Shown here: piece by piece, positions 1 through 64,000 of the stretch
How the letters are laid out: each line of letters starts with the position of its first letter
How positions within the stretch are numbered: the stretch's first letter is position 1
Source of the DNA: Edaphocola sp.
GTDB taxonomy: Bacteria > Bacteroidota > Bacteroidia > Chitinophagales > Chitinophagaceae
NCBI GenBank assembly: GCA_037190225.1
Contig: JBBCJL010000001.1
Span: 317,035-381,034, forward strand
Direction of reading: 5' to 3'
DNA: 64,000 bases
The notes under the pieces: generated by a model
Seen by the model: the letters and a program-made list of their open reading frames with translations, nothing else
What the model was told of the DNA's origin: nothing
Databases searched by the model: none
Translations under genes and position numbers: made by a program

Positions 1-1
1 T

Positions 2-1345
2 GGCATATCGGACCCCACATTGAACGGTCTTATCAGCAGGTATAACGAGACGCAGCTGCTGGTGCAGAAACTTTCTTCAACCCTGGAGGCCGAAAACCCG
101 CAGATACACGGCCTGAAGACCGAGCTGAGCATCCTGAAGACCAAGATACTGGAGAGCATCAATAACACCAAGAATAATATCAACGTTGTTAAGAATAACC
201 TGAAATCCCAGGTCGGCGAGACGCAGAACCGTGCCCGCACCATGCCCTATATTGAGCGTGCTATGACCGATATCCAGAGACAGCAGGCCATTAAGCAGAA
301 CCTGTACTCTTTCCTGCTGCAGACCAAGGAAGAGGCTATCATCTCTATGGCGGCAAATGTGAGCAACTCCAGGATCATTGATAAGGCAAGAGCGTCCACC
401 ATTCCCGTAAAGCCGGAGAAAAGGATGGTGTACCTGGTAGCCATACTCGGCGCCCTGGTGATTCCCGCGCTGCTGGTGTACGGAAAAGACTATTTCAATA
501 ATAAGATACAATATCTTTCTGATGTCACCAGTGTGACCAGCGTACCCATACTGGGCGAGCTGATCCATAGTGATGTGGATGATACCCTGGTGGTGGAGGA
601 AAAAAGCCGGACGGCCATCAGTGAGCTGTTCAGGCTGATAAGGGCCAATCTTGAATTTATAGTGCCCGCTAAAAAGCATCATATCTACCTGGTGACCTCC
701 AGCTTGTCGGGAGAGGGTAAAACGTTCTTTAATATCAACCTCGGCGCTATCATAGCGCTTACCGGCAAAAGGGTCGTGGTGCTGGAAATGGATATCAGGA
801 AACCGCGTGTGTTCATGAACCTGGGGCTGACGCCGGAAAAGCCCGGTATAACCCGTTATATTGTCAACCCTGACCTGAGGGTAGAGGATATGATACAGCA
901 TCACCCCACTATCAAGGGATTTGACCTGATCGCTGCCGGACCGGTACCTCCTAACCCGAGCGAGCTGCTGTTAAGCGAGAGGATAAAGCAGATGTTCGAT
1001 ACGCTCCGGGAGCAGTATGATGTGGTGCTGATAGACAGCAGCCCGATAGGACAGGTGGCCGATGGCTTTACCATCGCGCAGCACGTGGATGCCACTATCT
1101 ATATGGTAAGATACAATTATACCTATAAGGAAAACCTCCAGATACTGAACGATATACATAAGAACCGTAAAATGCCTAATCTTATGGTGATGCTGAATGA
1201 TGCCAAGCCTGAAAACCAGAAATCATACGGCTACGGTTATGGTTATGGCTACGGTTATGGATACGGCTACGGTTATGGTACCTATGGTGCGGAGAAGCAG
1301 GAAGGGCTGATGGGCAAGATAAAGAATATCTTTAAAAGGAAATAA
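2..1345 (+). CDS. Polysaccharide-export tyrosine autokinase (BY-kinase, Wzc/GumC-like), C-terminal part; the 5' end lies upstream of the window
   Basis: The frame stays open from position 2, with no stop before the listed TTG at 20. A coiled chain-length-determinant-like region and a TM helix (VYLVAILGALVIPALLVY) precede a P-loop domain. That domain has Walker A SSLSGEGKTF, Walker A' VVVLEMDIRKP and Walker B DVVLIDSSP. The C-terminus carries a Tyr cluster, SYGYGYGYGYGYGYGYGTYG. Confidence 0.85.
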   Translation, partial: GISDPTLNGLISRYNETQLLVQKLSSTLEAENPQIHGLKTELSILKTKILESINNTKNNINVVKNNLKSQVGETQNRARTMPYIERAMTDIQRQQAIKQNLYSFLLQTKEEAIISMAANVSNSRIIDKARASTIPVKPEKRMVYLVAILGALVIPALLVYGKDYFNNKIQYLSDVTSVTSVPILGELIHSDVDDTLVVEEKSRTAISELFRLIRANLEFIVPAKKHHIYLVTSSLSGEGKTFFNINLGAIIALTGKRVVVLEMDIRKPRVFMNLGLTPEKPGITRYIVNPDLRVEDMIQHHPTIKGFDLIAAGPVPPNPSELLLSERIKQMFDTLREQYDVVLIDSSPIGQVADGFTIAQHVDATIYMVRYNYTYKENLQILNDIHKNRKMPNLMVMLNDAKPENQKSYGYGYGYGYGYGYGYGYGTYGAEKQEGLMGKIKNIFKRK

Positions 1346-1370
1346 TACGTAATCCATACATTTGACACAC

Positions 1371-1404
1371 AAAGGACGGCAGGATATTCCTGCCGTCCTT
1401 TTGC
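1371..1404 (+). terminator. Rho-independent terminator after the tyrosine kinase gene
   Basis: The stem aaaggacggcagg / cctgccgtccttt flanks a 5-nt loop and is followed by a T run. Confidence 0.7.
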
Positions 1405-1497
1405 CTGTCGCTTATTCGGTCATATGGCATATTTACAGTCTGAATATTATCGCAATGTTATTTGTATCTGTATAATATTCTGTTTTATGTCTTTTGT

Positions 1498-1528
1498 TTT
1501 GTATTAAATTCTGCTCATCTTATATTTG
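1498..1528 (+). promoter_or_regulatory. Bacteroidota-type promoter (-33 TTTG, -7 TAtaTTTG) for the Lrp/AsnC gene
   Basis: TTTG lies at 1498-1501 and TATATTTG at 1521-1528, with 19 nt between the boxes. The ATG at 1549 is 21 nt downstream. Confidence 0.5.
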
Positions 1529-1548
1529 CAGAATAATTGTCTTTTTTT

Positions 1549-2010
1549 ATGGAATACGCTTTAGACCAGGTGGATCTGCAGATACTGAAGCTGATGCAGG
1601 AAAACGGGCGCATCAATAATGCGGATATAGCGAGGCATCTCGGCATGGCTCCTTCCGCTGTGCTGGAGCGTGTCAAGAAGCTGGAGCAGAAAGAGGTGAT
1701 ACTGCAATATACTGCCAGGATCAACCCGCAGGCGCTGGAGCAGGATATGCTGGCCTATATTTTTATCAAGGCGCAGGATGTCATAGGCGACCAGAAGGTC
1801 GGCAGGCAGCTGGCGGCCTTGCCGGAAGTGCTGGAGGTACATGATATTGCGGGCGATGATGGCTATCTTATAAAGGTACGGACCCGTGATACCCAGGGGC
1901 TGGTCGGCCTCATGCGAAAGTCTCTCAGTAAAATAAAAGGCATTATATCCACCCGGACCACGATCGTGCTGGATACGCTGAAAGAAACAACTATTTTAAA
2001 TATCCCTTAA
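1549..2010 (+). CDS. Lrp/AsnC family transcriptional regulator
   Basis: The N-terminus has an HTH (LDQVDLQILKLMQENGRINNADIARHLGMAPSAVLERVKKLE) and the C-terminus an AsnC-type ligand-binding domain. I placed the start at the ATG at 1549 rather than the listed TTG at 1537. Confidence 0.85.
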   Translation: MEYALDQVDLQILKLMQENGRINNADIARHLGMAPSAVLERVKKLEQKEVILQYTARINPQALEQDMLAYIFIKAQDVIGDQKVGRQLAALPEVLEVHDIAGDDGYLIKVRTRDTQGLVGLMRKSLSKIKGIISTRTTIVLDTLKETTILNIP

Positions 2011-2021
2011 TTTTTTGTGTT

Positions 2022-3176
2022 ATGAGTGCACCTGCTGTATCACATCCCAATAAAGGTATGGTGATCCTCTGTTATGCAATAGTATATCTTGTCTGGGGCA
2101 GTACCTTCTTCTTTATTGAAAAGGCCCTGCACAGCTTCAGTCCCTTTGTGCTGGGGTCTCTCCGGTTCATACTGGCAGGCTCTCTCCTGTTTACATTCTG
2201 CGGTATACGGGGCTATGTGCTGTGGGATAAGAAAGCGGTGAAGGAAGCCGTGCTGGTCGGGTTTATCTTATTGTTCATTGATATGGCCGCTGTCATATGG
2301 TCGGAACAGTACATTTCCAGCGCTATCGTTTCCATATTGTCCGCTGCCTGTGCCATATGGTTCGTGGTCTTTGACAAGCCTAAATGGAAGGAAAACTTTT
2401 CTTCCGTACCCACTATCCTCGGCCTGGTCATGGGCTTCGCAGGAGTGTTGCTGCTGTTTGCAGAGCAGGCGCTTGAGGCTACGGGCAACGCAGAGAACGG
2501 GAGGATGAAGGTGATCGCTATGATCGTTATGGTGATCGGTACCATCGGGTGGACCGTAGGCTCGCTGATCTCCAAATATGCTGCCAGCAGGGAAGAAGGA
2601 GAAGTGCACCAGGCGGAAGATACGGATGAAGAGCAGCTGGAGCCGGTCCAGATGCACATCATGGTCAAAACCGCCTGGCAGATGCTGACCGCGGGGGTGG
2701 CCTTTACGCTGACCGCTCTTCTTACAGGGGAATATGCCGCCTTTGATATCCGGGCTGTGGCTACGGAACACTGGTACGCGTTGGGGTACCTGGCGGTATT
2801 CGGCTCTATCCTGGCCTTCAGCTCTTATTTATGGCTGCTGGAAGTAAGGCCGGCTACAGAGGTAAGCACCTATGCCTATATCAATCCCATAGTAGCGATG
2901 CTGCTGGTGTATTTCTTTACAGACCATCACGTGACGCAGCTACAGGTCTGGGGACTGGCAGTGGTGCTGGGATCCGTATTGCTGATGAACTGGAAAATGT
3001 ACAGCAGCAGCAGGACCGTTACAGCGCTGCGCAACAGGCGGTTCATCAAGCACCTGTACTATAAAAGCAGCATCCCGCGTATTATAGATCTCGTAGAGAT
3101 ACACTCGCTTCGGGAACGCATCAAAAGCAGAAGAAGGAAAAATTCGGGGACAGGTATCAGCAGCCCCGGATCATAA
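2022..3176 (+). CDS. EamA/DMT-family transporter
   Basis: The protein has about 10 predicted TM helices in two repeats, with typical EamA N-terminal sequence (VYLVWGSTFFFIEKAL). A basic cytoplasmic tail follows. Confidence 0.75.
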   Translation: MSAPAVSHPNKGMVILCYAIVYLVWGSTFFFIEKALHSFSPFVLGSLRFILAGSLLFTFCGIRGYVLWDKKAVKEAVLVGFILLFIDMAAVIWSEQYISSAIVSILSAACAIWFVVFDKPKWKENFSSVPTILGLVMGFAGVLLLFAEQALEATGNAENGRMKVIAMIVMVIGTIGWTVGSLISKYAASREEGEVHQAEDTDEEQLEPVQMHIMVKTAWQMLTAGVAFTLTALLTGEYAAFDIRAVATEHWYALGYLAVFGSILAFSSYLWLLEVRPATEVSTYAYINPIVAMLLVYFFTDHHVTQLQVWGLAVVLGSVLLMNWKMYSSSRTVTALRNRRFIKHLYYKSSIPRIIDLVEIHSLRERIKSRRRKNSGTGISSPGS

Positions 3177-3188
3177 AGATATACGATG

Positions 3189-3226
3189 AATGAGCAATCT
3201 AAAGCAGGTTGCTCATTTTTCTTTTT
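3189..3226 (+). terminator. Rho-independent terminator
   Basis: The stem atgagcaa / ttgctcat is followed by tttttcttttt. Confidence 0.55.
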
Positions 3227-3360
3227 GCCGGAATGGTAAAACGTAGAGAAACATTTTCTTTAGATATAGGATGATTTAAATGCAATTAAAAAAATAAAAT
3301 ATTAATATTATTATTTATTAATAATAATTTTTATATTGTGTTGTACTAAAATTACATCCC

Positions 3361-4734
3361 ATGAAAAAGATTATTTTCTGGCTCGCTGCGTCCTTTATGA
3401 CCGCTCCGGCCTTATTGGCGCAGACTCCCTGCCCGACAGTATCCAGCCTGGATCTCAGCACCGGGAGAGATGCTCTAACTTCGACCTTAATTCCATTTTC
3501 TAACCCTGATCCCAACTGGATCATTACGGGCTTAACGCCGGATTGCGCTGCTCTGCCGGGCGCGGTAAGCCTGGGGCAGGAAGCCAGGGTCTGCAATAAC
3601 TGGAGCCTGGGAGCCGGTACCGCCAGGTGGATATCGTTCCTGAATGCGGGGACCTATATAACCAATGCTTCGTTGCCTGTATTATCATACGGATTTACTG
3701 CAACACGAGCTTTCAGGGTCTGTGAAGAAGATTCCTTTTTATTCAGCTTTGATTTTGCGAATGATAACTTCTGTACCAATATCACCGTGGACGGCATACC
3801 TATCTTTCCTCCCCAGGCGCCATCAAGCAATACCAGTAATTATATGACCTTTACGCCCGTCAGCGCTGTTTTGGTCTTAGGGCCGGGCGTACATAATATT
3901 TCGGTAACGGTACACAATTACCCGGTTCAGAATTTCAGTAACCCGCATGGATTCATCCTTGTTGGCGGCGTGTCATCGCTGGCGTCCAATACATCATTAA
4001 TTGCGCCTGATGCCCCGGACAAATGTGAGTGCATACGTTACGAATGTTCTGACTACTGTTACTGGAGAGTAGAAGGTAATAATATTATCGGTGGCCGTAA
4101 TAAATTCGGTACTCTTTCCTATGATGATGTTGAGATCATCACGAATGGTAAGGATAGGGGCATATTTACCAGGGAAGGACTATTCGGGTGGAATACCATG
4201 GCGCCGACGGCCTATCTACACGTCAACTGTGCAGGTAATAATGAAAAGGAATCTGATGTCAGGTTTGAAGAATTAGAGAAGGGTACGGGCAATATATTGG
4301 TGATAGACAAAGAAGGCTACGTATATGACAGCAAAGTGCCGCTGGCGCTTTACGTAGAATATATGGAAAATATCAGGAATGAAAACAGGGAGCTTAAGGA
4401 GGAGCTGCAGGATCTGAAAGCTAAAATGGATATGCTGCTGAACCAGGCTGGCAATAAAGCCGAGCTGAAAAGCAACTACCTGGAACAAAACTATCCTAAC
4501 CCGTTTGAAGCTACAACTACCATAGCCTATAATGTTGTCTCCTATAAAAGGCAGGCTAATATCATCTTTGTTGATGCCCGGGGAGCTGAAATAGTCAACC
4601 ATGTAATTCACAATACAGGCAAAGGCCTTTTGACCGTAGATACCGGGAAAATGCGATCCCCGGGGATATATACCTACAGCCTGGTAATTGACGGCATCGT
4701 GGTGGATACTAAAAAAATGACCTTAGTACGGTAA
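3361..4734 (+). CDS. Secreted protein of unknown function with a T9SS C-terminal sorting domain
   Basis: A signal peptide (MKKIIFWLAASFMTAPALLAQ) opens the protein. The last ~85 aa match the type A Por secretion tail (NYLEQNYPNPFEATTTIAYNV...GIYTYSLVIDGIVVDTKKMTLVR). A short coiled coil (ENRELKEELQDLKAKMDMLLNQ) precedes the CTD. Confidence 0.75.
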   Translation: MKKIIFWLAASFMTAPALLAQTPCPTVSSLDLSTGRDALTSTLIPFSNPDPNWIITGLTPDCAALPGAVSLGQEARVCNNWSLGAGTARWISFLNAGTYITNASLPVLSYGFTATRAFRVCEEDSFLFSFDFANDNFCTNITVDGIPIFPPQAPSSNTSNYMTFTPVSAVLVLGPGVHNISVTVHNYPVQNFSNPHGFILVGGVSSLASNTSLIAPDAPDKCECIRYECSDYCYWRVEGNNIIGGRNKFGTLSYDDVEIITNGKDRGIFTREGLFGWNTMAPTAYLHVNCAGNNEKESDVRFEELEKGTGNILVIDKEGYVYDSKVPLALYVEYMENIRNENRELKEELQDLKAKMDMLLNQAGNKAELKSNYLEQNYPNPFEATTTIAYNVVSYKRQANIIFVDARGAEIVNHVIHNTGKGLLTVDTGKMRSPGIYTYSLVIDGIVVDTKKMTLVR

Positions 4735-4803
4735 TGCTTACGGATCGGTACGCAATTATTTTAAAAAATTGCGGTGCCGTTCATGTAACGGGCTATACAG
4801 GAC

Positions 4804-4835
4804 AAAAAAAGAGGCTTTTAAAAGCCTCTTTTTTT
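4804..4835. terminator. Bidirectional terminator between convergent genes
   Basis: The sequence aaaaaaagaggcttt-ta-aaagcctcttttttt forms a perfect stem with A/T runs on both sides. Confidence 0.75.
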
Positions 4836-4943
4836 CACATGGGGCCTGCCGGAATGTAGCAGGATGCACAAGCAACCCTGTCATTATGCGGTTAAGTCGT
4901 AATATTGGCAGGGTTGCTTGCTTTTCAGGCGGTCTCTTCTGCT

Positions 4944-7103
4944 TTATTTAAGGTGCAGGTCAAAATAATCCGTTACCTTCTGCATCAGGTGGACCCTGTC
5001 CCTGCCCAGCACATTATGCTGGTGGCCGGGATAGACAAAATAATCTGCCTGTATGCCTTTCTTTACCGATTGTTCTATGAACTTAATGGAATGCTGCCAT
5101 ACCACCACATCATCGTCCGTCCCGTGGATCAGCAGGAGGTTTCCTTTCAGCTTATCCACCTTGCTGCTGAGCTCTGTCAGCTCAAACCCTTTGGGATTCT
5201 CGCTCGGGTTGCTCATATATCTTTCCGTGTACATGATCTCGTACATGCTCCAGTCTATAACAGGTCCGCCGGCAACGCCCGCCTTGAATACATCAGGATA
5301 CCGGGTCATCAGCGAAGTGGTCATAAAGCCGCCGAAGCTCCACCCGTGCACACCCAGGCGGTCCGCATCCACGTAGCTTAAAGATCTGAGATAGGCCACC
5401 CCGGCAAGCTGGTCTTTCATTTCTACCTGTCCCAGCTGCTTATGCGTTGCGGATTCAAACTCAAATCCCCGGTTGCTGCTGCCCCGTCCGTCCATGGAGA
5501 AAATGATATACCCGTTCTGGGTCATATAATCGTACCACAGGTTGCCGCTCGCAGGGTAGCTGTTGGTAATGAGCTGCAGGTGCGGACCATTATACAGGTA
5601 CACGATTACCGGGTACTTTTTGCCGGGATCAAAATCGTGGGGCTTCATGAGCTTCCCGTACAGGAGGGTGCCGTCATCCGCGGTCAGTGTCACATTCTCT
5701 ACCTGCGCCGTAGCATATCCTTTGAGCTTATCCTCCGCTATCAGCAGTGTTTTTACATGGCCTTTCTGGGCGCTCAGCAGCTCTATGCTCCTGGGAGTGG
5801 TGCTGCTCTGATAGGCATTCAGGATATATTCTCCCCGGCTGTGCACCAGCGGTGTATGAATGCCGGGATTATTGTCTATCTTCCTGATATTGCCGTTGGT
5901 CCAGTTGACGGCGTATATATGACGTTCCCTGGCATCGTCCTTGGTGGCGGTAATGATCAGCTCCTTTTCATTTTTACGGATGCCGGCAATGTGGTTGACC
6001 AGCCAGGGGCCTTTCGTTACCTGGTTGAGCAGCTTGCCGTTCCGGTTGTACCGGTATAGGTGCATATAGCCGTCCCGCTGGCTCAGCCATACAAACTCTT
6101 CGTTAGATATAAAGAACAGCGGATGCTGCGGCTCCACATACTTACTGTTCTTCTCTTCAAAGAGCGTTCTGACAAACGCCCCGGTATGCGCGTCATACTG
6201 GTTCCACCTTAAATGGTTCTGCGCCCGGTTCAGTATGCCCACATAAATATCCTTTTCATCAGGGCTCCAGCTGACATTCGTCAGGTACTGATCCTTGGGT
6301 CCTTCCACCTGGAGATACACGGTATTCCCGGAAAGAATATTATAGACGCCGATGCTTACCTGGTGGGAGGTTTTTCCGGCCATAGGATATTTGATATTTT
6401 TGGCTGCGGCGGGAGTCGTGCTCCAGCTGATTACCGGGTAATCCGCTACCATGCTTTCATCCATCCTGTAAAAAGCCAGGAAATTATTACCGGGAGAAAA
6501 GAAGATGCCGTTATGGATACCGAACTCGTTCCTGTGAACGGACTGGCCGTAGATCACGTGGGGAACGGTGCTCTGGGCTACGGTATGCGTCTTTCCGAAA
6601 GCGTCCGTCAGCAGGAGATTATTATCAATGGTATAGGCAAGCTGCTTGCAGGCCCGGTCCCAGGTAACATTGGCTGCGTTGGACGGCAGCGTATATTGCT
6701 GTATCACCTTCCAGGCCTGCCTGGATTGCTGCTCCAGTATATAGCGCCGGTCCTTGTAGGTAACGACCATCTGGTCATCGGTATTCCATTGGTAGGAGGG
6801 GAAAAAATTCAGGGAGTCCTTCTGGAACAGCAGCGTATTGAGCTGTGACAGGTAGATCAGGGTGTCGGTATGCTTGTCCGCCGGGGCGTTTTGTATCAGG
6901 GCGATACTGCTGTTATTGCCTGCTACCTGGGTATAATGTACCGTTTTGCTGCGCCATTGAGGCTGTTTCAGGTTGTCCGGCATCAGGGCTCCGCCTCTTA
7001 GGCCCAGTACTGCTTCCTCCATGGTAAACTTTTTGGCCTGGGCCATGGATTGGAAACTGGCAAGGGCAGCTAACACGATGCCAAAGGTCAGTTTTGTTGT
7101 CAT
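4944..7103 (-). CDS. Dipeptidyl-peptidase IV / S9 family serine peptidase
   Basis: A DPP-IV N-terminal beta-propeller region is followed by an S9 catalytic domain. The catalytic residues are nucleophile GWSFGG, Asp in LLLIHGTDDDVV and His in YPGHQHNV. The start is set at Met24 (7103), which gives a signal peptide (MTTKLTFGIVLAALASFQSMAQA). The -7 box at 7133-7140 lies inside the longer listed ORF. Confidence 0.85.
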   Translation of the reverse strand: MTTKLTFGIVLAALASFQSMAQAKKFTMEEAVLGLRGGALMPDNLKQPQWRSKTVHYTQVAGNNSSIALIQNAPADKHTDTLIYLSQLNTLLFQKDSLNFFPSYQWNTDDQMVVTYKDRRYILEQQSRQAWKVIQQYTLPSNAANVTWDRACKQLAYTIDNNLLLTDAFGKTHTVAQSTVPHVIYGQSVHRNEFGIHNGIFFSPGNNFLAFYRMDESMVADYPVISWSTTPAAAKNIKYPMAGKTSHQVSIGVYNILSGNTVYLQVEGPKDQYLTNVSWSPDEKDIYVGILNRAQNHLRWNQYDAHTGAFVRTLFEEKNSKYVEPQHPLFFISNEEFVWLSQRDGYMHLYRYNRNGKLLNQVTKGPWLVNHIAGIRKNEKELIITATKDDARERHIYAVNWTNGNIRKIDNNPGIHTPLVHSRGEYILNAYQSSTTPRSIELLSAQKGHVKTLLIAEDKLKGYATAQVENVTLTADDGTLLYGKLMKPHDFDPGKKYPVIVYLYNGPHLQLITNSYPASGNLWYDYMTQNGYIIFSMDGRGSSNRGFEFESATHKQLGQVEMKDQLAGVAYLRSLSYVDADRLGVHGWSFGGFMTTSLMTRYPDVFKAGVAGGPVIDWSMYEIMYTERYMSNPSENPKGFELTELSSKVDKLKGNLLLIHGTDDDVVVWQHSIKFIEQSVKKGIQADYFVYPGHQHNVLGRDRVHLMQKVTDYFDLHLK

Positions 7104-7132
7104 ATATTGTAGTTGGGATATTTGAATACATG

Positions 7133-7140
7133 CAAACATA
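7133..7140 (-). promoter_or_regulatory. Candidate -7 box (TAtgTTTG) for the DPP-IV gene
   Basis: The minus strand reads TATGTTTG 30 nt upstream of the ATG at 7103. I saw no clear -33 TTTG. Confidence 0.35.
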
Positions 7141-7194
7141 CTCAAAAAAGTGGTTAATATACTATGGCGCATCTGGTATAATGGCGCTGTAAAT

Positions 7195-7231
7195 GGTCAG
7201 CCGTTACAGCTTTAAGCTGCAACGGCTGACC
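7195..7231 (-). terminator. Hairpin downstream of parC (terminator-like, no U tract)
   Basis: The arms ggtcagccgtt ... aacggctgacc enclose an inner palindrome, cagctttaagctg. The hairpin lies 40 nt after the parC stop. Confidence 0.4.
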
Positions 7232-7270
7232 GGTGGTTGTGTATTGCTGTTTCTGTAACCCGGGTGTTCA

Positions 7271-9841
7271 TCAATTATCGCTGAACAATTCCTGGACGAC
7301 AGGACCATTATCTTCATCCTTGTTGCCGGAGGATGCTGCTGCCTGCAACTCTTCTTCAGTCAGCGGGTCGGGGGTATCCAGCAAGCGTACGGACAGTATC
7401 TTTTCGTCCGTAAGCTTATTGCCCAGGGCTTTCCAGCCGCTGACGCCGACCTTCTCCGTAAGATCAACTTCCGTAACGACAGCGTTCGCTCTGGTCTTGC
7501 CCGTGCTCAGCTCCACCTGCGGGTGCGTATGGGTAGTGACGAATTCCAGCTTGTTCTTATTGCCCTCCTTAATGAACAGGAAACGCTGCTTCAATGTCTG
7601 TGTCTCGATCTGGAAACGCTTTACCGAATATTGCTTTTTATCGTTATCGAAATAAACGGCGGTGATGATGCGTTTGGGGTTGTATTTTTCCAGGAGATAA
7701 ATATCTTCCTGCTCAAAGCGGTAGCTCAGGTCGCAATCTTTCAGCTCATAATGCCCGTCCTTATAAAGGACCAGCAGCCTGTCTTCCACGTCAAAGCTGC
7801 CGATCAGGCGGCCGTAGCCATCCGTATTGAGCCTTCCCACCTGTTCGTCATACCATATCTTAGGCGCCTCCAGGGTGCTCTTGCCATGCTCTTTGAACTT
7901 CACCTGCCGTACCGGGTATTTGGTTACCTGGTTACCGTTGGAGCTCCGCCCTTTGATGCCCAGCTGTTCAAAATAATAATCGAAATTCTTGACCCTGGCG
8001 GTGCTGCCGGGCGACAGGGTAACGGTAACAACTTCCGCTTCCCCGTTGGGATTGGCGGTAAGATACATCACCTTGCTGCCTTTGCTGCCTTTGGTCAGGT
8101 CATACTCCTTATCGCGGGTGATGCCTGTTACATTGAAGCGTTTGGCATACACGATACCGGTGGCCCCGTCCATATACATCATATTATAGGTGGTACGGTC
8201 GTCATTTTTGCGGAATACGTCCACGTGGATGATATCCTTACCCACGAACGATTTGTCGCTGACCTTTGTCACCAGCATGCTGCCGTCTTTCCGGAAGACG
8301 ATGATATTATCAATATCGGAGCAGTCGGTAACGAACTCGTCCTTTTTCAGGCCCGTGCCCACAAAGCCTTCTTTCCTGTTGACATACAGCTTGGCATTGG
8401 CGATGGCGACCTTGGTGGCCTGTATGGTATCGAATATTTTGATCTCGGTTTTTCTTTCTTTGCCTGCGCCGTATTTTTTCAGCAGGCCGGTATAATAATC
8501 AATGGTGAAATCTGTTATATGCTCCATATTATGGCGGGTCTGCTCAATGGCCGCCTCCACGCCTTTAATATGCTCATCCGCCTTGAAAGCGTCATATTTG
8601 GAGATACGCTTGATCCGTATTTCGGTAAGCTTGATGATATCCTCTTCGCTTACCGTTCTCCGTAATAATTTCTTGAAAGGGTCCAGGCCTTTATCTATAG
8701 CCTTTAAGACGCCTTCCCAGGTGGTTTCTTCCTCTATATCGCGGTATATCCTGTTCTCAATGAAGATCTTTTCAAGAGAAGAATAGTGCCAGTCGCTTTC
8801 CAGCTCTTCCAGCTTTATTTCCAGCTCCCTGTAAAGCAGGTCGCGTGTGTTGTCTGCAGACCTTTTCAGTAAATGCTTCACACTGACAAACCGGGGCCTT
8901 TCCTCTTCAATGATACAGGCATTGGGAGAGATGGATACCTCGCAATCGGTAAAGGCGTATAAAGCGTCTATGGTCTGGTCGGTAGAGACCCCGGGAGCCA
9001 GCTGTATGGCCAGCTCCACTTCCTGGGCGGTATTGTCCGTAACGCTTTTGATCTTTATCTTGCCGGAATCATTGGCCTTAAGGATAGAATCTACCAGTTG
9101 CTGCGTGGTGATGCCGTAAGGAACGGATTTGATCAGCAGCGTTTTTTTGTCCAGCTCTTCTATGTGCACCCTTACCCTTACCTTGCCGCCGCGCTGACCT
9201 TCGTTATAGCCGGAAACATCTATGCTGCCGCCTGTAAGGAAGTCAGGATACAATTCAAAGGAGCGCCCTTTCAGATATTTTACGGAGCTATCTATCAGCT
9301 CGCAGAAATTATGCGGCAGTATCTTGGTAGAGAGGCCTACCGCGATACCTTCGGCACCCTGAGCCAGCAGCAGGGGAAATTTTACAGGCAGCGTCACCGG
9401 CTCGTTCTTACGGCCGTCATAGCTCAGCTGCCATTGTGTGGTCTTATTATTAAAGGCTATATCCAGCGCGAATTTGGACAGGCGGGCTTCGATATAACGG
9501 GAGGCGGCAGCAGGGTCGCCGGTCCTGACATCACCCCAGTTCCCCTGGGTCTCTATCAGGAGATCCTTCTGGCCCAGCGTGATGATGGCATCGCCGATGG
9601 ACTGGTCGCCGTGGGGATGGTACTGCATGGTCTGGCCTATGACGTTGGCCACTTTGTTGAACCGGCCGTCATCCATTTCCTTCATAGAATGAAGGATCCT
9701 CCTTTGTACGGGCTTCAGACCGTCTTCTACTGCGGGTACCGCTCTTTCCAGTATCACATAGCTTGCGTATTCCAGGAACCAGTTCTCGTACAGCTTATTG
9801 ATACCCGGGGCATTTCCCGTATGATGATTTTGCTCTTCCAT
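7271..9841 (-). CDS. parC: DNA topoisomerase IV subunit A (Bacteroidota-type ParC)
   Basis: Type IIA topoisomerase A-subunit motifs are present: AVPAVEDGLKPVQRRILHSM, QYHPHGD and QGNWGD. The active-site region is SRYIEARL. The length and C-terminal beta-pinwheel-like region fit ParC rather than GyrA. Confidence 0.8.
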   Translation of the reverse strand: MEEQNHHTGNAPGINKLYENWFLEYASYVILERAVPAVEDGLKPVQRRILHSMKEMDDGRFNKVANVIGQTMQYHPHGDQSIGDAIITLGQKDLLIETQGNWGDVRTGDPAAASRYIEARLSKFALDIAFNNKTTQWQLSYDGRKNEPVTLPVKFPLLLAQGAEGIAVGLSTKILPHNFCELIDSSVKYLKGRSFELYPDFLTGGSIDVSGYNEGQRGGKVRVRVHIEELDKKTLLIKSVPYGITTQQLVDSILKANDSGKIKIKSVTDNTAQEVELAIQLAPGVSTDQTIDALYAFTDCEVSISPNACIIEEERPRFVSVKHLLKRSADNTRDLLYRELEIKLEELESDWHYSSLEKIFIENRIYRDIEEETTWEGVLKAIDKGLDPFKKLLRRTVSEEDIIKLTEIRIKRISKYDAFKADEHIKGVEAAIEQTRHNMEHITDFTIDYYTGLLKKYGAGKERKTEIKIFDTIQATKVAIANAKLYVNRKEGFVGTGLKKDEFVTDCSDIDNIIVFRKDGSMLVTKVSDKSFVGKDIIHVDVFRKNDDRTTYNMMYMDGATGIVYAKRFNVTGITRDKEYDLTKGSKGSKVMYLTANPNGEAEVVTVTLSPGSTARVKNFDYYFEQLGIKGRSSNGNQVTKYPVRQVKFKEHGKSTLEAPKIWYDEQVGRLNTDGYGRLIGSFDVEDRLLVLYKDGHYELKDCDLSYRFEQEDIYLLEKYNPKRIITAVYFDNDKKQYSVKRFQIETQTLKQRFLFIKEGNKNKLEFVTTHTHPQVELSTGKTRANAVVTEVDLTEKVGVSGWKALGNKLTDEKILSVRLLDTPDPLTEEELQAAASSGNKDEDNGPVVQELFSDN

Positions 9842-9883
9842 ACACTCTTCTCTTTATTAAAATGGTCCGCAAATTTAAAAAAA

Positions 9884-11119
9884 TTAAATTTCCTTTTCTT
9901 TTTGCTGTAATGCCCGTGTGTTTTTCAGGAACGGTATCACGAAGGCCGTTGCGATGATCATGAATATAAACCCTACAATATAAGGCATGCCGGGAAATTC
10001 AAAATAGGCGTTCTTGCCCGAAAAATGGTTGAATAAATTCAGCATCAGCAGGGGGCCGAAAACGGTAGCGATGCTCATGACCCCGGTAATGGCGCCCTGC
10101 AATTCTCCCTGCCCGTTGGGCGGCGTCTGCCCTGACATAATACCTTGCAGCGAGGGACCGGCAATACCGCCCAGGCAATAGGGTATACAGATAAGATACA
10201 TCATCCAGCCCTCGGAAGCAAAGGCGAACAGCACCAGTCCCAGGCTATAGAAGGCGGTACCTATCAGTATGGAGGAAATATTGCCCCACTTTTTAAGCGT
10301 CCAGCGGATCAGGAGGCCGTTCACCAGCATGGAGAGCACGCCTACCACTGCCAGCGAGATGCCTATCGTCCTCTCGTTCCAGTGAAACTTATACTTGGTA
10401 TAATACGGCCAGGTGGACTGCACCGCATAGGAGGCCATATACAGGCAGAACAGCGTAATGGCCAGCTTGGATACCACCGGGTGCTTCCTCAGGTTGATGA
10501 TGGAATTGAAAGGATTGGACCTGGCCCAGCTGAAATCCCTCCTGTTCTCCTGCTTTAAGGATTCCGGCAGGATAAAAATGCCATACAGCAGGTTCAGCAG
10601 GGTAATGGCTGCCGACACGATGAAAGGAGCCCTTGAGGAATAATCGGCCGCCACACCTCCTATGACAGGACCTATGATAAAGCCAAGACCGAAGGCCACG
10701 CCTACCAGCCCGAAATTCTGTGTCCTTTTTTCCGGTGTGGATACATCCGCTATATAGGCGTTGGCGGTGGTCAGCGATGCGCCCGATATGCCGGAGAGGA
10801 ACCTGCCCGCCAGCAGCCAGCCGAAGGTAGGCGCGAAGATCAGCAGCACATAATTGATGCACATGCCCAGCAGGGATAATAAGAGTACGGGTCTTCTGCC
10901 GAACTTGTCGCTCAGCCCGCCCATGATAGGGGAGAAGATAAACTGCATGATGGCATAGCTGACCATCAGCAGGGAGCCGTAATGGGAAGCCTCGCTGATA
11001 TCTCCCCCGATCAGCTCCTCTATAAGTGTGGGCATTACGGGTATGATGACCGCCATACCGATAATATCTATCAGCACGGTCAGGAATATGAAGAAAATAG
11101 CGGAATTGTAGTTTTTCAT
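9884..11119 (-). CDS. MFS transporter (DHA1 / Tet-like drug:H+ antiporter family)
   Basis: The protein has about 12 TM helices and MFS motif A, GGLSDKFGRRPVLL. The start is set at the ATG at 11119 (MKNYNSAIFF...). Confidence 0.8.
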   Translation of the reverse strand: MKNYNSAIFFIFLTVLIDIIGMAVIIPVMPTLIEELIGGDISEASHYGSLLMVSYAIMQFIFSPIMGGLSDKFGRRPVLLLSLLGMCINYVLLIFAPTFGWLLAGRFLSGISGASLTTANAYIADVSTPEKRTQNFGLVGVAFGLGFIIGPVIGGVAADYSSRAPFIVSAAITLLNLLYGIFILPESLKQENRRDFSWARSNPFNSIINLRKHPVVSKLAITLFCLYMASYAVQSTWPYYTKYKFHWNERTIGISLAVVGVLSMLVNGLLIRWTLKKWGNISSILIGTAFYSLGLVLFAFASEGWMMYLICIPYCLGGIAGPSLQGIMSGQTPPNGQGELQGAITGVMSIATVFGPLLMLNLFNHFSGKNAYFEFPGMPYIVGFIFMIIATAFVIPFLKNTRALQQKEKEI

Positions 11120-11244
11120 ATGTAGCTTGAAAGTCAGCAAAATTACTACTATCTCCGGAGTTATGATTTAATTCCTGCATAAATAATGCGTACCGGTAGG
11201 CTACAAATAAATGATATAATTTATTTGTATTATAATATATCAGA

Positions 11245-11275
11245 TTTGTACAGAAAAAATGTATGCTTACATTTG
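11245..11275 (+). promoter_or_regulatory. Bacteroidota-type promoter for topA
   Basis: TTTG lies at 11245-11248 and TACATTTG at 11268-11275, with 19-nt spacing. The boxes sit 52 nt upstream of the ATG. Confidence 0.5.
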
Positions 11276-11326
11276 CAATGATTTTGCCTGGCAAGATCTA
11301 TGTTAATTACGAGCTAAAATACCAAT

Positions 11327-13930
11327 ATGGGAAAAAATCTCTTAATAGTGGAGTCTCCTGCCAAAGCGAAGACGATAGAGAAATATTTAGGTAAAGAGTT
11401 TGAAGTGAAATCCAGCTTCGGGCATATAAGAGACCTGGAAAAAGAGGGGATGGGCATAGATATAGAGAATGGCTTTGAGCCCAGCTATACGGTGTCGGAA
11501 GATAAGCGGAAAGTAGTGCAGGAGCTGAAGCAGAAAGCTAAGAGCGCAAAGGAAGTATGGCTTGCAACGGATGAGGACCGGGAAGGAGAGGCCATAAGCT
11601 GGCACTTGTGTGAGGTCCTGGGACTGGATCCCCGTCATACCAAAAGGATTGTATTTCATGAAATTACCAAGCCGGCCATCCAGAAGGCCGTGGCCAGCCC
11701 CAGGACCGTAAATATGGACCTGGTGGATGCGCAGCAGGCCCGGAGGGTGCTGGACAGGCTGGTAGGCTTCGAGATATCTCCCGTGCTGTGGCGAAAGCTG
11801 AGCGGCGGCAGCAGCCTTTCTGCCGGAAGGGTGCAGTCGGTGGCTGTCAAGCTGATCGTGGAAAGAGAGCGGGAGATCAACCAGTTCAGATCTGTCAGCG
11901 ATTACAGGATAGAGGCCCGTTTTGCCGGCACTGCTGCCAGGCCGGCCCCCTTCAGGGCGGAAGGCGCGAGAAAGAAGACCCAGGCTGATGCGGAAGCGTT
12001 CCTGGACGGCTGTAAAAATGCGCAGTACACCGTAGCTGATGTGCAGGTGAAGCCCGCCAAGAAATCGCCGGCTCCGCCCTTTACCACATCAACGCTGCAG
12101 CAGGAAGCCAGCAGGAAGCTCGGCATGTCCGTGTCCCGTACGATGCGGGTGGCGCAAAGCCTGTATGAGAACGGGTATATAACCTATATGCGTACCGACT
12201 CCGTCAACCTTTCTGATACCGCCCTGGAAAACGCCCGGGGAGCCATTTCCCGCCAGTTTGGCGCGCAATACCACCAGCAGCGCAGGTTCCAGACCAAGAA
12301 CCAGTCGGCTCAGGAAGCGCACGAAGCGATCCGGCCTACCGATCTCAACGTGGCGCACATTGATGACCCGGACGGGCACCGTCTATACGACCTGATATGG
12401 AAGCGTACCATAGCCAGCCAGATGGCGGACGCACAGCTGGAAAAAACAACCGTTAAGATAAATATCTCTACCAATAACGAGCAGCTGACCGCCCAGGGAG
12501 AAGTGATCAAGTTCGATGGATTCCTTAAAGTATATATAGAAAGCAGCGATGACGAGCCGGAAGATGATAACAACCCGGTATTGCCCGCTATGCGTATAGG
12601 AGAGCAGCTGAATCTGGATTACCTGAAAGCGACAGAGCGTTTTTCCCGTCCCGCGCCGCGCTACACGGAGGCCTCGCTGGTAAAAAAGCTGGAAGAGCTC
12701 GGCATAGGCCGTCCTTCCACCTATGCGCCGACCATCAGCACCATCCAGCAAAGGAATTATGTGGAAAGAAGGGAGCTGGAAGGTACGAAGCGCAGCTATA
12801 ATATCCTGACATTGCAAAACGACCGCCTGCAGAAAGATACCGCTACGGAGATCACAGGCGCAGATAAGAATAAATTATTTCCTACCGACCTCGGTATGGT
12901 GGTGACGGACTTCCTGAGCATGCACTTCACGCAGATCATGGATTACGGCTTCACCGCGAATATTGAAAACCAGTTCGATAATATCGCCCGGGGGAAAGAG
13001 GACTGGAAAGCTACTATCAAGGAATTCTACTATCCTTTTCATGAGACGGTAAAGGAAACTATGGAAACGGCGGAAAGGGCGAAAGGTGAGCATATCCTGG
13101 GTACCGACCCGCAATCCGGCAAGCAGGTAGTGGCCCGCCTGGGCCGTTTCGGGCCGATGGTGCAGATAGGCTCCAACGAGGATGAGGAAGCGCCGAGGTT
13201 TGCCTCCCTGCGTAAGAACCAGAGCATAGAGACCATTACGCTGGAAGAGGCGCTGGACCTGTTCAGGCTGCCTATGGACCTGGGGCAGTATGAAGGCCAG
13301 GATGTCAGTGTCGGCATAGGGCGCTTCGGGCCGTATGTAAAGTATGGTGAAACCTTTATTTCCCTTCCCAAAGGAGAGGACCCGCTGACGGTAGATATGG
13401 ACAGGGCTATAGCGGTGATCCGTGAGAAAGAGCAGGCGGATGCGCCTATCGGCTCTTTCAAAGGGGAGCCCGTAACAAAGGGAAAAGGACGGTTCGGGCC
13501 TTTTATCAGGTATAAGGACCTGTTCATCAATGTGCCCAAAGCCTACGATTTTGATCATCTCAGCCAGCAGGACATTAACGAGCTGATCGAGAAAAAGCTG
13601 GATAAGGAAGCCAACCGCTATATCGCGCAGTGGGAAGATGAAAAGATCGCTATAGAGAACGGAAGATGGGGCCCGTTCATCAGGTTCGGCAAGCAAATGC
13701 TGAAGCTCGGCAGGAAAGCGGACGGAGAGAAATATACGGCGGAAGACCTGAAGGATATAGACCTGGAAACAGTGAAAGCGATGATAAAGGAGCAGATCCC
13801 GGACGCCTTTGAAAAGAAAAGAACGGCTGCTAAAAAGAAAACCGCTGCTAAGAAAAGTGCGGCTAAAAAGACAGCCGTAAAGAAAAGCGCAGCGAAAAAG
13901 GCTGCCGCCAAAAAAACTAAGAAATCATAG
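11327..13930 (+). CDS. topA: DNA topoisomerase I with a Lys/Ala-rich C-terminal tail
   Basis: A TOPRIM domain (LLIVESPAKAKTIEKYLG, DEDREGE) is followed by the type IA core (YITYMRTDS active-site Tyr region). Repeated C-terminal G(R/K)FGP(Y/F/M) elements come next. The protein ends in KKRTAAKKKTAAKKSAAKKTAVKKSAAKKAAAKKTKKS. Confidence 0.95.
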   Translation: MGKNLLIVESPAKAKTIEKYLGKEFEVKSSFGHIRDLEKEGMGIDIENGFEPSYTVSEDKRKVVQELKQKAKSAKEVWLATDEDREGEAISWHLCEVLGLDPRHTKRIVFHEITKPAIQKAVASPRTVNMDLVDAQQARRVLDRLVGFEISPVLWRKLSGGSSLSAGRVQSVAVKLIVEREREINQFRSVSDYRIEARFAGTAARPAPFRAEGARKKTQADAEAFLDGCKNAQYTVADVQVKPAKKSPAPPFTTSTLQQEASRKLGMSVSRTMRVAQSLYENGYITYMRTDSVNLSDTALENARGAISRQFGAQYHQQRRFQTKNQSAQEAHEAIRPTDLNVAHIDDPDGHRLYDLIWKRTIASQMADAQLEKTTVKINISTNNEQLTAQGEVIKFDGFLKVYIESSDDEPEDDNNPVLPAMRIGEQLNLDYLKATERFSRPAPRYTEASLVKKLEELGIGRPSTYAPTISTIQQRNYVERRELEGTKRSYNILTLQNDRLQKDTATEITGADKNKLFPTDLGMVVTDFLSMHFTQIMDYGFTANIENQFDNIARGKEDWKATIKEFYYPFHETVKETMETAERAKGEHILGTDPQSGKQVVARLGRFGPMVQIGSNEDEEAPRFASLRKNQSIETITLEEALDLFRLPMDLGQYEGQDVSVGIGRFGPYVKYGETFISLPKGEDPLTVDMDRAIAVIREKEQADAPIGSFKGEPVTKGKGRFGPFIRYKDLFINVPKAYDFDHLSQQDINELIEKKLDKEANRYIAQWEDEKIAIENGRWGPFIRFGKQMLKLGRKADGEKYTAEDLKDIDLETVKAMIKEQIPDAFEKKRTAAKKKTAAKKSAAKKTAVKKSAAKKAAAKKTKKS

Positions 13931-13931
13931 C

Positions 13932-13958
13932 AAAACGCCGGTATTATACCGGCGTTTT
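13932..13958 (+). terminator. Terminator of topA
   Basis: The stem aaaacgccggta / taccggcgtttt is followed by T residues. Confidence 0.7.
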
Positions 13959-13975
13959 GATTTACATATCATATC

Positions 13976-14012
13976 AAAAAAGAAGAGAGGAAAACCACCC
14001 TCTCTTCTTTTT
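13976..14012 (-). terminator. Terminator of the aminotransferase gene
   Basis: The stem aaaaaagaagagagg ... cctctcttcttttt has A/T runs on both sides. It lies 30 nt beyond the minus-strand stop. Confidence 0.65.
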
Positions 14013-14042
14013 ACTAATAATAAGTATGTTACCCTCCGGTGA

Positions 14043-15236
14043 TCACCGTTTCTTATAGGCTTCCAGGGCTGCGGCAAGTATGGCCACGGCCTTTTGTATA
14101 TCTTCCTTATTGAGTACATAAGCCAGGCGCACCTCGTTCCTTCCGGAGCCCGGTGTGGCATAGAACCCGCTTGCCGGGGCCATCATGACCGTAGCTCCTT
14201 CATAGGAGAAGTCAGACAAGAGCCACTGGCAGAAATCTTCGGCATCCTCGATGGGCAGCTGGATCATAGCATAAAACGCGCCTCCCGGATTCGGCACCAC
14301 TACGCCTTCTATGGATTTTAAGCCTTCCACAAGGGTATTCCTGCGCAGCTCGTACTCCGCCAGCACCGCGTCAAAATAATCAGCAGGCAGGTCGCAGGCG
14401 GCCTCTCCCAGTATCTGCTCAAAAGTAGCGGGGGAAAGACGGGCCTGTGCCATTTTCAGGGCTGCGGCATATACGTCCTTATTCCTGGTAACCAGCGCCC
14501 CGATGCGGGCGCCGCAGGCGCTGTAACGCTTGGAGATGGTATCCAGCAGGATAGCATGCGCTTCCAGCCCTTCCAGCTCCATGACGGAAAAGTGCTGCCT
14601 GCCATCATAGCAGAACTCGCGGTAGGCTTCATCGCTGAGTATGAACAGGTCGTGCTTAAGGGCGATATTCCTTAATATTTCCAGCTCCTCGCGGCTGTAA
14701 AGGTAGCCGGTAGGATTATTGGGATTGCAGATCATGATGGCCCTGGTGCGCTCCGTGATTGCTTTTTCAAAGGCATCAATAGGCGGTAAGGCAAAATTAT
14801 CTTCGATGGAGGAAGGGATAGGGACTACCTTGATGCCGGCCGCAACGGCGAAGCCGTTGTAATTGGCATAGAACGGTTCGGGGATGATGATCTCATCACC
14901 GGGGTTCATACAGCTCATTAATGCGAAGGATATGGCTTCCGAGCCTCCTGCCGTAATAATGATATCATCCGCGGTAATGTTGATGTGCTTGCTGTTATAA
15001 TAGCGGGCCAGCTTTATCCTGTAGCTTTCAAAACCCTGACTGGGACTGTATTCCAGCACTTTGAAAGAAGCGTTCTTTACAGCTTCCAGGATGGAAGGAG
15101 GCGTTTCGATATCGGGCTGTCCTATATTCAGGTGGTACACTTTCGTACCGCGCTTTTTGGCCGCTTCGGCGTAGGGTGCTAACTTTCTTATCGGGGAAGG
15201 CGGCATTAACTGGCCACGCGTGGAAATATTAGGCAT
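14043..15236 (-). CDS. Class I PLP-dependent aminotransferase (AspC/AlaA-like)
   Basis: The NPNNPTG motif is present (ICNPNNPTGYLY), as is the PLP-lysine region SKRYSACGARIG. The length of ~397 aa is typical. Confidence 0.85.
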   Translation of the reverse strand: MPNISTRGQLMPPSPIRKLAPYAEAAKKRGTKVYHLNIGQPDIETPPSILEAVKNASFKVLEYSPSQGFESYRIKLARYYNSKHINITADDIIITAGGSEAISFALMSCMNPGDEIIIPEPFYANYNGFAVAAGIKVVPIPSSIEDNFALPPIDAFEKAITERTRAIMICNPNNPTGYLYSREELEILRNIALKHDLFILSDEAYREFCYDGRQHFSVMELEGLEAHAILLDTISKRYSACGARIGALVTRNKDVYAAALKMAQARLSPATFEQILGEAACDLPADYFDAVLAEYELRRNTLVEGLKSIEGVVVPNPGGAFYAMIQLPIEDAEDFCQWLLSDFSYEGATVMMAPASGFYATPGSGRNEVRLAYVLNKEDIQKAVAILAAALEAYKKR

Positions 15237-15316
15237 AGATCTTACAATTTCAGGTAGATAATTGTCAAACTTTTGAATTTAAGTGCGAATTTATATTAAT
15301 TTGCTGTATTAAATCG

Positions 15317-16447
15317 TTGTCAGTGAAAGTTTATATTATAGGACCGGCTCATCCGTTCAGGGGAGGATTGGCAGATTTTGATATGCGTATGGCCCGGGGC
15401 TTCCAGGAAAAAGGATGCGAGGTGCACCTGATCAATTTTACCCTGCAATATCCCTCTTTTCTCTTTCCCGGGAAAACACAATATACGGATGCGCCGGCCC
15501 CGGCCGGTCTGAACATCCGGCAGCTGATCAACTCGGTCAACCCGTTCAACTGGCTGAAAGTAGGCCGCCGGCTGCGCAGGGAACGGCCGGACCTTATCAT
15601 TGTACGGTACTGGCTGCCCTTTATGGGCCCGGCTTTCGGGACCATACTGAGGCAGGTGAAGAAAAATAAGCACACACAGGTCATCGCGATCGCTGATAAT
15701 ATTATTCCTCATGAGAAAAGGTTCGGTGATACATTATTCACGAAGTACTTTGTAAAGCCGGTGGATAAGTTCGTCTGTATGAGCAGGGAGGTAGCGGAGG
15801 ATGTGAAGCATTTCAGCGACCGGCCGGTCATGACCCTGCCGCATCCTATGTATGACATCTATGGGGAGCTGCTGGATAAGGCTGCCGCTAAAACGGCCCT
15901 GGGGCTGGGAGCGGACGATAAGGTGGTGCTTTTTTTCGGGCTGATCAGGAAATATAAGGGCCTGGATATCCTGCTTGATGCTTTTGCCGACCGGCAGGTC
16001 AGGGACAGGAATGTGAAGCTCGTCATCGCGGGGGAGTTCTATGCGGATGCCGCGGAATATGAGCGCCGGATCAGTGACCTGGACCTGGAGCCCATCATTG
16101 TGAGGGCCACGCACTTTATACCCAACGAGGAGGTCAATAAATATTTCAGCGCTGCGGATGTTGTGGTGCAACCTTATAAGAATGCGACACAAAGCGGTAT
16201 TACGCAGATAGGCTTCCACTTTTCCAAGCCGATGATCGTTACGAACGTGGGAGGTCTGCCCGAGTTTATCAGGCATAATGAGCTGGGCCTGGTGACGGAG
16301 GTGGAGGCCGCTTCAGTGGCGGCAGCTATTGCCCGGTATTTTGACGAGGCGCTGGAAGCGCCCTTTACTGCTGCAATGGAAGTGGAGAAAAAGCGATATG
16401 AATGGCCGTACTTTATCGACAGGCTGCTGGCCTATGCAAAAGCCTGA
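15317..16447 (+). CDS. Glycosyltransferase family 4 (GT-B, group 1)
   Basis: The C-terminus has a Glycos_transf_1-type region with an E-x7-E motif (GGLPEFIRHNELGLV). The start is uncertain: TTG at 15317 or GTG at 15323. Confidence 0.75.
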   Translation: MSVKVYIIGPAHPFRGGLADFDMRMARGFQEKGCEVHLINFTLQYPSFLFPGKTQYTDAPAPAGLNIRQLINSVNPFNWLKVGRRLRRERPDLIIVRYWLPFMGPAFGTILRQVKKNKHTQVIAIADNIIPHEKRFGDTLFTKYFVKPVDKFVCMSREVAEDVKHFSDRPVMTLPHPMYDIYGELLDKAAAKTALGLGADDKVVLFFGLIRKYKGLDILLDAFADRQVRDRNVKLVIAGEFYADAAEYERRISDLDLEPIIVRATHFIPNEEVNKYFSAADVVVQPYKNATQSGITQIGFHFSKPMIVTNVGGLPEFIRHNELGLVTEVEAASVAAAIARYFDEALEAPFTAAMEVEKKRYEWPYFIDRLLAYAKA

Positions 16448-16465
16448 CCTTTCTGGTGCTATATG

Positions 16466-16498
16466 ACAAAGGCTCACAGCATCGCTGTGAGCCTTTGT
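16466..16498. terminator. Bidirectional terminator between the GT4 gene and the end of the minus-strand operon
   Basis: The sequence acaaaggctcacagc-atc-gctgtgagcctttgt forms a 15-bp perfect stem. Confidence 0.7.
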
Positions 16499-16520
16499 TA
16501 TATAAATGAAGTGCAGTCGC

Positions 16521-17444
16521 TTACAGGCCGTAGGTCCTTACGATCCTGTGGTTGCTGTCAAACTCATATCTTGTCCTGGTCTGTTTCTGTACGGACTGCT
16601 GCTTTTCCAGGTCGTAATAGCTATAGGTGGCCGTAACGTTATACTTGTTGTCTCCTACCTTTTCGATAACGACATCATCGTGCTTGATATTGGTCCTTTT
16701 ATTCCAGGAGTCATCGTATAGCTTTTTGATCTCGTCAAAGGTCGGGTAGTTCACGCCCCAGTAGCGTTCCATATTCTCGGAAAAGGTACTGTAAATATTG
16801 TAAATATTCTGCCTGTACTCCGCATCCATGAGCTTTTGTAAAGTAGCGGCATTGGCTTTATCATCCTCATTTTGCGCTTTGTCTGCAGCGGCGGTAGCGG
16901 CGCTGACAGTATCTGCTACAGCTGCGGGAGGGGCGGCCGGCTCAGCAGTAGGCAGGGTATTTACTGCCGGCTGGGCAGTGATGTCCGGTATATGCGTGGT
17001 ATTATCTCCGGGAGCGCCGTTGTTATCATTCATCAGGAAATAGGCCGCCACGCCCGACAGTGCTATCAGTGCGATCACCAGTCCTGTCACCAGTCCTTTG
17101 GAGGAGCCTGAACCGGCACGCGGTTCCGGGACGAGACCGGGAGAAGCCGGTACGTTATTATAGGCGGCGGCCGGGTTAAAATCCGACTGGTTGCCGGTAG
17201 CGTCCGGCCTGGGTATATCGAACAAAGGAGTGGCCGGCTGCAGGGACTTTAAAAATGCCTGTTCCAGCCGCTGTGATTCCTGCGGGGACATCTGCCAGTG
17301 ATTGTACAATCCCTGCAGGTGCTCCCGTATGGCGCTTTCTTCTATCTGCTTCCAGGAGTCGATGATCTCCTGCGGTGCCTGCTGACCGTTTTTCTGGTGA
17401 AATAAAAATGCTATATATTGAGCTATATGCTGCTTATTGATCAT
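16521..17444 (-). CDS. Bitopic membrane protein, unknown function (operon gene 6; paralogue of 17469-18632 in the N-domain)
   Basis: The ~65-aa N-terminal domain has no signal peptide (INKQHIAQYIAFLFHQKNG...SWKQIEESAIREHL). A Pro-rich linker leads to one TM helix (GLVTGLVIALIALSGVAAYFLM). An Ala/Pro-rich spacer and a ~110-aa C-terminal domain follow. Confidence 0.6.
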   Translation of the reverse strand: MINKQHIAQYIAFLFHQKNGQQAPQEIIDSWKQIEESAIREHLQGLYNHWQMSPQESQRLEQAFLKSLQPATPLFDIPRPDATGNQSDFNPAAAYNNVPASPGLVPEPRAGSGSSKGLVTGLVIALIALSGVAAYFLMNDNNGAPGDNTTHIPDITAQPAVNTLPTAEPAAPPAAVADTVSAATAAADKAQNEDDKANAATLQKLMDAEYRQNIYNIYSTFSENMERYWGVNYPTFDEIKKLYDDSWNKRTNIKHDDVVIEKVGDNKYNVTATYSYYDLEKQQSVQKQTRTRYEFDSNHRIVRTYGL

Positions 17445-17468
17445 GTTTAAAATTTTAAGTATAGATAT

Positions 17469-18632
17469 TTAAAGAGAGTCGTACGACCAGGTAAAGTAGG
17501 TGATGTCGCCGGTCTCATCAAATTTGGCATGAAAAGAGGTATTCTCCTTATTGCAGGTGTAGAGGAAATAGGAGCCGTTTGTGAACCTGAACAGCAGGTC
17601 CGCGGCTTCAATATCTATCATATTGCCCCCTTCGGGATTTTTAACCTGCACTACCTGTGGCGGGAAATAGCGGTTCTCATCCGGCAAACCTTTAAACTTA
17701 TAGAATTTATTATCCGATAGCTTGCAGATGACACTGATCGTTTTTTTATCTTTTAAGGTATGCTTGATCACGCTGGTATAATCTGTGCTGTTATTCCCGC
17801 AGGGATTCTTGATATGCAGGCTATACAGCCTGCCGTCCATGGCCAGCGACCCGATAATGACCTTCCGGATATCCGATTTGATCAGGGCCATTTCTTTATT
17901 ATACCTGCTGATCTCGGAGAATACGGTCTTCTGGATGCTGCTGTAATCCTCGCTGTTGGTCAGGTAATTTTTGTTGACATATACCATTTTTTCCTCGTTG
18001 CCGAAAAGATAATCCTTAAAGGTGGCATCGTCCGTCAGCAGCTTCCTGCTTTCAGACACATTGCCTTCCTTATCCACCACTATATTATAGATGGCTGCGT
18101 CCGCTTCGCGCAGGGAAATGATGGAGCTGGGACCGGCGAATATATCCATCCTGCCTACATTTTCGCCGTGGATATTGCGTACAGCTACATTATCGGTAAC
18201 GCTGTACAGCCTTTGGAGCTGGTTGTATTGCCGGTTCTTATACACCACATAGCCGGCTGCAGCAAGGAGCGGTATGAGTATAAGGAGCAGCCATTTATAG
18301 CTCCTTTTACGGGCCGGGAGAGGTGGAGCGGGAGCGGTACGCTGCTGTGGTCCCGGCTGGTAGGCCGGCCTGGGCGCAGGATTCGGATTGCTGCCGGTCT
18401 GCTGTATATCGGATGTTTTTGGCGCATTCAGAAAGCTGTTGATCTCTGCCAGCAGCTGGGCTTCTGTCCAGCCCCACTGGCTGGTCATATTCCTGAGGTG
18501 ACCTGGTATCTCCGCATCTGGTATCTGCGACCAGGAGTTCAGCAGCTCTGGCGGGGGAGTTGTGCCATTACGTTTCCGGAACAGGTGCGCAATGAACAGC
18601 TTTACATTGCCCTGGTTGATTAACATGCTCAT
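17469..18632 (-). CDS. Bitopic membrane protein, unknown function (operon gene 5)
   Basis: The N-domain (INQGNVKLFIAHLFRKRNG...SWSQIPDAEIPGHL) aligns with gene 6. A Pro-rich linker leads to the TM helix WLLLILIPLLAAAGYVVY. A ~250-aa extracytoplasmic domain follows. Confidence 0.6.
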   Translation of the reverse strand: MSMLINQGNVKLFIAHLFRKRNGTTPPPELLNSWSQIPDAEIPGHLRNMTSQWGWTEAQLLAEINSFLNAPKTSDIQQTGSNPNPAPRPAYQPGPQQRTAPAPPLPARKRSYKWLLLILIPLLAAAGYVVYKNRQYNQLQRLYSVTDNVAVRNIHGENVGRMDIFAGPSSIISLREADAAIYNIVVDKEGNVSESRKLLTDDATFKDYLFGNEEKMVYVNKNYLTNSEDYSSIQKTVFSEISRYNKEMALIKSDIRKVIIGSLAMDGRLYSLHIKNPCGNNSTDYTSVIKHTLKDKKTISVICKLSDNKFYKFKGLPDENRYFPPQVVQVKNPEGGNMIDIEAADLLFRFTNGSYFLYTCNKENTSFHAKFDETGDITYFTWSYDSL

Positions 18633-19081
18633 TTGTTATAGGTTTTGTCTATGAGTTTTATCATTACATCGTTCGGGACAGGTACGGCCCCGTCCTTAAT
18701 GACAAAAATAGCATCAATTTTGTTTTCATTCTTACTATAATCAATTTTGAATCCAAAATCGTTCAGTCCATGTGCCAGGACCTTGTCATTGCCGTTAAAA
18801 AAATCCCTGGTAATGGCGCCCGAGTTGCTGAGCGTTACCTTTAAGCGGTTTTGCTCCGTGATAAGGGTAAGGCCAGTGCCATAGGCTTGCTGCAGCAGGT
18901 TGATAAAGGTGTCGGTAATGATATAGTTGAAATGTTCCCTGTTGAATTCCGTATTGGAAACATTCACTACCTTTTTGACGGCCTGCCTGTTGATGGCAAA
19001 TTTGACCCATAGCAGGCTGCCAGCTACCAGGACAACGGTGAGCAGGATAATGAATATCTTATAAGGTGCTGTATGCTTCAT
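18629..19081 (-). CDS. Small N-terminally anchored membrane protein, unknown function (operon gene 4)
   Basis: A single N-terminal TM helix (IFIILLTVVLVAGSLLWV) precedes a ~110-aa soluble domain. The start overlaps the upstream stop (TAATG), and the stop overlaps the downstream start (ATGA). Confidence 0.55.
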   Translation of the reverse strand: MKHTAPYKIFIILLTVVLVAGSLLWVKFAINRQAVKKVVNVSNTEFNREHFNYIITDTFINLLQQAYGTGLTLITEQNRLKVTLSNSGAITRDFFNGNDKVLAHGLNDFGFKIDYSKNENKIDAIFVIKDGAVPVPNDVMIKLIDKTYNK

Positions 19082-22000
19082 TATGGCTGGAAATATTGTT
19101 TGAATGATTTGGATTGAATGGTCTGGTCGATGATCTCGTATATAAGGTTCCAGTCGAAGTCCTGGGTATTATCCGTTACAAAATATAAGGCGTACACTTT
19201 GGCCTTCCCGATATGCTCTGCCTGTGTCAGGTCCTTGTCCGCAATGGTCAGTATCAGGCGCCTGGAGCTCTTCCGGCCTGACTGCTGCTCATTGATGGTG
19301 CCTGTCTTGGCATAGAAATAGTATTGCCCGTATTTGGCGGCGGTTCCCTGCAGCCTTCTGGCCGTCCCGCCGGTGATCACCTGCTTCATACCGGTAAAGA
19401 TATTGGCCGCGAGGAACTGGTTATACCTGTTGTTCCAGGTAGCGTCCACAGCCCAGGGGGACCGGGCCAGCTTCTGCGGTACAACACTGAGCTGCAGGTT
19501 ATTGTTCTGGGTGAACATGGACAGGTACATCTCTGCCATTTTATACGGTGTGATGCGCAGCGGGTAGCCGCCCAGCGCTGCCGTCATGACGCCCAGGTTG
19601 AAGTTCTGGTGTATCTCTGTCTGCGCCCTGTCGGACTGCAGGAAAAAGCTCTCTTCGGGGAAGCTCCACAGGTAGCCGGTATTCTTGTTCCTGCTGAGGA
19701 TATCGGACAGGTAGGGGTCCACGAAATGCACCCGGTCGTTGGTAGTGGCTTTCATATCCAGCTTATCCTTATCCTTGGTCCTGAGCCCGACATTGGTCTC
19801 AAAGCCGTTGGCCAGCAGGGAATTCTCATTCCCGAAATAAGACCGGTGGGTGGCGCTTTTGTCTGTCATCGGCCACTCTTTGCTGCCGTAATTCTTAAGG
19901 TATAGGGCCCGGCCCTTATAGGTTACAATGGGAAAGGTATTGTTCCGGCCCGGCTGGTCTGTCAGCACGCTGCTCAGCGTGTACTGGCTGCCCTGCAGGA
20001 AATCTTCCCTGGTATAGGAGCCCAGGAACATATACAGCGCGTGGTAAAAATTGCTGGAGTGTGCGATGAACGCGGGGATATCCATAGGCGCGTAATAATG
20101 CTCGTCATTTTTCCAGGGCTTGATCAGCCGGAGGCCTGCAAAATTCTCGCGGTCGCCTCCCGGTGCGGTAAAGATGAGGGATTCCCAGCCAGCATTGACC
20201 TGCGATGTGACCACTCCCGCGGTCAGCGCCTTGATGGACGAGCCGGGCCCGAGGTAGAGGTTCAGCAGGTTCCTGTTGCCCCACTGGTCCCTTTCGTTCT
20301 TGGCATTGCTATAAAAGAACTGCTGGCGCTGCAGCGCAAAAATGGTAGGCTGGTCATTCGGGTCTATGACCCGCCTGTTGCTCACATAATCGTTCATAAA
20401 GCGGATATGCCCATCACCATCGGCTCCTATAACGCTGAAGTTGAAATTGGTATGCCTGGTGCCGAAGGTCGTGCCGGCGCTTTTTTGTATCGCCCGGTGC
20501 ACCGCGGAGGACAGGTCGTAATCCAGCGTAATATAATTATTGGCCAGCAGCATGCTGTCATTGCTGTAAGCGCCCCGTATGGCGTTGGCATAGCTGTAGA
20601 TCCAGAAATTATCGCTCCTTAAAGGATAAATGATCCTGTAGGTGCCGTTGATCCATTTATTGGTGGCATATTTATTGCCTTCCGACTGGAAGCCCAGCTG
20701 GTAGGCCTTGCCCTGCTGGTAGATCGTGGCCATATCATCATATTGCAGGGTACCCGCATAGGAGGTGGCATTCTGTATCATGTTCTTCTGCGCGTTCTTA
20801 TAGATGAACACGCTTGTCTGTCCGGCATTGGCATTGATGATATTCAGGATGCCCACATTATCCTGGGCACCTTTCACCCAGTTTTTCGGGATCACGGCCA
20901 GCTGGTAATTGCCGGACGGGTTATGGGTAAAGAAAGGCAGTATGATACGGCGCTTCTCCTTGTCCGAATACAGCAGGGCGGTAGCGCTCCCTGCCGCCTG
21001 GATGGATTCAAGGATATTGCCCTGCCATATCTTACGGCTTTCCACGGGCGGCAGCTCCAGGTAGAGGTTTTTATTGTAAACGGCATTATACCTGCCATTA
21101 TCATAGATCATGAATAATGGATTGCTGAGCTGGAATGCTGTGGCAGGCTTTTGTACCAGGTTATCCAGTATGCTACGGGTATAATTATCCTTAACGACAT
21201 CGTTGCGGAGCGTCTGGAAATTGGTGTCCGCCGCGAGCAGTGTGATGACCTTATTATAGGTGATCTTTTCCCGCTTTGCTTCCATCCCGTCCTGTATGTT
21301 GGCCAGTATAGCGTTCAGGTCCTTTTCAACGTGCTCTTTGGTAGTCTCCATGACGATGGAGAAATTATCATTGTTCAGCTCATTTTCCCTGACGGTGGTC
21401 AGCGCGAAAACAGCGATCAGCGCAATAAAGAGTATATAGCGGATGCTGCTGCTCTGCACATCTACCTGGAAAGAATGCTTGGGCGTAGGACGCTGCATCA
21501 GGGTAACCGCCCACAGCAGGAGCGGCAGCAGGACGCTTAGCCTGCTGGTAAGGCTCAGGAAGGGGAAGTCCTGCCCGAAGAATACGAACCTGTTGGTAGC
21601 GGTAAGCCATACGAACAGGGCTATGGTGAACAGGATCAGCAGGGGGATCAGGCCGGTATAGCTGTCTATATCCCGCTGCCTTTCTTTGGTATTGACGAGT
21701 GTCAGCTGGTAAGCTATCAGGTAAAATACCATCGGTATCACCATCAGGAAGAGGATCAGGTACATGGTAAAATCGCCCCATTCGCTGATGACGTACCTGG
21801 CCAGCACCACATCCCTGGTCTGCGTGGAATAATCCACACCGATCCTGGAATGCGCCCGCAGGTTGATGGTCTCGCTGTTGTCATACTCCTTGGAAATATA
21901 GGAATTGATGAACCATTGGTTTTCCGCGGTCTCAATGATCTTCTGGGTCTTGAAGGAGGTGTATTCGTTGGCCTGCAGCAATTCATGGATAGGCTGGTAA

Positions 22001-24546
22001 ATAATGGAGGCGCGGTATTGCACGTGCTTCACCACATCTGCCATCTGGTGGTCCATCCATTTCCGGGTAACGGGAATGACCGCGAGAATGCCCGCCGCTA
22101 CTGCTATGACCATACCTGCCGACTGTACTCTTTTAGGCGCGGACAGGGCACGCAGCACAACAGCGGCGAGCGCCAATACCCCGAAGAAGACCCATACCTT
22201 GTAGGTCAGCAGGTAGTAGAACAGGGGCTTTACGGATAATAAGGTGAGGTACAGGGCCAGGGCTGTCAGCCCGTATATCCAGAAGTTCTGCGGCATCAGG
22301 AGCCTGTTGGCAATAGATACCCTGGTATTGGCCAGCGGCTTTTTAAGGAAGTTGACAAGGATGTTCTTCAGTAAAAGGAACAGGAAGAACAGGATGGCAA
22401 ATCCCCTGTCCGTCAGGCCGAAGAACACGAGGGTGGTAAGGGTGATAAAGGTGGTAGGATTATTGAAAAAGTAGTAAAGGAGCGCATGCAGGTGCTCCAG
22501 CCACTTCTTTTTGCCGCCGTACAGCAGGGGCTTGGGAGTATATTCAAAAGCGGCATTGGCTTTGCCGGAATAATACACATAGCCCAGTATAGGCAGCAGT
22601 ATGCTGACGATCCTGGTCAGGAGCTCGATATGCAGCACTTTCTTATTCAGCATAAATACCACGAAGCACAGGCCGATAAAGGCGATGTATTGCAGGTTGA
22701 TATTGCTGAGCCTGGGGCTGAGCTTCGTGAACAGGCTGCCGGCATCCGGCAGTACCCGGCTAAGCAGGCCGGTCCTGTACAGGATCAGCAATATTACCAT
22801 GCCGAGTATCCAGATGACCGTAAGCGGCAGGGGGAGCTGTATGCCGATATTGAAGTCAAAATTCAGGAGCGTATTTTCCAGCTCATGCTTGGAGATGTTC
22901 TCCAGCGGCGGGAAGGTTGCCAGGCGCCAGTACATGATGAACCTCAGCACCGACAGCGCCATGATGACCATCAGGATAATGGGCTCTATGCGTTCCAGCT
23001 TCTTGCCCGGGAAGAAGACCTGCAGGATCACGAACGAGGCGAAGATAAGCCCCAGGTAAAAAATGGACTTCTCCGTGCTGAAGCCGTTATCGCTGAAATC
23101 CCGGAGCTGGAAGAGGTACTGGGCTTTCTGGTCTTTGGTCAGCAGCGCGAACTTCCGGTCCGTCACCTGGATGGAGGCGCTGGACGCATTGAAGTCGGCC
23201 ACGTTCAGCTCTATGGCTGTATTGGGCTGCCCGGAAATATAATCTATGCTGCCGTTGACAGGCGTAGCGGTCACGAGCTGGTAGGTGTTGAATAAAAAGC
23301 CTTCCTTGAGATCATTGCCTATGATCTGCTCGAAATCATTGGTGATAAAGCGGATGTTCTTATTGCCCGCTTCCTGCTTGCCGGGACTCCTGAGCATATA
23401 GGTATTCGGGTAATCGAAATACAGCGCGGCATCCATTTTCCTGCTCTGCGGGTAGCCGGTTGCATCAAAGCGGTCTATATATAATTGCTTCCTGTAGTTG
23501 CTGAAGCCGATGTAGAACTTTTCCGCATAGGCGATGCCTGATGTGTTTTTGAGCCGGGGAGCGGCCGCCTGCCCGTCGATCTTTACCGTATAGTTGTTTT
23601 CAAAAACGTTCTTAGCAGGGAAGAATTTATACTGCTTGTCCGTATGTTCAAAATGGGCCAGGAGATAGCTGTCGCCCAGCTCCTGCAGCATGGCTTCCAG
23701 CACCTGGTAGCTTTCCGGCTTCCCGGATTCAAAGGTCCGGCCGTTCAGCAGCAGCTCAAACAGTTGCTTGCCTATGTTCAGGTCGGATGTGATGATCGTG
23801 ATGTGATCCTGGTAAGGCGCCTGCACATTCCACTGGGATAATATCTCGGGATTTTTGCCCGTCAGCGATACGGTAAATTGCAGCCCGTCCTTTTCATCGG
23901 ATACCAGCTTTCTGAAGAATCCCGGCTTATAAGGAGCCACCTGTATGGTGACGTCAAAGTCCGCGTTGGACAGCTGCAGCGACTGTTGTATGGGTTGGGG
24001 ATAAATATTGTTCAGCAAAGCGGCTTTCCTGCCGTCAACGGGTTTAAACACCGGGATAAAGAACCGGTCAAACTGTAAGGAGGCCGTGCTGCCGCTGCCC
24101 TTTACGGTAATACTGCCGGTCTGTGCATTGCTGTCCGTAGCGGTGCTTTCCAGGAACAGCTGATCCTGGAAAGCGATCCCGGCATTGCTGAGTCCATGGT
24201 AATCATTGTTTAAGAACCATGTGCGGTTGCCGAAGGGATGGGTAGTGGTATAGATGCACCATACACCCAGGATAAATACTACGGACAGCACGGCGAATTT
24301 GAGAATGCCTTCCCACTTTTTGCCGAACAGGAAGAGCTTATGGCCGATGCCGGGATCGTTGCCGATGTCCTTTTGCTTCTTCTGGAATACGGTATTGACA
24401 ATATCCTCCAGCTGGAGCTGCACCACGAAGTAAACAATGATGGCCATTATGGTCAGGCTGAGGAACCAGCTGATCACACTGCCCCAGAGTATGTTCATGG
24501 TGATGATGATACCTGCTGCCAGAGCAGTATAGATATATTTGAGCAT
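19081..24546 (-). CDS. Giant (1821 aa) polytopic membrane protein: N-terminal extracytoplasmic domain, ~14-TM core with SEDS-like features, and a C-terminal penicillin-binding-protein (transpeptidase-fold) domain
   Basis: The three PBP active-site motifs occur in order. GPGSSIKALT (SxxK) lies at 20230-20241, AHSSNFY (SxN) at 20050-20058, and FYAKTGT (KTG) at 19297-19308. A dimerisation-like segment lies upstream (ITLDYDLSSAVHRAIQ ... FSVIGADGDGHIRFMNDY). The membrane core has a ~90-aa loop followed by TRDVVLARYVISEWGDFTMYLILFLMV (21769-21789 encodes ISEWGDF). It also contains FFGQDFPFLSLTSRLSV (about 21550-21586). These two segments resemble the SEDS TDFIF..GEE.G..G and G.PLPF.SYGGSS regions. 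Confidence 0.7.
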   Translation of the reverse strand: MLKYIYTALAAGIIITMNILWGSVISWFLSLTIMAIIVYFVVQLQLEDIVNTVFQKKQKDIGNDPGIGHKLFLFGKKWEGILKFAVLSVVFILGVWCIYTTTHPFGNRTWFLNNDYHGLSNAGIAFQDQLFLESTATDSNAQTGSITVKGSGSTASLQFDRFFIPVFKPVDGRKAALLNNIYPQPIQQSLQLSNADFDVTIQVAPYKPGFFRKLVSDEKDGLQFTVSLTGKNPEILSQWNVQAPYQDHITIITSDLNIGKQLFELLLNGRTFESGKPESYQVLEAMLQELGDSYLLAHFEHTDKQYKFFPAKNVFENNYTVKIDGQAAAPRLKNTSGIAYAEKFYIGFSNYRKQLYIDRFDATGYPQSRKMDAALYFDYPNTYMLRSPGKQEAGNKNIRFITNDFEQIIGNDLKEGFLFNTYQLVTATPVNGSIDYISGQPNTAIELNVADFNASSASIQVTDRKFALLTKDQKAQYLFQLRDFSDNGFSTEKSIFYLGLIFASFVILQVFFPGKKLERIEPIILMVIMALSVLRFIMYWRLATFPPLENISKHELENTLLNFDFNIGIQLPLPLTVIWILGMVILLILYRTGLLSRVLPDAGSLFTKLSPRLSNINLQYIAFIGLCFVVFMLNKKVLHIELLTRIVSILLPILGYVYYSGKANAAFEYTPKPLLYGGKKKWLEHLHALLYYFFNNPTTFITLTTLVFFGLTDRGFAILFFLFLLLKNILVNFLKKPLANTRVSIANRLLMPQNFWIYGLTALALYLTLLSVKPLFYYLLTYKVWVFFGVLALAAVVLRALSAPKRVQSAGMVIAVAAGILAVIPVTRKWMDHQMADVVKHVQYRASIIYQPIHELLQANEYTSFKTQKIIETAENQWFINSYISKEYDNSETINLRAHSRIGVDYSTQTRDVVLARYVISEWGDFTMYLILFLMVIPMVFYLIAYQLTLVNTKERQRDIDSYTGLIPLLILFTIALFVWLTATNRFVFFGQDFPFLSLTSRLSVLLPLLLWAVTLMQRPTPKHSFQVDVQSSSIRYILFIALIAVFALTTVRENELNNDNFSIVMETTKEHVEKDLNAILANIQDGMEAKREKITYNKVITLLAADTNFQTLRNDVVKDNYTRSILDNLVQKPATAFQLSNPLFMIYDNGRYNAVYNKNLYLELPPVESRKIWQGNILESIQAAGSATALLYSDKEKRRIILPFFTHNPSGNYQLAVIPKNWVKGAQDNVGILNIINANAGQTSVFIYKNAQKNMIQNATSYAGTLQYDDMATIYQQGKAYQLGFQSEGNKYATNKWINGTYRIIYPLRSDNFWIYSYANAIRGAYSNDSMLLANNYITLDYDLSSAVHRAIQKSAGTTFGTRHTNFNFSVIGADGDGHIRFMNDYVSNRRVIDPNDQPTIFALQRQQFFYSNAKNERDQWGNRNLLNLYLGPGSSIKALTAGVVTSQVNAGWESLIFTAPGGDRENFAGLRLIKPWKNDEHYYAPMDIPAFIAHSSNFYHALYMFLGSYTREDFLQGSQYTLSSVLTDQPGRNNTFPIVTYKGRALYLKNYGSKEWPMTDKSATHRSYFGNENSLLANGFETNVGLRTKDKDKLDMKATTNDRVHFVDPYLSDILSRNKNTGYLWSFPEESFFLQSDRAQTEIHQNFNLGVMTAALGGYPLRITPYKMAEMYLSMFTQNNNLQLSVVPQKLARSPWAVDATWNNRYNQFLAANIFTGMKQVITGGTARRLQGTAAKYGQYYFYAKTGTINEQQSGRKSSRRLILTIADKDLTQAEHIGKAKVYALYFVTDNTQDFDWNLIYEIIDQTIQSKSFKQYFQP

Positions 24547-25655
24547 TATAAGTCTTTTAATTTATACCCGTGGATGATATAATTATCCAGGTCCTTTATT
24601 CCCAGCTGTTTCAGCACTGATATGGTCTGCCGCAGGTTGACCGGTGTTTTGTCCACAGGGGTGCCTTGCGTCAGCTCGGGGTATTTCTGGTGGTCGGACT
24701 TGTTCTTAAGCAGGGTATTGATATTGGTGATATCGTAATCCTGGCGTTTGGCCAGCTTTTCGCGGGTAATGGCGGTGTACTGTACGGAAGCCATGGTCAT
24801 ATATTTGAATATATTGGCAAGGTCCCCCTGGTCTATGGCGGATTGCAGGGGTAGTATGATTTCCTGGAATGCGGTCTTATAATAAGCTGTGTCCGCGTCT
24901 ATCGCCTGCTTTAGCTCCTTATGATTGCGCTTGAGGTCCGTATAGCTCTGCTTGAGTATTTTGCTGTCCTCGCGCAGCTTATCATATTTCTGCTTTAGCT
25001 GGGTGATGTTGACATTCGCTCTTGACCTGGGCTTGTCGGGCGGAGCGGCAGCTGCCTCTTCCTGCTGGAGCGGTGAGCCTCCCTGGCCGTCTTCTTCCAC
25101 CTCGATCTCTTCCGGCAGCGCTGCGGGCCTGGTGCCGGCCTTCGCCAGCAGGAACCCTGCCGCTATACCGGCTACGGGCAGCAATACGAACCAATACCAG
25201 TTGCTGCTGCCGGTGTTCGGGTCTGTGCCGGAGGCGTCCTGGGGCCTTACCAGCTTTTCCTGTTCGCTTCCTGCCTGGAGCTGCTGTTCATTTGCCACAT
25301 AAAGGGTGCGCTGCGGCAGCTCATTGGCATGGCTCAGCAGCTTTTCCAGGTTGTCGATATCGCCGTACTGCTTATACCTGGCATCTATCAGGTCCGCGGG
25401 GATCTTAAGCAGGCTCAGGATTTTCTGGTTGTCGGCCTTGTTCTTAAGCAGCACTTTGCCATCGCGTATCTCTATCGGTACCGTTTGCTTCTCATTATCT
25501 ACTGTAATAAGGGCGGACTGGTCGGTAGTGATCTTAATGCTGATATTTTTATCAAATCCGTTATCACTGATGATGAACGTATTTTCCCGGGTGGGCTGTG
25601 CCCACAGGAGTAGGGATTGTAAGGTGAGTATACTGATGAAAATGAATTTTTTCAT
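24546..25655 (-). CDS. Bitopic membrane protein with cytoplasmic coiled coil, unknown function (operon gene 2)
   Basis: A signal peptide (MKKFIFISILTLQSLLLWAQ) precedes a ~140-aa extracytoplasmic domain and the TM helix WYWFVLLPVAGIAAGFLLA. An acidic/Pro linker leads to a coiled coil (ITQLKQKYDKLREDSKILKQSYTDLKRNHKELKQAI) and a C-terminal globular part. The stop overlaps the start of the giant gene (TAATG). Confidence 0.6.
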   Translation of the reverse strand: MKKFIFISILTLQSLLLWAQPTRENTFIISDNGFDKNISIKITTDQSALITVDNEKQTVPIEIRDGKVLLKNKADNQKILSLLKIPADLIDARYKQYGDIDNLEKLLSHANELPQRTLYVANEQQLQAGSEQEKLVRPQDASGTDPNTGSSNWYWFVLLPVAGIAAGFLLAKAGTRPAALPEEIEVEEDGQGGSPLQQEEAAAAPPDKPRSRANVNITQLKQKYDKLREDSKILKQSYTDLKRNHKELKQAIDADTAYYKTAFQEIILPLQSAIDQGDLANIFKYMTMASVQYTAITREKLAKRQDYDITNINTLLKNKSDHQKYPELTQGTPVDKTPVNLRQTISVLKQLGIKDLDNYIIHGYKLKDL

Positions 25656-25853
25656 AGATTGTAATTGTGTATTGTTGGGTTAGATACAATAAGGATATTA
25701 TGAAATGAACTTCGGTTTAACAGCATATCCCGGTAAATGGTTGACTGCCCGGCCGGCGATCCCTGTGCGTTACGGAACGCCCTGTATTTGAATATTAGCT
25801 TTATTGGTCCCCGGGCTTTCAGGTCACGTACATTCATCCGGCATATGACCGGC

Positions 25854-25896
25854 AAGGATTCCGGTGAGCGGCCGCCGGCCGCTCACCGGAATCCTT
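25854..25896 (-). promoter_or_regulatory. 20-bp perfect inverted repeat overlapping the stop codon of the ASKHA gene (attenuator or terminator-like hairpin)
   Basis: The arms are aaggattccggtgagcggcc (25854-25873) and ggccgctcaccggaatcctt (25877-25896), with a 3-nt loop. No U tract follows on the minus strand. Confidence 0.5.
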
Positions 25897-28591
25897 AGAA
25901 ATACAAGGGGCCTGAATTGCCGCCGGTATTATTGTTGTTGTTATTGTTGCTTTTATTGTCTGCCGGGGGCTGGATGTCAAAGTACATCGGACCGTTGGCC
26001 GGCGGCGCGGGGGGCGCAGGGCTCAGGTCGATAGCTTTCTGGAACGTATGTATGAACTCTTCATCTATATAATTAGGGAACAGGGAAGGAATGACCATAT
26101 TGAGCTCGATATCCTCCGTATCGAAGATCTCCTGGAGCTCTATGATATTCTTAACGATGCCGTTCTCCAACTTCCGGACCAGGTAGCCTTTTTCCGTGAA
26201 CATCAGGTTGGCTTCCTCCCGGATGCCCGGCTGCTGGCTGTAGATGCTGTTGCCTACGATCTTATAGCGCTTGCCGCCTATGAGTATCTGGCTGTTGGCC
26301 AGGGAGTCGTAGTGCAGGCTGGTATGCGTGGTGGGTATGACCGCTTCCACGTTTTCAAGATCATTCAGCTCATTGAAAAATATCTTCAGCAGGCGGGACT
26401 GTATGCTCACTTTTGGCTTGCCTGGTGCTGCCGGGGCTTGTCCCGTCTCGGCAGCGGGCAGCTTGGGACGGCTGATGACCTGTATGGGATAGCCTATTTT
26501 TTCCGCATTCAGGCGTACGGAATTGTTGAACACGCCTTTTATACAGATATCCTTCAGCTCGTTGCCGTTCAGCAGGTGTACCCTGGACGCAGGGATATCC
26601 AGCTCCTGCTCCAGCTGCTTCCGTACCTGCTCTTCCAGGGGCTTGAAAAGGAAGGCCCTTCCGGACAGGATCACGCCGCCGCAGCTGAACTGTTCCGCAT
26701 TCTTTTTCACAAGCCTGATATTCTGCACCACGCGGGTGGCGATCACTTTGCAGGTTTCCGTGATGTAACCGTAGAAATCGCTGATATTCTCAATGCCGGT
26801 CAGCAGGTTTTTGAAGGTGCTGGTAATATCAGCGCGGCCTTCTTCGGTCAGGTTCCTGAAGTTGGTATCGCCCACGCTGGCCTGCTGCCACTGGCTCAGC
26901 ACATAGGGGCTGTTGTCCGTATATTTGAATTTCAGCCTTTCTATCTGGGCAAAAATATTGTTCTTAAGCTCCAGGTCATTGCTGTTCAGCACATTGATGA
27001 TCTTTTCCTTGATGAATTTAAACGCTTCGTGCTGGTTGGACGCATTGGCCCTGATATAATGTAATATGGTCTCGAAAACGGCAAAGGTGATCAGGTTGCC
27101 CGCGCCCGCAAAGCCGTTGCGGTACACGGTCTTGATGTCGAAAACATTACGGGCGCCGGTCCGGATGATGGAAAGGTCCGTTGTGCCTTTACCGGAATCT
27201 ATAATGACATATTCCCGGTTCTTGTCGATCTGGGTATCGTTCTTATTGATATAGCCCAGGAAGGACGCATCGCTTTCCGATATGGTAATGATCTCCCAGC
27301 TCAGCAGCTTGCCTTTGTACTCATGGTCTGCAAGCGACTGGAAGATATTGTGCAGGATCTGCTGGGTGCTTTTGATGTCGTAAAAATCATAAATATTGGG
27401 TACCAGCAGGATGAAGCGGATCTTACGGGTGGCATCATAGGAAATGAGGAATTCCTTTTTCAGGAAGGATTCTATCATCACCCTTAAGATGGTATTGTAC
27501 ACCTTGTTCTTCATGACGCCCAGGCTCACATTGATATCGTAGCCCTCCTTGTCGATGTTGAAGTTGATGCCGGAAAAGAGGCTGTCGTACTTCTGGGTGA
27601 TCTTGAGGTTCGGGAGCTGGTGATACTTATTTTGCGTCAGCACCTGGTAGCCGTCATGCGTATTGACCAGCATCTTCAGGTTATGCGCCACATCGGCTAT
27701 AAAGAGATCCTTATAGATATTGTCGTACTGCCCGCTCTGGTTCTCCTTCAGGAAGAAGATGGATTTATAGAAATTGGTGTTCTTCTCTTCCTGGTAATAG
27801 CTGGCCTGCTCCTCTTTGCTGATCCAGCCCTGGGATTTGTTGAATGCCAGGATGTTTTTGAACAGGTTCTCTATTTCCGGGCGCATCTGCTGGTGATGCT
27901 CACCATACTGGTAGCGCTTGATGGCCATCTGGCTGGCTTCGGAGCCGAAATCCAGCGCAATGCCCAGGAACTGCTCGGGGTGCGCGAAGCTGATGGTGGT
28001 CTTATTGCTGAACTGCTGTCCTTCCGTTTCCAGTGTCAGCTCCAGGGTAAGGTCGGGAAAGGCGGCATCCAGCAGCTTATTGAAAGCGCCGGTGATATAG
28101 CCGGTCACCAGCATGGCGCCGTTGCTGTACCTGTGCCGGATGAATTTGATGGTATCCTGCCACACGCCTATGATCTCGGAATCGGATTGCACGGCTTCCA
28201 CGGTGTTCTGGGCTGTTACCTTTTCCTTTTTAGGGGCTGATTTGAACAGCTCCAGGTCCTCGTAGCTGTACACCGGGGGCGGTTCGGGCGCTTCCTGCTC
28301 CGGCTCGGGCGCTTCATATAAAGGTTGCTTTTTCCTGGGGCCGATGTGCAGGCGTAAAGTGTCAGACTCCAGGATGCACTGTACGGAACAGTCCTTGATA
28401 TCAAGATCGGGGTGTTGCGGGATGAAGCTTTTTAAAATGCTGTCCGCCTGCAGCTCCGCAATATTGAAATGGGCGTTCCTGTGCGCCTCTACTATATATT
28501 TGAATACGGTGATATCATCCTTCTGGTGATATAAATTGATGATTTTTTCTCTTCTGTCGTTAATAATGATCGGTAAGCTATAAAAGTCCAT
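25895..28591 (-). CDS. Divergent actin/Hsp70-superfamily (ASKHA-fold) ATPase, 898 aa (operon gene 1)
   Basis: Three ordered motifs are present. The phosphate-1-like motif is LGIALDFGSEASQMAI (about 27929-27961). The phosphate-2 motif is EYVIIDSGKGTTDLSII (DSGKGTTD at 27177-27200). The adenosine-like motif is CGGVILSGRAFLF (about 26661-26689). There is no signal peptide or TM helix. The protein has a ~200-aa N-terminal extension and a Pro-rich, poly-Asn C-terminal tail (SPAPPAPPANGPMYF...NNKSNNNNNNNTGGNSGPLYF). Confidence 0.65.
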   Translation of the reverse strand: MDFYSLPIIINDRREKIINLYHQKDDITVFKYIVEAHRNAHFNIAELQADSILKSFIPQHPDLDIKDCSVQCILESDTLRLHIGPRKKQPLYEAPEPEQEAPEPPPVYSYEDLELFKSAPKKEKVTAQNTVEAVQSDSEIIGVWQDTIKFIRHRYSNGAMLVTGYITGAFNKLLDAAFPDLTLELTLETEGQQFSNKTTISFAHPEQFLGIALDFGSEASQMAIKRYQYGEHHQQMRPEIENLFKNILAFNKSQGWISKEEQASYYQEEKNTNFYKSIFFLKENQSGQYDNIYKDLFIADVAHNLKMLVNTHDGYQVLTQNKYHQLPNLKITQKYDSLFSGINFNIDKEGYDINVSLGVMKNKVYNTILRVMIESFLKKEFLISYDATRKIRFILLVPNIYDFYDIKSTQQILHNIFQSLADHEYKGKLLSWEIITISESDASFLGYINKNDTQIDKNREYVIIDSGKGTTDLSIIRTGARNVFDIKTVYRNGFAGAGNLITFAVFETILHYIRANASNQHEAFKFIKEKIINVLNSNDLELKNNIFAQIERLKFKYTDNSPYVLSQWQQASVGDTNFRNLTEEGRADITSTFKNLLTGIENISDFYGYITETCKVIATRVVQNIRLVKKNAEQFSCGGVILSGRAFLFKPLEEQVRKQLEQELDIPASRVHLLNGNELKDICIKGVFNNSVRLNAEKIGYPIQVISRPKLPAAETGQAPAAPGKPKVSIQSRLLKIFFNELNDLENVEAVIPTTHTSLHYDSLANSQILIGGKRYKIVGNSIYSQQPGIREEANLMFTEKGYLVRKLENGIVKNIIELQEIFDTEDIELNMVIPSLFPNYIDEEFIHTFQKAIDLSPAPPAPPANGPMYFDIQPPADNKSNNNNNNNTGGNSGPLYF

Positions 28592-28610
28592 ATCTCAGTA
28601 AGTTTGAATA

Positions 28611-28618
28611 CAAACTTA
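28611..28618 (-). promoter_or_regulatory. Candidate -7 box (TAagTTTG) for the ASKHA operon
   Basis: The minus strand reads TAAGTTTG 19 nt upstream of the ATG at 28591. I saw no clear -33 TTTG. Confidence 0.4.
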
Positions 28619-28809
28619 AAAATACTACTTTTTTGATAATCCCGATAAATATTCGGTAAATGCCTGTTTTCCGGCCATGAACGATAGAAGATGCCTTTTT
28701 TAGTTGGTCATCCAGGAGAAGGCTGCCTGGTCTTTCAAGGCAGGAGCCTTCAATAACGGACCGGTCAAAAATGCCGGTCTTTTGTGATGATGATGATATG
28801 CCTTTGCTA

Positions 28810-29400
28810 TTATGATTCCCTGACCCTGGTAAGCAGCATATTGAATTGCAGATCGTTCAGGGTACTGCTTTGGGTGTCCTCTTCCAGCAGTATCCTCCCG
28901 CTTCCCTTTACCTCGTATACATCCACAGGATTAAAGATGGTGGTGTCTGCCTTGATCCACTTGACCGATTCGATTTTAATATAATAGGCGGCGACATCCA
29001 TCGTATCATAAGTATTCCAGCGTGGCAGGTCATAATTTTCTTCAAAATATATCCTGGGCGTTATGCCATCCTTCAATGCAGTCGGAAGTGTTTTGCCTGT
29101 AAGCGACAGCACCTCTTCGTGGGTAGGGTGGTGATCGAACCGTAATGTTACTTCCAGGGACGGGTCCACGGTAGAGAGTGGCCTTACAACCGCAATGCCT
29201 CCCACACTATGCTCAAGGCTGGATATATACTGGGCAGTTGCCTCAGGGTAAGAAATCTTATAATCCTTATTGCCAAAGTTGAAATTGGCATAATAAGGCC
29301 GCAGATTGGCGGGCTGGTCTTCATTTTTATGCTTATCCTCCTTATTACAGGAAAAGATCAGCAGGGCGCCCCCGAGGAGCAGGATGATCCGTTTATTCAT
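28810..29400 (-). CDS. Lipoprotein, unknown function
   Basis: A lipoprotein signal is present (MNKRIILLLGGALLIFSC). The start is set at the ATG at 29400. The gene lies 218 nt upstream of the ASKHA gene on the same strand, and its membership in the operon is unclear. Confidence 0.6.
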   Translation of the reverse strand: MNKRIILLLGGALLIFSCNKEDKHKNEDQPANLRPYYANFNFGNKDYKISYPEATAQYISSLEHSVGGIAVVRPLSTVDPSLEVTLRFDHHPTHEEVLSLTGKTLPTALKDGITPRIYFEENYDLPRWNTYDTMDVAAYYIKIESVKWIKADTTIFNPVDVYEVKGSGRILLEEDTQSSTLNDLQFNMLLTRVRES

Positions 29401-29544
29401 TTGATTGGCTGGAAATTGCAAATATAGTGATATTTTGTTTATTTTAACAATGTTTAAATTTTAGTGAATTGTCGGCGCGCCCCTACTTTACCGGCCCTTT
29501 CAACTGAAGTATATCCGGTATTTATAACAGCATCAAGATTCTAC

Positions 29545-29574
29545 TTGCGTTTTATATACAGGTTGCTACTTTTG
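29545..29574 (+). promoter_or_regulatory. Bacteroidota-type promoter for the Bcr/CflA transporter gene, giving a very short leader
   Basis: cTTG lies at 29544-29547 and TACTTTTG at 29567-29574, only 7 nt before the ATG at 29582. Confidence 0.4.
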
Positions 29575-29581
29575 CATACTC

Positions 29582-30826
29582 ATGAAAAATATTAAGATCA
29601 ACAGAACGGTATTGCTTATTTTGCTGGGTGTGCTGGCGGCGCTGGGACCCTTTACAATAGATATGTACCTGCCGGGTTTCCAGAAGATCGCGGCAGACTT
29701 CGGGACGGATGAAAAGCACGTTGCCTTTACGCTGACCTCCTATTTCATCGGTATAGCGGCCGGCCAGCTTATTTACGGTCCTATAGTGGATAAATACGGC
29801 CGAAAGCGGCCCCTGATCGCCGGCCTCGGCATTTATATCCTTGCGGCTTTGGGCTGCGCGCTGTCCCCAAATATAGAATCAATGATATTGATGCGGCTGC
29901 TGCAGGCGCTGGGCGGCTGTGTGGGCATGGTGGCTTCCAATGCCATTATCAGCGATGTATATGAAAAAGAGCACCGTGCCCGGGCATTCTCTTCCATCAT
30001 GCTGGTAATGGGCGTTGCGCCGCTGATAGCGCCGAGCGTGGGCAGCCTGCTGCTTGAAAGGACCGGCTGGAATTATATATTTTACTTCCTTGCGGCATTT
30101 GCGACCTTCGTAGCTGTACTGATCATGGTATTCCTGCCGGAAACGAGCCGGTATATGCACACCAGGAAGCTGAGTGTCAGGGAAGTGGGTCGGGGGTATA
30201 TGGATATCCTTAAGAACAGGACCTTCCTGCTGTATACGCTTGCCGGGAGCATTGCGATGTCGGTATTATTTGCCTACATTTCTTCTTCCTCTTTTGTGTT
30301 CATTACCCTGTACGGGCTGGATAAGGCCACTTTCTCCTTCATCTTTGCCGTGAATGCGGCAGGGCTGATCACCGGCAGCTCGCTGAACGGTATCGTTACA
30401 AGGTATATCAACTATATACGGCTTACGGGGATAGTCTCCTGGCTGTTGGGGGCGGTATCCTTCCTTGTAATGATGATGCTCATCCTGTATCCGCAGCTGC
30501 CGTATCAATGGATGGTAGCCGGTATCTTCACCATCCTGTTCCTTGTGGGCTTTATTACGCCGAACGTGACGGCGGCTTCACTGGCTCCTTTTACCGGTAA
30601 TGCCGGTGCCGCTTCGGCATTGGGCGGCGCTATGCGTATGGGGGTCGGCGCTATGGTGGCTGCTGCGATAGGTATATTCCAGGGAGCATCTGCCCTGATC
30701 ATGTTCGTGACGATCTTTGTGCTGGCTGTATTGACGATCCTGCTGCTGATCCCTGCTGCCGGCACTACGATATCCAGCGTAGTGCCATCGCCGGGAGTAG
30801 AGCCGGGTACGGGGGAATCAGTCTAG
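29582..30826 (+). CDS. MFS multidrug transporter, Bcr/CflA family
   Basis: The protein has 12 TM helices. The N-terminal LGPFTIDMYLPGFQKIAADFG is typical of Bcr/CflA, and motif A is GPIVDKYGRKRPLI. Confidence 0.8.
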   Translation: MKNIKINRTVLLILLGVLAALGPFTIDMYLPGFQKIAADFGTDEKHVAFTLTSYFIGIAAGQLIYGPIVDKYGRKRPLIAGLGIYILAALGCALSPNIESMILMRLLQALGGCVGMVASNAIISDVYEKEHRARAFSSIMLVMGVAPLIAPSVGSLLLERTGWNYIFYFLAAFATFVAVLIMVFLPETSRYMHTRKLSVREVGRGYMDILKNRTFLLYTLAGSIAMSVLFAYISSSSFVFITLYGLDKATFSFIFAVNAAGLITGSSLNGIVTRYINYIRLTGIVSWLLGAVSFLVMMMLILYPQLPYQWMVAGIFTILFLVGFITPNVTAASLAPFTGNAGAASALGGAMRMGVGAMVAAAIGIFQGASALIMFVTIFVLAVLTILLLIPAAGTTISSVVPSPGVEPGTGESV

Positions 30827-30961
30827 CGGTTTGCCTGGCTGCATCGGGGCCGGAAAGATATTTTTTGTGTAAAGGAAGGTGCTTTTAGCTGCTTACCCCG
30901 GTAAAGCGTCCGGCTGTCCCTGTGTCCGTTATGTGCATTACAGCATAGGCTGCATTAAAAA

Positions 30962-30990
30962 AGCGGTCAGCGTATTATACGCTGACCGCT
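30962..30990 (-). terminator. Terminator of the outer-membrane beta-barrel gene
   Basis: The sequence agcggtcagcgtat-t-atacgctgaccgct is followed by a T run on the minus strand (aaaaaa on the plus strand at 30956-30961). Confidence 0.65.
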
Positions 30991-31024
30991 CTCTTCACCC
31001 TGGCTGACGTTGCAACCGGAGCTA

Positions 31025-31654
31025 TCAGATATTAATTCTGTAACCTACCCCGATATTCCAGTTGTTATGGGTAAGGGTGGTATTGTTCATATTGGACATA
31101 TTGCCCAGTCCCAGTCCGTAGCCGCCTTTTACGTAGATACCCCAGGGCGTCTCATAACCCAGCCCGAAATTGAATCCCCAGTCAAATGCGTTGATCTCAT
31201 CCACCTTGCTACCGAAATTAATGTCCTTTTCTATTGAAACGCTTGATCCGCCCGTAACCTTGGTCTTTCCGGCCAGTCCCATGCCTATATATGGGCCGGC
31301 TTCCGCGAAAATGGCCCCTGCCTTGTCGGATAGCCTCAGGCTGTAGCCCAGGTTGACGGGAACGCGCAGGTAGTGCATCGTGGTTTCGGATGTTACTCCC
31401 AGGATACCCTCTGAGGTGCCGCCCAGCATGTGGTAGTAGATGCCTGGTTTAACGTATAGCCCTTTATAAACCGGGAGGGTAACACCCGCACCTATGCTGA
31501 ACCCGATTTTAGAGTCGGAATTGGTCGCATCGTTATTGCCTAATTTGGTACGCAGATGGGCGATATTGAGTCCTGCCTCCGGGTCGATGGAGACCTGGGA
31601 AAACCCTGTGCCGGTTACTGCTGCTGCTGCTAAAATCAATACTGCTTTTTTCAT
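31025..31654 (-). CDS. Outer-membrane beta-barrel protein (small porin / OmpW-like class)
   Basis: A signal peptide (MKKAVLILAAAAVTGTGFSQ) is followed by Gly/aromatic-rich alternating beta-strand patterns throughout. Confidence 0.6.
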   Translation of the reverse strand: MKKAVLILAAAAVTGTGFSQVSIDPEAGLNIAHLRTKLGNNDATNSDSKIGFSIGAGVTLPVYKGLYVKPGIYYHMLGGTSEGILGVTSETTMHYLRVPVNLGYSLRLSDKAGAIFAEAGPYIGMGLAGKTKVTGGSSVSIEKDINFGSKVDEINAFDWGFNFGLGYETPWGIYVKGGYGLGLGNMSNMNNTTLTHNNWNIGVGYRINI

Positions 31655-31951
31655 TTTGTTTGAGTTTTAAATGTTATAATATTTCTGATAACCAGAAAAA
31701 GAAGGTTTTTGTTTTTCTGAGTGTAAAATTGCATCGTACTGGCTCACCTGAAAAGCAGGAAATGGTCGAAACGGACAAAACAGGGGTTGAACTGCAAGCC
31801 TCTGTACGGCGAATCTGTCACCTGTAATTTCATCCCTGAAAATGTCCGTTTCGGGGACCCGGTCCTTTAGCGCCTGCTGTATGTATCGCATTTTTGCAAT
31901 GTACGGACCTGTAAGGTCAGTGCGTATTGTAAACTTATATATAACAACAGC

Positions 31952-32593
31952 ATGATGAATTTATTCGGGCATAAACATGGAGCCCGCAGTTTCGGGAAAT
32001 GGTTGTTACCGGCAGGCATACTGCTGGTAGTGCTGGGCCTGACCGCATATATATCCCCCTTTGCAGCCGTTGCCGGCTTTTTATGCATGGCAGGCCTGGT
32101 TATTTCCGGCTTTGGGCTGCAGTCGCTGATACGGCGGATACGCCGTAAGGAAGGACTGCCGCGTGTAGCGTCCGCTGCCTTATGGTCTGTAGCCGGTCTC
32201 CTGCTCCTGCTGTATCCGTTTGTATCGCTCAGGCTCCTGAACGGGATCGTAAGCGTAGTATTGATCAGCCGTGCGCTGCAGTATCTTGTAAGGTGGCGGC
32301 GCGGCGCCGGCAGGGCGGAGAGTGTAGGAATATCCCCTTTGCCGCGCGTGGTGCTGTTGCTGATCCTTGCCGTTGCCCTGCTGTATAATCCCTTACTCCT
32401 CTCTGTTGTGCTTGCGTATACGGTGGGCTTCCCGCTCCTGGTCCTTGGCGGCCTGCTGATAGCTGCGGCCCTGTTCCTGCGCAGGCTGCCACGGGACAGC
32501 AGGGACATACGCTCCTCTTTTGAAGAGCCGGTACGGGATGCGGAATACGAAATTGTGGAAGAGCATATGCACCGGCCTGCCGGTGTTAAATAA
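31952..32593 (+). CDS. Integral membrane protein (possibly HdeD/DUF308-like)
   Basis: The protein has about six hydrophobic helices and a short acidic C-terminal tail. The family assignment is a weak recollection only. Confidence 0.45.
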   Translation: MMNLFGHKHGARSFGKWLLPAGILLVVLGLTAYISPFAAVAGFLCMAGLVISGFGLQSLIRRIRRKEGLPRVASAALWSVAGLLLLLYPFVSLRLLNGIVSVVLISRALQYLVRWRRGAGRAESVGISPLPRVVLLLILAVALLYNPLLLSVVLAYTVGFPLLVLGGLLIAAALFLRRLPRDSRDIRSSFEEPVRDAEYEIVEEHMHRPAGVK

Positions 32594-32632
32594 AAACAGC
32601 AAGTCTTTAATCCGTAAAATATATATCAAGTG

Positions 32633-33970
32633 ATGAAAAAAAGTATAATGGTAGCCGCGCTCTCGCTGCTCACAGGATATTTTGCGGCTGCGCAGACCCC
32701 TTTGGGTCTTAATGACGCGGTAGCTTATGCCCTGAAGCATAAAGCGGAGGCCGTAAAGGCGCGGCTGGATATTAAGAACAGCGCTTATGTCATTGAAGAG
32801 GCCCGTGCCAACGCGCTGCCCCAGATCAATGCGAACGGGGGACTGACCTATAATGCGATCCTGCAGCAAATGGCGCTGAATATGGGCGGTCAGTCAATGG
32901 TCATAAAAATGGGGCTTCCCTGGCAATCCACTGCTACCGTGCAGCTGGACCAGCAGATATTCAACCTGGCGGTATTTACCGGCCTGAAGGCAGCCCGCAG
33001 CACGAAAGAGTTCTATGTGATCAATGCGGAGCTTACGGAGGAGCAGATCGTGGAAAAGGTGGCCGGCAGCTATTATGAAGTCTTCAGGACCCAATCGAAG
33101 ATAGCCACTATCAACAGTACGATCAGCAATACGGAAAGGGTGAGGGATGTTATCAGCAGCCTTTTTGACAACGGGCTGGCCAGGAAGATAGACCTGGACC
33201 GGATGAATGTGACGCTGAACAACCTGTCTGCCGGCAAGCAGCAGCTGCAGAATGCCCTGCAATTACAGGAGAACTCCCTTAAATACCTCATTGGTATGGA
33301 TATCAGTGAGCCCGTGGTGCTACCGGAAGGCACATTTGAGATAGATCATTCGCTGGTATTGGACAGGAGCGCAGCGGATATTGAGAACCGTACAGAGATC
33401 AGGCTGATGGAACAGCAGGGACAGCTGCTCCATTATAACAAGCAGGCTATAGCGGCACAGCGCTATCCCACACTGGCGCTCAGCGCCAATTACGGCTACC
33501 TTGGGCTGGGTGATAAGTTCCCTTATTTCGCGGGCAGCAACAGCGGTGTGAACTGGTCTGATATGTCTGCTGTTTCCCTGAACCTGAGAGTGCCTATCTT
33601 CAGCGGCTTTTCCACCCGTGCCAGGATCCAGCAGGCACAGATAGAGATAGATAAATATGAAACGGACCTGCGGGACACACGCCTGGCCCTGAGCCTGGCG
33701 CTCGAAAATGCCTTTACACAGCTAAGCAATTCCCTGATGACGCTGAATGTCCAGAAGTCCAATGTTAACCTGGCGCAGGAAGTACTGATCAATATCGAAA
33801 ATAATTATAAGAACGGGCTGGCATCACTGACAGACCTGCTGGATGCGGAAACTTCCTATGCGGATGCCCGTAACAGTTACACCGGCGCGCTCCTGGATTA
33901 TAAGCTTGCTGAAGTTCAGCTTGTCAAGGCCAGAGGCGAATTGAAATCCTATTATTCTACTTCTCACTAA
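32633..33970 (+). CDS. TolC-family outer membrane efflux protein
   Basis: A signal peptide (MKKSIMVAALSLLTGYFAAAQ) is followed by two OEP repeats with characteristic coiled segments. It is the first gene of the tripartite efflux operon. Confidence 0.8.
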   Translation: MKKSIMVAALSLLTGYFAAAQTPLGLNDAVAYALKHKAEAVKARLDIKNSAYVIEEARANALPQINANGGLTYNAILQQMALNMGGQSMVIKMGLPWQSTATVQLDQQIFNLAVFTGLKAARSTKEFYVINAELTEEQIVEKVAGSYYEVFRTQSKIATINSTISNTERVRDVISSLFDNGLARKIDLDRMNVTLNNLSAGKQQLQNALQLQENSLKYLIGMDISEPVVLPEGTFEIDHSLVLDRSAADIENRTEIRLMEQQGQLLHYNKQAIAAQRYPTLALSANYGYLGLGDKFPYFAGSNSGVNWSDMSAVSLNLRVPIFSGFSTRARIQQAQIEIDKYETDLRDTRLALSLALENAFTQLSNSLMTLNVQKSNVNLAQEVLINIENNYKNGLASLTDLLDAETSYADARNSYTGALLDYKLAEVQLVKARGELKSYYSTSH

Positions 33971-33994
33971 ACTAAAATATCCCAACATAAATAT

Positions 33995-35053
33995 ATGAAA
34001 AAGGTAATTATATCAGGCGTTGTAGTGATAGCAGCACTGGCAGGTATTTTCCTGGTACTGAATAAGAACAAGGCCAGGAATGAGGCGGAAACAGCGGTAG
34101 TGGCCGAGCAGAATGCGGGCGTTGCCGTAAGGGTTGAGCCGGCGGGCAGGAAGACCGTAAACCTCCGGTATACAGCTAATGGCGTCTTTTCGCCCTGGCA
34201 GGAGGTCATGATAGCGGCGGAAACCTCCGGACGGGTAGCCAGGGTGCTGGTAAAAGAAGGGGCCGGCGTCAGCGCGGGACAGGTGCTGGCCGTGATAGAA
34301 GCGGACAAGCAAAATGTGCAGCTCTCGAATGCGCAGGCCGTTTATAACAATGCCCGTTCCGAAGTGGAGCGTTTTGAAAATGCCTTCGCGACCGGTGGCG
34401 TTACCCGGCAGCAGCTGGACCAGGTAAAGCTGCAGCTGGAGAACGCCAGGAACAACCTGAAAAGCGCGCAGCTCACCGCCGGTGATGTCAATATAAAGGC
34501 TTCCTTTGCGGGTATTGTGAACAAAAGGAGCGTAGAGCCCGGCGCCTATGTTTCTCCCGGACAGCAGCTGTTCGAAGTGGTCAATGTCTCTACGCTCAAA
34601 TTAAGAGTGAATGTAGATGAAAAGAATATAGGCGCCATTAAGCTTGGTCAGCAGGTGAAAGTAGGATCGGCAGTGCTGCCGGACCGGAGCTGGAGCGGTA
34701 CGGTTGCCTTTATCGCACCCAAGGCGGATGCCAGCCTCAACTTTGCTGTAGAGCTGGAAATAAAGCAGGTGACCGGTTCAGACCTGAAAGCAGGTATGTA
34801 TGGTACTGCGTACTTCGGTGCGGAGCAAAGCAGCGAGGCGTTCGTCATTCCCAGGAATGCCTTTGTGGGCAATATCAGCTCCAACCGGGTATTCGTGGCG
34901 GAGAACGGTAAGGCCGTATTAAGGCAGATCACTGCCGGAAGGAACTTCGGGGAATACATAGAGGTCGTTGCCGGGCTGGAGCCGGGAGCGCAGGTGATCA
35001 CTTCAGGCCAGATCAATCTTTCTGACCAGGCTCCGGTAACAATTATTAAATAA
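33995..35053 (+). CDS. Efflux RND periplasmic adaptor (membrane fusion protein)
   Basis: An N-terminal anchor precedes a lipoyl/hairpin region (GQVLAVIEADKQNVQLSNAQA...QLDQVKLQLENARNNL) and a beta-barrel domain. Confidence 0.85.
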   Translation: MKKVIISGVVVIAALAGIFLVLNKNKARNEAETAVVAEQNAGVAVRVEPAGRKTVNLRYTANGVFSPWQEVMIAAETSGRVARVLVKEGAGVSAGQVLAVIEADKQNVQLSNAQAVYNNARSEVERFENAFATGGVTRQQLDQVKLQLENARNNLKSAQLTAGDVNIKASFAGIVNKRSVEPGAYVSPGQQLFEVVNVSTLKLRVNVDEKNIGAIKLGQQVKVGSAVLPDRSWSGTVAFIAPKADASLNFAVELEIKQVTGSDLKAGMYGTAYFGAEQSSEAFVIPRNAFVGNISSNRVFVAENGKAVLRQITAGRNFGEYIEVVAGLEPGAQVITSGQINLSDQAPVTIIK

Positions 35054-35074
35054 CTTTCAAATGACCATAAGCAG

Positions 35075-38000
35075 ATGAAATTAGCAGAAATATCTATTAA
35101 AAGACCCAGTATCATCATTGTATTGTTTATACTGCTGACGCTGGGAGGCATCTTTTCCTATTCCCGGCTGGGATACGAGCTGGTGCCTAAATTCGAGGTG
35201 AACGTGATCTCTATCCAGACCGTATATCCCGGTGCTGCGCCTGCCGAGGTGGAAAATGCGGTGACCAAAAAGATTGAGGATGCCATCGCTTCCCTGGAAA
35301 ATGTCAAGAAGATCGAGTCAAAGTCCTTTGAAAGCGTATCCATCGTGATGATCACGCTTAATAACAGCGCGGACGTCAACTTTCTGCTTACTGATGCGCA
35401 GCGTAAGATCAATGCGGTGGTAAATGATCTCCCTGAGGATGCCAAAGCGCCGTCCATCAACAAATTCTCCCTGGATGATGTGCCTATCATCAACCTGTCC
35501 GCCACTTCCAGCCTCTCCGAAAAAGAGTTGTATGATCTGCTGGAACAGAAGATACAGCCGGTATTTTCAAGGATAGACGGTGTGGCCAAGGTGGATATGA
35601 TAGGAGGCGAGGAGCGCGAGATACAGGTCAGCGTGAACCCGGAGAAGCTCAAAGGCTACGGGCTGACCGTCAGCCAGGTACAGCAGGTGATAGCGGCTTC
35701 CAATATGGACTTTCCTACCGGTAGCGTAAAGACCAGGGATAACCAGACCACGGTCCGCCTGTCCGGTAAGCTGGCAGACCTGGACGAAATGCGCAACCTG
35801 CCGGTGACGACACCTGCCGGCGTGATGATAAGGTTGGGCGATGTAGCGGATGTGCAGGACGGGGTGAAGGACGCGGAAAAGATATCGCGGATCAACCGGA
35901 AGAATACGGTATTGCTCCAGGTGTTCAAGCAGTCGGATGCCAACGCGGTGGCGGTATCTGAAAAAGTGAAAAAAGCGATCGCTACGGTGGAGGAGGACTT
36001 CAGCGCTGCCGGTGTGCAGATCGTAGTAGGGAGCGACAGCTCCGAATATACCCTGAAAGCGGCCAATAATGTGATGTTCGACCTGGTATTGGCGATCGTG
36101 CTGGTAGGCTTTATTATGCTCTTTTTCCTGCACAGCGTCAGGAATGCGGCTATTACGATGGTGGCCATTCCCTTGTCGCTGATAGCTACCTTTATCGGGC
36201 TGTATATAATGGGATATACGCTCAACCTGCTGTCCCTGCTGGGGCTTTCGCTGGTAGTGGGTATCCTGGTGGATGACGCCATCGTGGTCATTGAGAATAT
36301 CCACCGGCATATGGAGATGGGTAAGAATAAGGTCAGGGCGGCTTATGACGGCGCCTCGGAGATCGGCTTTACAGTCACTGCCATTACGCTCGTGATCGTC
36401 GTGGTATTCCTGCCCATAGCGCTGTCCTCCGGCCTGGTGTCCGACATCCTGCGCCAGTTCTGCGTAACGGTAATGATCGCTACCTTATTGTCCCTGCTGG
36501 TGTCCTTTACGATCGTGCCCTGGCTGTATTCCAGGTTCGGCAAACTGGAGCATATCCGCAGTACCTCGTTCTTCGGTAAGCTGCTGAACGGGTTTGAGCG
36601 CGGCCTGCAGCGACTGACGGACGGTATAGGCGGACTGCTGAAATGGGCGCTGAAGAGCAGGAAGAATAAGCTGGCCACGCTTGCGGTGACCGTGGTGCTT
36701 TTTATAGCTTCGCTGATGCTGGTGGGCAAAGGCTACGTGGGAACGGATTTCTTCCCCGGCAATGATAAGGGGGAGTTCTATCTCCAGGTAGAGATGAATA
36801 AGGATGCTTCTTTGGAACAGACCAATTTCATGACGCAGCGGGCGGAACAATATCTGGAACAGAAGCCGGAAATAGAAAGGATGATCACCACGGTGGGGCA
36901 GGCCTCAGACGGTATGATGTCCACCAACGGCACCAAGTACAAATCAGAGATACACCTCTTTGTCAGTAAGGAGCACCGGAAAAAGGAAGCTACCAAGGTA
37001 TATGCTGCCCGGCTGAGAAGGGAAATGGAAGGTGTGCTGGTGGGTGCCAAGGTCAAAACCGTAAATATGGGTATGATGGGCGCCGAGAATGCGCCGTTGA
37101 AGTTGACGGTGATCGCTGCCACACAGGAAGATGCCATGGCATTTGCCGCTGAGGCTGCCGGGCAGCTGAAAAAGGTGGCGGGCGCTACCGGTATAAAGCT
37201 CACCTCGGAAGACGGTAATCCCGAGATCAGGGTGAAGGTGGACAGGGACAAGATGAGCAGCCTTGGATTGAATGTGGCAGGAGTAGGTATGGTGATGCAG
37301 ACCGCTTTTTCCGGGAATACCGATGCGAAATTTTCCGCCGGGGATAAGGAATATGATATCAATATCCGTTATGATGAAGCCGGCAGGGCAGATATCAATA
37401 ATGTAAAAGGCCTGGAATTCATGAATTCCAGGGGCGATGCGGTCAAGCTGGAGCAGTTTGCAGATGTAAGTTTCGGGTCGGGTCCGACCCTGCTGGAACG
37501 TACGGATAAGTCCCCGTCGGTATCGGTGGAGGCCCAGGTAGTAGGTCGGCCGCTGGGATCTGTGGCCCAGGAATGGGAAACGCAGTTCTCTAAGCTGGAA
37601 AGAAAGCCGGGACTGTCCTATAAATGGGGCGGCAATATGGAAAACCAGGAAGAGGGCTTCGGGTCGCTGGGGATTGCGCTGGTCGCTTCCATACTGCTGG
37701 TGTACCTGGTGATGGTTGCACTGTATGATAACTTTGTGACACCGTTCGTGGTGCTGTTCTCTATCCCGCTTTCCTTTATCGGCGCCTTGCTGTTCCTGGC
37801 ACTGTTCAACCAGACGCTGAATATATTCACTATCCTGGGTATTATCATGCTGATAGGGCTGGTAGCTAAGAATGCCATTATGCTGGTGGACTTTGCCAAT
37901 CACAGGAAAGCGGAGGGCTATTCCACCTATGATGCGCTGATCGCCGCCAACCATGCCCGTTTCCGTCCTATCCTGATGACCACCATCGCTATGGTGATCG

Positions 38001-38251
38001 GTATGGTGCCTATCGCTATGGCCCAGGGAGACGGTGCGGATATGAACAGGGGCCTGGCCATCGTGATCATCGGAGGGCTGTTGTCATCGCTGTTCCTGAC
38101 GCTCATTATCGTACCCGTGGTCTATGCCATTTTTGACAGCCTGACAGGGCGGTCCCGGAAAGGCAGGAAAAAAACGGATTACGCGAAAATGCTGCAGGTG
38201 CCTGCGGAAAAAGAAGCGGAACCGGTAGCGGAGCTGGAAGAGGCCTATTAA
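35075..38251 (+). CDS. Efflux RND permease (AcrB/HAE1-like)
   Basis: The 1058-aa protein has 12 TM helices and two large periplasmic loops. It starts with the typical MKLAEISIKRPSIIIVLFILL... and contains the conserved VGILVDDAIVVIENI segment. Confidence 0.9.
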   Translation: MKLAEISIKRPSIIIVLFILLTLGGIFSYSRLGYELVPKFEVNVISIQTVYPGAAPAEVENAVTKKIEDAIASLENVKKIESKSFESVSIVMITLNNSADVNFLLTDAQRKINAVVNDLPEDAKAPSINKFSLDDVPIINLSATSSLSEKELYDLLEQKIQPVFSRIDGVAKVDMIGGEEREIQVSVNPEKLKGYGLTVSQVQQVIAASNMDFPTGSVKTRDNQTTVRLSGKLADLDEMRNLPVTTPAGVMIRLGDVADVQDGVKDAEKISRINRKNTVLLQVFKQSDANAVAVSEKVKKAIATVEEDFSAAGVQIVVGSDSSEYTLKAANNVMFDLVLAIVLVGFIMLFFLHSVRNAAITMVAIPLSLIATFIGLYIMGYTLNLLSLLGLSLVVGILVDDAIVVIENIHRHMEMGKNKVRAAYDGASEIGFTVTAITLVIVVVFLPIALSSGLVSDILRQFCVTVMIATLLSLLVSFTIVPWLYSRFGKLEHIRSTSFFGKLLNGFERGLQRLTDGIGGLLKWALKSRKNKLATLAVTVVLFIASLMLVGKGYVGTDFFPGNDKGEFYLQVEMNKDASLEQTNFMTQRAEQYLEQKPEIERMITTVGQASDGMMSTNGTKYKSEIHLFVSKEHRKKEATKVYAARLRREMEGVLVGAKVKTVNMGMMGAENAPLKLTVIAATQEDAMAFAAEAAGQLKKVAGATGIKLTSEDGNPEIRVKVDRDKMSSLGLNVAGVGMVMQTAFSGNTDAKFSAGDKEYDINIRYDEAGRADINNVKGLEFMNSRGDAVKLEQFADVSFGSGPTLLERTDKSPSVSVEAQVVGRPLGSVAQEWETQFSKLERKPGLSYKWGGNMENQEEGFGSLGIALVASILLVYLVMVALYDNFVTPFVVLFSIPLSFIGALLFLALFNQTLNIFTILGIIMLIGLVAKNAIMLVDFANHRKAEGYSTYDALIAANHARFRPILMTTIAMVIGMVPIAMAQGDGADMNRGLAIVIIGGLLSSLFLTLIIVPVVYAIFDSLTGRSRKGRKKTDYAKMLQVPAEKEAEPVAELEEAY

Positions 38252-38349
38252 ACTAACCTCCCGGAATAAAGCTGTACGATTACAGGCGGCTTTATTACGG
38301 GAGGAATAACCCGGAAATATTGCTATTTTTAACCCCGGCGATCCATCCG

Positions 38350-38377
38350 GTCATTACGGCCGCGGCCGCCGTCATTA
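38350..38377 (+). promoter_or_regulatory. Direct repeat GTCATTA x2 with 21-bp periodicity upstream of the LytS/LytTR operon (candidate LytTR site)
   Basis: GTCATTA lies at 38350-38356 and again at 38371-38377. A GC-rich spacer, cggccgcggccgcc, separates the two copies. The repeats sit 11-38 nt upstream of the ATG at 38388. Confidence 0.3.
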
Positions 38378-38387
38378 AAAATATACT

Positions 38388-39449
38388 ATGAGCTTAAGGA
38401 ACATGCAACCTAAAATATCTTTGCGGATACTCATCAGGGAGAGCGGGAAACTCTTTTTATGCTTCCTGTTCGGTACCCTGATGATCACATCCCTGCAGGA
38501 CTTCAATCCCCGCAACCTCCTATATAAATTTATCACCTTAAGCACGCTTTTCTTATTCATCTTTGGTATCAACACCTTTTTCCTTTACTATTTTGACCAG
38601 AAAAGGCGGCACAGCTCCGAAAGGATCTGGAAGAAGACCTTTGTATGGGGCTATACCTGCAGCCTGGTATTTTTCTTTCTGCATCATGTAGCCATAGAGC
38701 AGCTGGAAAAAAGCGGGATGTTCGTTTACCGGAATCCCAATGATGACCTGGAGGGATGGAAGCTGACCGTATTTATCTTATATGCCAACCTGGTGGTCTA
38801 TTCCTTTATTTTCCTGATACAGAACTTTGTATTGCACCAGTATGAAAAAAGCCGGATCCAGCTGGAATTGCTGCAGCTGAGGGCTTCCAATACGGAAACG
38901 GTCAACCAGTTGCTGCAGCAGCAGGTACAGCCGCATTTTCTCTTCAATGCCTTAAATATCCTGAAATCCCTTATCAGGAAAGAGCCTAAAAGCGCGGAAG
39001 CCTATTTACTGCGCCTGTCCGATTTTTTAAGGGTATCCATTTCCAAGAATACAACCGGTATGGCAACGATCCGGGAGGAGCTGAAAGTATGCGGAGATTA
39101 CATGGAAATGCAGAGGATAAGGTTCGGGGACGCGTTGCAGTATAAAGTGGCAATAGAGCCGTCTGACCCGGTAATGGATGAAAAGCTGCCGTTCTTCTCC
39201 CTGCAGCCCCTGCTGGAAAACGCTATAAAGCATAATGGCATGACCCGGGACAATCCCTTGCTTATCAGGATATCCCGGGAAGGTGATTATATCAGGGTCA
39301 ACAATAACCGGCAGCCCAGGCAGCACGCGGAAGTGTCTACCGGTAACGGGCACGGTATGCTGAAAAAGCGCTATAAGATGCTGATAGGCGAGGAGCCTGT
39401 CATCCGTCAGGAAGACGGCATTTATTCCGTAAGTCTTAAAATCCTTTAA
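38388..39449 (+). CDS. LytS/YehU-type sensor histidine kinase
   Basis: An N-terminal TM region precedes the His_kinase (PF06580-type) H-box QVQPHFLFNALN and the ATPase N-box LQPLLENAIKHN. Confidence 0.8.
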   Translation: MSLRNMQPKISLRILIRESGKLFLCFLFGTLMITSLQDFNPRNLLYKFITLSTLFLFIFGINTFFLYYFDQKRRHSSERIWKKTFVWGYTCSLVFFFLHHVAIEQLEKSGMFVYRNPNDDLEGWKLTVFILYANLVVYSFIFLIQNFVLHQYEKSRIQLELLQLRASNTETVNQLLQQQVQPHFLFNALNILKSLIRKEPKSAEAYLLRLSDFLRVSISKNTTGMATIREELKVCGDYMEMQRIRFGDALQYKVAIEPSDPVMDEKLPFFSLQPLLENAIKHNGMTRDNPLLIRISREGDYIRVNNNRQPRQHAEVSTGNGHGMLKKRYKMLIGEEPVIRQEDGIYSVSLKIL

Positions 39450-40216
39450 TGATGGATATTATAATAATAGAAGATGAGCGCATTACGGCTGAGGACCTGC
39501 AGGATATCATCACCCACCTCTACCCGGAGGCAGTGGTGCGTACCATCCTCAGCTCGGTCAGGGAAGCTGTAGCGTATTTTAGGAATAATCCTATGCCGCA
39601 GCTGATATTCAGCGATATCCAGCTGGGTGACGGGTTGAGCTTTGAAATTTTCGAGGAGGTATATATACCGGTGCCTATTATTTTCTGTACCGCGTACGAC
39701 GCCTATGCCCTGAACGCCTTTAAGACCAACGGCATCCATTATATTCTCAAGCCTTTTGATGAAACCCTGATCAGGGAAGCCGTGGAAAAGTTCCAAAAGC
39801 TGAGATCCTCTTTCAGTGTGGATAAAGATGCCCTTACCCGGCTGCTGTCCACGCTCAGGCAGCCGGCACCGGAACCCCAGGGTTCCCTGCTGGTGCACCA
39901 GGCCGATAAGATCATTCCTGTTAAAATAAAGGATATAGCGCTTTTTTATATTAAGAATGATGTGTGCCATCTCTTTACGTTCGATCACAAGACCTTCTAT
40001 ATCAATAAATCGCTGGATGAGGTGCAGCAGCTCTGCGGGCCGGACTTCTACAGGGCCAACAGGCAGTATATAGTGAACCGGAATGCGGTAAAGGAGATCA
40101 GCCAGACCCTGGCACGTAAAGTGATGGTCGGGCTGAATGTCAGTTTTCCCGAAAGCATCCTGGTCAGCAAGGAGAAAATGACGGACTTTTATGAATGGCT
40201 GAAGAACGTATCCTGA
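39449..40216 (+). CDS. LytTR-family response regulator
   Basis: A receiver domain (IIIIEDE..., phospho-acceptor region LIFSDIQLGDG) is followed by a C-terminal LytTR DNA-binding domain. The start overlaps the kinase stop (TAATG). Confidence 0.85.
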   Translation: MMDIIIIEDERITAEDLQDIITHLYPEAVVRTILSSVREAVAYFRNNPMPQLIFSDIQLGDGLSFEIFEEVYIPVPIIFCTAYDAYALNAFKTNGIHYILKPFDETLIREAVEKFQKLRSSFSVDKDALTRLLSTLRQPAPEPQGSLLVHQADKIIPVKIKDIALFYIKNDVCHLFTFDHKTFYINKSLDEVQQLCGPDFYRANRQYIVNRNAVKEISQTLARKVMVGLNVSFPESILVSKEKMTDFYEWLKNVS

Positions 40217-40368
40217 TATGAGGGCCGGGCCCCTGGCACGGCCTTGTTCCCGGCAGATACGGTTAACGTTTTTTTAGAACTTAACGCAATAAAAGTCTTG
40301 GATTTGATTTTATTTTTTTAATTTCGCAACGATTTTTAATTAATTACCTATAAATAAAAGCATCAGTA

Positions 40369-41241
40369 ATGGCAGTTTTAGTCAATAAAGATTCAAAAGT
40401 TATTGTACAAGGTTTTACAGGAACTGAAGGTACATTCCACGCAACACAAATGATCGAATACGGCACAAACGTTGTGGGTGGCGTAACTCCAGGAAAAGGC
40501 GGGTCTGAGCATTTGTCCCGTCCTGTATTTAATACTGTAAAAGAAGCTGTTGACAAAGCCGGCGCTGATACTTCCATTATTTTCGTACCGCCTGCATTCG
40601 CTGCGGATGCCATTATGGAAGCTGCTACTGCAGGTATCAAAGTAATTATCTGTATCACGGAAGGTATCCCGGTTCAGGATATGGTAAAGGCCCGTGAATA
40701 TATCAAAGGATTTGACTGCCGCCTGATCGGGCCTAACTGTCCCGGCGTGATCACTGCCGAGGAAGCGAAAGTAGGCATTATGCCCGGCTTCGTTTTTAAG
40801 AAGGGTAAGATCGGTATCGTATCCAAATCCGGAACTTTAACCTATGAAGCTGCCGACCAGGCAGTAAAGGCCGGTCTGGGTATTTCCACGGCTATCGGTA
40901 TCGGCGGTGACCCGATCATCGGCACTACTACCAGGGAAGCGGTGGAATTGTTAATGAATGATCCTGAAACTGAAGGCATTATCATGATCGGTGAGATCGG
41001 CGGTAATATGGAAGCGGAAGCTGCCCAGTGGATCAGGGACAATGCGACCAAACCTGTAGTAGGGTTCATCGCTGGTCAGACTGCGCCTCCGGGTCGCCGT
41101 ATGGGCCACGCCGGCGCTATTATCGGCGGAGCGGACGATACGGCTGCCGCCAAGATGAAGATCATGGGCGAATGCGGTATCCACGTAGTGGCTTCTCCTG
41201 CCGACATCGGTAAGACAATGGCAGAAGTGCTGAAAAAATAA
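40369..41241 (+). CDS. sucD: Succinate--CoA ligase subunit alpha
   Basis: The sequence is strongly conserved ([29 protein letters not shown]). The phosphohistidine loop is MGHAGAII. Confidence 0.95.
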
Positions 41242-41276
41242 ACAGGACTGCTGACGATATATGCTATTTTTCAGAT

Positions 41277-41311
41277 GAGCCTTCCGGAGTATTCGGAAGG
41301 CTCGGTTTTTT
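41277..41311 (+). terminator. Terminator of sucD
   Basis: The stem gagccttccg / cggaaggctc is followed by ggtttttt. Confidence 0.75.
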
Positions 41312-41380
41312 CCCCCATAAGGGGTGTGGGTTTATATTATTTTCTATTGTATTTTTACAACAATTAAAAAAAACATTAAG

Positions 41381-43195
41381 ATGAAACAATTCCTGAAGTA
41401 TTTTCTTGCCGCATTGCTGGCGCTGTTTGTGGGCGGAGCAGTATTGATGATTGTATTTTTCAGCATCCTGGGCGCTTTTACCAAGACCTTCACGCAGGGA
41501 CTTTCTGCCGGAGACAAGCCCGCGGTGACAGTTACGGCCGGAGCCAGGGAGATATTATTCCTGGACCTGACCAAATCCTACAACGAGTTGGCTAATGTGG
41601 ACTATCTTGGTCTGCTCCTCAATAAAGGCTCGATGAACAGTGTAGGGCTGGTAGATGTGCTTCATGCTATTTCCGAGGCCAAAACGGACGATAAGATCAA
41701 AGGGCTTTATATCAAGTCCGGGTCCGGCGCTAACGGCCTCGCTTCGCTGGAGCAGATCAGGGATGCTATCAAAGACTTTAAAACGTCCGGTAAATTTGTG
41801 GTGACCTATGCGGAAAGCTACAGCCAGACCGATTATTATACCGCATCCGTTGCGGATAGCATCTATGTGCATCCGATGGGCGGCGTGGAGATCAAAGGTC
41901 TCGCTTCTACCATTATGTTCTTTAAAGGAGCGCTGGATAAGCTGGAAATCAAGCCCGAGATCTTCTATTGCGGGCAGTTCAAGAGCGCTACCGAGCCCTT
42001 CCGCCTGGACAGGATGAGCGAGCCCAACAGGAAGCAGCTGGCGGCTATGCAGGCCGATGTATGGCAGGAGTTTGTAAAGGCATTCTCCGAGAAAACAGGT
42101 AAGACAGAGCAAGAGATCAACCAGATCGCCAGGACCTATGCCTTACGTACCCCGGAAGATGCCGTGAACTACAGGTTTGTGAATGGTATCAAGTATAAGG
42201 ATGAAGTGGAGGCTGTCCTGAAGCAGCTCACAGGAAAGGAGGACAAGGATGAAGTGCCTTTTATCGCTTTGGGTGAGTATGTATCCGGTATCAAGCGTTC
42301 CGTGAATAAGGACGAGATCGCCGTGCTGGTAGCGGAAGGCAATATCATTGACGGTAAAAGCAGCAGCAGCTCTCCTGTAATAGCCTCTGAGGATATCATC
42401 GAGGAGATCAGGAAGATCAGGGACAATGACAATATCAAGGGTGTGGTGATCCGGGTGAACTCCGGCGGCGGCAGCGCCCTGGCATCCGAGAACATCCACA
42501 GGGAATTGCTCTTGTTGAAAGCTAAAAAGCCTTATGTGGTATCCATGGGAGACTATGCCGCGTCCGGTGGCTATTACATTGCGGCGCACGCGGACAGCAT
42601 CTATGCCCTGCCTACTACCATTACGGGCAGCATCGGGGTATTCGGTATGATGTTCAGCACCCGCGACCTGCTGAAGAACAAGCTGGGACTGACCACAGAT
42701 ACGGAGAAGAACGCTCCTTATGCGGACTTCCCGACCCTGGCCAGGGATTTTACGGCCGAAGAGCGTGTGATCATCCAGAGCAGCGTGGATTCCACCTACG
42801 CGAGATTCAAGCAACGTGTGGCTGACGGCCGTAAGATGAGCGTGGCAAGGGTGGACAGCATCGGGCAGGGACGTATCTGGACCGGTACGGAAGCGGTGAG
42901 GAACGGCCTGGTGGACGCGCTGGGAGGCCTTGACAGGGCTGTCAGCGGGGTGGCCGGTATTGCCAATGTAAATAATTATAAGATAGTGACGTACCCTAAA
43001 GCGGATAATAACCTGTCTTCCCTGCTCAGGATCATGAATGCCACCAGCATCAGCGAAGCGGTGTTGAAAGACCTGAATATACAGAAAGAGTGGGGTAATG
43101 CTTATCAGTTCTATTCTATGCTGCTGCAATCCCATACGCAGCAGAATGGCCTGCAGCAGTATATGTACCTGCCGTTCCAGGTGAACTTTCGTTAA
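41381..43195 (+). CDS. sppA: Signal peptide peptidase SppA, 67K type
   Basis: An N-terminal TM helix precedes two tandem S49 peptidase domains (SGGGSALASE, GDYAASGGYYIA). The start is set at the ATG at 41381 (MKQFLKYFLAALL). Confidence 0.85.
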   Translation: MKQFLKYFLAALLALFVGGAVLMIVFFSILGAFTKTFTQGLSAGDKPAVTVTAGAREILFLDLTKSYNELANVDYLGLLLNKGSMNSVGLVDVLHAISEAKTDDKIKGLYIKSGSGANGLASLEQIRDAIKDFKTSGKFVVTYAESYSQTDYYTASVADSIYVHPMGGVEIKGLASTIMFFKGALDKLEIKPEIFYCGQFKSATEPFRLDRMSEPNRKQLAAMQADVWQEFVKAFSEKTGKTEQEINQIARTYALRTPEDAVNYRFVNGIKYKDEVEAVLKQLTGKEDKDEVPFIALGEYVSGIKRSVNKDEIAVLVAEGNIIDGKSSSSSPVIASEDIIEEIRKIRDNDNIKGVVIRVNSGGGSALASENIHRELLLLKAKKPYVVSMGDYAASGGYYIAAHADSIYALPTTITGSIGVFGMMFSTRDLLKNKLGLTTDTEKNAPYADFPTLARDFTAEERVIIQSSVDSTYARFKQRVADGRKMSVARVDSIGQGRIWTGTEAVRNGLVDALGGLDRAVSGVAGIANVNNYKIVTYPKADNNLSSLLRIMNATSISEAVLKDLNIQKEWGNAYQFYSMLLQSHTQQNGLQQYMYLPFQVNFR

Positions 43196-43214
43196 GCAGG
43201 GAATGCGATCCCGG

Positions 43215-43252
43215 GAAAGAGTAGCTGATTTTTTTTCAGCTACTCTTTTTTC
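43215..43252 (+). terminator. Terminator of sppA
   Basis: The stem gaaagagtagctga / tcagctactctttt is followed by a T run. Confidence 0.7.
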
Positions 43253-43314
43253 TACCGTACTTTTTTGCTATTTTGTTTCAGAAATCAATAAGCCAAATAT
43301 ATACACTAAGAAAA

Positions 43315-44169
43315 ATGTCTCCGCAACCAGTTGATATAAAGAGTCTTGTGAGTTTGTTAGATGATCCGGATGGTGATGTGTACAATTCGGTTGTCAGCGC
43401 TATTATGGAGCTGGGTGAGGACGCTGTTCCCTACCTGGAAGGCCTGATGGAGGAAACCATAGATGAGCTGACCGTATCCAGGGCTACTGCCGTGCTGTCG
43501 AAATTGTATTTCAACCGTGTGCTGACAGCATTCAGGGGCTGGGTCGCCGCAGGGGCATCAGACCTCAGCGCCGGGCTGCTCCTGCTGGCCAGGCTGCATA
43601 ATAAAGACTGTGATACTGAAATGCTGTCCCGTGACATGCTCCGGATAAGAAGGCAGATATGGCTGGAATGCAACCAGTTCCTCACGCCCCTGGAACAGGT
43701 CAATGTATTCCTGAATATTCTCTTTAAGCAGCGTAATATCAAGGACTTCCGCCTGCTGTTCAAGCCGGAGGCCTCCAAGTATTTTTCCCTGGAAACGGTA
43801 TTGCTGCGTAATGTGGGAAGCGAGCTGCTGATAGGCGCGCTGTATCAGGTTTACTTTGACGTTTTCGAGATCCCTGTCCGGCTTTTCGAGGTATTCCCCA
43901 ATAAATTCTATGCGGCCTATCTGTCCGATCTTGCCGAGAATAAGGACAGGATACTCTGCTTTATCCACCCGAGCTACGGTGAGGTCTTCAGCTATGAAGA
44001 TATGCGTGAAAGCCTCAGGGTGCTGAAATCGGACCTGGGCAATATCAGGAAGCTCAGCAGCCTGGACATTATGAAAAGCCTGCTGGAGAATATCGCGCTT
44101 CAGTACGCGCGTGAGCATAATGTGGTGCAGGCGCACCAGGTCAATGAATTGCTGAAACTGCTGCCATAA
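43315..44169 (+). CDS. Hypothetical cytoplasmic protein (helical-repeat N-terminus)
   Basis: This is a long ORF with coding-like composition. I recognised no motif with confidence. The start is set at the ATG at 43315. Confidence 0.5.
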   Translation: MSPQPVDIKSLVSLLDDPDGDVYNSVVSAIMELGEDAVPYLEGLMEETIDELTVSRATAVLSKLYFNRVLTAFRGWVAAGASDLSAGLLLLARLHNKDCDTEMLSRDMLRIRRQIWLECNQFLTPLEQVNVFLNILFKQRNIKDFRLLFKPEASKYFSLETVLLRNVGSELLIGALYQVYFDVFEIPVRLFEVFPNKFYAAYLSDLAENKDRILCFIHPSYGEVFSYEDMRESLRVLKSDLGNIRKLSSLDIMKSLLENIALQYAREHNVVQAHQVNELLKLLP

Positions 44170-44213
44170 GCAGGAGATTCTGCAATTCAGGATCAAATTC
44201 TCCTCTTTTTCCT

Positions 44214-44221
44214 TACCTTTG
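44214..44221 (+). promoter_or_regulatory. Candidate -7 box (TAccTTTG) for ppa
   Basis: TACCTTTG lies 38 nt upstream of the ATG at 44260. Confidence 0.35.
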
Positions 44222-44259
44222 CCTTCCAAAAAACAAATCAATTATAAAAATATTTGAAT

Positions 44260-44808
44260 ATGCAATTTAACCCCTGGCATTCTGTTGAATGCGGAGACAA
44301 TGCTCCTGATGTTGTAAACGGTATTATAGAAATATCAAAAGGTTCGAGAGCCAAGTATGAGCTGGATAAAGAGACCGGCCTCCTGAAGCTGGACCGCGTA
44401 TTGCGTTCTGCCGTATTCTATCCCGCCAACTACGGATTCATTCCCAAAACCTATTGTGATGACGGTGATCCGTTGGATATCCTGGTATTGTGCTCTGAGA
44501 ATATACTGCCCATGACACTGGTAGAGGCCAAAGTGATCGGCGCTATGAAGATGATTGATGGCGGCGAAGGGGATGATAAGCTGATCGCTGTATTGAAAGA
44601 TGATGTGAGCGTATCGCATTATAATGATATTTCCGAATTGCCGCCTTTTACCATTAAGGAGATCCAGCAGTTCTTTTCAGAATATAAAGCATTGGAAAAT
44701 AAGAAAGTAGAGATCACCGGCTTTGTCGGGGCACAGGAAGCGAAAGCTATCATGAACCAGGCTATGGTGGATTACCAGGAAAAGATCGCTCCTACAGTGG
44801 TGATGTGA
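44260..44808 (+). CDS. ppa: Inorganic pyrophosphatase (family I)
   Basis: Family I PPase motifs are present: [24 protein letters not shown] and [10 protein letters not shown]. Confidence 0.9.
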
Positions 44809-44835
44809 TTGCCGACATAATTTTTTGAAAGCAGC

Positions 44836-44868
44836 GCCGTAAAGTTTTTTACTTTACGGCTTTTTTTT
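44836..44868 (+). terminator. Terminator of ppa
   Basis: The stem gccgtaaagt / actttacggc is followed by tttttttt. Confidence 0.75.
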
Positions 44869-44930
44869 ATGAAAATTTTAGCATATTTTGTTCTCTGAAT
44901 CTAATTTTTTAATGTCCTGAACGATTCCAT

Positions 44931-45395
44931 ATGAAACGTTTTATACTATCAGTCCTGGCTGGTGCCGCCGTTTTTGCCGTAGTTTCCTGCGAAAAGGATT
45001 TTGGCAGGGGGCTTTATTTTAAGTCCATATACCAGGATTATTTTTACGGCAATGGCAGGGAGCATCTTGAGTATCCCGGCCGTTTGATCAATAGCCAGGC
45101 TGAGCTGGACAAGGTCAGCAGGGATATAGATGCCATTAACAGCATTTCGGATAGGTTGCGCTCGGAGCCGCTTGATTTTGAACACTATACCTATGTGCTG
45201 CTGGTGGATAGCATCAGGCGGATCCCGATGGCTATCAATATGGTGTATGCCGATGTGGTAGACCGCAACCTGAAGATCTACTATCGTACCGTAGCGAAGC
45301 CGGATACACCCCAGGTCGCTGTCACGCAGGCTTTCCAGTTCATTAAGCTGGACAGGGGAGCCTTCGATGAGGTGAACTTTATACGGACGAAGTAA
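44931..45395 (+). CDS. Lipoprotein, unknown function
   Basis: A lipoprotein signal with a lipobox Cys is present (MKRFILSVLAGAAVFAVVSC). Confidence 0.55.
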   Translation: MKRFILSVLAGAAVFAVVSCEKDFGRGLYFKSIYQDYFYGNGREHLEYPGRLINSQAELDKVSRDIDAINSISDRLRSEPLDFEHYTYVLLVDSIRRIPMAINMVYADVVDRNLKIYYRTVAKPDTPQVAVTQAFQFIKLDRGAFDEVNFIRTK

Positions 45396-45416
45396 GCAGC
45401 GTATAACAATAGCCTG

Positions 45417-45460
45417 TCAGGTGTAACCTGTAGAGTGACCGTTCTACAGGTTACACCTGA
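45417..45460. terminator. 18-bp perfect hairpin between convergent genes
   Basis: The arms are tcaggtgtaacctgtaga (45417-45434) and tctacaggttacacctga (45443-45460). Confidence 0.6.
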
Positions 45461-45471
45461 TGTTGTTTTGC

Positions 45472-46992
45472 TTATTTGAACATTTTGGTAATGATCCCGA
45501 ACAGGCCTCTTACCAGGGAGCGCTGGGCCTGCTTGCCCGCGCTGCTGTTTAACATCTTTTCTATCATACCCGGTGGTTCCTTGGTCCTGGAGGAGCGTTT
45601 GGGCGCAGGGGCCTGCCTGGCGGTCTCGTGAGTCTCCGGAGGGGCCTGCTGTATGCGCCGGCTCAATATTTCATAAGCGCTGTCCCGGTCTATGTCCTGG
45701 TTATATTTCTGCACCAGTGCCGAAGCCTGCAGGAGGCTGTCAATTTCCTGCTCCGTTAAAATATCCATCCTGCTCCGGGGAGACATCAGGTAAACGTGGG
45801 CAAGGGGAGTAGGGATGCCTTTTTCATTCAGCAGGGTGACCATGGCTTCCCCGGTGCCCATACTGGTAATCACCTCTTCGGGCTTATAGAAGTCGCTCAG
45901 CGGGTAATTTTCTGCCGTCAGCCTGATATCTTTCCTGTCCTTGGCTGTAAAAGCACGCAGGGCATGCTGTATCTTGAGACCCAACTGGCCCAATACTGCC
46001 GCCGGTACATCCTGCGGGTTCTGTGTACAGAAGAAAATGCCGATGCCTTTACTGCGTATCAGCTTGATAATGGTTTCTATCTGGCTCAGCAGGGTGGCGC
46101 TGGCCTCTTTAAACACCAGGTGGGCCTCATCTATGAAGATAACCAGCCTGGGCTGCTCCAGGTCGCCGCTTTCGGGCATCATGCCATAGATCTCAGCCAG
46201 CAGCTGCAGCATAAAGGCCGCGAACAGCTTGGGCCGGTCCTGCAGGTCTATCAGGCGCAGGATATTGATATAGCCTTTGCCGTTGCGATCCGTATGCATG
46301 AGGTCCCGCGGGTCAAAGGACAGCTCCCCGAAAAAGAGGTCTCCGCCCTGGTTCTGCAGCTCTATCACCTTACGTTGTATGGTGCTGAGCGAGGTGGTGG
46401 AAATTTTCCCGTAATCCTTTTCTATGGCTGCCTTACCCTCATCGGCTGCAAACTGCAGGGTTTTGACCATATCCTTCAGGTCCAGCAGCGGCAGCCCGTT
46501 GTCATCGCAATATTTGAAAAGAACGCTCAGCAGGCCGCTTTGGGTATCGTTGAGATCCAGTATCCTGCTGAACAATACCGGCCCGAACTCCGTTACGGTA
46601 GCTCTCAGCCGTACGCCCTTTTCCCGGCTGAGCGTGAGCAGCTCAACGGGGAATGCTGCAGGAATATATTGCTCTCCCATGATACGGTAACGTTCTTCGA
46701 TAAAGGCGTTCATGCTGCCCGGCGCGGCTATGCCGCTAAGGTCGCCTTTGATATCCATCAGCATGACCGGTATGCCGTTATCGCTGAGCCCTTCCGCGAT
46801 GATCTGTAAGGTCTTGGTCTTCCCGGTGCCCGTAGCGCCGGCTATCAGCCCGTGCCTGTTCATCATCTTTAAGGGGATGGAGATGGGACAGTCCGCCAAG
46901 GGCTGGTCCCGGTATTTGGCTACGCCGATCTTGAAGGATCTGCCTTTGAAGGTATAGCCTGCCTGCATGGCTGCCTTGAATGCTTCATTCAT
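45472..46992 (-). CDS. HerA-like P-loop ATPase (DUF853 / YjgR family)
   Basis: Walker A is GLIAGATGTGKT and Walker B is LVIFIDEAHLVF. The basic C-terminal tail is typical of DUF853 proteins. Confidence 0.8.
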   Translation of the reverse strand: MNEAFKAAMQAGYTFKGRSFKIGVAKYRDQPLADCPISIPLKMMNRHGLIAGATGTGKTKTLQIIAEGLSDNGIPVMLMDIKGDLSGIAAPGSMNAFIEERYRIMGEQYIPAAFPVELLTLSREKGVRLRATVTEFGPVLFSRILDLNDTQSGLLSVLFKYCDDNGLPLLDLKDMVKTLQFAADEGKAAIEKDYGKISTTSLSTIQRKVIELQNQGGDLFFGELSFDPRDLMHTDRNGKGYINILRLIDLQDRPKLFAAFMLQLLAEIYGMMPESGDLEQPRLVIFIDEAHLVFKEASATLLSQIETIIKLIRSKGIGIFFCTQNPQDVPAAVLGQLGLKIQHALRAFTAKDRKDIRLTAENYPLSDFYKPEEVITSMGTGEAMVTLLNEKGIPTPLAHVYLMSPRSRMDILTEQEIDSLLQASALVQKYNQDIDRDSAYEILSRRIQQAPPETHETARQAPAPKRSSRTKEPPGMIEKMLNSSAGKQAQRSLVRGLFGIITKMFK

Positions 46993-47239
46993 ATTAATGC
47001 AATTGAGCTGTAATCATTAGAAGAATATGCGTAAAAATAATATAATTCGCTGTTTCTGCAAGGATGGAGGGAAGAAGAAATATCCGGGGGCGCATGCGGT
47101 AGAGCAGGCATTGAAAATTATCCGGTGCCGGAAGTGTATTACATTAAATTCATTTTTTTAAATTTGCACACGCATTTCCCGGTAGACCGGGTATGACCAT
47201 GCGCGCTTTTTAATAATAAAAATAACTTAATACCTATAC

Positions 47240-47950
47240 ATGGGACGTATATTTGAAGTAAGAAAATCCAAGATGTTTGCCCGGTACGATCGTATGGCAA
47301 AGCAGTTCACACGCATCGGTAAGGAGATAGCTATCGCTGTGAAGGCCGCGGGCCCGGAGCCGGAGAATAACCCTGCCCTGAGACGGATCATGCAGAATGC
47401 GAAGGCGGTGAATATGCCTAAGGACCGCGTAGAAGGGGCTATTAAGAATGCCCTGGGAAAGGATCACAGCAATTTTGACGAGGTGCTGTATGAAGGCTAT
47501 GCGCCGCATGGAGTAGCTATCCTGGTGGAAACGGCTACTGATAATACGACCCGTACGGTAGCTAATGTACGTTCACATTTTAACAAGGGCGGCGGCAGCC
47601 TGGGTAACAGCGGGTCTGTCAGCTTTATGTTCAAAAGAATGGGCGTATTCAAGCTGGCGCAGTCCGGCCTGAACCAGGAAGACCTGGAGCTGGAGCTGAT
47701 AGATTATGGACTGGAAGAGCTGGGAGAGGACAGCGAAGGCAATATTATTATCAGGTGCGCCTTTTCCGATTTCGGCAATATGCAGAGCGCGCTGGAAGAG
47801 AAAGGCATCGAAGTGGCCAGCTCCGAGCTGGAATGGATACCGCTGAATACGGTGGAGCTGACGGATGAGCAGGCTGAGGACGTGTTCAAGCTGATAGAGC
47901 GGGTGGAGCAGGATGATGATGTGCAGCGTGTATTTCATAATATGGGATAG
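47240..47950 (+). CDS. YebC/PmpR-family transcriptional regulator
   Basis: The N-terminus ([30 protein letters not shown]) and the rest of the protein are conserved across this family. Confidence 0.9.
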
Positions 47951-47973
47951 CAGTGCACGGTAAGATATATCCG

Positions 47974-48003
47974 GCGGGCGGTGATAGGCATATCACCGCC
48001 CGC
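47974..48003 (+). terminator. GC-rich hairpin after the yebC-like gene
   Basis: The stem gcgggcggtgata / tatcaccgcccgc flanks the loop ggca. No clear T tract follows. Confidence 0.45.
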
Positions 48004-48110
48004 TGCCGTGTCAGCCAGGCGGCAGCTTATAAATTCTTCCCTGATTTTATGCCGATAATACCCTAATTTTAGGGTTTTAACTGATTGCGGTATTTTCTTA
48101 ATGACCTTAT

Positions 48111-49121
48111 ATGAGCAATGCTAAAGTACAGTCTGTTCTGGAGATATCTCTGAGCATATTGATGGGGGCCTTATTCATCTTTTCTGCCTGGACCAAAACT
48201 TATCCGTCGCCGGCAGATTTTGAATACATTATCAAATCCCAGTTCCATACTCCCGGCTACTGGAGCGCCGTGCTGGCCCGGCTGGTGATAGGGGTGGAAT
48301 TCGCCCTGGGCTTTTTCCTGATGCTGCATTTTTTCCTGAAGAAAAAGTGGATAGCCGTATCGGCCATATTGCTGCTGCTGGCCTTCAGCATACACCTCCT
48401 GATGCTGTACCTGAGCGTGGGCAACGAAGCTAATTGCGGCTGTATGGGTACTGTCATTGAAATGAAGCCGCTCCCCTCCATCCTCAAGAATGTCCTGATG
48501 ATAGCGGTATTGATCGTGCTGCTCAGGGTGACGCGGGGCAGGGGCCGGATCGGGCTGCACAATGCGTTCGTGGTGCTGCTGGGTCTCATCACCATAGCGC
48601 TGATGTTTATCGTATTGCCTATTAAGCCGGCAGCCGAATACCTGTCCTACTCACGCATCTATGACCCATCGCAGCCGGAGCAGCCGGCTGTGGACCTGAG
48701 GGAAGGCAGGCACATCGTCAGCTTTATGACCCTGGGCTGCGGTCACTGCAGGGATGCCGCGAAAGAGATCGTGAGGATCAGGGAAGCGCATCCGGAATTC
48801 CCGTTTTACATCTTCCTTTTACAGCCGCAGCCGCATATTAAAGCGGACACGCTGCAAAAGGATACGGCAACCGCGCGTACCGAGGATTCCCTGCTGCAGG
48901 TGAGGATCCGGGAGCTGGAAAGGGACTTCTTCGAGGACACTAAAGCATCCGCTATCCCGCACAGCTACCTGAAAGAGGAGGATTTCGTGGCCCTGATCAA
49001 CCAGAGCGGCAATAACGGCACACCCACCATTCTATGGATGCAGGATTCTGCCATTATCAGGGAGGTGATCAACCACCATTTCAATGTAAAGGATATAGAG
49101 AACTGGCTGAAAGCGAAATAA
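48111..49121 (+). CDS. Membrane protein fusing a MauE/DoxX-like 4-5 TM domain to a thioredoxin-like CxxC domain
   Basis: The N-terminal TM bundle contains CGC (EANCGCMG). The C-terminal soluble domain contains MTLGCGHCRDAAKE, a thioredoxin-type CxxC. Confidence 0.6.
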   Translation: MSNAKVQSVLEISLSILMGALFIFSAWTKTYPSPADFEYIIKSQFHTPGYWSAVLARLVIGVEFALGFFLMLHFFLKKKWIAVSAILLLLAFSIHLLMLYLSVGNEANCGCMGTVIEMKPLPSILKNVLMIAVLIVLLRVTRGRGRIGLHNAFVVLLGLITIALMFIVLPIKPAAEYLSYSRIYDPSQPEQPAVDLREGRHIVSFMTLGCGHCRDAAKEIVRIREAHPEFPFYIFLLQPQPHIKADTLQKDTATARTEDSLLQVRIRELERDFFEDTKASAIPHSYLKEEDFVALINQSGNNGTPTILWMQDSAIIREVINHHFNVKDIENWLKAK

Positions 49122-49124
49122 GAG

Positions 49125-49949
49125 ATGAATATATACAGTATCGGAACCCCTTTTAATATTGAGCTCAAATTCCGGATCGGTTCTTTCGGGAGCAGGCTGC
49201 TGGCCTGGCTCATAGATTTTGTGGCCATATATGCCTACAACCTGGTTTTTATGCTTTTTATATTTCATAATCTCAGGTCCCTCGATATTAAAACCTTATC
49301 CGATATGGACACGGAGCAGGCCCTGATGATACTGCTGCTGGTCATTCCCAGCACCTTCTACCATCTGGCCTGCCAGATACTCTGGAACGGGCGCAGTCCC
49401 GGCAAATATGTCATGGGCCTGAAGGTGGTGAACGCAGAGAACGGGGGAGCTATCAGCACTGCCCAGGCTGTCATCAGGAATATCCTGTGCTTTCCCAATT
49501 TTATACTGGGAATGATGTTCCTGGCCGTAATGCCCGCCACGCTGATAGTCATGCTGCTCATCACAGCCTTGTCCGCAGTACCGGATGTGATTTTTGTACT
49601 GGTGAATGCCAGGAACCAGAAAATGGGCGATCTCCTTGCCGGCACGATGGTGATCCAGGCGAATTATAAGCCTGATATCCACCAGACGATCTTCCAGGAG
49701 TTGGAAGACCCGGTTGCCTATACGATGCTGTACCCGGGCGTATCGGCCCTTTCCGATGTGGAGATCAACGGGCTGAATAAGATCGTAAAGAGCACGGAGT
49801 ACTATTCTCCTGAATACCTGCAGAAGATCACCTTCAGGCTGGAGCAGAAGCTGGAGGCGCAAAGCCGTGAGTACGACCCGATAGACTTTTTCAGGAGGGT
49901 CATCCGGGATTATAATTATTATCATCAACAAACCAAATCAGCGCCATGA
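49125..49949 (+). CDS. RDD-family membrane protein
   Basis: The gene starts 3 nt after the preceding stop. The RDD-like region is RLLAWLIDFVAIYAY...GRSPGKYVMGLKVV...QKMGDLLAGTMVI. Confidence 0.65.
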   Translation: MNIYSIGTPFNIELKFRIGSFGSRLLAWLIDFVAIYAYNLVFMLFIFHNLRSLDIKTLSDMDTEQALMILLLVIPSTFYHLACQILWNGRSPGKYVMGLKVVNAENGGAISTAQAVIRNILCFPNFILGMMFLAVMPATLIVMLLITALSAVPDVIFVLVNARNQKMGDLLAGTMVIQANYKPDIHQTIFQELEDPVAYTMLYPGVSALSDVEINGLNKIVKSTEYYSPEYLQKITFRLEQKLEAQSREYDPIDFFRRVIRDYNYYHQQTKSAP

Positions 49950-50527
49950 ATTATTTAGGCCATGCGTTCCTCTCATTCGGCAACCGGGAGATACTGGTGG
50001 GGAATATTATAGGAGATTATGTGAAAGGTAACCTCGCCGTTGAGACGTACCCGCCTGATATTCAGAAAGGCATAAGGCTCCATCGCCAGATAGACGATTT
50101 TACGGACAGGCATGCGGCCGCTATCCTGGCCAAAAATATCTTTCGCCCTGATTACGGTCTGTACGCCGGCGCGATCGCAGATGTGCTGTGGGATCACTTT
50201 TTGGCCAATGACCCGCGCTTTTTCCCCACTGTAAAGGACCTGGAGCGCTTCAGCCTGGAAACCTACAGCCATATAGAGGCTTATGAAGCCGTATTGCCGG
50301 AAAAGTTCAGGCCCGCTTTTGCATCCATGAAGCAGCATAACTGGCTGTACAATTACCGTACTGTCAGGGGTGTTGAAAATGCGCTGAAGGGACTGGCATA
50401 CAGGGCCAAGTACCTGGAAGATACCACCCGGGCTTACCAGCTCTTCCTCCAGTACTTCTATGAGCTTAACCAACGGTATTTTGAGCTGGTGGACGATGTG
50501 GTACCTTTTGTCAAAAATAAAATTTAA
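49946..50527 (+). CDS. acpH: Acyl carrier protein phosphodiesterase (AcpH/DUF479 family)
   Basis: The N-terminus MNYLGHAFLSF...GNIIGDYVKG matches the AcpH pattern. The start overlaps the upstream gene by 4 nt (ATGA). Confidence 0.65.
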   Translation: MNYLGHAFLSFGNREILVGNIIGDYVKGNLAVETYPPDIQKGIRLHRQIDDFTDRHAAAILAKNIFRPDYGLYAGAIADVLWDHFLANDPRFFPTVKDLERFSLETYSHIEAYEAVLPEKFRPAFASMKQHNWLYNYRTVRGVENALKGLAYRAKYLEDTTRAYQLFLQYFYELNQRYFELVDDVVPFVKNKI

Positions 50528-50595
50528 TAACAGTTTTAATACGGCAGGATTAATTAAATTTGTAGTTTTTCCCGGTTTTTATATTTACAAGTATA

Positions 50596-51822
50596 ATGAA
50601 TAAACTAAAAAAGAAGGTTGTTTCTTACTTACTGGCAACTTCTTTATTGGGTTTTGCAGGATACCAGTTTGTCTTCCATACTGCCGCGAGTGCGTCGTTA
50701 TTCCAGCAGGCTGCCTCGCAGGGTGAGAAGCCTAAAAAAGATGTTTCCAAAATTGTATATGCCGATACGAACAAGGCTGAATACAGGCAGCTGATCAAAA
50801 GTCTTGATTCCTTTTATGCTATCCAGGTGAAAGGCGGCTTTAACGGCAGCGTGCTGATCGGTCATGAAGGCAAGGTGATCTATGAGCGTTACTTCGGGAT
50901 GGCAGATCAGAGGCTGGGCATTAAACTGGGTCCCAAGACGCCCAGTCAGCTGGCATCTACCTCCAAGCCCTTTACGGCTACGGCTATCCTGTGGCTGCAC
51001 CAGAGCAAATATCTCAATATTGACGAGCCCGTTGCGAAATACCTGAAAGGCTTCCCTTATCCTGATATTACCATTACCATGCTGCTGAACCACAGGAGCG
51101 GGCTGCCGGACTATACCAAGATGGGCAGCGCCATCTGGCCGTCCAAGGCGCCGATGTATAATGTTCACCTGCTGCAGTATTTCATCAATAAGAAGCCCAG
51201 GCTGAGATTTGCGCCCAATACCGCCTTCCAGTACAGCAATACCAATTATGCGCTGCTGGCCAGCATCATCGAGGAAGTGACGCATATGCCCTATAAGAAG
51301 TTCATGAAAGAGATGATCTTTGAGCCTTTGGGAATGCATCACACCTATGTCTTTGATCCTGCGGAGGGATTCCAGCAGCAGAGCACGGTCAGCTACCGGG
51401 CCAACTTTTCCGTCTTTGAGAATAACTTCCAGGACGGGATATACGGCGATAAGGGCATCTACAGCACTCCCCAGGATATGTACCGCTGGGACCAGTCCTT
51501 CTATGCCTATTCGCTGCTGAACGAGCGCACGCTGAGAATGGCGTATAACGGCTATTCCGGCACAGGATCGGGCAAGAAGAACTACGGGCTCGGCTGGAGG
51601 ATGATGGAGGATGAGAAATACAAGATCATCTACCATAACGGCTGGTGGCATGGCAATAATACCGTCTTCTACCGGTTCATAGCAGACAACTTTACCATCA
51701 TCGTGCTGGGTAATAAATATAATACCAGGATTTATCAGCATCCTAAGGGTATATACCCTATTTTTGCGAAAAATTCGGATATCAAAATAGAGTGGGAGGA
51801 AACGGGAAGCCCTTCCGAATAA
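50596..51822 (+). CDS. Serine hydrolase of the beta-lactamase (class C / PBP4*-like) family
   Basis: An N-terminal signal/anchor is followed by the SxxK motif ASTSKPFTA and the YxN motif YSNTNY. Confidence 0.75.
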   Translation: MNKLKKKVVSYLLATSLLGFAGYQFVFHTAASASLFQQAASQGEKPKKDVSKIVYADTNKAEYRQLIKSLDSFYAIQVKGGFNGSVLIGHEGKVIYERYFGMADQRLGIKLGPKTPSQLASTSKPFTATAILWLHQSKYLNIDEPVAKYLKGFPYPDITITMLLNHRSGLPDYTKMGSAIWPSKAPMYNVHLLQYFINKKPRLRFAPNTAFQYSNTNYALLASIIEEVTHMPYKKFMKEMIFEPLGMHHTYVFDPAEGFQQQSTVSYRANFSVFENNFQDGIYGDKGIYSTPQDMYRWDQSFYAYSLLNERTLRMAYNGYSGTGSGKKNYGLGWRMMEDEKYKIIYHNGWWHGNNTVFYRFIADNFTIIVLGNKYNTRIYQHPKGIYPIFAKNSDIKIEWEETGSPSE

Positions 51823-51839
51823 TTAAAATATAAAATATT

Positions 51840-51870
51840 TTTGGCTTATTGCTAAAAATAATTAACTTTG
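51840..51870 (+). promoter_or_regulatory. Bacteroidota-type promoter for the infA-rpmJ-rpsM... cluster
   Basis: TTTG lies at 51840-51843 and TAACTTTG at 51863-51870, with 19-nt spacing. The ATG at 51889 follows. Confidence 0.5.
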
Positions 51871-51888
51871 CATTCCTTTTTATAAATT

Positions 51889-52107
51889 ATGGCAAAACAG
51901 CCCCTTATTAAACAAGACGGTACAATAGTGGAAGCATTATCCAATGCGATGTTCCGGGTACGCCTGGAGAATGGTCATGAGATACTGGCCACTATTTCCG
52001 GGAAAATGCGGATGAACTATATCCGTATCCTTCCGGGTGATAAAGTAGGTGTAGAGATGAGCCCGTATGATCTGTCACGCGGCAGGATCATCTACAGGTA
52101 CAAATAA
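51889..52107 (+). CDS. infA: Translation initiation factor IF-1
   Basis: The 72-aa S1-like protein is highly conserved ([33 protein letters not shown]). Confidence 0.95.
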
Positions 52108-52173
52108 GTATTGTTTTGGGTTAAATGTTGTGTAAGAGAAAGCTATTTTAAATCAATATAAATTACAATAAGT

Positions 52174-52290
52174 ATGAAAGTTCGTGCTTCAATTAAAAAG
52201 CGTAGTGCAGATTGTAAAATTGTACGTCGTAAAGGAAAATTATTCGTGATCAACAAGAAGAACCCACGCTTCAAGCAACGTCAGGGCTAA
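52174..52290 (+). CDS. rpmJ: 50S ribosomal protein L36 (absent from the supplied ORF track because it is under 60 aa)
   Basis: My own translation gives [38 protein letters not shown]. The gene sits in the canonical position between infA and rpsM. Confidence 0.9.
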
Positions 52291-52365
52291 TACGGGTCGC
52301 GAACCGGCAGGTGTAATGCCCCGGGAATCAAAAATGAATTCATTCAATCATTAAAATTAAGATAA

Positions 52366-52746
52366 ATGGCTCGTATAGCTGGTATTGATCTTCCTAAAAA
52401 CAAAAGGGGAGAAATCGGTCTTACTTACATTTTTGGAATCGGTTTAAGCACTTCTCGCTATATCCTGGATAAAGCGGGTATTGATCGTAACAAGAAAGTT
52501 GTAGAGTGGAACGATGATGAGCAAGGTGAAATCCGTAACATCATCAATTCCGAGTTCAAAGTAGAAGGACAGTTACGTTCTGAGGTATCCATGAACATCA
52601 AGCGTCTGATGGATATCGCCTGTTACCGTGGCGTACGTCATCGTAAAGGATTACCCTTACGCGGACAACGTACCAAAACGAACAGCCGTACCCGTAAGGG
52701 CAAGCGTAAAACTGTTGCCGGTAAGAAAAAAGCTGCTAAGAAGTAA
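52366..52746 (+). CDS. rpsM: 30S ribosomal protein S13
   Basis: The sequence [14 protein letters not shown]...[20 protein letters not shown] is diagnostic. Confidence 0.95.
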
Positions 52747-52880
52747 TTTAACCAAACCAAGCGCAACTGATCTCGGAGCCCTTTTCAGAACTTCTTACAG
52801 GGTTAGAGGCGTTGCCGCTCAGCCGTGCGCATTGCGTGCCTGAGTTCTGTAATTAACCATCAAAAGACTACCTCAAAAAA

Positions 52881-53285
52881 ATGGCAAAAGGTAAACAAAA
52901 CACAGCGAAAGCTGCTGCTAAAAAAAGAGTAGCAAAAGTTGATGCTCATGGTGATGTGCATATTACTGCAACATTCAACAATATCATCATCGCTTTCACT
53001 AACAAGCAAGGTCAGGTGATCTCCTGGTCCTCCGCAGGTAAAATGGGATTCCGTGGCTCTAAGAAGAACACGCCTTACGCTGCGCAGCAGGCAGCTGCAG
53101 ACGCTGCAAAAGTAGCGCTGGAAGCTGGTATGAAAAAAGCAGACATCATTGTTAAAGGACCCGGTTCCGGCCGTGAAGGCGCTATCCGTTCCGTAGCTAA
53201 CAGCGGCGTGGAAGTGACCTCCATCAAGGATATTACGCCGATCCCGCATAATGGCTGTCGTCCGCCCAAGAAACGTAGAGTTTAA
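52881..53285 (+). CDS. rpsK: 30S ribosomal protein S11
   Basis: The sequence [30 protein letters not shown]...[12 protein letters not shown] is diagnostic. Confidence 0.95.
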
Positions 53286-53371
53286 TATATAGCTATATAT
53301 TGCTTTTGCAATCTTTTCATATTAATTGGAGAGGTTGCAAAAGTTGTTTATGGCAATCTTCTTATAAATCC

Positions 53372-53415
53372 GTTTTTCGTTTCCACTTTTCCGGCTTTTA
53401 AATGAAACGAAAAAC
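53372..53415 (+). promoter_or_regulatory. Structured leader element upstream of rpsD (12-bp perfect stem)
   Basis: The arm gtttttcgtttc (53372-53383) pairs with gaaacgaaaaac (53404-53415). A second partial pairing, ttgcttttgcaa / ttgcaaaagttg, lies at about 53300-53350. The rpsK-rpsD spacer is unusually long at 168 nt. Confidence 0.35.
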
Positions 53416-53453
53416 ATTATAATTAAAATCCGGTCAAATTATCATTTAAAATT

Positions 53454-54059
53454 ATGGCACGTTATACTGGCCCTAAAAACAAGATCAACCGTATTTTCGG
53501 CGAACCTATCCTGGGTTCCGGCAAGAACCTTTCCAAGAACAGCAATCCTCCGGGTATGCACGGTGCCAACCGTAAGCGTAAATCCCAGTCCGAGTATGCT
53601 ATTCAGCTGAAAGAAAAACAAAAGGCAAAATATACTTACCTGGTTCTGGAAAAGCAATTCCGTAACACTTACCAGGAAGCTTCCCGTCGTAAAGGCGCGA
53701 CAGGTACCAACCTGATCCAGCTGCTGGAAGCCCGCCTGGACAACTCCGTTTTCCGTGCAGGCCTGGCGCCGACCCGTTCCGCTGCCCGTCAGCTGGTGTC
53801 TCACAAGCACATCCTGGTGAACGGCGAGATCGTTAACATCCCTTCCTACAGCCTGAAGCCGGGTGATGTGATCGAGTTCAAGGCCAAATCCAAAGCGAAC
53901 AACGCTGTGCTGGGTCTGGTAAAAGGTAAGAACCCTAATATCAACTGGATAGAATACAATGAAAAAGAATTGAAAGGTACTTTCCTCGCTTATCCTGAGC
54001 GTGAAGCGGTTCCTGAAAATATCAAGGAACAATTAATCGTTGAATTGTATTCTAAATAA
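53454..54059 (+). CDS. rpsD: 30S ribosomal protein S4
   Basis: The protein starts MARYTGPKNKINRIFG and has an S4 RNA-binding domain (LDNSVFRAGLAPTRSAARQLVSHKHILVNG). Confidence 0.95.
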   Translation: MARYTGPKNKINRIFGEPILGSGKNLSKNSNPPGMHGANRKRKSQSEYAIQLKEKQKAKYTYLVLEKQFRNTYQEASRRKGATGTNLIQLLEARLDNSVFRAGLAPTRSAARQLVSHKHILVNGEIVNIPSYSLKPGDVIEFKAKSKANNAVLGLVKGKNPNINWIEYNEKELKGTFLAYPEREAVPENIKEQLIVELYSK

Positions 54060-54127
54060 TCCAAATACTTTATATATTTACACATTTTTAAAGTATTTGA
54101 ACACTAAATAAAATTAAAACTTCCAAA

Positions 54128-55126
54128 ATGGCTATATTAAGTTTCCAAAAACCGGATAAAATTGTGTTGCAGAAAGCAAACGATTTTGAGGCACAATTTG
54201 AATTCCGTCCATTAGAGCCAGGATATGGTGTAACCATTGGTAACGCTTTACGCAGGGTACTGTTGTCTTCTTTGGAAGGCCATGCCATTACAGGTATCCG
54301 CATCTCCGGGGTAGACCACGAATTTGCCACCATTAAAGGAGTGCTGGAGGATGTGACCGAGATCATCCTCAACCTGAAGCAGGTACGTTTGAAAAAACGC
54401 GGTGATGATGATATCCACAATGAGAAGATCGAACTGGTTATCAAAGGTCAGGAGCAGTTTTTAGCAGGCCAGATCGGTGAGGCAAGCACCGTGTTCGATG
54501 TTATGAACCCGGAACAGCTGATCTGTAACCTTGATACAAGCGCTACTTTAGAGATTGAAATGGTGATCGGGAAAGGCCGCGGATATGTGCCTTCTGAAGA
54601 GAACCGGCCTAAAGACGCACCGGTAAACTTCATAGCTATTGATGCTATCTTCACGCCTATCAAGAACGTAAAATATACCGTTGAAAATACCCGTGTGGAG
54701 CAGCGCACAGACTATGAAAAGCTGATCATGGAAGTGGTCACTGACGGAACGATCCATCCGGAAGAAGCTGTAAAGGAGGCATCCCGCATCCTGATCCAGC
54801 ACCTGATGATCATCACTGATGAAAATATCGCGCTGGATACCAAGCGTGAAGAGAAAGAAGAAGCTGTTGACGAAGGTATGCTGCAATTAAGAAAAGTGCT
54901 GAACACACCGCTGGAAGACCTTGAGCTTTCCGTGCGTGCGTTCAACTGCCTGAAGGCTGCCAAGATCAACTCCCTGGTAGAGCTAGTTCAGTACACCCAG
55001 GATGAGCTGATGAAATTCCGCAACTTCGGCCAGAAATCATTAACTGAGATCGAGCAGGTATTACATGAAAGGAACCTCAGTTTCGGAATGGATATCAGCC
55101 GTATCAAATTCAGCGACGAGAACTGA
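54128..55126 (+). CDS. rpoA: DNA-directed RNA polymerase subunit alpha
   Basis: The N-terminal domain contains GNALRRVLLSSLEG. The C-terminal domain contains LELSVRAFNCLKAAKINSLVELV. Confidence 0.95.
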   Translation: MAILSFQKPDKIVLQKANDFEAQFEFRPLEPGYGVTIGNALRRVLLSSLEGHAITGIRISGVDHEFATIKGVLEDVTEIILNLKQVRLKKRGDDDIHNEKIELVIKGQEQFLAGQIGEASTVFDVMNPEQLICNLDTSATLEIEMVIGKGRGYVPSEENRPKDAPVNFIAIDAIFTPIKNVKYTVENTRVEQRTDYEKLIMEVVTDGTIHPEEAVKEASRILIQHLMIITDENIALDTKREEKEEAVDEGMLQLRKVLNTPLEDLELSVRAFNCLKAAKINSLVELVQYTQDELMKFRNFGQKSLTEIEQVLHERNLSFGMDISRIKFSDEN

Positions 55127-55273
55127 TCACAGGTTAGCGTCCCCTGAAAAAATACTTACCTGCATTATTCCCGGGTAGTGCAGGCTCTTTATTCATCACA
55201 GGATTTTGACCGGGGAAAATCTTAAGCTCTGTAATTCCCTGACCACGGTACAGAGTCTAAAATCATAATTTTT

Positions 55274-55786
55274 ATGCGTCACGGAGACAAAGTAAACAAT
55301 TTAGGACGTACGGCTTCTCACAGAAGAGCCTTAATGTCAAACCTGGCCTGCTCTTTGATCGAGCACAAAAGGATCATCACTACTACTGCTAAAGCAAAAG
55401 CCTTACGTACGTATATCGAGCCTTTAATTACCAAATCCAAAACTGATGATACCGCCAACCGTCGTGTGGTATTCTCCAAATTACAGTCTAAAGAAGCGGT
55501 AAAGGAATTATTCGGTGCTGTCAGCGTAAAAGTAGGCAGCCGTCCTGGTGGTTACACGCGTATTATCAAGCTGAATCCCCGTATGGGTGACGCTGCTGAA
55601 ATGGCTATGATCGAGCTGGTTGATTTCAATGAGCTCTATTCCGGTAAAACGGCCAAGCCTGAAGCTGCCAAGAAAACCCGTCGCGGACGCAAGCCTGCTA
55701 CTGCAAAGAAAGCGGAAACTGCTGAGGAAACTCCGGCAGCTGAAGCTAACGATGCAGCTGAAGCTGCAACAGAAGATAATGCATAG
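55274..55786 (+). CDS. rplQ: 50S ribosomal protein L17 with an Ala/Lys/Glu-rich C-terminal extension
   Basis: The L17 core runs from [25 protein letters not shown] to [10 protein letters not shown] ~45-aa low-complexity tail follows. Confidence 0.9.
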
Positions 55787-55804
55787 TATTAATGTATATC
55801 ATAC

Positions 55805-55834
55805 AAAAAAGCCCGGTACATACCGGGCTTTTTT
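55805..55834. terminator. Bidirectional terminator (rplQ / HD-domain gene)
   Basis: The sequence is aaaaaagcccggta-ca-taccgggctttttt. Confidence 0.8.
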
Positions 55835-55867
55835 GTGTATATGCTTTTGACGGGGGCATTGGTATGG

Positions 55868-56488
55868 TCAGCCCTGCAGGTATGCCAGCTCTCTTGCTAT
55901 ATTGTCCCGTGCCTGGAACTCCAGCCTGCTGTAAAAATAGCCGGTCTTGAAGATCCTGCGCATCGCAAGAAAATGCTCCAGCACTTTTTTCAGGCCGGGA
56001 ATATATATATGGTCCGGGTAACAATCATATTCCAGCCGTACCGCCTTGTAATATTGCTCATAGACCTCCGGGTCCTGTCCCAGTACTGACAGGTCCGCAT
56101 CCGTAAAATAATCGGTATCGCTGTCTGCTGAGGGGGAATGCGCGGCGGTAGCTGCTATTTGCGCAGCACAACGCTGTATGGCCGTTGCCGGTACGCCCAG
56201 CCGCTCCAGCCGTTCGGAAGCGATCAGCGCGCTTTGTGCTTCGTTATCCTGCCGTAGCGGATCATAGACGATATCGTGGTAATACATGGAGAACAACAGC
56301 GTATCCCAGTCCCTGACCGCTGTTCTTACCTGGAGCAGCTGCTCCAGCAGCTGCCGCAGGTGTTGCAGGTTATGATAATGCCGCTGCGGGGCCGTGTACT
56401 GCAGCGTGATCTCTTCCCAGTAAGGACCGGCCAGCTCCTGGTGACCCGGGTAGCTGCCGAGCAACCGTATGAATGTTTCCTGTAGCAT
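55868..56488 (-). CDS. Predicted HD-superfamily metal-dependent phosphohydrolase
   Basis: The segments RHYHNLQHL and YYHDIVYD are consistent with an H...HD metal site in a small all-helical protein. Confidence 0.5.
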   Translation of the reverse strand: MLQETFIRLLGSYPGHQELAGPYWEEITLQYTAPQRHYHNLQHLRQLLEQLLQVRTAVRDWDTLLFSMYYHDIVYDPLRQDNEAQSALIASERLERLGVPATAIQRCAAQIAATAAHSPSADSDTDYFTDADLSVLGQDPEVYEQYYKAVRLEYDCYPDHIYIPGLKKVLEHFLAMRRIFKTGYFYSRLEFQARDNIARELAYLQG

Positions 56489-56723
56489 TGCTGTGTCTTT
56501 AATGTATCCGCTATCAATAGCGTGGGGCCAACCCGGACGGCAGCATAAAGATAATGATTTTGCAGGCCATTATGCTGCTTAACCGGGACAGGCTACTGCC
56601 GGATGAGGGTATCCCGGAAGCACGGATGGCCTCAAAAATTCTCCATAATGGGTAATTAATTGCCCACGATAGCTTATTGCTAATGTATAAAGCACTGATT
56701 AGTAAACCGGCAAAAAAGTTGCA

Positions 56724-56731
56724 TAGTTTTG
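56724..56731 (+). promoter_or_regulatory. Candidate -7 box (TAgtTTTG) for the N/Q-rich protein gene
   Basis: TAGTTTTG lies 43 nt upstream of the ATG at 56775. Confidence 0.35.
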
Positions 56732-56774
56732 GCATAGGTAATAGTATTACTTAAACAAATAAAACCACAATACT

Positions 56775-57485
56775 ATGGCAACGAACACACGCAGAGGGTA
56801 TAATAACCGCCCTAACAATCAGAACAACTGGAGAAACAACGATCATAGCCGCAATGAGGGTTACAACCACCGTAATGACTTCCGCTCTTACGAGGATGAA
56901 GATTATGATGATGATTTCAACAACAGGGATAACTATCACTCCGGCTACCAGAGCAGGGGCAACTACAATGACCAGTACGATACCTATAATGACAGGTATG
57001 AGGACGAGTACACGGACGATTTTGACAGGGAAGACAATTACACCGGCCAGGATCATTACCGCCAGCAGCAATACGGACGTAACCAGTATGGCAACGGCGG
57101 ACGTTCCAGCAACCAGCATGAGGGCGGATATGGCAACCGCAATATGAGAGAGAATTATAACAGCGGTAACAATGAGCACCAGAACTACAGAAGCAACCAG
57201 CAACGTTCCGGTAACGCTTACCGCCGCAACAACCAGCAGGGCCAGGGTGGTTATGGTCAAGGCGGCTACAACCAGGGAAACTATAACCAGGGCTACAACC
57301 AGCAAGGTCAGGGCGGATACAACCAGGGCCAGGGTGGTTATAATGAAGGTGGCTACAACCAGGGCGGATCTAACCGCGGCGGCTACAACCAGAACCAGAA
57401 CAGGAATAGTTCCCAATACAATAACCAGGACAATTTCCGCGGCAACCGTACACGTGGCGGTTATGGCAGCAGGTACGATCAGTAA
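56775..57485 (+). CDS. Low-complexity N/Q/G/Y/R/D-rich, probably intrinsically disordered protein
   Basis: The 236-aa protein has no hydrophobic core. It carries degenerate repeats of the type GGYNQG / NYNQGYNQQGQGGYNQGQGGYNEGGYNQGGSNRGGYNQNQN. An ATG start follows a promoter-like box, and the gene is co-oriented with the downstream stress-type genes. Confidence 0.6.
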   Translation: MATNTRRGYNNRPNNQNNWRNNDHSRNEGYNHRNDFRSYEDEDYDDDFNNRDNYHSGYQSRGNYNDQYDTYNDRYEDEYTDDFDREDNYTGQDHYRQQQYGRNQYGNGGRSSNQHEGGYGNRNMRENYNSGNNEHQNYRSNQQRSGNAYRRNNQQGQGGYGQGGYNQGNYNQGYNQQGQGGYNQGQGGYNEGGYNQGGSNRGGYNQNQNRNSSQYNNQDNFRGNRTRGGYGSRYDQ

Positions 57486-57536
57486 TCAATGATAATGTAA
57501 CCTGATTTGTTTTATAACCTTTAATCAACTATTGTT

Positions 57537-58145
57537 ATGGCAAACGAAACCAGTTCCGTAAAAAACAACAATAATAATATGCAGGCGCAGGCGGAAGAAG
57601 CCGGTAAGCAATCCGGCGGTTCCCGCGATACCGCACCTTTAAAGAAATTCTTCCTGGATGCTTTAAAGGATACGCTATGGGCTGAAAAAGCGCTTGTAAC
57701 CGGCTTGCAGAAGCTGCAGAAAGTAGCGGCCAGTGAAGAGCTGGCAGACGCTTTCGAAACGCATGAGCTGCAGACCAATAAACATATTTCCCGCCTGGAA
57801 AAGGTCTTTGATATGCTGGGCGAAAAAGCAGAAGCCAAAAAGTGCAAAGCTATGGAAGGGCTTCTTAAGGAAGCGGATGAGATAGTGGAAGCTACTCCTG
57901 AATATTCTGCTACCCGGGATGCGGCCATTATCATCGCGGCTCAGAAAGTAGAGCATTATGAGATCGCCAGCTACGGCGGACTTGTAGCTATTGCTCATAC
58001 GCTGGGCTATGAAAGGGCGGCGCATCTGCTGGAGAAAACCCTCCGGGAAGAAGAAGAAACCGACTACATGCTTACTGAAGTGGCGGAATGTCATATTAAC
58101 TTTGAAGCAGTACAGGAAGATGCTGAGGAGAAAGTGACAGCCTGA
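57537..58145 (+). CDS. Ferritin-like DUF892 (YciE/YciF-family) protein
   Basis: The conserved pattern is LKDTLWAEKALVTGLQKL...THELQTNKHISRLEKVF...KCKAMEGLLKEADE...AQKVEHYEIASYGGL...EEEETDYMLT. Confidence 0.8.
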   Translation: MANETSSVKNNNNNMQAQAEEAGKQSGGSRDTAPLKKFFLDALKDTLWAEKALVTGLQKLQKVAASEELADAFETHELQTNKHISRLEKVFDMLGEKAEAKKCKAMEGLLKEADEIVEATPEYSATRDAAIIIAAQKVEHYEIASYGGLVAIAHTLGYERAAHLLEKTLREEEETDYMLTEVAECHINFEAVQEDAEEKVTA

Positions 58146-58252
58146 CCCTATATATAAAATCAGCAATGATGGAAATACCATTGTATATATCAGAATAAAT
58201 ACAAACTGTTTGTATGCATGGATCTGTTTTTGTAATGTCGGCCTGAATAACG

Positions 58253-58280
58253 GGGTTCCTTCCGGAACCCTGTTTTTTTT
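58253..58280 (+). terminator. Terminator after the DUF892 gene
   Basis: The stem gggttcc / ggaaccc is followed by tgtttttttt. Confidence 0.55.
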
Positions 58281-58526
58281 ATTTTCCGTGCTGTGTGGGT
58301 ACAGAGGCATGCTACTCTGCCAAGCCTGGGGAAAGTCCTTACACATTTTACTCAACCTGTGGATATTATACAACAGGTCGTATAGCGGATTTATTTTTGA
58401 ATATTTTACTTTTATTATTTGTAAATAATTGATTTTTATAATTTTATTTTTAATTTTTCCGTATTATAATTTTTTTATACTTATTTGGTGTGCAGATTGC
58501 ACTATATAAATTAAAAACGGCTACTT

Positions 58527-58907
58527 ATGAATCAGAATCAAGAAAACAGGAATCAGCATCAGGATCAGGATGATATGATGCCTTCGGAAATGAGAACATT
58601 GAGCGAAGTGCTTGACAAATTGAAAGGAAAGGGGTATGATAATGAGCTGACCTTTTCCGATCATGGCAAGATGCAGGGCATGAATAAGATTTATAACCCT
58701 GAGGACCTGACGATCATCAAGACCTTCCGTTTTGAGGGTATGTCCGATCCCGCAGACAATGCCGCGTTATACCTGGTCAAGGACAAGGATGACGACATCG
58801 GTTATATTATGGATATCTACGGTAGCAACTCCGATCACGCAGGAGCTTCTTTTGATGAGTTTCTGAAAAAGATACCCGTTAAAGATATTGAGCATAACCA
58901 GATATAA
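58527..58907 (+). CDS. Small acidic cytoplasmic protein, unknown function
   Basis: The 126-aa ORF has coding-like composition and is preceded by a very AT-rich region. I recognised no motif. Confidence 0.5.
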   Translation: MNQNQENRNQHQDQDDMMPSEMRTLSEVLDKLKGKGYDNELTFSDHGKMQGMNKIYNPEDLTIIKTFRFEGMSDPADNAALYLVKDKDDDIGYIMDIYGSNSDHAGASFDEFLKKIPVKDIEHNQI

Positions 58908-59001
58908 GCTGTCTGCCTTGCTACAATAAATGTTGTTGACCTCTACAGGCCTGACCTGTACATGGGTTGCAGCCATTTTTAACCATTAAAACCCATTAAG
59001 T

Positions 59002-59292
59002 ATGAAAAGTTTATTAATTGCTTCGGCATTGATGGCGGCCTTTTGGGGAGCCAGCCGGGAAGATGCCGGGAATACGGACAGGGCTATACAGCTGGCGGAT
59101 GATCCGGTCGCTGTATCGCTGTCAGACCAGGACACGACCCGTCGCAACCGCCAGGATATGCGTAAAGATGAAGATAAGAACAGGAGAAAAAACAGTGAGC
59201 TGCGTCATGATACCGCCAGCCCGGTGCCACCGGTACATCCGCCGCCACCTATCCCGCCACCTGATACTATGCCCCGCCCGGGTATGAGATAA
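59002..59292 (+). CDS. Small secreted basic/Pro-rich protein
   Basis: A signal peptide (MKSLLIASALMAAFWGA) is followed by a charged region and the tail PVPPVHPPPPIPPPDTMPRPGMR. Confidence 0.45.
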   Translation: MKSLLIASALMAAFWGASREDAGNTDRAIQLADDPVAVSLSDQDTTRRNRQDMRKDEDKNRRKNSELRHDTASPVPPVHPPPPIPPPDTMPRPGMR

Positions 59293-59320
59293 TATATCCT
59301 TGCAGGATGTAGGAAAGTAA

Positions 59321-59364
59321 AAAATGCTGCCCGCTCAAAGAGCGGGCAGCATTTTCCGTTTTTT
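59321..59364 (+). terminator. Strong Rho-independent terminator
   Basis: The 16-bp perfect stem aaaatgctgcccgctc / gagcgggcagcatttt flanks the loop aaa and is followed by ccgtttttt. Confidence 0.8.
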
Positions 59365-59497
59365 AATTAAGTAAAGGTTGAAAGGTTCCTGATGCTGTAG
59401 CATTCCGCTGCTGGTATGCTTCACCGGTAAAATTTAACCGTCCGGGCACTGGGGTAACTGCGCTGCACAAGCAACCTCAAGAACGGCGCCGGATCAT

Positions 59498-60079
59498 TTA
59501 CACTTTATCGGGAGTGATCCGCTTGCCCAGCGCGGGCGGCTGGTAATGGGCCATCATATCCAGCAGGTCAGGGATGCTATCGCTGACCAGGAGCAGCTCA
59601 AGATATATTTCTTTAAGAAACCCTTTCTGCACCATAGTGCGGATCATAATAAGCAGCTCGTCATAGAACCCGTTAATATTCAATATCCCGATAGGCTTCC
59701 GGTGCAATCCCAGCTGTGCCCAGGTAAGCATTTCAAAAAATTCCTCCATAGTGCCGAAACCGCCGGGTAGGGTAATGACACCCTCTGAAAGCTCGTTCAT
59801 CTTCATTTTTCGCTGGTGCATGGTTTCCACAACGATCAGCTCGGAAAGGCCTGGGTGGGCTATTTCCGCTTCCAGGAGAAAGGCGGGAATGATGCCGGTT
59901 ACCCTGCCCTGGTGATCCAGGGCGCCGCTGGCCGCCGCACCCATTAAGCCGATCTGCGCACCGCCGTAGACCAGCGTTATGCTTTCAAGTGCCAGGGTCT
60001 TACCCAGCAGGTAGGCCTGCGCTTCAAACCGGGGATCATTACCGATGCCGGTGCCGCAGAATACTGTTACGCTTTTCAT
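59498..60079 (-). CDS. LOG-family protein (TIGR00730; nucleotide 5'-monophosphate nucleosidase type)
   Basis: The PGGxGTxxE motif (TLPGGFGTMEEFFE) and the Rossmann-like N-terminus (VTVFCGTGIGNDP) are present. Confidence 0.85.
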   Translation of the reverse strand: MKSVTVFCGTGIGNDPRFEAQAYLLGKTLALESITLVYGGAQIGLMGAAASGALDHQGRVTGIIPAFLLEAEIAHPGLSELIVVETMHQRKMKMNELSEGVITLPGGFGTMEEFFEMLTWAQLGLHRKPIGILNINGFYDELLIMIRTMVQKGFLKEIYLELLLVSDSIPDLLDMMAHYQPPALGKRITPDKV

Positions 60080-60261
60080 AAGAGTTATATATTATCAGGT
60101 TATAATGCACCGCTCCCGCGATCTGCAGCCGGCAGCAGCCATACAGGCGTATGACTGTTGCTAATCTGTGCTAAGTTAAATAAAAAAACTGGCAGCAGCA
60201 CTGCCGGCTTCCGGCAATAACCTGGAACCTTCCGCAGCGGTTGAGAAAAATAATAAAAAAG

Positions 60262-60282
60262 CAGCAGTAAAAAACTGCTGCC
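60262..60282 (-). terminator. Terminator of the TonB-dependent receptor operon
   Basis: The stem gcagcagt / actgctgc is followed on the minus strand by a T run (aaaaaa on the plus strand at 60256-60261). Confidence 0.6.
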
Positions 60283-60295
60283 TGTGAAGCGGAGA

Positions 60296-62572
60296 TTATT
60301 TTTTAGGGATGTTGTACCTGAACCCTATATAGATATTCCTGCCCATCGCCTGCCCCCAGATGAGAGAGGCGTCGAAATAGGGACTTGCGGTATTATCGCT
60401 CATAAGGATCATATGATGCTGCATATTCCCCAGGATATTTTCGACCCCGGCATATACTTCGAAAACATCTTCAATGAAGGACTTGCTGATCTGTGCATTC
60501 ATGACCGTAAAGGAAGGCGTAGCGGACGAAGCTATGAGCTTGCTGCCGTCCCTGGAATGCTCCGGCATCCGTTTAGGACCGAAGACCTGGAACGTATAGT
60601 CGAATTTCCAGCGGCTGCGGGTGGCATAGGCAAGGTTGATAAAGCCCCTGTGCCTGGAGATCAAAGGCTTGTCAAGGAGCGTATTCCCATAGGTAGTCTT
60701 TACATCATAATACCGGTAAGCAAGCCTTATATCCAGCCTGGGAATGATCTCATAATCTGCCTGTGCCTGGAAGCTGTGCGCGTAAGACCGTCCGTCCAGG
60801 TTGTAAAAGCTGACCTCTCGGGGATGCTCTATATCCACCACCACCTGGTTCTGGAAATGCGTGAAGTAATAATCAGTGGTGAAGGTACCTTCCCTGTAGC
60901 CTGTCTTGAACTTCCGGGTAAAGTTGATACCCATATTCCAGGCTATCTCGGGGTCCAGTCCGTACGGGTTGCTGCCCGGGGCGCTGTGGATGATGAATTG
61001 GCGGTTGCTGGCCATATAGGCGAAATTCTCCGCGAAAATATTGGCGGTGCGCTGCGCCCTGCCGATAGATGCCCTGATGGCGTTCTGGTCATTCGGAGCA
61101 TACCGCAGGTGGAGGCGTGGCGTCACGAAGGCGCCGTAGATATTATGGTAATCGCCTCTCAGCCCGGCCACCACATTGAACTTGCTGAGGTAATTATAAC
61201 TGTACTCGGCAAATGCGCCGGGCACGATCTCCTGCCGCTTATACTCACGTGAGGCGAAGCTTTCGCCGATATTATCGAAGATAAAGCTGGACCCGAACTT
61301 AAGCACGTGGTTGGTATTGCTGATAATGGTCTGGTAGATATAATTGGCGTAAAAGCTCTGCTGGTCTGCTGAATATTTCGTGCCGCTGTAAGCAGTGGCC
61401 TGCTTGTGGTACAGGCCGCTCAGCTGCAGACCCATGCTTTGCCATTTCTTGACCGGGTTCATATAGCCGATCTTGGCCCAGGCTTCCCCGCGCTGCACTT
61501 CCTGGTTGTAGAACCAGCTGAAGCGGGGTGTTTCCTGTGTGAAATGGTTGACCTCGCCGCCGCTGTTGGTCATATAAGTGCCTTTGATGCCTCCCTGTAT
61601 CTCTATATTTTTAGGGCTGAAATAAAACCAGCGGTTCCCGACCACAAAGGTCTCACCTTTAGGCTGGTCCAGGAAGCCGTCCGAATTCTGGTCCAGGTTC
61701 AGCCAGTTGCTCTTGCCATGCAGGAACAGGTTGGTGCTGAGCCTGTCATTTATTTCACCGCTGTAAACGATATTACCCTCTGAGCGTCCCTGGTGGCTTT
61801 GGTAGCCGTTCAGCATCCATTGCGGGGTTTTGGCGTCAAAGGGCTTGATCCATTCCACGTTGATCTGTCCTGCCGTTCCTTCAAAGCCGTTCACCACGCT
61901 GCCTGTACCTTTGGACAGCTGCATGCTCTCCACGAAAGTGCCGGGCGTAAAGGTCAGGCCGGTAATGGCTGCCAGTCCCCTGACATCAGGAATGTTCTCC
62001 CGGGTAAAAAGCGTATGGCTGCCTGTAAGGCCCAGCATCTGGATCTGCTTGTAGCCGCTGACGGCATCTGTGAAGCCTACATCCACGGATGGGGTGGTCT
62101 CGAAGCTTTCGGACAGGTTGCAGCAGGCGGCTTTCATCAGCTCCTTGCTGCCTATGACTTCCATCTTCTGGAAGCCGAGGGTGCTGATCTCCGTGCTGCC
62201 GGTCCGGGAAGTGTACCTGACGCCTTCCAGCATTTCCGCTTCCTGCAGGTAAACTGTATAAGGGGAGGTTGCATCGCCGGTATGGAGGTGCAGGGTATCG
62301 GTCCGGTAATGATCAGCCTCTACCAGTACATAGGATAATTGCCGGGGCACTTCCAGCCTGAACCAGCCCTTTTCATTGCTGAGGGCAGAGGTGGTGCCGT
62401 CAGCAGACCGTATGATGGCATTGGGTATATCGCTCAGGTCGCTCAACTTCATGATATTGCCCTCTATAAATACCGTTTCCGTATCCTGCGCAGATACAAT
62501 AAGGGAAGCGGTCATAGCGGCCGTCAGCAATGCGTTGCGTCGGAGCTTCTGTAAAAATAACGGGAAGGTCAT
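60296..62572 (-). CDS. TonB-dependent outer-membrane receptor with an N-terminal carboxypeptidase-regulatory-like domain
   Basis: A signal peptide is followed by a CarbopepD_reg-like segment (VFIEGNIMK...GWFRLEV) and a plug region. A long beta-barrel with Tyr/Gly-rich strands follows. Confidence 0.8.
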   Translation of the reverse strand: MTFPLFLQKLRRNALLTAAMTASLIVSAQDTETVFIEGNIMKLSDLSDIPNAIIRSADGTTSALSNEKGWFRLEVPRQLSYVLVEADHYRTDTLHLHTGDATSPYTVYLQEAEMLEGVRYTSRTGSTEISTLGFQKMEVIGSKELMKAACCNLSESFETTPSVDVGFTDAVSGYKQIQMLGLTGSHTLFTRENIPDVRGLAAITGLTFTPGTFVESMQLSKGTGSVVNGFEGTAGQINVEWIKPFDAKTPQWMLNGYQSHQGRSEGNIVYSGEINDRLSTNLFLHGKSNWLNLDQNSDGFLDQPKGETFVVGNRWFYFSPKNIEIQGGIKGTYMTNSGGEVNHFTQETPRFSWFYNQEVQRGEAWAKIGYMNPVKKWQSMGLQLSGLYHKQATAYSGTKYSADQQSFYANYIYQTIISNTNHVLKFGSSFIFDNIGESFASREYKRQEIVPGAFAEYSYNYLSKFNVVAGLRGDYHNIYGAFVTPRLHLRYAPNDQNAIRASIGRAQRTANIFAENFAYMASNRQFIIHSAPGSNPYGLDPEIAWNMGINFTRKFKTGYREGTFTTDYYFTHFQNQVVVDIEHPREVSFYNLDGRSYAHSFQAQADYEIIPRLDIRLAYRYYDVKTTYGNTLLDKPLISRHRGFINLAYATRSRWKFDYTFQVFGPKRMPEHSRDGSKLIASSATPSFTVMNAQISKSFIEDVFEVYAGVENILGNMQHHMILMSDNTASPYFDASLIWGQAMGRNIYIGFRYNIPKK

Positions 62573-62922
62573 TAGTGCTTATGCACCCCATCGTTATATG
62601 CGCAGCATTTAGGTAATTTTTTATATGCGGTAGTGTCGGCCTTTACGTCTCCTGCGTTATGGCCTTTATCTGCTACAGCTTTGGATATATCGGCTCTGGA
62701 AACTCTGGAAGGCTTATAGCTTACGGTCAGCAATCCTGTTTCCTTATCCCATTCAGCGTGCTTTACGCCATTGATATAAGCCGCGTTCTCAATCCTTTTC
62801 TTGCAGGAAGCGCAGACGCCGTCTACTTTAATGGTGGTGGTCTCTGTATCTTTTTTATCCTGTGCAACAGCGGCAGTAAAGGAAAGCAATAAGGCTACTG
62901 CCAGGGAAAGTATGTTTTTCAT
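62572..62922 (-). CDS. Secreted heavy-metal-associated (HMA) domain protein
   Basis: A signal peptide (MKNILSLAVALLLSFTAAVAQ) precedes an HMA fold with the CxxC motif (VDGVCASCKKRIENA). An extra C-terminal CC is present (LPKCCAYNDGVHKH). The stop overlaps the receptor start (TAATG). The start is set at the ATG at 62922. Confidence 0.75.
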   Translation of the reverse strand: MKNILSLAVALLLSFTAAVAQDKKDTETTTIKVDGVCASCKKRIENAAYINGVKHAEWDKETGLLTVSYKPSRVSRADISKAVADKGHNAGDVKADTTAYKKLPKCCAYNDGVHKH

Positions 62923-63038
62923 CTTGTTGAAAATTATATAATGTTTGAAAATGGTAAATTGGAATAGCATAGGCATGAAACCGTTATATAACAATATCAC
63001 GCTTGTGCAGGAACCTTTCCCGGGGAGGGTAAGGCCTG

Positions 63039-63470
63039 TCAGGCTACAGCAACATTATATAATTTCCAGGACTGGTGGAGGGTGTAAAGAGGTAGATACT
63101 GCCAGATCCCGGGTGGGGCGTTGGCGTACGGAAGCAGGAAATCGGCCCGGTCGGTCAGGGCCACTGCTGGTAATGTGAAATACGTTTTATCCGGCAGCAC
63201 TGCCGCCCAGCCCTGATCCTGCAGCTTAAAGCCGAAATAGGATAATTTATGGTCCTGCTTGATCTTCAGGGTGAGGGCATCGTCCTTACAGCAGGATTTC
63301 TTTGCTGTATGGCAGCTGTCCTGCCCGCCGCAGCAGGAAGCGGCATCCGGGGCTTCGAGTGAGATGCTCCAGGACGCGAGACGCTCTCCGCAGTAATGCA
63401 TCTGCACGATAGCGCCTGATGTTGCTATCGTGTACAGTGTCAATAATAATATGGAGAACAGCCTTTTCAC
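63039..63470 (-). CDS. Secreted Cys-rich protein (resembles what I recall as the HYC_CC_PP family)
   Basis: After a signal peptide come MHYCGERLASW, then CCGGQDSCHTAKKSCCKDD, and later NAPPGIW. It is the first gene of the HMA/TBDR operon. The family name comes from memory and is unverified. Confidence 0.45.
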   Translation of the reverse strand: MKRLFSILLLTLYTIATSGAIVQMHYCGERLASWSISLEAPDAASCCGGQDSCHTAKKSCCKDDALTLKIKQDHKLSYFGFKLQDQGWAAVLPDKTYFTLPAVALTDRADFLLPYANAPPGIWQYLPLYTLHQSWKLYNVAVA

Positions 63471-63714
63471 TGGTTACAAATATAATAGGAAAAATCAGAT
63501 ATACGGCCACGATCACCCTTTAAATACTTGTAAATAATCTGTACCACCCGCAATGAATTTATATTTTTATTTTTGTAAAGTGATATTTCAAGGGTCTACA
63601 GTTTGTTTTTTTATAAAAAAATATGGATTGTTTTACTTTTTTAAAGATTATTATGCAATTTTGTACCTGAATTGTATTTAAAACTATTTATTATTTTATA
63701 TTATAATATATTTT

Positions 63715-64000
63715 ATGTCCACATTACGCTTTGCATCTATTGAGGAGATCGATGCCCACAATGAACAAAAGAAAAATGGCTACGGCGGTAAAAAGATCAC
63801 GGATTTCTTTGCCGTGAATGTATTTACCGGCAGGATCATGCGCGAGTACCTGACCGATGAGGCCTATAAAAGCTGGCAGGTATCCGTAAAAGAAGGTAAG
63901 AAGATCGACCGTAAGATCGCAGAGCAGATAGCTTCCGGTATAAAGGCCTGGGCTATGGACAGGGGAGTGACCCATTTTTCTCACTGGTTTCAGCCGCTTA
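63715..64000 (+). CDS. glnN: Glutamine synthetase type III, N-terminal fragment (runs off the window; absent from the ORF track)
   Basis: My own translation from the ATG at 63715 gives MSTLRFASIEEIDAHNEQKKNGYGGKKITDFFAVNVFTGRIMREYLTDEAYKSWQVSVKEGKKIDRKIAEQIASGIKAWAMDRGVTHFSHWFQPL. The THFxHWFQPL segment is characteristic of the GSIII N-terminus. Confidence 0.7.
   Translation, partial: MSTLRFASIEEIDAHNEQKKNGYGGKKITDFFAVNVFTGRIMREYLTDEAYKSWQVSVKEGKKIDRKIAEQIASGIKAWAMDRGVTHFSHWFQPL

Follow-up and report, generated by a model that had tools for sequence, protein, structure and literature searches.

Six co-oriented genes on the minus strand of a 64,000-nt stretch of Edaphocola sp. DNA (the window) form an undescribed cassette, sporadic in Bacteroidota, which encodes a cytoplasmic Hsp70-like ATPase together with a giant membrane protein that carries a penicillin-binding protein (PBP) domain. 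This cassette, g1–g6, is probably an accessory cell-wall machine. We propose that its products may form a self-contained, accessory, ATP-regulated periplasmic transpeptidase complex specific to Bacteroidota, a reading whose chances we put slightly below even. A literature search found no paper describing the cassette.

The cassette comprises six real genes

An ORF check of the window recovered all six minus-strand reading frames, at the coordinates given for each gene below. The g2/g3 and g3/g4 junctions overlap as TAATG and the g4/g5 junction as ATGA, while g5 and g6 are separated by a gap of 24 nt. Compared with a 96%-identical MAG locus (L003), dN/dS was 0.05–0.19 for all six genes, indicating purifying selection, and other genomes keep all six in synteny; for these reasons we take g1–g6 to be real genes. 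ORF, junction and motif checks reproduced the six-gene set, coordinates, overlaps, motifs and flanking hairpin reported in a preliminary description made from the sequence alone. Its remark that the genes lack recognisable named orthologues also held, as Pfam, NCBIfam, PHROGs and PADLOC gave no significant family match for any of them, and none of the six proteins (0/6) matched a PADLOC-DB 2.0 defence-system model at E ≤ 0.1. HExxH is absent from all six proteins, as is a Pfam match to M56. Transmembrane helices (TMs) were predicted as none in g1, ~17 in g3 and one each in g2, g4, g5 and g6.

g1 is predicted to be an Hsp70-like ASKHA ATPase

The first gene (g1, 25895–28591, minus strand) encodes a cytoplasmic protein of 898 aa which, judged by its AF2 model, Foldseek matches and motifs, is an ASKHA ATPase with an Hsp70-like nucleotide-binding domain. 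Two beta domains (residues 1–85 and 136–203) precede the nucleotide-binding domain (~205–700), and these are followed by a disordered linker (712–746), a third beta domain (748–822) and a disordered tail with a conserved PLxF at its end. Across 37 sequences we found the phosphate-1 (DxG; DFGSE, 214–218), phosphate-2 (DxGxGTxD; DSGKGTTD, 465–472), acidic connect-1 (E439/D441) and adenosine (G644-R645) motifs of ASKHA proteins, with invariant residues that include D214, G216, S217, E218, E439, D441, D465, G467–D472, G644 and R645. In the phosphate-2 loop, g1 can be aligned with MreB and Hsc70. The model (pLDDT 77, pTM 0.78) has a two-lobed RNase-H-like fold that superposes on Hsp70 nucleotide-binding domains, and Foldseek returned 262 PDB matches at E ≤ 0.001, the best 50 of which all belong to the Hsp70 family. 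BiP, Sse1 and DnaK lead these matches (best E 2.6e-11, probability 1.0 to Hsp70 nucleotide-binding domains), with target-normalised TM-scores of 0.55–0.62 against chains consisting of the nucleotide-binding domain alone. The ASKHA fold that had been proposed for g1 is therefore borne out by the model.

Like Hsp70, DnaK and Hsp110, its best structural neighbours, g1 keeps the phosphate-1, phosphate-2, connect and adenosine motifs and the order of nucleotide-binding domain, linker and beta-rich domain. Unlike them, it has a sequence identity of only ~11–14%, adds two N-terminal beta domains and large insertions, and is obligatorily linked to membrane proteins rather than to a J-protein or nucleotide-exchange factor. 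PF00012 (HSP70) had no match at the Pfam threshold in g1 or its 37 homologues, and no J-domain gene was found in the cassette; an HPD tripeptide occurs at residue 60 within a beta domain, where only the Asp is conserved.

The preliminary description had pictured an actin-like, cytoskeleton-guided system. Pfam matches of the g1 family to MreB_Mbl (best E 0.002) and FtsA (best E 0.013) were sub-threshold and confined to the phosphate-2 loop, and no actin-like chain was found among the best 50 of the 262 structural matches. These sub-threshold matches and the Hsp70 identity of the nearest structures do not support an actin-like filament former of the MreB/FtsA/ParM kind. Since the g1 model matches Hsp70/BiP/DnaK and not MreB/FtsA, a cytoskeleton is unsupported.

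g3 joins a PBP-type domain to a membrane core of an unclassified family

g3 (19081–24546, minus strand) always follows g1/g2 and encodes an inner-membrane protein of 1821 aa. Its N-terminal part consists of 2–3 TMs, a periplasmic domain (~99–490) and a ~14-TM core (491–1051), and its C-terminal part of a periplasmic linker (1052–1364) and a PBP-type transpeptidase domain (~1365–1821). The topology was assumed to be positive-inside, which places the PBP domain in the periplasm.

By its motifs and homologues, the C-terminus of g3 is predicted to be a divergent high-molecular-weight PBP transpeptidase domain (19084–20454, minus strand). The ordered SxxK, SxN and KTG motifs noted in the preliminary description are GSSIK (S1436/K1439; 20230–20241), SSN (1497–1499; 20050–20058) and KTGT (1747–1750; 19300–19308), and S1436, K1439, S1497, N1499 and K1747–T1750 are invariant in 27 sequences, down to ~20% identity. 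The spacing from SxxK to SxN is 61 residues, versus 57 in E. coli PBP2 (S330, S387), while that from SxN to KTG is 250 versus 157, implying an insertion of ~100 residues in g3. PF00905 was matched by 9 of 27 close and 7 of 27 distant g3 homologues (16 in total; best E 4.2e-6), and g3 of the window itself had no Pfam match at E ≤ 0.1. Comparison of the domain with E. coli PBP2 and PBP3 by hhalign gave an E of 4.5e-5 and a probability of 69% over TPLxMA...KTGT, and PDB profile matches to PBP1B and FtsI fell at the same motifs, below threshold. The assignment for the window's g3 rests on its homologues, the invariant motifs and the 69%-probability match, which together support the earlier call of a PBP-type domain. 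The class B PBP pedestal (PF03717) had no match in any scanned member, and the hhalign match covers the C-terminal transpeptidase part only.

The membrane core (residues 485–1062; 21361–23094, minus strand) has ~14 predicted helices and was modelled by AF2 (pLDDT 68, pTM 0.74). All of its family-invariant polar residues (R535, W540, R541, D713, G715, R845, Q909, D912, R917, E922, R986, Q992 and D993) fall in predicted periplasmic loops, whose mean top-residue frequency reaches 0.86; only two turns of 1–2 residues carry none. None of the predicted cytoplasmic loops of g3 has a residue that is ≥90% conserved, and their mean top-residue frequency is 0.14–0.32. A phmmer search of 1.84 billion representatives gave 226 matches for the core, and nearly all of the 150 listed are 1,700–2,100 aa long; the core belongs to a family of membrane proteins, not yet classified, that numbers ~226 clusters at 50% identity.

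The core had been described as SEDS-like, within a model in which a true SEDS polymerase fused to a class B PBP is guided by an actin-like (MreB/FtsA-type) filament as a third elongasome or divisome. We consider this model highly improbable. The parts list does parallel FtsA–FtsQLB/N–FtsWI, the last TM of g3 and its periplasmic transpeptidase resemble a bPBP anchor, and natural single-chain SEDS-bPBP fusions are known from Rhodococcus jostii (947 aa) and Pedobacter ginsengisoli (1341 aa) (PMC12516126), so there is a precedent for joining a polytopic domain, a TM helix and a transpeptidase in this order. In the loop before the penultimate core TM lies NRFVFFGQDFPFLSLTS, the single segment that hhalign pairs with the SEDS motif G-x-PLP-x-SYGGS, but this pairing has a probability of 0.3% (0.33% for the core against E. 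coli RodA and FtsW; E 0.18). PF01098 (SEDS) had no match in g3 or in 27+27 homologues (54 member scans), the core profile found nothing among PDB sequences, and phmmer with E. coli RodA, FtsW, PBP2 and FtsI found no match in any of the locus ORFs. Foldseek gave no PDB neighbour of the core at E < 1 (best E 1.1), and there was no SEDS chain among the 50 listed matches (E ≤ 10) for this model, which is of moderate quality with its large loop poorly predicted. Against the 10 TM helices and large extracellular loop 4 of the SEDS fold, the core has ~14 helices, and the nearest g1 structures among the best 50 are Hsp70s, not MreB, FtsA or ParM. The PF01098 scans, the 0.3% hhalign probability, the Foldseek matches and the helix count thus give no support to the core being a SEDS polymerase.

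The likeness of g3 to SEDS-bPBP synthases (RodA-PBP2, FtsW-FtsI and the fusions) is one of plan: a polytopic domain with conserved periplasmic loops, one TM and a PF00905-type transpeptidase (SxxK, SxN, KTG), with an ASKHA protein of the cytoplasm and small bitopic proteins encoded alongside. It differs from them in a core for which neither sequence nor profile nor predicted fold points to SEDS, in having ~14 helices and no detected pedestal, in an extra N-terminal periplasmic domain of ~390 aa, in being about twice as long, and in belonging to an accessory and sporadic cassette. No relationship of the core to any polymerase, ligase or flippase was detected, so its handling of a lipid-linked substrate is pure inference. 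The core could be an unrecognised family of periplasm-facing enzyme acting on lipid-linked substrates. It would then be a third kind of polymerase for peptidoglycan or a similar polymer, with no relation to GT51 or SEDS, in permanent fusion with a transpeptidase of its own and under the control of an Hsp70-type ATPase via bitopic adaptors; we regard this as unlikely.

The main rival to a transpeptidase complex is an envelope sensor or conflict system. In that case g3 would sense a ligand with its PBP-like domain, through acylation by beta-lactams or by binding muropeptides or D-Ala-D-Ala in the manner of BlaR1/MecR1, and would signal via the bitopic proteins to g1 and on to a lineage-variable effector. 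We judge this possible, if on balance unlikely; the fallback of the preliminary description, in which an ATPase is coupled to a PBP-like sensor of the envelope, is to this extent still live. BlaR1-type sensors belong to PF00905 and keep SxxK and KTG, as in Peptidase_M56-TPase proteins (PMC12516126), and g3 shares with BlaR1/MecR1 a C-terminal extracytoplasmic penicillin-binding domain of this type on a membrane protein. Unlike them, g3 has no M56 zinc protease or HExxH, its membrane domain is far larger and lacks a conserved cytoplasmic loop for signal output, and no BlaI-type repressor accompanies it. Neither the window nor the core has a linked transcription factor, kinase or nuclease, and the many invariant periplasmic polar residues of the 14-TM core suggest catalysis or substrate binding over anchoring.

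Bitopic and anchored proteins accompany g1 and g3

The product of g2 (24546–25655, minus strand; 369 aa) is bitopic, with a signal-peptide-like N-terminus, a periplasmic part of ~135 aa, a TM at 156–174 and a charged or coiled-coil cytoplasmic C-terminal domain of ~195 aa. BLAST conservation lies mostly in residues ~200–369, and nearly all loci have a g2 homologue or positional equivalent directly after g1. We consider g2 a candidate trans-membrane link to g1.

g4 (18629–19081, minus strand; 150 aa) is an N-terminally anchored periplasmic protein, translationally coupled to g3, and a core member that, across all clades, directly follows g3 in most of the loci reaching beyond g3. In two Bacteroidales loci (L074 and L076) g4 is fused to a transglutaminase-like (papain-fold) core domain, a type of peptide-bond enzyme, which fits periplasmic peptide chemistry.

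g5 (17469–18632, minus strand; 387 aa) and g6 (16521–17444, minus strand; 307 aa) are also bitopic. g5 consists of a conserved cytoplasmic N-domain of ~65 aa, a Pro-rich linker, a TM at 112–130 and a periplasmic domain of ~255 aa; its homologues occur in Chitinophagaceae, Emticicia and one Lacihabitans MAG, and its position is variable in other clades. Homologues of g6 are limited to close Chitinophagaceae relatives. The two had been called bitopic paralogues. They do share the cytoplasmic N-domain, but their likeness is confined to its ~65 residues (BLASTP E 1e-12, residues 1–135) and does not extend to the remainder of the proteins.

The core is conserved across Bacteroidota

The g1-g2-g3-g4 core is intact in every sufficiently long locus, and its carriers span Chitinophagaceae, Cytophagales, Saprospiraceae, Flavobacteriaceae and Bacteroidales, including rumen and gut Bacteroidales. 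Wherever a locus is long enough to cover both genes (68 loci from 5 clades of family or order level), g1 and g3 occur together, with g2-like genes between them and g4-like genes after, and the identities of g1 and g3 drop in parallel. Gene order is kept in related genomes well beyond Chitinophagaceae, a point that the preliminary description had put forward as a check. Sporadic distribution, two copies in some genomes (L031/L061, L032/L065 and L053/L066) and the absence of phmmer matches to E. coli RodA, FtsW, PBP2 and FtsI support the further point, which it had asked to have confirmed, that the cassette is an accessory, extra system and does not represent divergent housekeeping mre/fts loci.

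In the window the cassette is flanked by housekeeping-type genes (MFS transporter, lipoprotein, GT1 and aminotransferase), and the flanking genes differ between genomes. The fifth-gene position is variable, holding in single loci a caspase-FGE-sulfatase fusion (L058), a DUF4407 protein (L046) or an M50B-like intramembrane protease (L077). Conserved cores with swappable protease-type modules are typical of conflict systems. The 3' modules of these three loci and the transglutaminase-like ones of L074 and L076, together with the sporadic distribution, double copies and varying flanks, therefore count towards the sensor or conflict reading. Against it, PADLOC and PHROGs gave no match, the cassette lies outside defence islands and mobile elements, and the extra genes of the window and its closest relatives encode plain bitopic proteins, not effectors. 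No relatives of g1 were found on plasmids, phages or viral contigs, and the cassette lacks linked Mur, lipid II or flippase genes.

Several Taibaiella and Edaphocola loci have large T9SS-cargo genes (Ig_7/PKD/Por_Secre_tail) immediately upstream, which bears on a further alternative: a machine for assembly or export of a surface protein or polymer, in which the PBP-fold domain would be a peptidase or transpeptidase on a non-peptidoglycan substrate, as in sortase-like anchoring or maturation, and g1 would handle the substrate in the cytoplasm. Binding of extended polypeptides is a property of Hsp70-type proteins, and in g1 the nucleotide-binding domain is followed by a C-terminal beta domain; the variation in periplasmic accessory proteins points the same way. 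The T9SS-cargo neighbours, however, are lineage-specific and absent from the window, the cassette has no channel-like or ABC component, and the g3 core matches no transporter fold. We consider such a machine decidedly unlikely.

A possible ATP-regulated transpeptidase complex

From the observed folds, motifs, topology-linked conservation, synteny and distribution we infer a substrate, a direction of coupling and a set of protein contacts for a transpeptidase complex. g3 would be the catalytic subunit in the inner membrane, with a functional surface lying entirely in the periplasm, and may make or remodel D-Ala-D-Ala-derived peptide cross-links in peptidoglycan or a peptidoglycan-attached polymer. 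Beside the transpeptidase, the membrane core of g3 would hold or process a substrate that is either lipid-linked or close to the membrane, with g4 as a small anchored periplasmic cofactor. As g1 could not touch the conserved, periplasmic surfaces of g3, it would regulate or power the complex, probably via the cytoplasmic domains of g2 (core) and g5/g6 (lineage-specific). By analogy, this coupling would follow the logic by which FtsA/MreB act on FtsWI/RodA-PBP2 via bitopic partners, and PilM on the type IV pilus machinery via PilN. As in FtsA-FtsN/FtsQLB, MreB-RodZ/MreC and PilM-PilN/PilO, a cytoplasmic ASKHA protein could reach a periplasmic machine by docking to short cytoplasmic N-domains of bitopic proteins; in contrast to those modules, g1 is Hsp70-like, not actin-like, and g2, g4, g5 and g6 match none of the partner families.

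Counting for the transpeptidase complex are the retention of ASKHA motifs in 37 g1 sequences, the family-invariant PBP motifs of g3 and their PBP-like SxxK-SxN spacing, the periplasmic-loop conservation, the co-occurrence of g1 and g3, the g4 transglutaminase-like fusions, the housekeeping and varying flanks, a g1 without plasmid, phage or viral relatives, the alignment of the g3 domain to PBP2/PBP3 and the precedent of natural SEDS-bPBP fusions. Counting against it are the lack of a Pfam match for the window's own g3, the missing pedestal, the absence of linked Mur, lipid II or flippase genes and a core without relatives; the variable fifth gene, sporadic distribution and double copies also resemble a signalling or conflict system. 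We know of no role for Hsp70-like ATPases as PBP partners.

To our knowledge, every peptidoglycan synthase described so far combines its transpeptidase with a polymerase of the GT51 or SEDS type and has cytoplasmic organisers that resemble actin or tubulin. The cassette departs on both counts, joining a PBP-type domain to a large membrane domain without detectable relatives and always being encoded with an Hsp70-like ATPase. Under any reading, sequence and models suggest a link between Hsp70-fold ATP hydrolysis and periplasmic penicillin-binding chemistry, of which we found no description, in an arrangement that recurs in at least five family- or order-level groups of Bacteroidota. g3 may also be a new target or decoy that binds beta-lactams in Bacteroidota of the environment and the gut, and culturable carriers include Taibaiella, Edaphocola, Emticicia, Dyadobacter, Runella, Persicitalea and Spongiimicrobium.

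Candidate promoter and hairpins of the locus

A candidate -7 promoter box, TAAGTTTG (28611–28618, minus strand), lies 20 nt upstream of the g1 start codon. The sequence, noted earlier, does match the Bacteroidota consensus TAnnTTTG, but the motif is weak and carries little information, because this type has 17 minus-strand matches in the 64 kb.

The spacer between g1 and g2 measures 239 nt and contains a stem-loop (25853–25897, minus strand) with a perfect 21-bp GC-rich stem that starts from the g1 stop codon (region −51.3 kcal/mol, z = −8.1). Spacer and hairpin had both been overlooked in the preliminary description. No U-tract was seen after this hairpin, which could act as an attenuator or internal terminator or could stabilise the mRNA. 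Relatives L001, L002 and L004 have either overlapping g1 and g2 genes or a spacer of ≤24 nt between them. Given the 239-nt spacer and 21-bp hairpin, a single six-gene transcript is not assured in the present strain: of the one bracketed unit first envisaged, the g2–g5 overlaps and the 24-nt g5/g6 gap stand, but g1 is split from g2. Between the convergent g6 and GT1 glycosyltransferase genes, the hairpin placed earlier at 16466–16498 was confirmed as a stem-loop with a 15-bp stem (z = −5.9), and it is likely a bidirectional terminator.

Gene layout and flanking signals

The six genes of the cassette, g1–g6, lie on the minus strand exactly where the preliminary description placed them: the ATPase gene g1 (25895-28591, 898 aa), g2 (24546-25655, 369 aa), g3, which encodes a giant membrane protein with a C-terminal PBP-type domain (19081-24546, 1821 aa), g4 (18629-19081, 150 aa), g5 (17469-18632, 387 aa) and g6 (16521-17444, 307 aa), with g2, g4, g5 and g6 encoding membrane-anchored proteins. 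The reported stop/start overlaps are present, as TAATG at g2/g3 and g3/g4 and as ATGA at g4/g5, and the g5-g6 gap is 24 nt. The proposed terminator hairpin (16466-16498), which separates g6 from a convergent GT1 gene, proved strong (15-bp stem, z = -5.9). The proposed -7 box, TAAGTTTG at 28611-28618, lies 20 nt 5' of the g1 ATG and fits the Bacteroidota consensus TAnnTTTG; it is weak by itself, however, as the motif occurs 17 times on the same strand in 64 kb.

Absent from the preliminary description was a 239-nt spacer between g1 and g2, which begins with a GC-rich hairpin of 21 perfectly paired bp (25853-25897; -51 kcal/mol, z = -8.1) that overlaps the g1 stop codon. This hairpin may split or attenuate the 'operon', and g1 may be transcribed apart from, or at another level than, g2-g6 in this strain. 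The spacer is also long (~270 nt) in the closest relative, locus L003 from the MAG 'Bacteroidetes bacterium 47-18', whose proteins are 89-97% identical to those of the window. In more distant relatives the g1-g2 gap is at most 24 nt or the genes overlap, so the long spacer is peculiar to the window lineage. The comparison with L003 shows purifying selection on all six genes (dN/dS 0.05-0.19).

None of the six proteins had a significant match in Pfam, NCBIfam, PADLOC or PHROGs, and matches to DDR, MYO6_lever, CgeC, GltJ, LPXTG and PepSY_TM were set aside because they reflect low complexity, coiled coils or a single loop. Searches of PDB sequences (phmmer or hmmsearch) yielded no usable match for g1, for g3, or for profiles of full g3 and of its core.

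g1 is an Hsp70-like ATPase

The g1 family comprises 631 clusters at 90% identity. Across 37 diverse members we found the nucleotide-binding motifs to be invariant: phosphate 1 (D214-x-G-S-E), the connect residues (E439/D441), phosphate 2 (D465-x-G-K-G-T-T-D472) and the adenosine motif (G644-R645). The phosphate-2 loop was the sole part of g1 detected by sequence searches, with sub-threshold matches to DDR, MreB_Mbl, FtsA and Hsc70. The AlphaFold2 model (pLDDT 77, pTM 0.78) matched 262 PDB structures at E <=0.001, with a best E of 2.6e-11 and TM-scores of 0.55-0.62 to isolated nucleotide-binding domains. The best 50 of these 262 matches are all Hsp70-family chaperones (BiP, Sse1/Hsp110, DnaK, Hsc70, Ssb). 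The claim of an actin/Hsp70-fold ATPase is thus borne out as regards the ASKHA fold, yet because of these matches we regard g1 as Hsp70-like and not actin-like, and nothing supports a filament.

Beyond this fold, the model contains two N-terminal beta domains, a disordered linker and a C-terminal beta domain, and the protein ends in a disordered tail closing in a conserved PLxF; distant homologues align over approximately residues 180-850 only. A candidate J-domain was rejected: the HPD at residue 60 sits in a beta domain and its Asp alone is conserved.

g3 joins a predicted divergent transpeptidase domain to a membrane core

The preliminary description had noted ordered SxxK, SxN and KTG motifs at the end of g3, and these identify what appears to be a divergent HMW-PBP transpeptidase domain. 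The motifs (S1436-x-x-K1439, S1497-x-N1499 and K1747-T-G-T1750) are invariant in 27 family members, down to ~20% identity. PF00905 (Transpeptidase) matches nine of 27 close and seven of 27 distant g3 homologues (best E 4.2e-6), and does not match the window g3 itself. When the profile of g3 residues 1053-1821 was compared by hhalign with a profile of E. coli PBP2 and PBP3, the two aligned with an E of 4.5e-5 (probability 69%) over the region 'G-x-P-x-x-x-TP-x-x-MA ... GTA ... KTGT', and PBP1B and FtsI were sub-threshold PDB matches of the same profile at the same motifs. By eye, the g3 segment FSVIGADGDGHIRFMNDY...DPN resembles the PBP2 segment 'GAVVVTDPRTGGVLALVSTPSYDPN'. No pedestal domain was detected. 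We accept the C-terminus of g3, on sequence grounds, as a predicted divergent HMW-PBP transpeptidase domain carrying an insertion of ~100 residues between SxN and KTG.

The claim that the membrane core of g3 is SEDS-like failed in profile, PDB-sequence, hhalign and model comparisons alike. PF01098 gave no match in scans of 54 g3 members, the core-only profile gave none among PDB sequences, and hhalign of the core against RodA and FtsW returned a probability of 0.33%. In a phmmer search of the ORFs of 79 loci, E. coli RodA, FtsW, PBP2 and FtsI matched nothing. The single stretch that hhalign aligned, NRFVFFGQDFPFLSLTS against the SEDS motif G-x-PLP-x-SYGGS, is a likeness also noticed by eye, and it is not significant. 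The AlphaFold2 model of residues 485-1062 (pLDDT 68, pTM 0.74), built from a shallow alignment at 49-80% identity, matched no structure at an E lower than 1.1, and none of its 50 matches at E <=10 was a SEDS, WaaL or GT-C chain. A literal SEDS/actin machine guiding peptidoglycan synthesis by a cytoskeleton keeps the ASKHA fold and the transpeptidase domain and loses both the actin-like ATPase and the SEDS core, and we consider it very improbable. Among 1.84 billion representative proteins, phmmer with the core as query found only 226 relatives; of the 150 listed, nearly all have a length of 1,700-2,100 aa, and the core therefore appears almost solely in this giant architecture. That it represents a categorically new polymerase family seems to us unlikely.

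Placing the PBP domain in the periplasm and applying the positive-inside rule to the model helices, we obtained for g3 a self-consistent topology of 14 helices. Under this topology all predicted cytoplasmic loops are poorly conserved, with no residue conserved at >=90%, and the invariant polar residues R535, W540, R541, D713, G715, R845, Q909, D912, R917, E922, R986, Q992 and D993 all lie in, or at, loops predicted to be periplasmic. g3 is predicted to work on its periplasmic face. With its last helix followed by a periplasmic transpeptidase, g3 is arranged like a bPBP that is anchored next to a polytopic partner. Natural SEDS-bPBP fusions were recently catalogued from InterPro SEDS and transpeptidase signatures, yielding 117 proteins, one of them from Pedobacter (PMC12516126); the window g3 was probably missed by that survey because neither signature matched at threshold.

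The cassette is conserved across Bacteroidota

We scanned one genome from each of 185,579 species with the g1 patterns, found 194 relatives and kept 77 loci. As the preliminary description would predict, gene order is conserved across Bacteroidota clades: in all loci of sufficient length a g2-like gene (1-2 TM segments) follows g1 and precedes a g3 homologue (1,725-1,896 aa), and in most loci extending past g3 a g4 homologue (~150-190 aa, single TM) comes directly after it. Carriers occur in Chitinophagaceae (Taibaiella, Edaphocola, Flavipsychrobacter), Cytophagales (Emticicia, Lacihabitans, Runella, Persicitalea, Dyadobacter), Saprospiraceae, Flavobacteriaceae (Winogradskyella, Spongiimicrobium) and rumen and gut Bacteroidales. 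Identities of g1/g3 pairs to the window drop in parallel (96/97, 67/65, 53/53, 47/46, 30/37 and 26/25%), indicating that the two genes are co-inherited. The flanks vary from genome to genome, being housekeeping in the window (topoisomerases, MFS transporters, aminotransferase, GT1, RND pump), and all-against-all clustering of locus genes gave no family beyond g1-g5 common to several clades. Three genomes carry two divergent g1-g3 copies on different contigs (L031/L061 and L032/L065 in Emticicia, L053/L066 in a Lacihabitans MAG), ~30% and ~26% identical to the window g1. A mobile-element origin was rejected, as no relatives of g1 were found among plasmids, phages or IMG/VR contigs. Judged by its distribution, the cassette is probably an accessory system.

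Cassettes were also present on contigs labelled as Bifidobacterium, Cyanobium or Citrobacter MAGs (L021, L026, L036, L078). These are near relatives of cassettes from Chitinophagaceae or Emticicia, and the labels most likely reflect binning contamination of the assemblies. In several Taibaiella and Edaphocola genomes, very large Ig_7/PKD/Por_Secre_tail genes (T9SS cargo) lie directly upstream of g1 (L002/L006:1-6002; a cluster in L007-L011, L018, L023, L029 and L043); such genes are absent from the window. Bacteroidales loci have a co-oriented gene for a protein of 777-964 aa (2-3 TM segments, no Pfam match) that ends ~20 nt or less from the g1 start (L074:7145-9499, L076:7207-9540, L079:6584-9478), and this may be an extra, Bacteroidales-specific component.

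Smaller membrane proteins and the variable fifth position

In g2, conservation centres on the cytoplasmic C-terminal region. An iterative g2 HMM drifted to g5 and g6, and BLASTP gave E 0.05 for g2 against g6; we do not claim homology between these two because the likeness is limited to TM and low-complexity stretches. Homologues of g5 turned up in Chitinophagaceae, in Emticicia and in a single Lacihabitans MAG (L044), and g6, a g5 paralogue via its N-terminal ~65 residues only, is restricted to close relatives. Across loci the fifth position is variable and usually holds a bitopic protein. Elsewhere, a DUF4407 membrane protein follows g4 beyond an extra 109-aa ORF in a Saprospiraceae MAG (L046:15295-16887), and a 5-TM Peptidase_M50B-like protein follows g4 in a Prevotellaceae MAG (L077:18318-18989). 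Two Bacteroidales MAGs have a g4 homologue to which a transglutaminase-like (papain-fold) core domain is fused (L074:20403-21374, L076:19112-20140; score 46.7 bits, cut-off 23).

The main rival explanation, that the cassette serves as a sensor or conflict system based on a PBP, draws on the protease-type variable genes, on the patchy distribution and on the duplicate copies, but we found no output domain, transcription factor, defence-model match or island context, and we hold it possible at a rather low probability. In a Cytophagales MAG, a fifth-position gene for a caspase (Peptidase_C14) fused to an FGE-sulfatase, two domains whose pairing is typical of conflict systems, shares an ATGA overlap with the end of the g4 homologue (L058:12245-13828).

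A candidate accessory transpeptidase complex

We place the cassette among envelope machines built around a PBP, here with an ASKHA partner. Its working mode would resemble that of the FtsA/FtsN-FtsWI and MreB/RodZ-RodA/PBP2 modules, from which it differs in that two of its three key parts fall outside those families by their membership tests. Our literature search found no description of the cassette and none of a link between an Hsp70-like ATPase and a PBP. The reading that we rate most likely, and favour tentatively, is an accessory periplasmic transpeptidase complex. The enzyme would be g3, its PBP domain acting on D-Ala-D-Ala-type peptide stems and its core holding or processing a membrane-linked substrate, and g4 would serve as its periplasmic cofactor. 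As an ATP-driven regulator, g1 would act via the cytoplasmic domains of g2 and, in the window lineage, of g5 and g6, since g3 has no conserved cytoplasmic surface through which it could work. A surface-assembly machine is a further, quite unlikely, reading.

Other features of the window

The window also contains a HerA-like helicase (45472-46992; PF05872, E 4e-169), a beta-lactamase-family protein (50596-51822; PF00144), an OEP/HlyD/AcrB RND efflux operon (32630-38251) and, at the window edge, a GNVR/AAA_31 Wzc-like tyrosine-kinase gene (20-1345), none of which appears tied to the cassette. A 457-aa ORF on the plus strand (3361-4734) matched no Pfam family at E <=1e-5. Upstream of g1 and co-oriented with it is an ORF for a ~196-aa lipoprotein (MNKRIILLLGGALLIFSC...; 28810-29399, minus strand) with no family match, which has its own -7 box (TATATTTG, 29419-29426) and terminator-like hairpin (28758-28780). 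This ORF is probably outside the cassette, because more distant relatives carry other genes at its position; L003 has an ORF at the corresponding spot that is alike in size and position.

Follow-up and report, generated by a model that had tools for sequence, protein, structure and literature searches.

A candidate single-chain SEDS-class B PBP synthase encoded in a conserved six-gene cluster of Edaphocola sp.

Locus and gene cluster

The window, a stretch of 64,000 nucleotides from an Edaphocola sp. contig, carries on its minus strand a gene cluster around a very long ORF. The ORF listing reports this gene as a single frame of 1821 aa opening with ATG. The cluster reads, from upstream to downstream:

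25895..28591, minus strand: 898 aa, candidate actin/Hsp70-fold (ASKHA)-like ATPase with the motifs DFGSExSQ, DxGKGTTD and GxxLxGR, upstream of the long ORF and retained in synteny
24546..25655, minus strand: 369 aa, a signal peptide or transmembrane (TM) helix, a second TM helix and a charged C-terminal region that probably forms a coiled coil; the stop of this gene and the start of the 1821-aa ORF overlap
19081..24546, minus strand: whole ORF of 1821 aa, stop codon included, with full-length orthologues
18629..19081, minus strand: 150 aa, single N-terminal TM helix; the stop of the 1821-aa ORF and the start of this gene overlap
17469..18632, minus strand: 387 aa, bitopic, with an N-terminal cytoplasmic domain, a Pro-rich linker, a TM helix and a C-terminal domain of ~255 aa
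16521..17444, minus strand: 307 aa, bitopic, sharing its N-terminal domain with the 387-aa protein

The order 898-369-1821-150-387-307 recurs with differing flanks in Taibaiella, Edaphocola, Emticicia and others; the 1821-aa protein, the candidate ASKHA-fold ATPase and the four bitopic membrane proteins form a conserved operon. The similarity of the 898-aa protein to MreB is at the level of motifs (P=0.0012 over 75 columns), and its Pfam matches are sub-threshold. HTH, MreC and MreD domains were not detected among the neighbours, and none of the partners is an MreB, MreC, MreD or RodZ homologue at a detectable level. In Aminicenantes, the gene of the homologous protein also adjoins ASKHA-like neighbours, and Ser/Thr kinase genes are found there as well. 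Synteny reveals no conserved sugar-nucleotide or flippase genes in the cluster. Immediately downstream, the window also contains a GT4 glycosyltransferase gene, which is not syntenic elsewhere.

A misassembly of separate genes is ruled out by a 97%-identical orthologue of 1821 aa, encoded on a contig of 389 kb, and by dozens of other homologues that run full length at 1790-1880 aa. In total, more than 40 full-length orthologues were collected, the same architecture is found in 330 clusters at 50% identity, and the family occurs mainly in Bacteroidota.

Domain organization and topology

Family-averaged hydropathy and the secondary structure of AF2 models place three TM helices at the N-terminus, followed by a beta-rich soluble region of ~390 aa and then ~14 more TM helices; a ~100-aa loop (residues 830-925) comes after the tenth of these, and a final helix precedes the C-terminal domain. 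The segments are as follows, all on the minus strand:

24241..24546, minus strand: residues 1-102, three TM helices (hydropathy; AF2 helices 2-21, 24-56 and 65-102)
23077..24240, minus strand: residues ~103-490, beta-rich periplasmic domain (AF2 pLDDT mostly 80-93)
22711..23076, minus strand: residues ~491-612, TM4-6, with the invariant R535, W540, R541 and F545-P-P in a periplasmic loop; family-specific
21472..22710, minus strand: residues ~613-1025, TM7-TM16, SEDS-like glycan-polymerase module (hhalign with controls, and matches of bridging members)
21382..21459, minus strand: residues ~1030-1055, last TM helix, where a class B PBP would have its membrane anchor (hydropathy, AF2)
20527..21381, minus strand: residues ~1056-1340, helical and large beta-rich region at the position of the class B PBP pedestal (AF2; boundaries approximate)
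19084..20526, minus strand: residues ~1341-1821, penicillin-binding transpeptidase-fold domain with a ~100-aa insertion between SxN and KTG (Pfam, AF2, Foldseek)

Since a PBP domain is expected in the periplasm and the positive-inside rule applies, we infer that the N-terminus lies in the cytoplasm, as does the Lys-rich loop of residues 46-80, and that the penicillin-binding domain and both active sites face the periplasm. The N-terminal module comprises ~610 residues, namely six TM helices and the ~390-aa periplasmic domain. Pfam, PDB-profile and Foldseek searches detect no relatives of residues ~103-490, which bears out the original prediction that the first ~500 aa hold no recognizable motif, and no tool aligned TM4-6 to SEDS. 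The helix predicted at the bPBP anchor position, IRYILFIALIAVFALTTV (residues 1035-1052), is supported by both hydropathy and AF2.

The class B PBP-like C-terminus

The AF2 model of the C-terminal 790 aa (pLDDT 80.9) returns class B PBPs for 50 of its 50 top Foldseek PDB matches (E ~1e-10, probability 1.0, target TM-score up to 0.66), and the alignments to full-length PBP3 and PBP2a cover 560-870 columns. The modelled fold of this domain is thus that of a class B PBP, as had been proposed from its motifs. The Pfam Transpeptidase model (gathering cutoff 22.1 bits) scores 24-27 bits in several orthologues and matches 9 of 26 distant members; in the 1821-aa query itself it does not rise above the cutoff. 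Frame arithmetic places the three active-site motifs at:

20230..20241, minus strand: S1436-S-I-K1439 (SxxK), inside an invariant GPGSxxKP
20050..20058, minus strand: S1497-S-N1499 (SxN)
19297..19308, minus strand: K1747-T-G-T1750 (KTGT)

The ORF and every motif listed for it are therefore present where predicted, and the spacings of 61 residues from S1436 to S1497 and 250 residues from S1497 to K1747 agree with the earlier count, the latter reflecting the expected insertion. Motifs this short could by themselves arise by chance, but their invariance across relatives argues otherwise: all three are kept in 41 genomic orthologues with identities down to 23%, in the 26 distant members (16-37% identity) and in the Aminicenantes relative.

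The SEDS-like membrane core

Searches with the query against Pfam, NCBIfam and PDB sequences return no match at E<=1, and neither the query alone nor consensus constructs retrieve SEDS from Pfam or PDB sequences. The top 50 Foldseek matches of the N-terminal and TM model, all of probability <=0.28, include no structure of a SEDS protein; the putative catalytic loops are the low-confidence parts of this model. At the profile level, hhalign aligns family residues 619-1025 with RodA 51-366, with a confident core at 899-1000 (RodA 240-342), and scores 39-41 against a 19-sequence SEDS profile (P=1.6-3.7e-4, probability 37-50%). Reversing one side lowers the score to 17.5-17.7, and reversing both gives 35.7. 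Block-shuffled controls, 60 for each side, average 21.8 for the family (maximum 26.8) and 19.3 for SEDS (maximum 29.2), so that the SEDS score stands 6-11 SD over these backgrounds. The family scores 20.3 against a WaaL profile, which is at background level.

Bridging members, which belong to the family at E 1e-33 to 1e-49, are matched by three independent model sets in a common region and register. Our own SEDS HMM gives 29.2 bits for P0158 and 16-21 bits for five other members (reversed-sequence maximum 5.5), Pfam FTSW_RODA_SPOVE (PF01098) gives 2.4e-4, and NCBIfam gives 2.3e-6 for ftsW and 1.8e-4 for rodA, all SEDS matches on these members falling below curated cutoffs. NCBIfam pbp2_mrdA matches bridging members as well, at 1.9e-8. 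The member P0128 has been named independently by IMG as FtsI/PBP2 plus FtsW. Sequences of the family grade through a series of intermediates. The controlled profile comparisons and the bridging matches support homology of the membrane core with SEDS, as suspected originally. The corresponding conserved positions are:

22408..22410, minus strand: D713, invariant, in TDRGF, aligned with SEDS QPD159LG through the bridging member P0172 (moderate confidence)
22012..22014, minus strand: R845, invariant, aligned with RodA R210
21781..21813, minus strand: D912...E922, TRDVVLARYVISEWG, invariant counterpart of SEDS HTD262FIFA..E270ELG, with D912 as candidate catalytic Asp
21553..21576, minus strand: G991-QDFPFL-S998, counterpart of SEDS G333vpLP337LvS340 in the last periplasmic loop (hhalign confidence 9)

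The loop 830-925 would be the equivalent of SEDS ECL4. The two blocks singled out in the original prediction, ISEWG... in ISEWGDFTMYLILFLMV (residues 920-936) and GQDFPFLS... in GQDFPFLSLTSRLSV (residues 991-1005), align to the HTDFIF..EELG and LPLxSYGGS blocks of SEDS, and the catalytic Asp sought in the long loop has its candidate in D912. The residue map thus reads D262~D912, E270~E922, R210~R845, D159~D713 and G333/P337/S340~G991/P995/S998. These RodA residues have been functionally validated, R210 being required for glycosyltransferase activity (PMC10449877). The hhalign comparison gives no confidently aligned counterpart in the family for the SEDS ECL2 block (W102, QPSE114, K117). The family also has invariant residues of its own, namely R535, W540, R541, N985 and Q992.

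Comparison with known systems

A SEDS glycan polymerase and a class B PBP normally build the bacterial cell wall as a pair. The order of a polytopic polymerase, a TM anchor, a pedestal and a transpeptidase is that of RodA-PBP2, FtsW-FtsI, SpoVE-SpoVD and the natural and engineered single-chain fusions (PMC10449877). The topology matches as well, with both active sites presumably periplasmic, and counterparts of RodA D159, R210, D262, E270 and the LPLxS loop are kept together with SxxK, SxN and KTG(T). The original prediction held a covalent SEDS-bPBP fusion of this size with an extra N-terminal module to be unusual. A fusion as such has precedents, because natural single-ORF fusions are already known (PMC10449877); unusual here are the divergence, the size, the extra N-terminal module and the operon. 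Unlike the known systems, the query fails every curated model, measures 1821 aa against ~1000 aa for a plain fusion, adds 610 N-terminal residues (six TM helices and a novel periplasmic domain) and carries large insertions in its pedestal and transpeptidase domain (250 aa from SxN to KTG). Relative to the bridging members, one more TM hairpin separates the D713 block from the large loop.

The Rod complex likewise combines its synthase with an actin-fold protein and bitopic membrane partners; the cytoplasmic ATPase encoded beside the synthase recalls the MreB/RodZ/MreCD elongasome, and the bitopic neighbours have a RodZ-like layout of small N-terminal cytoplasmic domain, linker, TM helix and periplasmic domain. 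This likeness is an architectural analogy rather than a demonstrated homology, and MreB is much smaller than the 898-aa ATPase. WaaL and Wzy are other GT-C(B)-type Und-PP-dependent enzymes, and members of the O-antigen ligase/Wzy_C superfamily likewise are polytopic proteins in which a large periplasmic loop precedes three TM helices. However, WaaL profile and HMM matches are at background and off-register, their His/Arg ligase motif was not found, and these enzymes are not known to be paired with PBPs.

Interpretation

We favour, at a probability of roughly 60%, a highly diverged SEDS-class B PBP synthase made as a single chain. Its ten-helix polymerase module TM7-16 (~613-1025) leads directly into one anchor helix, after which come a pedestal-like region and the transpeptidase domain (together 1056-1821), all presumably facing the periplasm. 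The mechanism that we propose, including catalytic competence, substrate and partner roles, follows RodA-PBP2 and FtsW-FtsI by analogy. The polymerase module would bind an undecaprenyl-pyrophosphate-linked precursor, with lipid II as the most likely candidate. D912 would serve as catalytic base while R845 and D713 take part in substrate binding, and a glycan strand would be extended. In the fused transpeptidase, S1436, assisted by K1439, S1497/N1499 and K1747-T-G, would next be acylated by a D-Ala-D-Ala stem peptide, and the strand would be cross-linked through this acyl-enzyme. The N-terminal 610 residues and the four co-operonic bitopic proteins may regulate or position the enzyme, and the actin/Hsp70-fold ATPase may organize it from the cytoplasm, as MreB/RodZ/MreCD do for the Rod complex.

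The divergence could be large enough for a substrate other than lipid II. With the same architecture and ancestry, the protein might polymerize or ligate another undecaprenyl-linked glycan (capsule-, EPS- or S-layer-linked), its PBP-derived domain working as acyl-transferase or peptidase on some target other than peptidoglycan, or tethering the product to the wall. This would fit the query's lack of any family match, the lack of recognizable conservation in the ECL2 substrate-binding block, the family's own invariant residues, the novel periplasmic domain and PBP-domain insertions, a weak Wzy_C match in one distant member (8.7e-4) and the nearby GT4 gene, non-syntenic as it is. We nevertheless consider it unlikely: invariance falls on the SEDS residues for catalysis and pyrophosphate binding and on a full D,D-transpeptidase triad, the WaaL comparisons stay at background, the cluster keeps no sugar-nucleotide or flippase genes, and elsewhere SEDS proteins and bPBPs are known to act as a pair only in peptidoglycan synthesis (PMC10449877).

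A non-enzymatic scaffold, sensor or regulator derived from degenerate SEDS and PBP domains, such as a beta-lactam or muropeptide sensor or an envelope-spanning anchor of the actin-like ATPase, is improbable. All catalytic-position residues of both modules are invariant over 16-97% identity, which is unexpected in pseudo-enzymes, the structural neighbours are class B PBPs and not BlaR/MecR-type sensor domains or beta-lactamases, and Pfam and NCBIfam find no protease, kinase or HTH output domain in the protein; these outweigh the very divergent sequence, the large extra domains and several bitopic partners typical of scaffolds, and the hint at signalling from the Aminicenantes kinase neighbours. 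Very improbable, finally, is a convergent or compositional SEDS likeness, in which the core would come from some other polytopic group, be it a different GT-C, a protein of Wzy/O-antigen-ligase type or a transporter, leaving the PBP-like domain as the sole part with true homology to known enzymes. The absence of SEDS from the Foldseek, Pfam and consensus-construct searches, the hhalign probability of at most 50% and weak Wzy_C and TgpA_N matches in 1-2 of 26 members are in its favour, against which stand the margin over shuffled backgrounds with WaaL at background, the agreement of the three model sets, the graded intermediates and the coincidence of functional residues.

The preferred reading thus remains a diverged SEDS-class B PBP synthase. 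With its actin-like ATPase and SEDS-PBP fusion, the conserved six-gene cluster therefore probably marks an undescribed accessory wall-building machine, mainly of Bacteroidota.

Architecture and family extent

One ATG-started ORF of the minus strand (19081-24546) encodes the 1821-residue protein, and the motifs and membrane segments quoted in the original prediction are all found where they had been placed:

19297-19308, minus strand: KTGT, residues 1747-1750
20050-20058, minus strand: SSN, residues 1497-1499
20230-20241, minus strand: SSIK, residues 1436-1439
Residues 920-936: ISEWGDFTMYLILFLMV
Residues 991-1005: GQDFPFLSLTSRLSV
Residues 1035-1052: IRYILFIALIAVFALTTV

Family-averaged hydropathy and AF2 secondary structure agree on the layout, matching the transmembrane (TM) helices and large soluble domain proposed for the N-terminus. 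Three TM helices are followed by a beta-rich soluble domain of ~390 residues and then by ~14 TM helices, with a loop of ~100 residues (830-925) after the tenth, and the last helix directly precedes a C-terminal region of ~770 residues. A misassembly of separate genes is ruled out by a 97%-identical orthologue, also of 1821 residues, that 'Bacteroidetes bacterium 47-18' encodes on a 389-kb contig (locus L001), and by more than 40 full-length orthologues (1790-1880 residues) in Taibaiella, Edaphocola, Emticicia, Lacihabitans, Sediminibacterium and Saprospiraceae genomes. When 1.84 billion representatives were searched exhaustively with HMMER and a profile of the TM core, 330 clusters at 50% identity emerged, 286 of them at E<=1e-10; nearly all comprise proteins of 1650-2090 residues with the core at a constant relative position, and the architecture therefore defines a large family. 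Public NCBI records label the protein 'hypothetical protein', and the query has no match, even at E<=1, in Pfam, NCBIfam, PADLOC or the PDB sequences (phmmer); a 37-sequence family profile does not match the PDB sequences either.

In the Sediminibacterium contig OZ257253.1 (locus L040), a homologue is called at 1341 residues (10253-14278) and matches the query from residue 411 on; its N-terminal module may be absent, or it may have another start or a frameshift. Four MAG contigs with the Bacteroidota-type cluster (L017, L024, L032, L041) are titled Bifidobacterium, Cyanobium or Chitinophaga pinensis, titles that look like binning or labelling errors in public records and not true hosts.

The C-terminal class-B-PBP-like domain

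The SxxK (inside GPGSxxKP), SxN and KTGT motifs, ordered as in class B penicillin-binding proteins (bPBPs), are invariant in 41 genomic orthologues with identities down to 23%, in 26 distant members (16-37% identity) and in an Aminicenantes relative (S1436/K1439, S1497/N1499 and K1747-T-G-T in the query); a chance occurrence was rejected. The query itself does not match the Pfam Transpeptidase family (PF00905), which the orthologues P0018/28/29/31/35/39 pass with 24-27 bits against a gathering cutoff of 22.1, over profile positions ~134-273 of 299 only (the KTG-proximal half). In hhalign, the GTA...YAKTGT segment of the family pairs with GTA...AKSGT of E. coli PBP2. The AF2 model of residues 1030-1821 (47-sequence alignment, mean pLDDT 80.9, pTM 0.75) was compared with the PDB using Foldseek, and all 50 matches listed are class B PBPs (E 1e-10 to 3e-8, probability 1.0, target-normalised TM-scores up to 0.66), including PBP3 of E. 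coli, P. aeruginosa and A. baumannii, N. gonorrhoeae PBP2, MRSA PBP2a, M. tuberculosis PbpA and E. faecium PBP5; the alignments run over full-length PBP3 and PBP2a. The TM helix at ~1030-1055 stands immediately ahead of this domain, in the anchor position that had been suggested for it. The pedestal-like region includes a large extra beta block, and a search of the query for the PBP dimerisation domain (PF03717) returned no match. SxxK and SxN are 61 residues apart and SxN and KTG 250, which implies an insertion in the second gap, as originally proposed, and the AF2 model places low-confidence insertions there. The invariant motifs, the Transpeptidase matches in orthologues and the Foldseek matches thus support a class-B-PBP-like reading at the level of motifs and of the predicted fold, and homology to bPBPs is very probable. 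A BlaR-type sensor identity was rejected.

The membrane core as a probable remote SEDS branch

A core unrelated to the SEDS glycan polymerases (RodA/FtsW/SpoVE-type) would be in keeping with several results. The hhalign comparison of an N-terminal and TM profile with the single E. coli RodA sequence reported nothing, and a broader family profile gave P=0.085, 0.19 and 0.47 with single RodA, FtsW and WaaL sequences, in a suggestive register that is not significant, so that a real SEDS profile was needed. Foldseek listed no SEDS protein among its matches to the AF2 model of residues 1-1060 (pLDDT 77.3; best probability 0.28, TM-scores <0.1), with RodA/FtsW structures 8tj3, 6bar and 8bh1 in the library. 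The model confidence is lowest in the conserved loops 835-910 and 986-993, the putative catalytic loops having pLDDT <50, and since several domains are combined in the query and confidence is low in its key loops, this noise was not taken as a refutation. The family consensus and hairpin-deleted constructs had no match in Pfam.

A SEDS profile was assembled from authentic sequences, 19 in all: the RodA and FtsW proteins of E. coli, the T. thermophilus RodA of the PDB, ten plasmid- or chromid-borne sequences and a few from Enterobacterales. Its diversity comes from the taxonomically diverse plasmid- and chromid-borne genes, a homologue search having given only near-identical Enterobacterales proteins. 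Against this profile, hhalign analysis of the family core (135 non-redundant sequences) reports scores of 39-41 (P=1.6-3.7e-4, probability 37-50%) and a collinear alignment of family residues 619-1025 with RodA 51-366, its confident core being 899-1000 with 240-342.

Table. hhalign scores of the family core and of controls
Family vs SEDS (real): 41.3, P=1.6e-4
Family reversed vs SEDS: 17.7
Family vs SEDS reversed: 17.5
Both reversed: 35.7
60 block-shuffles of family: mean 21.8, SD 1.8, maximum 26.8
60 block-shuffles of SEDS: mean 19.3, SD 3.6, maximum 29.2
Family vs 7-sequence WaaL profile: 20.3, P=0.12, off-register
SEDS vs WaaL: 28.6
Family vs 7 proteobacterial SEDS only: 35.4

The SEDS-like membrane segments of the original prediction are borne out by the real score, which compares with 17-18 upon reversal of either profile and with shuffle maxima of 27-29, and by the distant family members that SEDS models match directly, here called bridging members. 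An HMM made solely from authentic SEDS sequences detects the bridging member P0158 at 29.2 bits, and five others (P0172, P0167, P0181, P0128, P0097) at 16-21 bits, the SEDS region being constant in all, against a background of 5.5 bits at most for reversed sequences and 12.7 bits at most for a WaaL HMM. P0158 matches Pfam FTSW_RODA_SPOVE (PF01098; 2.4e-4) and NCBIfam ftsW (2.3e-6, model positions 113-339 of 357), rodA (1.8e-4) and pbp2_mrdA (1.9e-8), all below the curated cutoffs; likewise below them, ftsW matches P0181 and P0172, and pbp2_mrdA matches P0128 and P0167. Unrelated Pfam and NCBIfam families gave no match to the bridging members at E<=0.01, the remaining matches having E>=0.06, and the name given independently to P0128 in IMG is 'FtsI/penicillin-binding protein 2 / FtsW'. 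In two blocks the bridging members are sequence intermediates:

Block 1: SEDS LPEaHTDFIFAiiGEELG; bridge YPTSmtDcVFSiflLsEHG; query YSTQTRDVVLARYVISEWG
Block 2: SEDS NiGm..g.LPvtGvpLPLvSYGGS; bridge ANlGl.PFTGQNiPLLsL.S; query TNRFVFFGQDFPFLSLTS

An O-antigen ligase (WaaL/Wzy) identity, an alternative that would have overturned the original prediction, was rejected: the WaaL profile aligns off-register, and Wzy_C (PF04932) matches weakly in only 1 of the 26 distant members. The curated thresholds of PF01098, TIGR02614 and TIGR02210 lie above all these scores, the query having no match and the best bridging member reaching 20.7 bits against the PF01098 cutoff of 26.4, while the NCBIfam equivalog cutoffs (~337 bits) are far above the bridging-member scores. 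Judged by its sequence, the family core is therefore not a canonical SEDS member but a remote, separate branch, and we put the probability of this remote SEDS homology at roughly 0.85.

Residue correspondence and topology

Residues R535, R541, D713, G715, R845, D912, E922, N985, F989, G991, Q992 and P995 of the core are invariant across the family diversity, and several of them have RodA partners.

Table. Query partners of RodA residues
RodA D262 (catalytic): D912; hhalign confidence 7
RodA E270: E922; hhalign confidence 7
RodA G333 / P337 / S340: G991 / P995 / S998; hhalign confidence 9
RodA R210 / P217: R845 / P852; hhalign confidence 6
RodA QPD159LG: TD713RGF; SEDS-HMM alignment of bridging member P0172

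Experiments on E. coli RodA have shown D159, R210 and D262 to be important (PMC10449877). The catalytic Asp sought in the long loop, which in RodA lies in ECL4, has an invariant candidate in D912. D713 is, with moderate confidence, the putative counterpart of D159, solely through the bridging-member alignment, with which a low-confidence hhalign placement of D713 on the QPSE region conflicts. The SEDS ECL2 block (W102, QPSE114, K117) has no confidently aligned partner in the query, its hhalign placements having confidence <=2, and a by-eye resemblance to W540..FPPLE549..K553 was reproduced by no tool. In the query, D713 is separated from the large loop by a TM hairpin of 40-65 residues that the bridging members lack. 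If we assume that the PBP domain is periplasmic, the last helix would run from inside to outside, which would place the GQDFPFLS loop, the 830-925 loop and D713 in the periplasm, where their SEDS counterparts also lie; the N-terminal beta-rich domain would be periplasmic and the Lys-rich loop 46-80 cytoplasmic. The best domain parse is as follows:

TM1-3, then a periplasmic domain, ~103-490
TM4-6, with a family-specific invariant R535/W540/R541/FPP loop
SEDS-like module, ~613-1025, then a bPBP-type anchor, ~1030-1055
Pedestal-like region with a large beta-rich block, then the transpeptidase domain

A conserved six-gene cluster

The cluster comprises six minus-strand genes, for proteins of 898, 369, 1821, 150, 387 and 307 residues, the third being the 1821-residue ORF. 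Both ends of the ORF overlap codons of its neighbours, the stop of the 369-residue gene at 24546 and the start of the 150-residue gene at 19081, which suggests translational coupling within an operon. None of the other five genes matches a curated family. A scan of the cluster for sigma-70 promoters and terminators gave nothing informative, Bacteroidota promoters lying outside its coverage. The gene order is kept in Chitinophagaceae, Emticicia (Cytophagales) and other Bacteroidota; the ordinary flanking genes are not syntenic with the cluster in other genera:

11327-13930, plus strand: topoisomerase with Toprim and C-terminal repeats
14043-15236, minus strand: class I/II aminotransferase
15317-16447, plus strand: GT4 glycosyltransferase
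29582-30826, plus strand: MFS transporter

The family of the 898-residue protein (25895-28591, minus strand) has invariant DFGSExSQ, DxGKGTTDxS, RxGFxGAGN and GxxLxGR motifs, of which DFGSExSQ, DxGKGTTD and GxxLxGR were set against the collinear phosphate-1, phosphate-2 and adenosine motifs of actin/Hsp70-fold ATPases. Its profile matches only MreB in the PDB, at a non-significant E=1.3, and hhalign aligns it with E. coli MreB over the phosphate-2 region (P=0.0012); its sub-threshold Pfam matches are to actin-fold families only (DDR in 16 of 30 sequences, MreB_Mbl in 10 of 30 and FtsA in 1 of 30). These resemblances are weak but recurrent, and the protein, far larger than MreB, may represent a new actin-like element of a cytoskeleton or an organiser. 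The 369-, 150-, 387- and 307-residue proteins are bitopic. The last two (16521-18632, minus strand) have in common a ~60-residue N-terminal cytoplasmic domain (FIAHLFRKRNG..PPELLNSW / YIAFLFHQKNG..PQEIIDSW), after which come a Pro-rich linker, one TM helix and a domain in the periplasm, a layout that is RodZ-like as an architectural analogy only. Several genomes seem to carry just one of these two genes.

At the Aminicenantes locus L069 (JAPKZK010000041.1), the giant homologue is also flanked by proteins with signatures of the actin/Hsp70 (ASKHA) fold, among them a 688-residue protein that starts with ...DLGSE... and faintly matches HSP70. Two large genes for Ser/Thr protein kinases come after the homologue, within 15185-20251, one (a 1019-residue kinase fusion) with an ASKHA-like C-terminal region and the other with an FGE-sulfatase domain. 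A further Transpeptidase-domain protein, of 1307 residues, lies at the locus edge.

Functional interpretation

The protein is most likely a single-chain SEDS-bPBP synthase, which would polymerise a lipid-linked glycan and then cross-link the product, and which, by analogy, would work in an accessory, elongasome-like complex organised by the putative actin-fold ATPase. That its substrate is peptidoglycan/lipid II and that both sites are active is slightly more likely than not. Two less probable rival readings keep the two modules and assign them another task, as a SEDS-bPBP scaffold acting on another polymer or as a non-catalytic scaffold or sensor; the divergence of the family leaves room for either, and the invariance of the catalytic-position residues argues against both. 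A third, also less probable, has a membrane core outside the SEDS family. More tentatively, and rather doubtful as a whole, the single-chain synthase and its novel periplasmic/TM regulatory module might be driven or positioned by the large putative actin/Hsp70-fold ATPase, new in kind, via RodZ-like bitopic adaptors, the six-gene cluster then being a self-contained and hitherto unrecognised morphogenetic machine, an evolutionarily independent 'second elongasome' in Bacteroidota, with Aminicenantes relatives, that would build a specialised wall structure or another polymer.

The original prediction held a SEDS-bPBP fusion with an extra module to be unusual. The fusion itself is not new, natural single-ORF SEDS-PBP fusions having been mentioned already and engineered ones being functional (PMC10449877). 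The novelty lies in the branch itself: it is large, unannotated and extremely diverged, it carries an additional N-terminal module of ~610 residues as well as insertions in each of the enzyme modules, and its conserved operon includes novel partners. Full-text literature searches found no description of the family or the cluster.

SEDS-bPBP pairs are core cell-wall synthases and major antibiotic targets. An entire branch of SEDS and PBP proteins is presently overlooked by the curated Pfam and NCBIfam models. Its two enzymes, fused by nature, have diverged to the detection limit yet keep their catalytic residues, a natural experiment on which positions are indispensable. For structural work the fused family provides a single-chain complex ready-made, and it is a candidate for an accessory system of wall synthesis, with an actin-like organiser of its own, in environmental Bacteroidota.

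Follow-up and report, generated by a model that had tools for sequence, protein, structure and literature searches.

An Hsp70-like ASKHA protein family of Bacteroidota linked to a giant membrane protein with a transpeptidase fold, and its possible role as a regulator of a cell-wall synthase

In the current view, bacteria build their cell wall with two SEDS–bPBP machines, each organised on the cytoplasmic side by an ATPase of the actin superfamily, MreB in elongation and FtsA in division. RodA–PBP2 is controlled by MreB through RodZ, and FtsW–FtsI by FtsA through FtsN. Fusions of SEDS and bPBP modules have been documented, including a 947-aa GTase–pedestal–TPase protein of Rhodococcus jostii, the gene of which is flanked by mreB (PMC12516126). 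A divergent Hsp70-like unit acting outside classical chaperoning, sometimes with HEPN nucleases, is known from the CoCoNuT systems as CnuD (PMC11090510).

The locus described here lies in a 64,000-nucleotide stretch of Edaphocola sp. DNA, hereafter the window. As in the MreB–RodZ–RodA/PBP2 and FtsA–FtsN–FtsW/FtsI systems, a presumptive ATPase of the ASKHA fold is encoded together with single-pass candidate adaptors, which have small domains in the cytoplasm, and a SEDS-like/class-B-PBP-like enzyme. Unlike in those systems, the ATPase is neither a sequence relative nor a closest-structure relative of MreB or FtsA, and the two enzyme modules appear to be fused in a single protein of 1,800 aa, which has some six transmembrane (TM) segments more and an N-domain of 395 aa in the periplasm. 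The R. jostii-type fusions likewise join a glycosyltransferase-type membrane block and, behind it, a transpeptidase in one polypeptide (PMC12516126), but they are recognised by InterPro/Pfam SEDS and PBP models, whereas the present family is mostly recognised by neither, has roughly double the length and goes with another ASKHA family.

The ASKHA protein is encoded by an 898-aa open reading frame with an ATG start at window positions 25895–28591, on the minus strand, as are all features given below. A sequence-only reading had claimed this frame without giving its strand, and the frame is real. Its product lacks both TM segments and a signal peptide and is assigned to the cytoplasm. A database of 5.8 billion proteins holds 631 homologs at E ≤ 1e-3, and mean column identity is 44% over 41 aligned sequences; judged from sequence, this is a genuine gene, far beyond chance. 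When 1.84 billion proteins were searched exhaustively with the family profile, 434 cluster representatives came up and no more, so the family is sharply bounded, and it is almost confined to Bacteroidota. We found no description of the family or its cassette in the literature.

The AF2 model (pLDDT 79, pTM 0.79) and Foldseek, the check that the sequence-only reading had named, agree with the ASKHA fold it proposed. The fold occupies about residues 208–707 (26471–27970; AF2, Foldseek and hhalign), where two RNase-H-like lobes flank a nucleotide cleft as in other members of the superfamily. All three motifs claimed earlier are present, counted from Met1 (which the AF2 model and family alignment omit, model residue n being protein residue n + 1). 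Phosphate-1, ALDFGSEASQ, spans residues 212–221 (27929–27958), with D214 closing the first strand of a β-hairpin. Phosphate-2, IIDSGKGTTDLSII, spans residues 463–476 with D465 and D472 (27164–27205, enclosing the 27177–27200 given earlier) and is placed by alignment with DnaK and by conservation. The adenosine motif GGVILSGRAF, placed by conservation, spans residues 638–647 (26651–26680), and G638–R645 sits after a strand and before a helix. The phosphate-1, connect-1, phosphate-2 and adenosine motifs thereby come in the sequence typical of the fold, each at the strand or turn where it belongs. Alignment to Escherichia coli DnaK by hhalign sets ISESDAS on INEPTAA and DSGKGTTD on DLGGGTFD in register, and by both strand position and DnaK register the motifs fall on equivalent elements. 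Their spacing is wider than in E. coli DnaK or MreB (251 aa between the phosphate motifs, versus about 186 in DnaK), and the long insertions proposed before are real, subdomains IB (about residues 241–387) and IIB (about 496–635) being roughly twice their Hsp70 size.

The residues of the ATP site are invariant. D214, G216, Q221 and K330, as well as S438-E-S-D441, D465, G467, G469-T-T-D472, R491 and G644-R645, are unchanged in 73/73 members, down to 24% identity. As far as an alignment can tell, the site is intact and under selection; ATPase activity is inferred. Among solved structures, the protein comes closest to the nucleotide-binding domains of Hsp70s such as DnaK, BiP and Hsp110/Sse1 (NBDs; Foldseek E 1e-11 to 1e-9; BiP 6asy, 2.9e-11; TM-score about 0.6 for NBD-only targets), which have the same four-subdomain layout of IA, IB, IIA and IIB. 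At E ≤ 1e-3, Foldseek gave 290 PDB matches, and the best 50 of the 290 are all Hsp70-family chains.

At the sequence level, the protein is neither an MreB/FtsA/ParM nor a DnaK/HscA, as the first reading had it. Identity to Hsp70 is 11–13%, PF00012 and the NCBIfam Hsp70 models do not match, and the exhaustive profile search misses both Hsp70s and MreB. Membership in MreB/FtsA/ParM fails on the lack of a Pfam match, a low hhalign probability (MreB 15%, FtsA 7.5%, DnaK 31%) and absence from the best 50 Foldseek matches. Pfam, NCBIfam, PADLOC and PDB-sequence searches with this protein and five operon partners returned nothing meaningful, and profile searches of PDB sequences returned non-significant matches only. 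Matches to CgeC, GltJ, a myosin lever and a T7SS effector were dismissed as weak, low-complexity or coiled-coil. The 898-aa protein belongs to the ASKHA superfamily, within which it forms a separate family.

Starting from the N terminus, a β-domain at residues 1–89 (28325–28591, from AF2 secondary structure) bears a (Y)xLPxxINxRR motif that is kept even in remote members when N-termini are compared. It is followed by a disordered Pro/Glu linker at residues 90–130 (28202–28324; pLDDT <50) with a conserved short motif, SYEDLELF, at about residues 109–116, of which YEDL appears in the family consensus. A second β-domain, residues 136–203 (27983–28186), abuts the ATPase core on its N-terminal side and is conserved family-wide, remote matches beginning at profile positions of about 125–180. 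Beyond the core, an α/β domain of roughly 100 aa, beta-rich in the AF2 model, covers residues 748–851 (26039–26350) and ends in a near-invariant PSLFP motif. The disordered Pro/Asn tail, residues 861–898 (25898–26011), holds an internal GPMYF and a terminal GPLYF-COOH, and the protein ends in PAPPAPPANGPMYFDIQPPADNKSNNNNNNNTGGNSGPLYF, the Pro/Asn-rich tail described before. The fold was said to be preceded by about 200 aa and followed by about 250; the first figure holds (about 205 aa), but the AF2 model leaves only about 190 aa on the C-terminal side. Throughout the window's clade, without exception, the C terminus reads [YFLK]F-COOH beyond a disordered linker, and several relatives bear a second, internal copy. 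The suggestion that these endings are docking motifs gains support from this pattern, in the absence of binding data.

The most informative fact about this gene, missing from the sequence-only reading, is its operon partner, a polytopic membrane protein of 1821 aa (19081–24546). The linkage is strict: of the 70 genome loci whose sequence runs on for more than 3 kb past the gene, 68 have a giant-protein homolog downstream in the same orientation. Between the two genes in the window lies the variable second gene of the cassette, which encodes a 369-aa single-pass protein (24546–25655) with a signal peptide, a periplasmic domain, a TM segment at residues 156–174 and a cytoplasmic coiled-coil tail. 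The conserved fourth gene encodes a 150-aa protein (18629–19081) that is anchored by an N-terminal TM segment and has a domain in the periplasm, and the conserved fifth a 387-aa single-pass protein (17469–18632) with a cytoplasmic N-domain of about 70 aa, a Pro-rich linker, a TM segment at residues 112–130 and a 257-aa periplasmic domain. A 307-aa paralog of the latter (16521–17444), with the same cytoplasmic N-domain (E 1e-12), occurs in Chitinophagaceae-type cassettes. The cassette comprises five to six genes, with three or four single-pass membrane proteins beside the ATPase and the giant protein, and start and stop codons overlap among the downstream genes in the window. An upstream gene for a 203-aa lipoprotein was rejected as a member, being conserved only in a 96%-identical MAG. 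None of the candidate adaptors matches the MreC/D, RodZ, FtsN or FtsQLB models of Pfam and NCBIfam. The six window genes, from the ATPase through the 307-aa protein, have no assigned function to date. The same architecture recurs in Chitinophagales, Cytophagales, Flavobacteriales, Saprospiraceae, Bacteroidales and one Fibrobacter MAG, and cultured hosts include Taibaiella, Edaphocola, Emticicia, Runella and Dyadobacter. Since its near-constant neighbour carries cell-wall enzyme motifs, the ASKHA gene probably marks an undescribed cell-envelope machine of Bacteroidota.

The giant protein has roughly 17 TM segments in all, with a periplasmic N-domain at residues 99–493 and about 14 further segments behind it. 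Its C-terminal region folds like a class-B PBP transpeptidase in a Foldseek search of the AF2 model (Pseudomonas aeruginosa PBP3 7atx, 1.6e-6; Neisseria gonorrhoeae PBP2 transpeptidase domains, TM-score 0.68). S1436xxK1439 and S1497xN1499 are invariant in 64/64 homologs (21–97% identity), and K1747TG is kept in 63/64. Membership in the class-B PBPs is met on this fold together with SxxK, SxN and KTG. As regards an N-terminal pedestal (PBP dimerisation) domain, the aligned span is about equal for transpeptidase-only and full-length PBP targets, and AF2 confidence is mixed across residues 1053–1350. PF00905 is recorded on seven homologs, and Pfam and PDB sequence models detect neither enzyme module in the window's own giant protein. 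The predicted structure and the motifs show a periplasmic PBP transpeptidase domain; that its substrate is peptidoglycan is inferred.

The last membrane segments resemble SEDS proteins of the RodA/FtsW type in topology and motifs. SEDS proteins have a 10-TM core in which extracellular loop 4 is large, a catalytic Asp precedes TM8 and a GxxLPxxSYGG loop precedes TM10. A fusion of SEDS (10 TM) and bPBP (1 TM) predicts a loop and then four TM segments before the PBP domain, and the giant protein has a conserved 91-aa periplasmic loop, exactly four TM segments and then the PBP domain. D912, E922, R986, G991-Q-D993, P995 and S998 are invariant periplasmic-loop residues. Against a SEDS profile of 61 sequences, with diversity drawn from a metagenome scan, hhalign of residues 825–1060 gives one match (score 30.5, P 0.0018, 105 columns), which pairs D912 with the RodA catalytic Asp D262 (HTDF) and GQDFPFLS with GVPLPLVS. 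None of 200 block-shuffled controls attains this score (mean 16.5, s.d. 2.7), but its probability of 14.6% is not significant by HH-suite standards, and PF01098 does not match the giant protein. When the giant-protein profile was compared by hhalign with RodA and FtsW of E. coli as individual sequences, nothing was found; the PBP2 positive control failed as well (0.4%), so that test was without power. AF2 confidence is low in the membrane block, which is why Foldseek reported the PBP domain alone. The SEDS assignment is therefore inferred, suggestive but not proven. As standard domain models fail to pick up the transpeptidase and the SEDS-like module, both are overlooked in surveys of peptidoglycan synthases.

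Our preferred reading, to which we give a probability of about 0.5, is that the ASKHA protein serves a conserved Bacteroidota envelope cassette as its nucleotide-binding subunit in the cytoplasm and positions or switches a peptidoglycan-type synthase. The membrane core would be the 1821-aa protein, with its SEDS-like glycan polymerase block and transpeptidase. The ASKHA protein would bind and hydrolyse ATP at its intact Hsp70/actin-type site and dock onto cytoplasmic parts of its membrane partners through its extra domains and through the short motifs SYEDLELF, GPMYF and GPLYF-COOH. The N-domains of about 70 aa in the 387-aa and 307-aa proteins are candidate docking sites, as are giant-protein loops and the coiled-coil tail with which the 369-aa protein ends. 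Once docked, it would position or switch the synthase from the cytoplasmic side, serving a new cell-wall machine as scaffold or ATP-driven switch, a role inferred by analogy with MreB or FtsA; physical interaction and the direction of regulation are equally inferred. As the nearest structures are Hsp70 NBDs and not MreB or FtsA, the analogy to a cytoskeletal organiser rests on gene context only. If the reading is right, the cassette is a third, phylum-specific pairing, of an Hsp70-like ATPase with two enzymes apparently fused in one giant protein, and a test case for how a cytoplasmic ATP switch controls an enzyme beyond the membrane. A cassette that is patchy, fast-evolving and in some genomes present twice is, however, what one would sooner expect of an accessory or conflict system than of core morphogenesis, and a pure synthase regulator does not predict a HEPN RNase fusion.

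More tentatively, we put forward two bolder forms, neither of which is excluded and either of which would be a new type of system made of known folds. One is a third, so far unrecognised SEDS–bPBP machine of many Bacteroidota, in which an Hsp70-like ATPase replaces MreB/FtsA as organiser and docks by short linear motifs. The other is a trans-envelope integrity sensor, in which a PBP-like periplasmic detector acts by way of the Hsp70-like ATPase on effectors in the cytoplasm, a HEPN RNase for example.

A surveillance or conflict system, in which the giant protein detects beta-lactams, phage attack or a damaged cell wall with its PBP-like domain and lipid-facing loops and the ASKHA ATPase relays the signal to an effector (a HEPN RNase or N-/C-terminal accessory domains), is unlikely in our view, but it remains open owing to a Cytophagales subclade in which a HEPN RNase domain (HEPN_Swt1) is fused to the ASKHA protein with RNxxxH intact and apparently active. 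Such fusions are seen in Runella and Persicitalea as well as in related cassettes from metagenomes; L075, a cassette of Dyadobacter, has the same N-terminal region with RNxxxH but no Pfam match. The fused relatives do not sit in a different context, as a giant-protein homolog still lies downstream, except in L003, where the contig ends. BlaR1/MecR1-type sensors are the model for PBP-like sensing, and sensor PBP domains also retain the active-site serine. The cassette's patchy distribution, its divergence (22–27% identity between clades), its variable second gene and its presence twice in some genomes (L037 with L066, L038 with L070) fit this reading too. If the cassette is such a sensor, the response that it triggers from the envelope would be of a new class. 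Defence systems are known to include divergent Hsp70-like units, CnuD among them, which sometimes share the HEPN association, but CnuD has degenerate ATP-site motifs (PMC11090510) where those of the present family are invariant, and the cassette has no McrBC context. PADLOC-DB 2.0 defence models matched none of the seven proteins searched (0 families), the flanks of about 50 cassettes hold heterogeneous housekeeping genes without defence-island enrichment, and no plasmid or phage copies were found. In the window itself, the setting is one of chromosomal housekeeping, with topoisomerase, gyrase-type subunit and aminotransferase genes nearby, and a mobile or defence-island location is rejected. 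Most cassettes, the window's included, lack a recognisable effector, and the invariant acidic and basic loop residues look catalytic rather than sensory.

A dedicated Hsp70-type chaperone, an ATP-driven clamp that folds, inserts or assembles the giant protein and its single-pass partners and recruits co-factors by its C-terminal tip as the Hsp70 EEVD tail does, would account for the purely Hsp70-family best 50 of 290 structural matches and for DnaK leading MreB and FtsA in hhalign. The beta-rich C-terminal domain and the conserved motif at the extreme C terminus, beyond a disordered linker as in Hsp70, point the same way, as do DnaK-like genes adjoining the cassette in L030 and L078. We nevertheless consider it quite improbable. 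No substrate-binding domain is detected, full-length Hsp70 targets bringing no gain in TM-score over NBD-only targets and Pfam no match; Pfam and NCBIfam find no J-domain co-chaperone or exchange factor among the cassette proteins, and true Hsp70s are out of reach of the family profile. Hsp70s also lack the two β-domains ahead of the fold and the doubled IB and IIB, and stoichiometric operon coupling to one client, here in an envelope-enzyme operon, would be unusual.

That the protein is a filament-forming bacterial actin, an MreB/FtsA/ParM-like membrane-associated polymer that tracks or positions the synthase, is very unlikely. The operon logic recalls mreB-mreC-mreD-pbp2-rodA and ftsA with ftsW/ftsI, the only ASKHA match in the PDB-sequence profile search is MreB at phosphate-2 (non-significant, E 0.42), and the hydrophobic terminal motifs could tether it to the membrane or to neighbouring protomers; but the best 50 of 290 structural matches include no actin-like protein, and with IB and IIB doubled and two more domains at the N terminus, longitudinal contacts would differ from the canonical ones. 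A small-molecule ASKHA kinase (sugar or anhydro-MurNAc-type, for example) acting on a cell-wall precursor suits the operon context, and the superfamily includes peptidoglycan-recycling kinases, but this reading can hardly be reconciled with DxGxGTTD and SESDAS motifs of Hsp70/actin type that align with DnaK, structural neighbours that are Hsp70s rather than kinases, and large accessory domains and docking tails atypical of metabolic kinases.

Outside the cassette, locus L078 has a possible J-like neighbour. In the window, a perfect RNA hairpin with a 21-bp stem (25853–25897; dG −42.5 kcal/mol) lies over the stop codon of the ATPase gene, and is possibly a terminator or attenuator that separates this gene from the membrane genes.

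The actin/Hsp70-like (ASKHA) protein is the product of a genuine gene, an 898-aa open reading frame with an ATG start at window 25895–28591, with 631 homologues at E ≤ 1e-3 and strong conservation in an alignment of 41 sequences. The sequence-only reading had located this frame correctly; its position on the minus strand is established here. No transmembrane (TM) segment or signal peptide is found in the protein. Numbered from Met1, the motif ALDFGSEASQ occupies residues 212–221, IIDSGKGTTDLSII residues 463–476 (window 27164–27205) and GGVILSGRAF residues 638–647. When the family profile is aligned with single E. coli sequences by hhalign, DnaK (31%, E 5e-4) ranks ahead of MreB (15%) and FtsA (7.5%), and in its alignment ISESDAS falls opposite INEPTAA, and DSGKGTTD opposite DLGGGTFD. 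The earlier motif assignment is borne out. The nucleotide site is intact: over 73 members, with identity down to 24%, D214, G216, Q221 and K330 are invariant, as are S438-E-S-D441, D465, G467, G469-T-T-D472, R491 and G644-R645. On sequence grounds, this invariance argues for a working ATP site; ATPase activity itself is inferred.

An AlphaFold2 (AF2) model built from the 41-sequence alignment (A1) is confident, with a pLDDT of 79 and a pTM of 0.79; model and alignment lack Met1, and model numbering is protein numbering minus one. Starting from the N terminus, and given here in protein numbering, the model contains a beta-domain (residues 1–89), a disordered Pro/Glu linker with a conserved SYEDLELF motif (90–130), a second beta-domain (136–203), the ATPase core (about 208–707), a disordered Pro/Ala linker (712–746), a small alpha/beta domain with a near-invariant PSLFP motif at its end (748–851) and a disordered tail (861–898). 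Within the core, subdomains IB (about 241–387) and IIB (about 496–635) are each about twice their Hsp70 size, which are the large insertions inferred earlier from the sequence. Foldseek returns 290 PDB matches at E ≤ 1e-3, of which the best 50 are all Hsp70-family chains (BiP at 2.9e-11, Sse1/Hsp110, DnaK and Ssb). Targets consisting only of the nucleotide-binding domain align over ~510 columns with a TM-score of about 0.6 and 11–13% identity.

The C-terminal tail, PAPPAPPANGPMYFDIQPPADNKSNNNNNNNTGGNSGPLYF, belongs to a pattern shared by every member of the window clade, in which a disordered linker leads to a terminal [G/N/D][P/D/E][L/I/Q/M][Y/F/L/K]F-COOH. A second, internal copy is present in several relatives, as it is in the window protein. 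In the Emticicia clade the end is L(M/I)(S/D)LLPD, and remote members have acidic-hydrophobic tips such as DDMWDYL, DLLDEYF and YEDLMPF, the last similar to the SYEDLELF motif of the N-terminal linker. Judged by these conserved ends and second copies, the tail motifs behave like short linear docking motifs, as had been guessed; no binding partner is identified.

No curated model in Pfam, NCBIfam or PADLOC and no PDB sequence matches the protein, and a relative in Edaphocola flava is named by NCBI at the superfamily level only (‘acetate and sugar kinases/Hsc70/actin family protein’). Searched exhaustively with the family HMM, 1.84 billion cluster representatives yield only 434 members at E ≤ 1e-3, of which 384 pass E ≤ 1e-10, and the profile does not spill over into Hsp70 or MreB. 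Because the ASKHA fold is already known, the protein itself does not count as a new kind; the family is unnamed and sharply bounded, and its architecture is new. A scan of 185,579 species genomes yields 77 loci, in Chitinophagaceae (Taibaiella, Edaphocola, Flavipsychrobacter), Cytophagales (Emticicia, Lacihabitans, Runella, Persicitalea, Dyadobacter), Flavobacteriaceae, Saprospiraceae, Bacteroidales MAGs, one Fibrobacter MAG and a small number of MAG contigs whose titles name other taxa (Bifidobacterium, Cyanobium). The MAG ‘Bacteroidetes bacterium 47-18’ shares 96% protein identity with the window.

The minus-strand genes downstream of the ASKHA gene lie close together, their start and stop codons overlapping. 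Their products are a 369-aa single-pass protein with a periplasmic N-domain and a cytoplasmic coiled coil, a giant 1821-aa polytopic protein (window 19081–24546, minus strand), a 150-aa N-anchored periplasmic protein and two single-pass proteins of 387 aa (17469–18632, minus strand) and 307 aa (16521–17444, minus strand), which are paralogous through a shared ~70-aa cytoplasmic N-domain (E 1e-12). None of the five has a Pfam match. The window ATPase has two similar tail motifs and the cassette two paralogues; no link between them is shown. The five-gene order that recurs throughout is ATPase, variable single-pass protein, giant protein, anchored protein of ~150–190 aa and a membrane protein, usually single-pass. 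The linkage is firm: of 70 genome loci for which over 3 kb of downstream DNA is available, 68, the most remote included, have a giant-protein homologue downstream on the same strand. The only two amply sequenced loci without one, L011:9998-12667 (a Taibaiella MAG, 71% identical) and L082:9314-12652, could reflect gene loss, a stand-alone copy or an assembly chimera. An upstream lipoprotein gene, considered as a further member, was rejected as not conserved. Two divergent copies of the whole cassette occur per genome in two Emticicia and one Lacihabitans MAG (L037 and L066, L038 and L070, L058 and L071).

The C-terminal part of the giant protein has a transpeptidase fold with its motifs. PF00905 matches seven homologues, and one homologue is named FtsI/PBP2 by JGI. 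An AF2 model of residues 622–1821 is confident in the C-terminal part only, and with this part Foldseek finds class-B PBPs (P. aeruginosa PBP3 at 1.6e-6; N. gonorrhoeae PBP2 transpeptidase domains with a TM-score of 0.68). S1436xxK1439 and S1497xN1499 are invariant in 64 homologues of 21–97% identity, and K1747-T-G is present in 63 of them. A second set of invariant or near-invariant residues (R845, Q909, D912, R917, E922, R986, G991-Q-D993, P995 and S998) is placed in periplasmic loops by hydropathy and the positive-inside rule. Between a conserved 91-aa loop (828–918) and the PBP domain downstream of it lie exactly four TM segments, which is the topology predicted for a fusion of a SEDS protein (10 TM) with a class-B PBP (1 TM); such fusions are documented in other phyla (PMC12516126). 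Aligned with a SEDS profile of 61 sequences (E. coli RodA and FtsW, T. thermophilus RodA and 58 metagenomic RodA-like proteins), residues 825–1060 give one match of 105 columns (score 30.5, P 0.0018, probability 14.6%), pairing D912 with the RodA catalytic Asp (HTDF) and GQDFPFLS with GVPLPLVS. None of 200 block-shuffled profiles reaches the native score of 30.5 (mean 16.5, s.d. 2.7, maximum 26.8). With a longer query (480–1060), the reversed-profile control scores 19.2 against a native 27.3. The SEDS assignment is suggestive, not proven. Besides these parts, the protein has a 395-aa predicted periplasmic N-domain (99–493) and about six extra TM segments (TM1–6); these regions contain strongly conserved motifs, such as ATFPPLENI (543–551) and DRGFA (713–717), and no relatives are detectable. 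A literature search found no description of the ASKHA–giant protein partnership, and the strict pairing of this family with a giant membrane protein that contains a PBP domain and is probably SEDS-like appears to be undescribed.

In the best-supported reading, the ASKHA protein would act in the cytoplasm as the ATP-dependent switch or scaffold for a peptidoglycan-type synthase complex. With its accessory domains and tail motifs it would bind cytoplasmic domains in the single-pass partners, or else the giant protein. The arrangement would be analogous to MreB–RodZ–RodA/PBP2 and FtsA–FtsN–FtsW/FtsI; interaction, activity and direction of control are all inferred. Alternatively, the cassette could be an envelope surveillance or conflict system, being patchy, fast-evolving and sometimes duplicated within one genome. 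In a Cytophagales subclade (Runella and Persicitalea genomes and metagenome proteins), the ASKHA protein is fused at its N terminus to a Swt1-like HEPN domain whose RNxxxH motif is intact, and its gene stays in the same cassette; in a Dyadobacter protein (L075), region and motif are likewise present, without a significant Pfam match. These relatives lie at L060:9122-12142, L064:9074-12043 and L075:9053-12016, where the cassette is retained and a giant PBP-like protein is encoded downstream. P0210, P0224 and P0241 are metagenome representatives, and the P0210 contig (L003) stops directly after the gene. However, PADLOC gives no match supporting such a system, about 50 cassettes are flanked by heterogeneous housekeeping genes, and no plasmid or phage copies of the cassette were found. 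A dedicated Hsp70-type chaperone for the giant protein is favoured by the structural neighbours and the terminal motif, but no substrate-binding domain or J-protein is detectable. The protein could also be a filament-forming actin, for which there are no polymerisation data. A metabolite kinase is unlikely because the motifs are of the Hsp70/actin type.

Canonical DnaK-like genes lie directly upstream of the cassette in two distant lineages (L030:4178-6034 and L078:4399-5859); in the latter, a 989-aa protein with a J-domain-like start (NYYILLDLSPEE...LRTHP) and a double zinc ribbon is encoded in between (L078:6560-9526). In the window, a GC-rich hairpin with a perfect 21-bp stem (25853–25897, minus strand; dG −42.5 kcal/mol, z −7.7) overlaps the stop codon of the ASKHA gene. 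The element occurs once in the window, within an intergenic gap of 239 nt that in two relatives (L001, L010) measures only 26–30 nt. The hairpin could be a terminator, an attenuator or an inserted palindromic element, and in this lineage it may cause the ATPase to be expressed at a different level from the membrane genes. An ORF at the left edge of the window (20–1345, plus strand) with GNVR and AAA_31/ParA-type domains is the C-terminal part of a polysaccharide co-polymerase/tyrosine-kinase-type protein, which points to an exopolysaccharide locus there.
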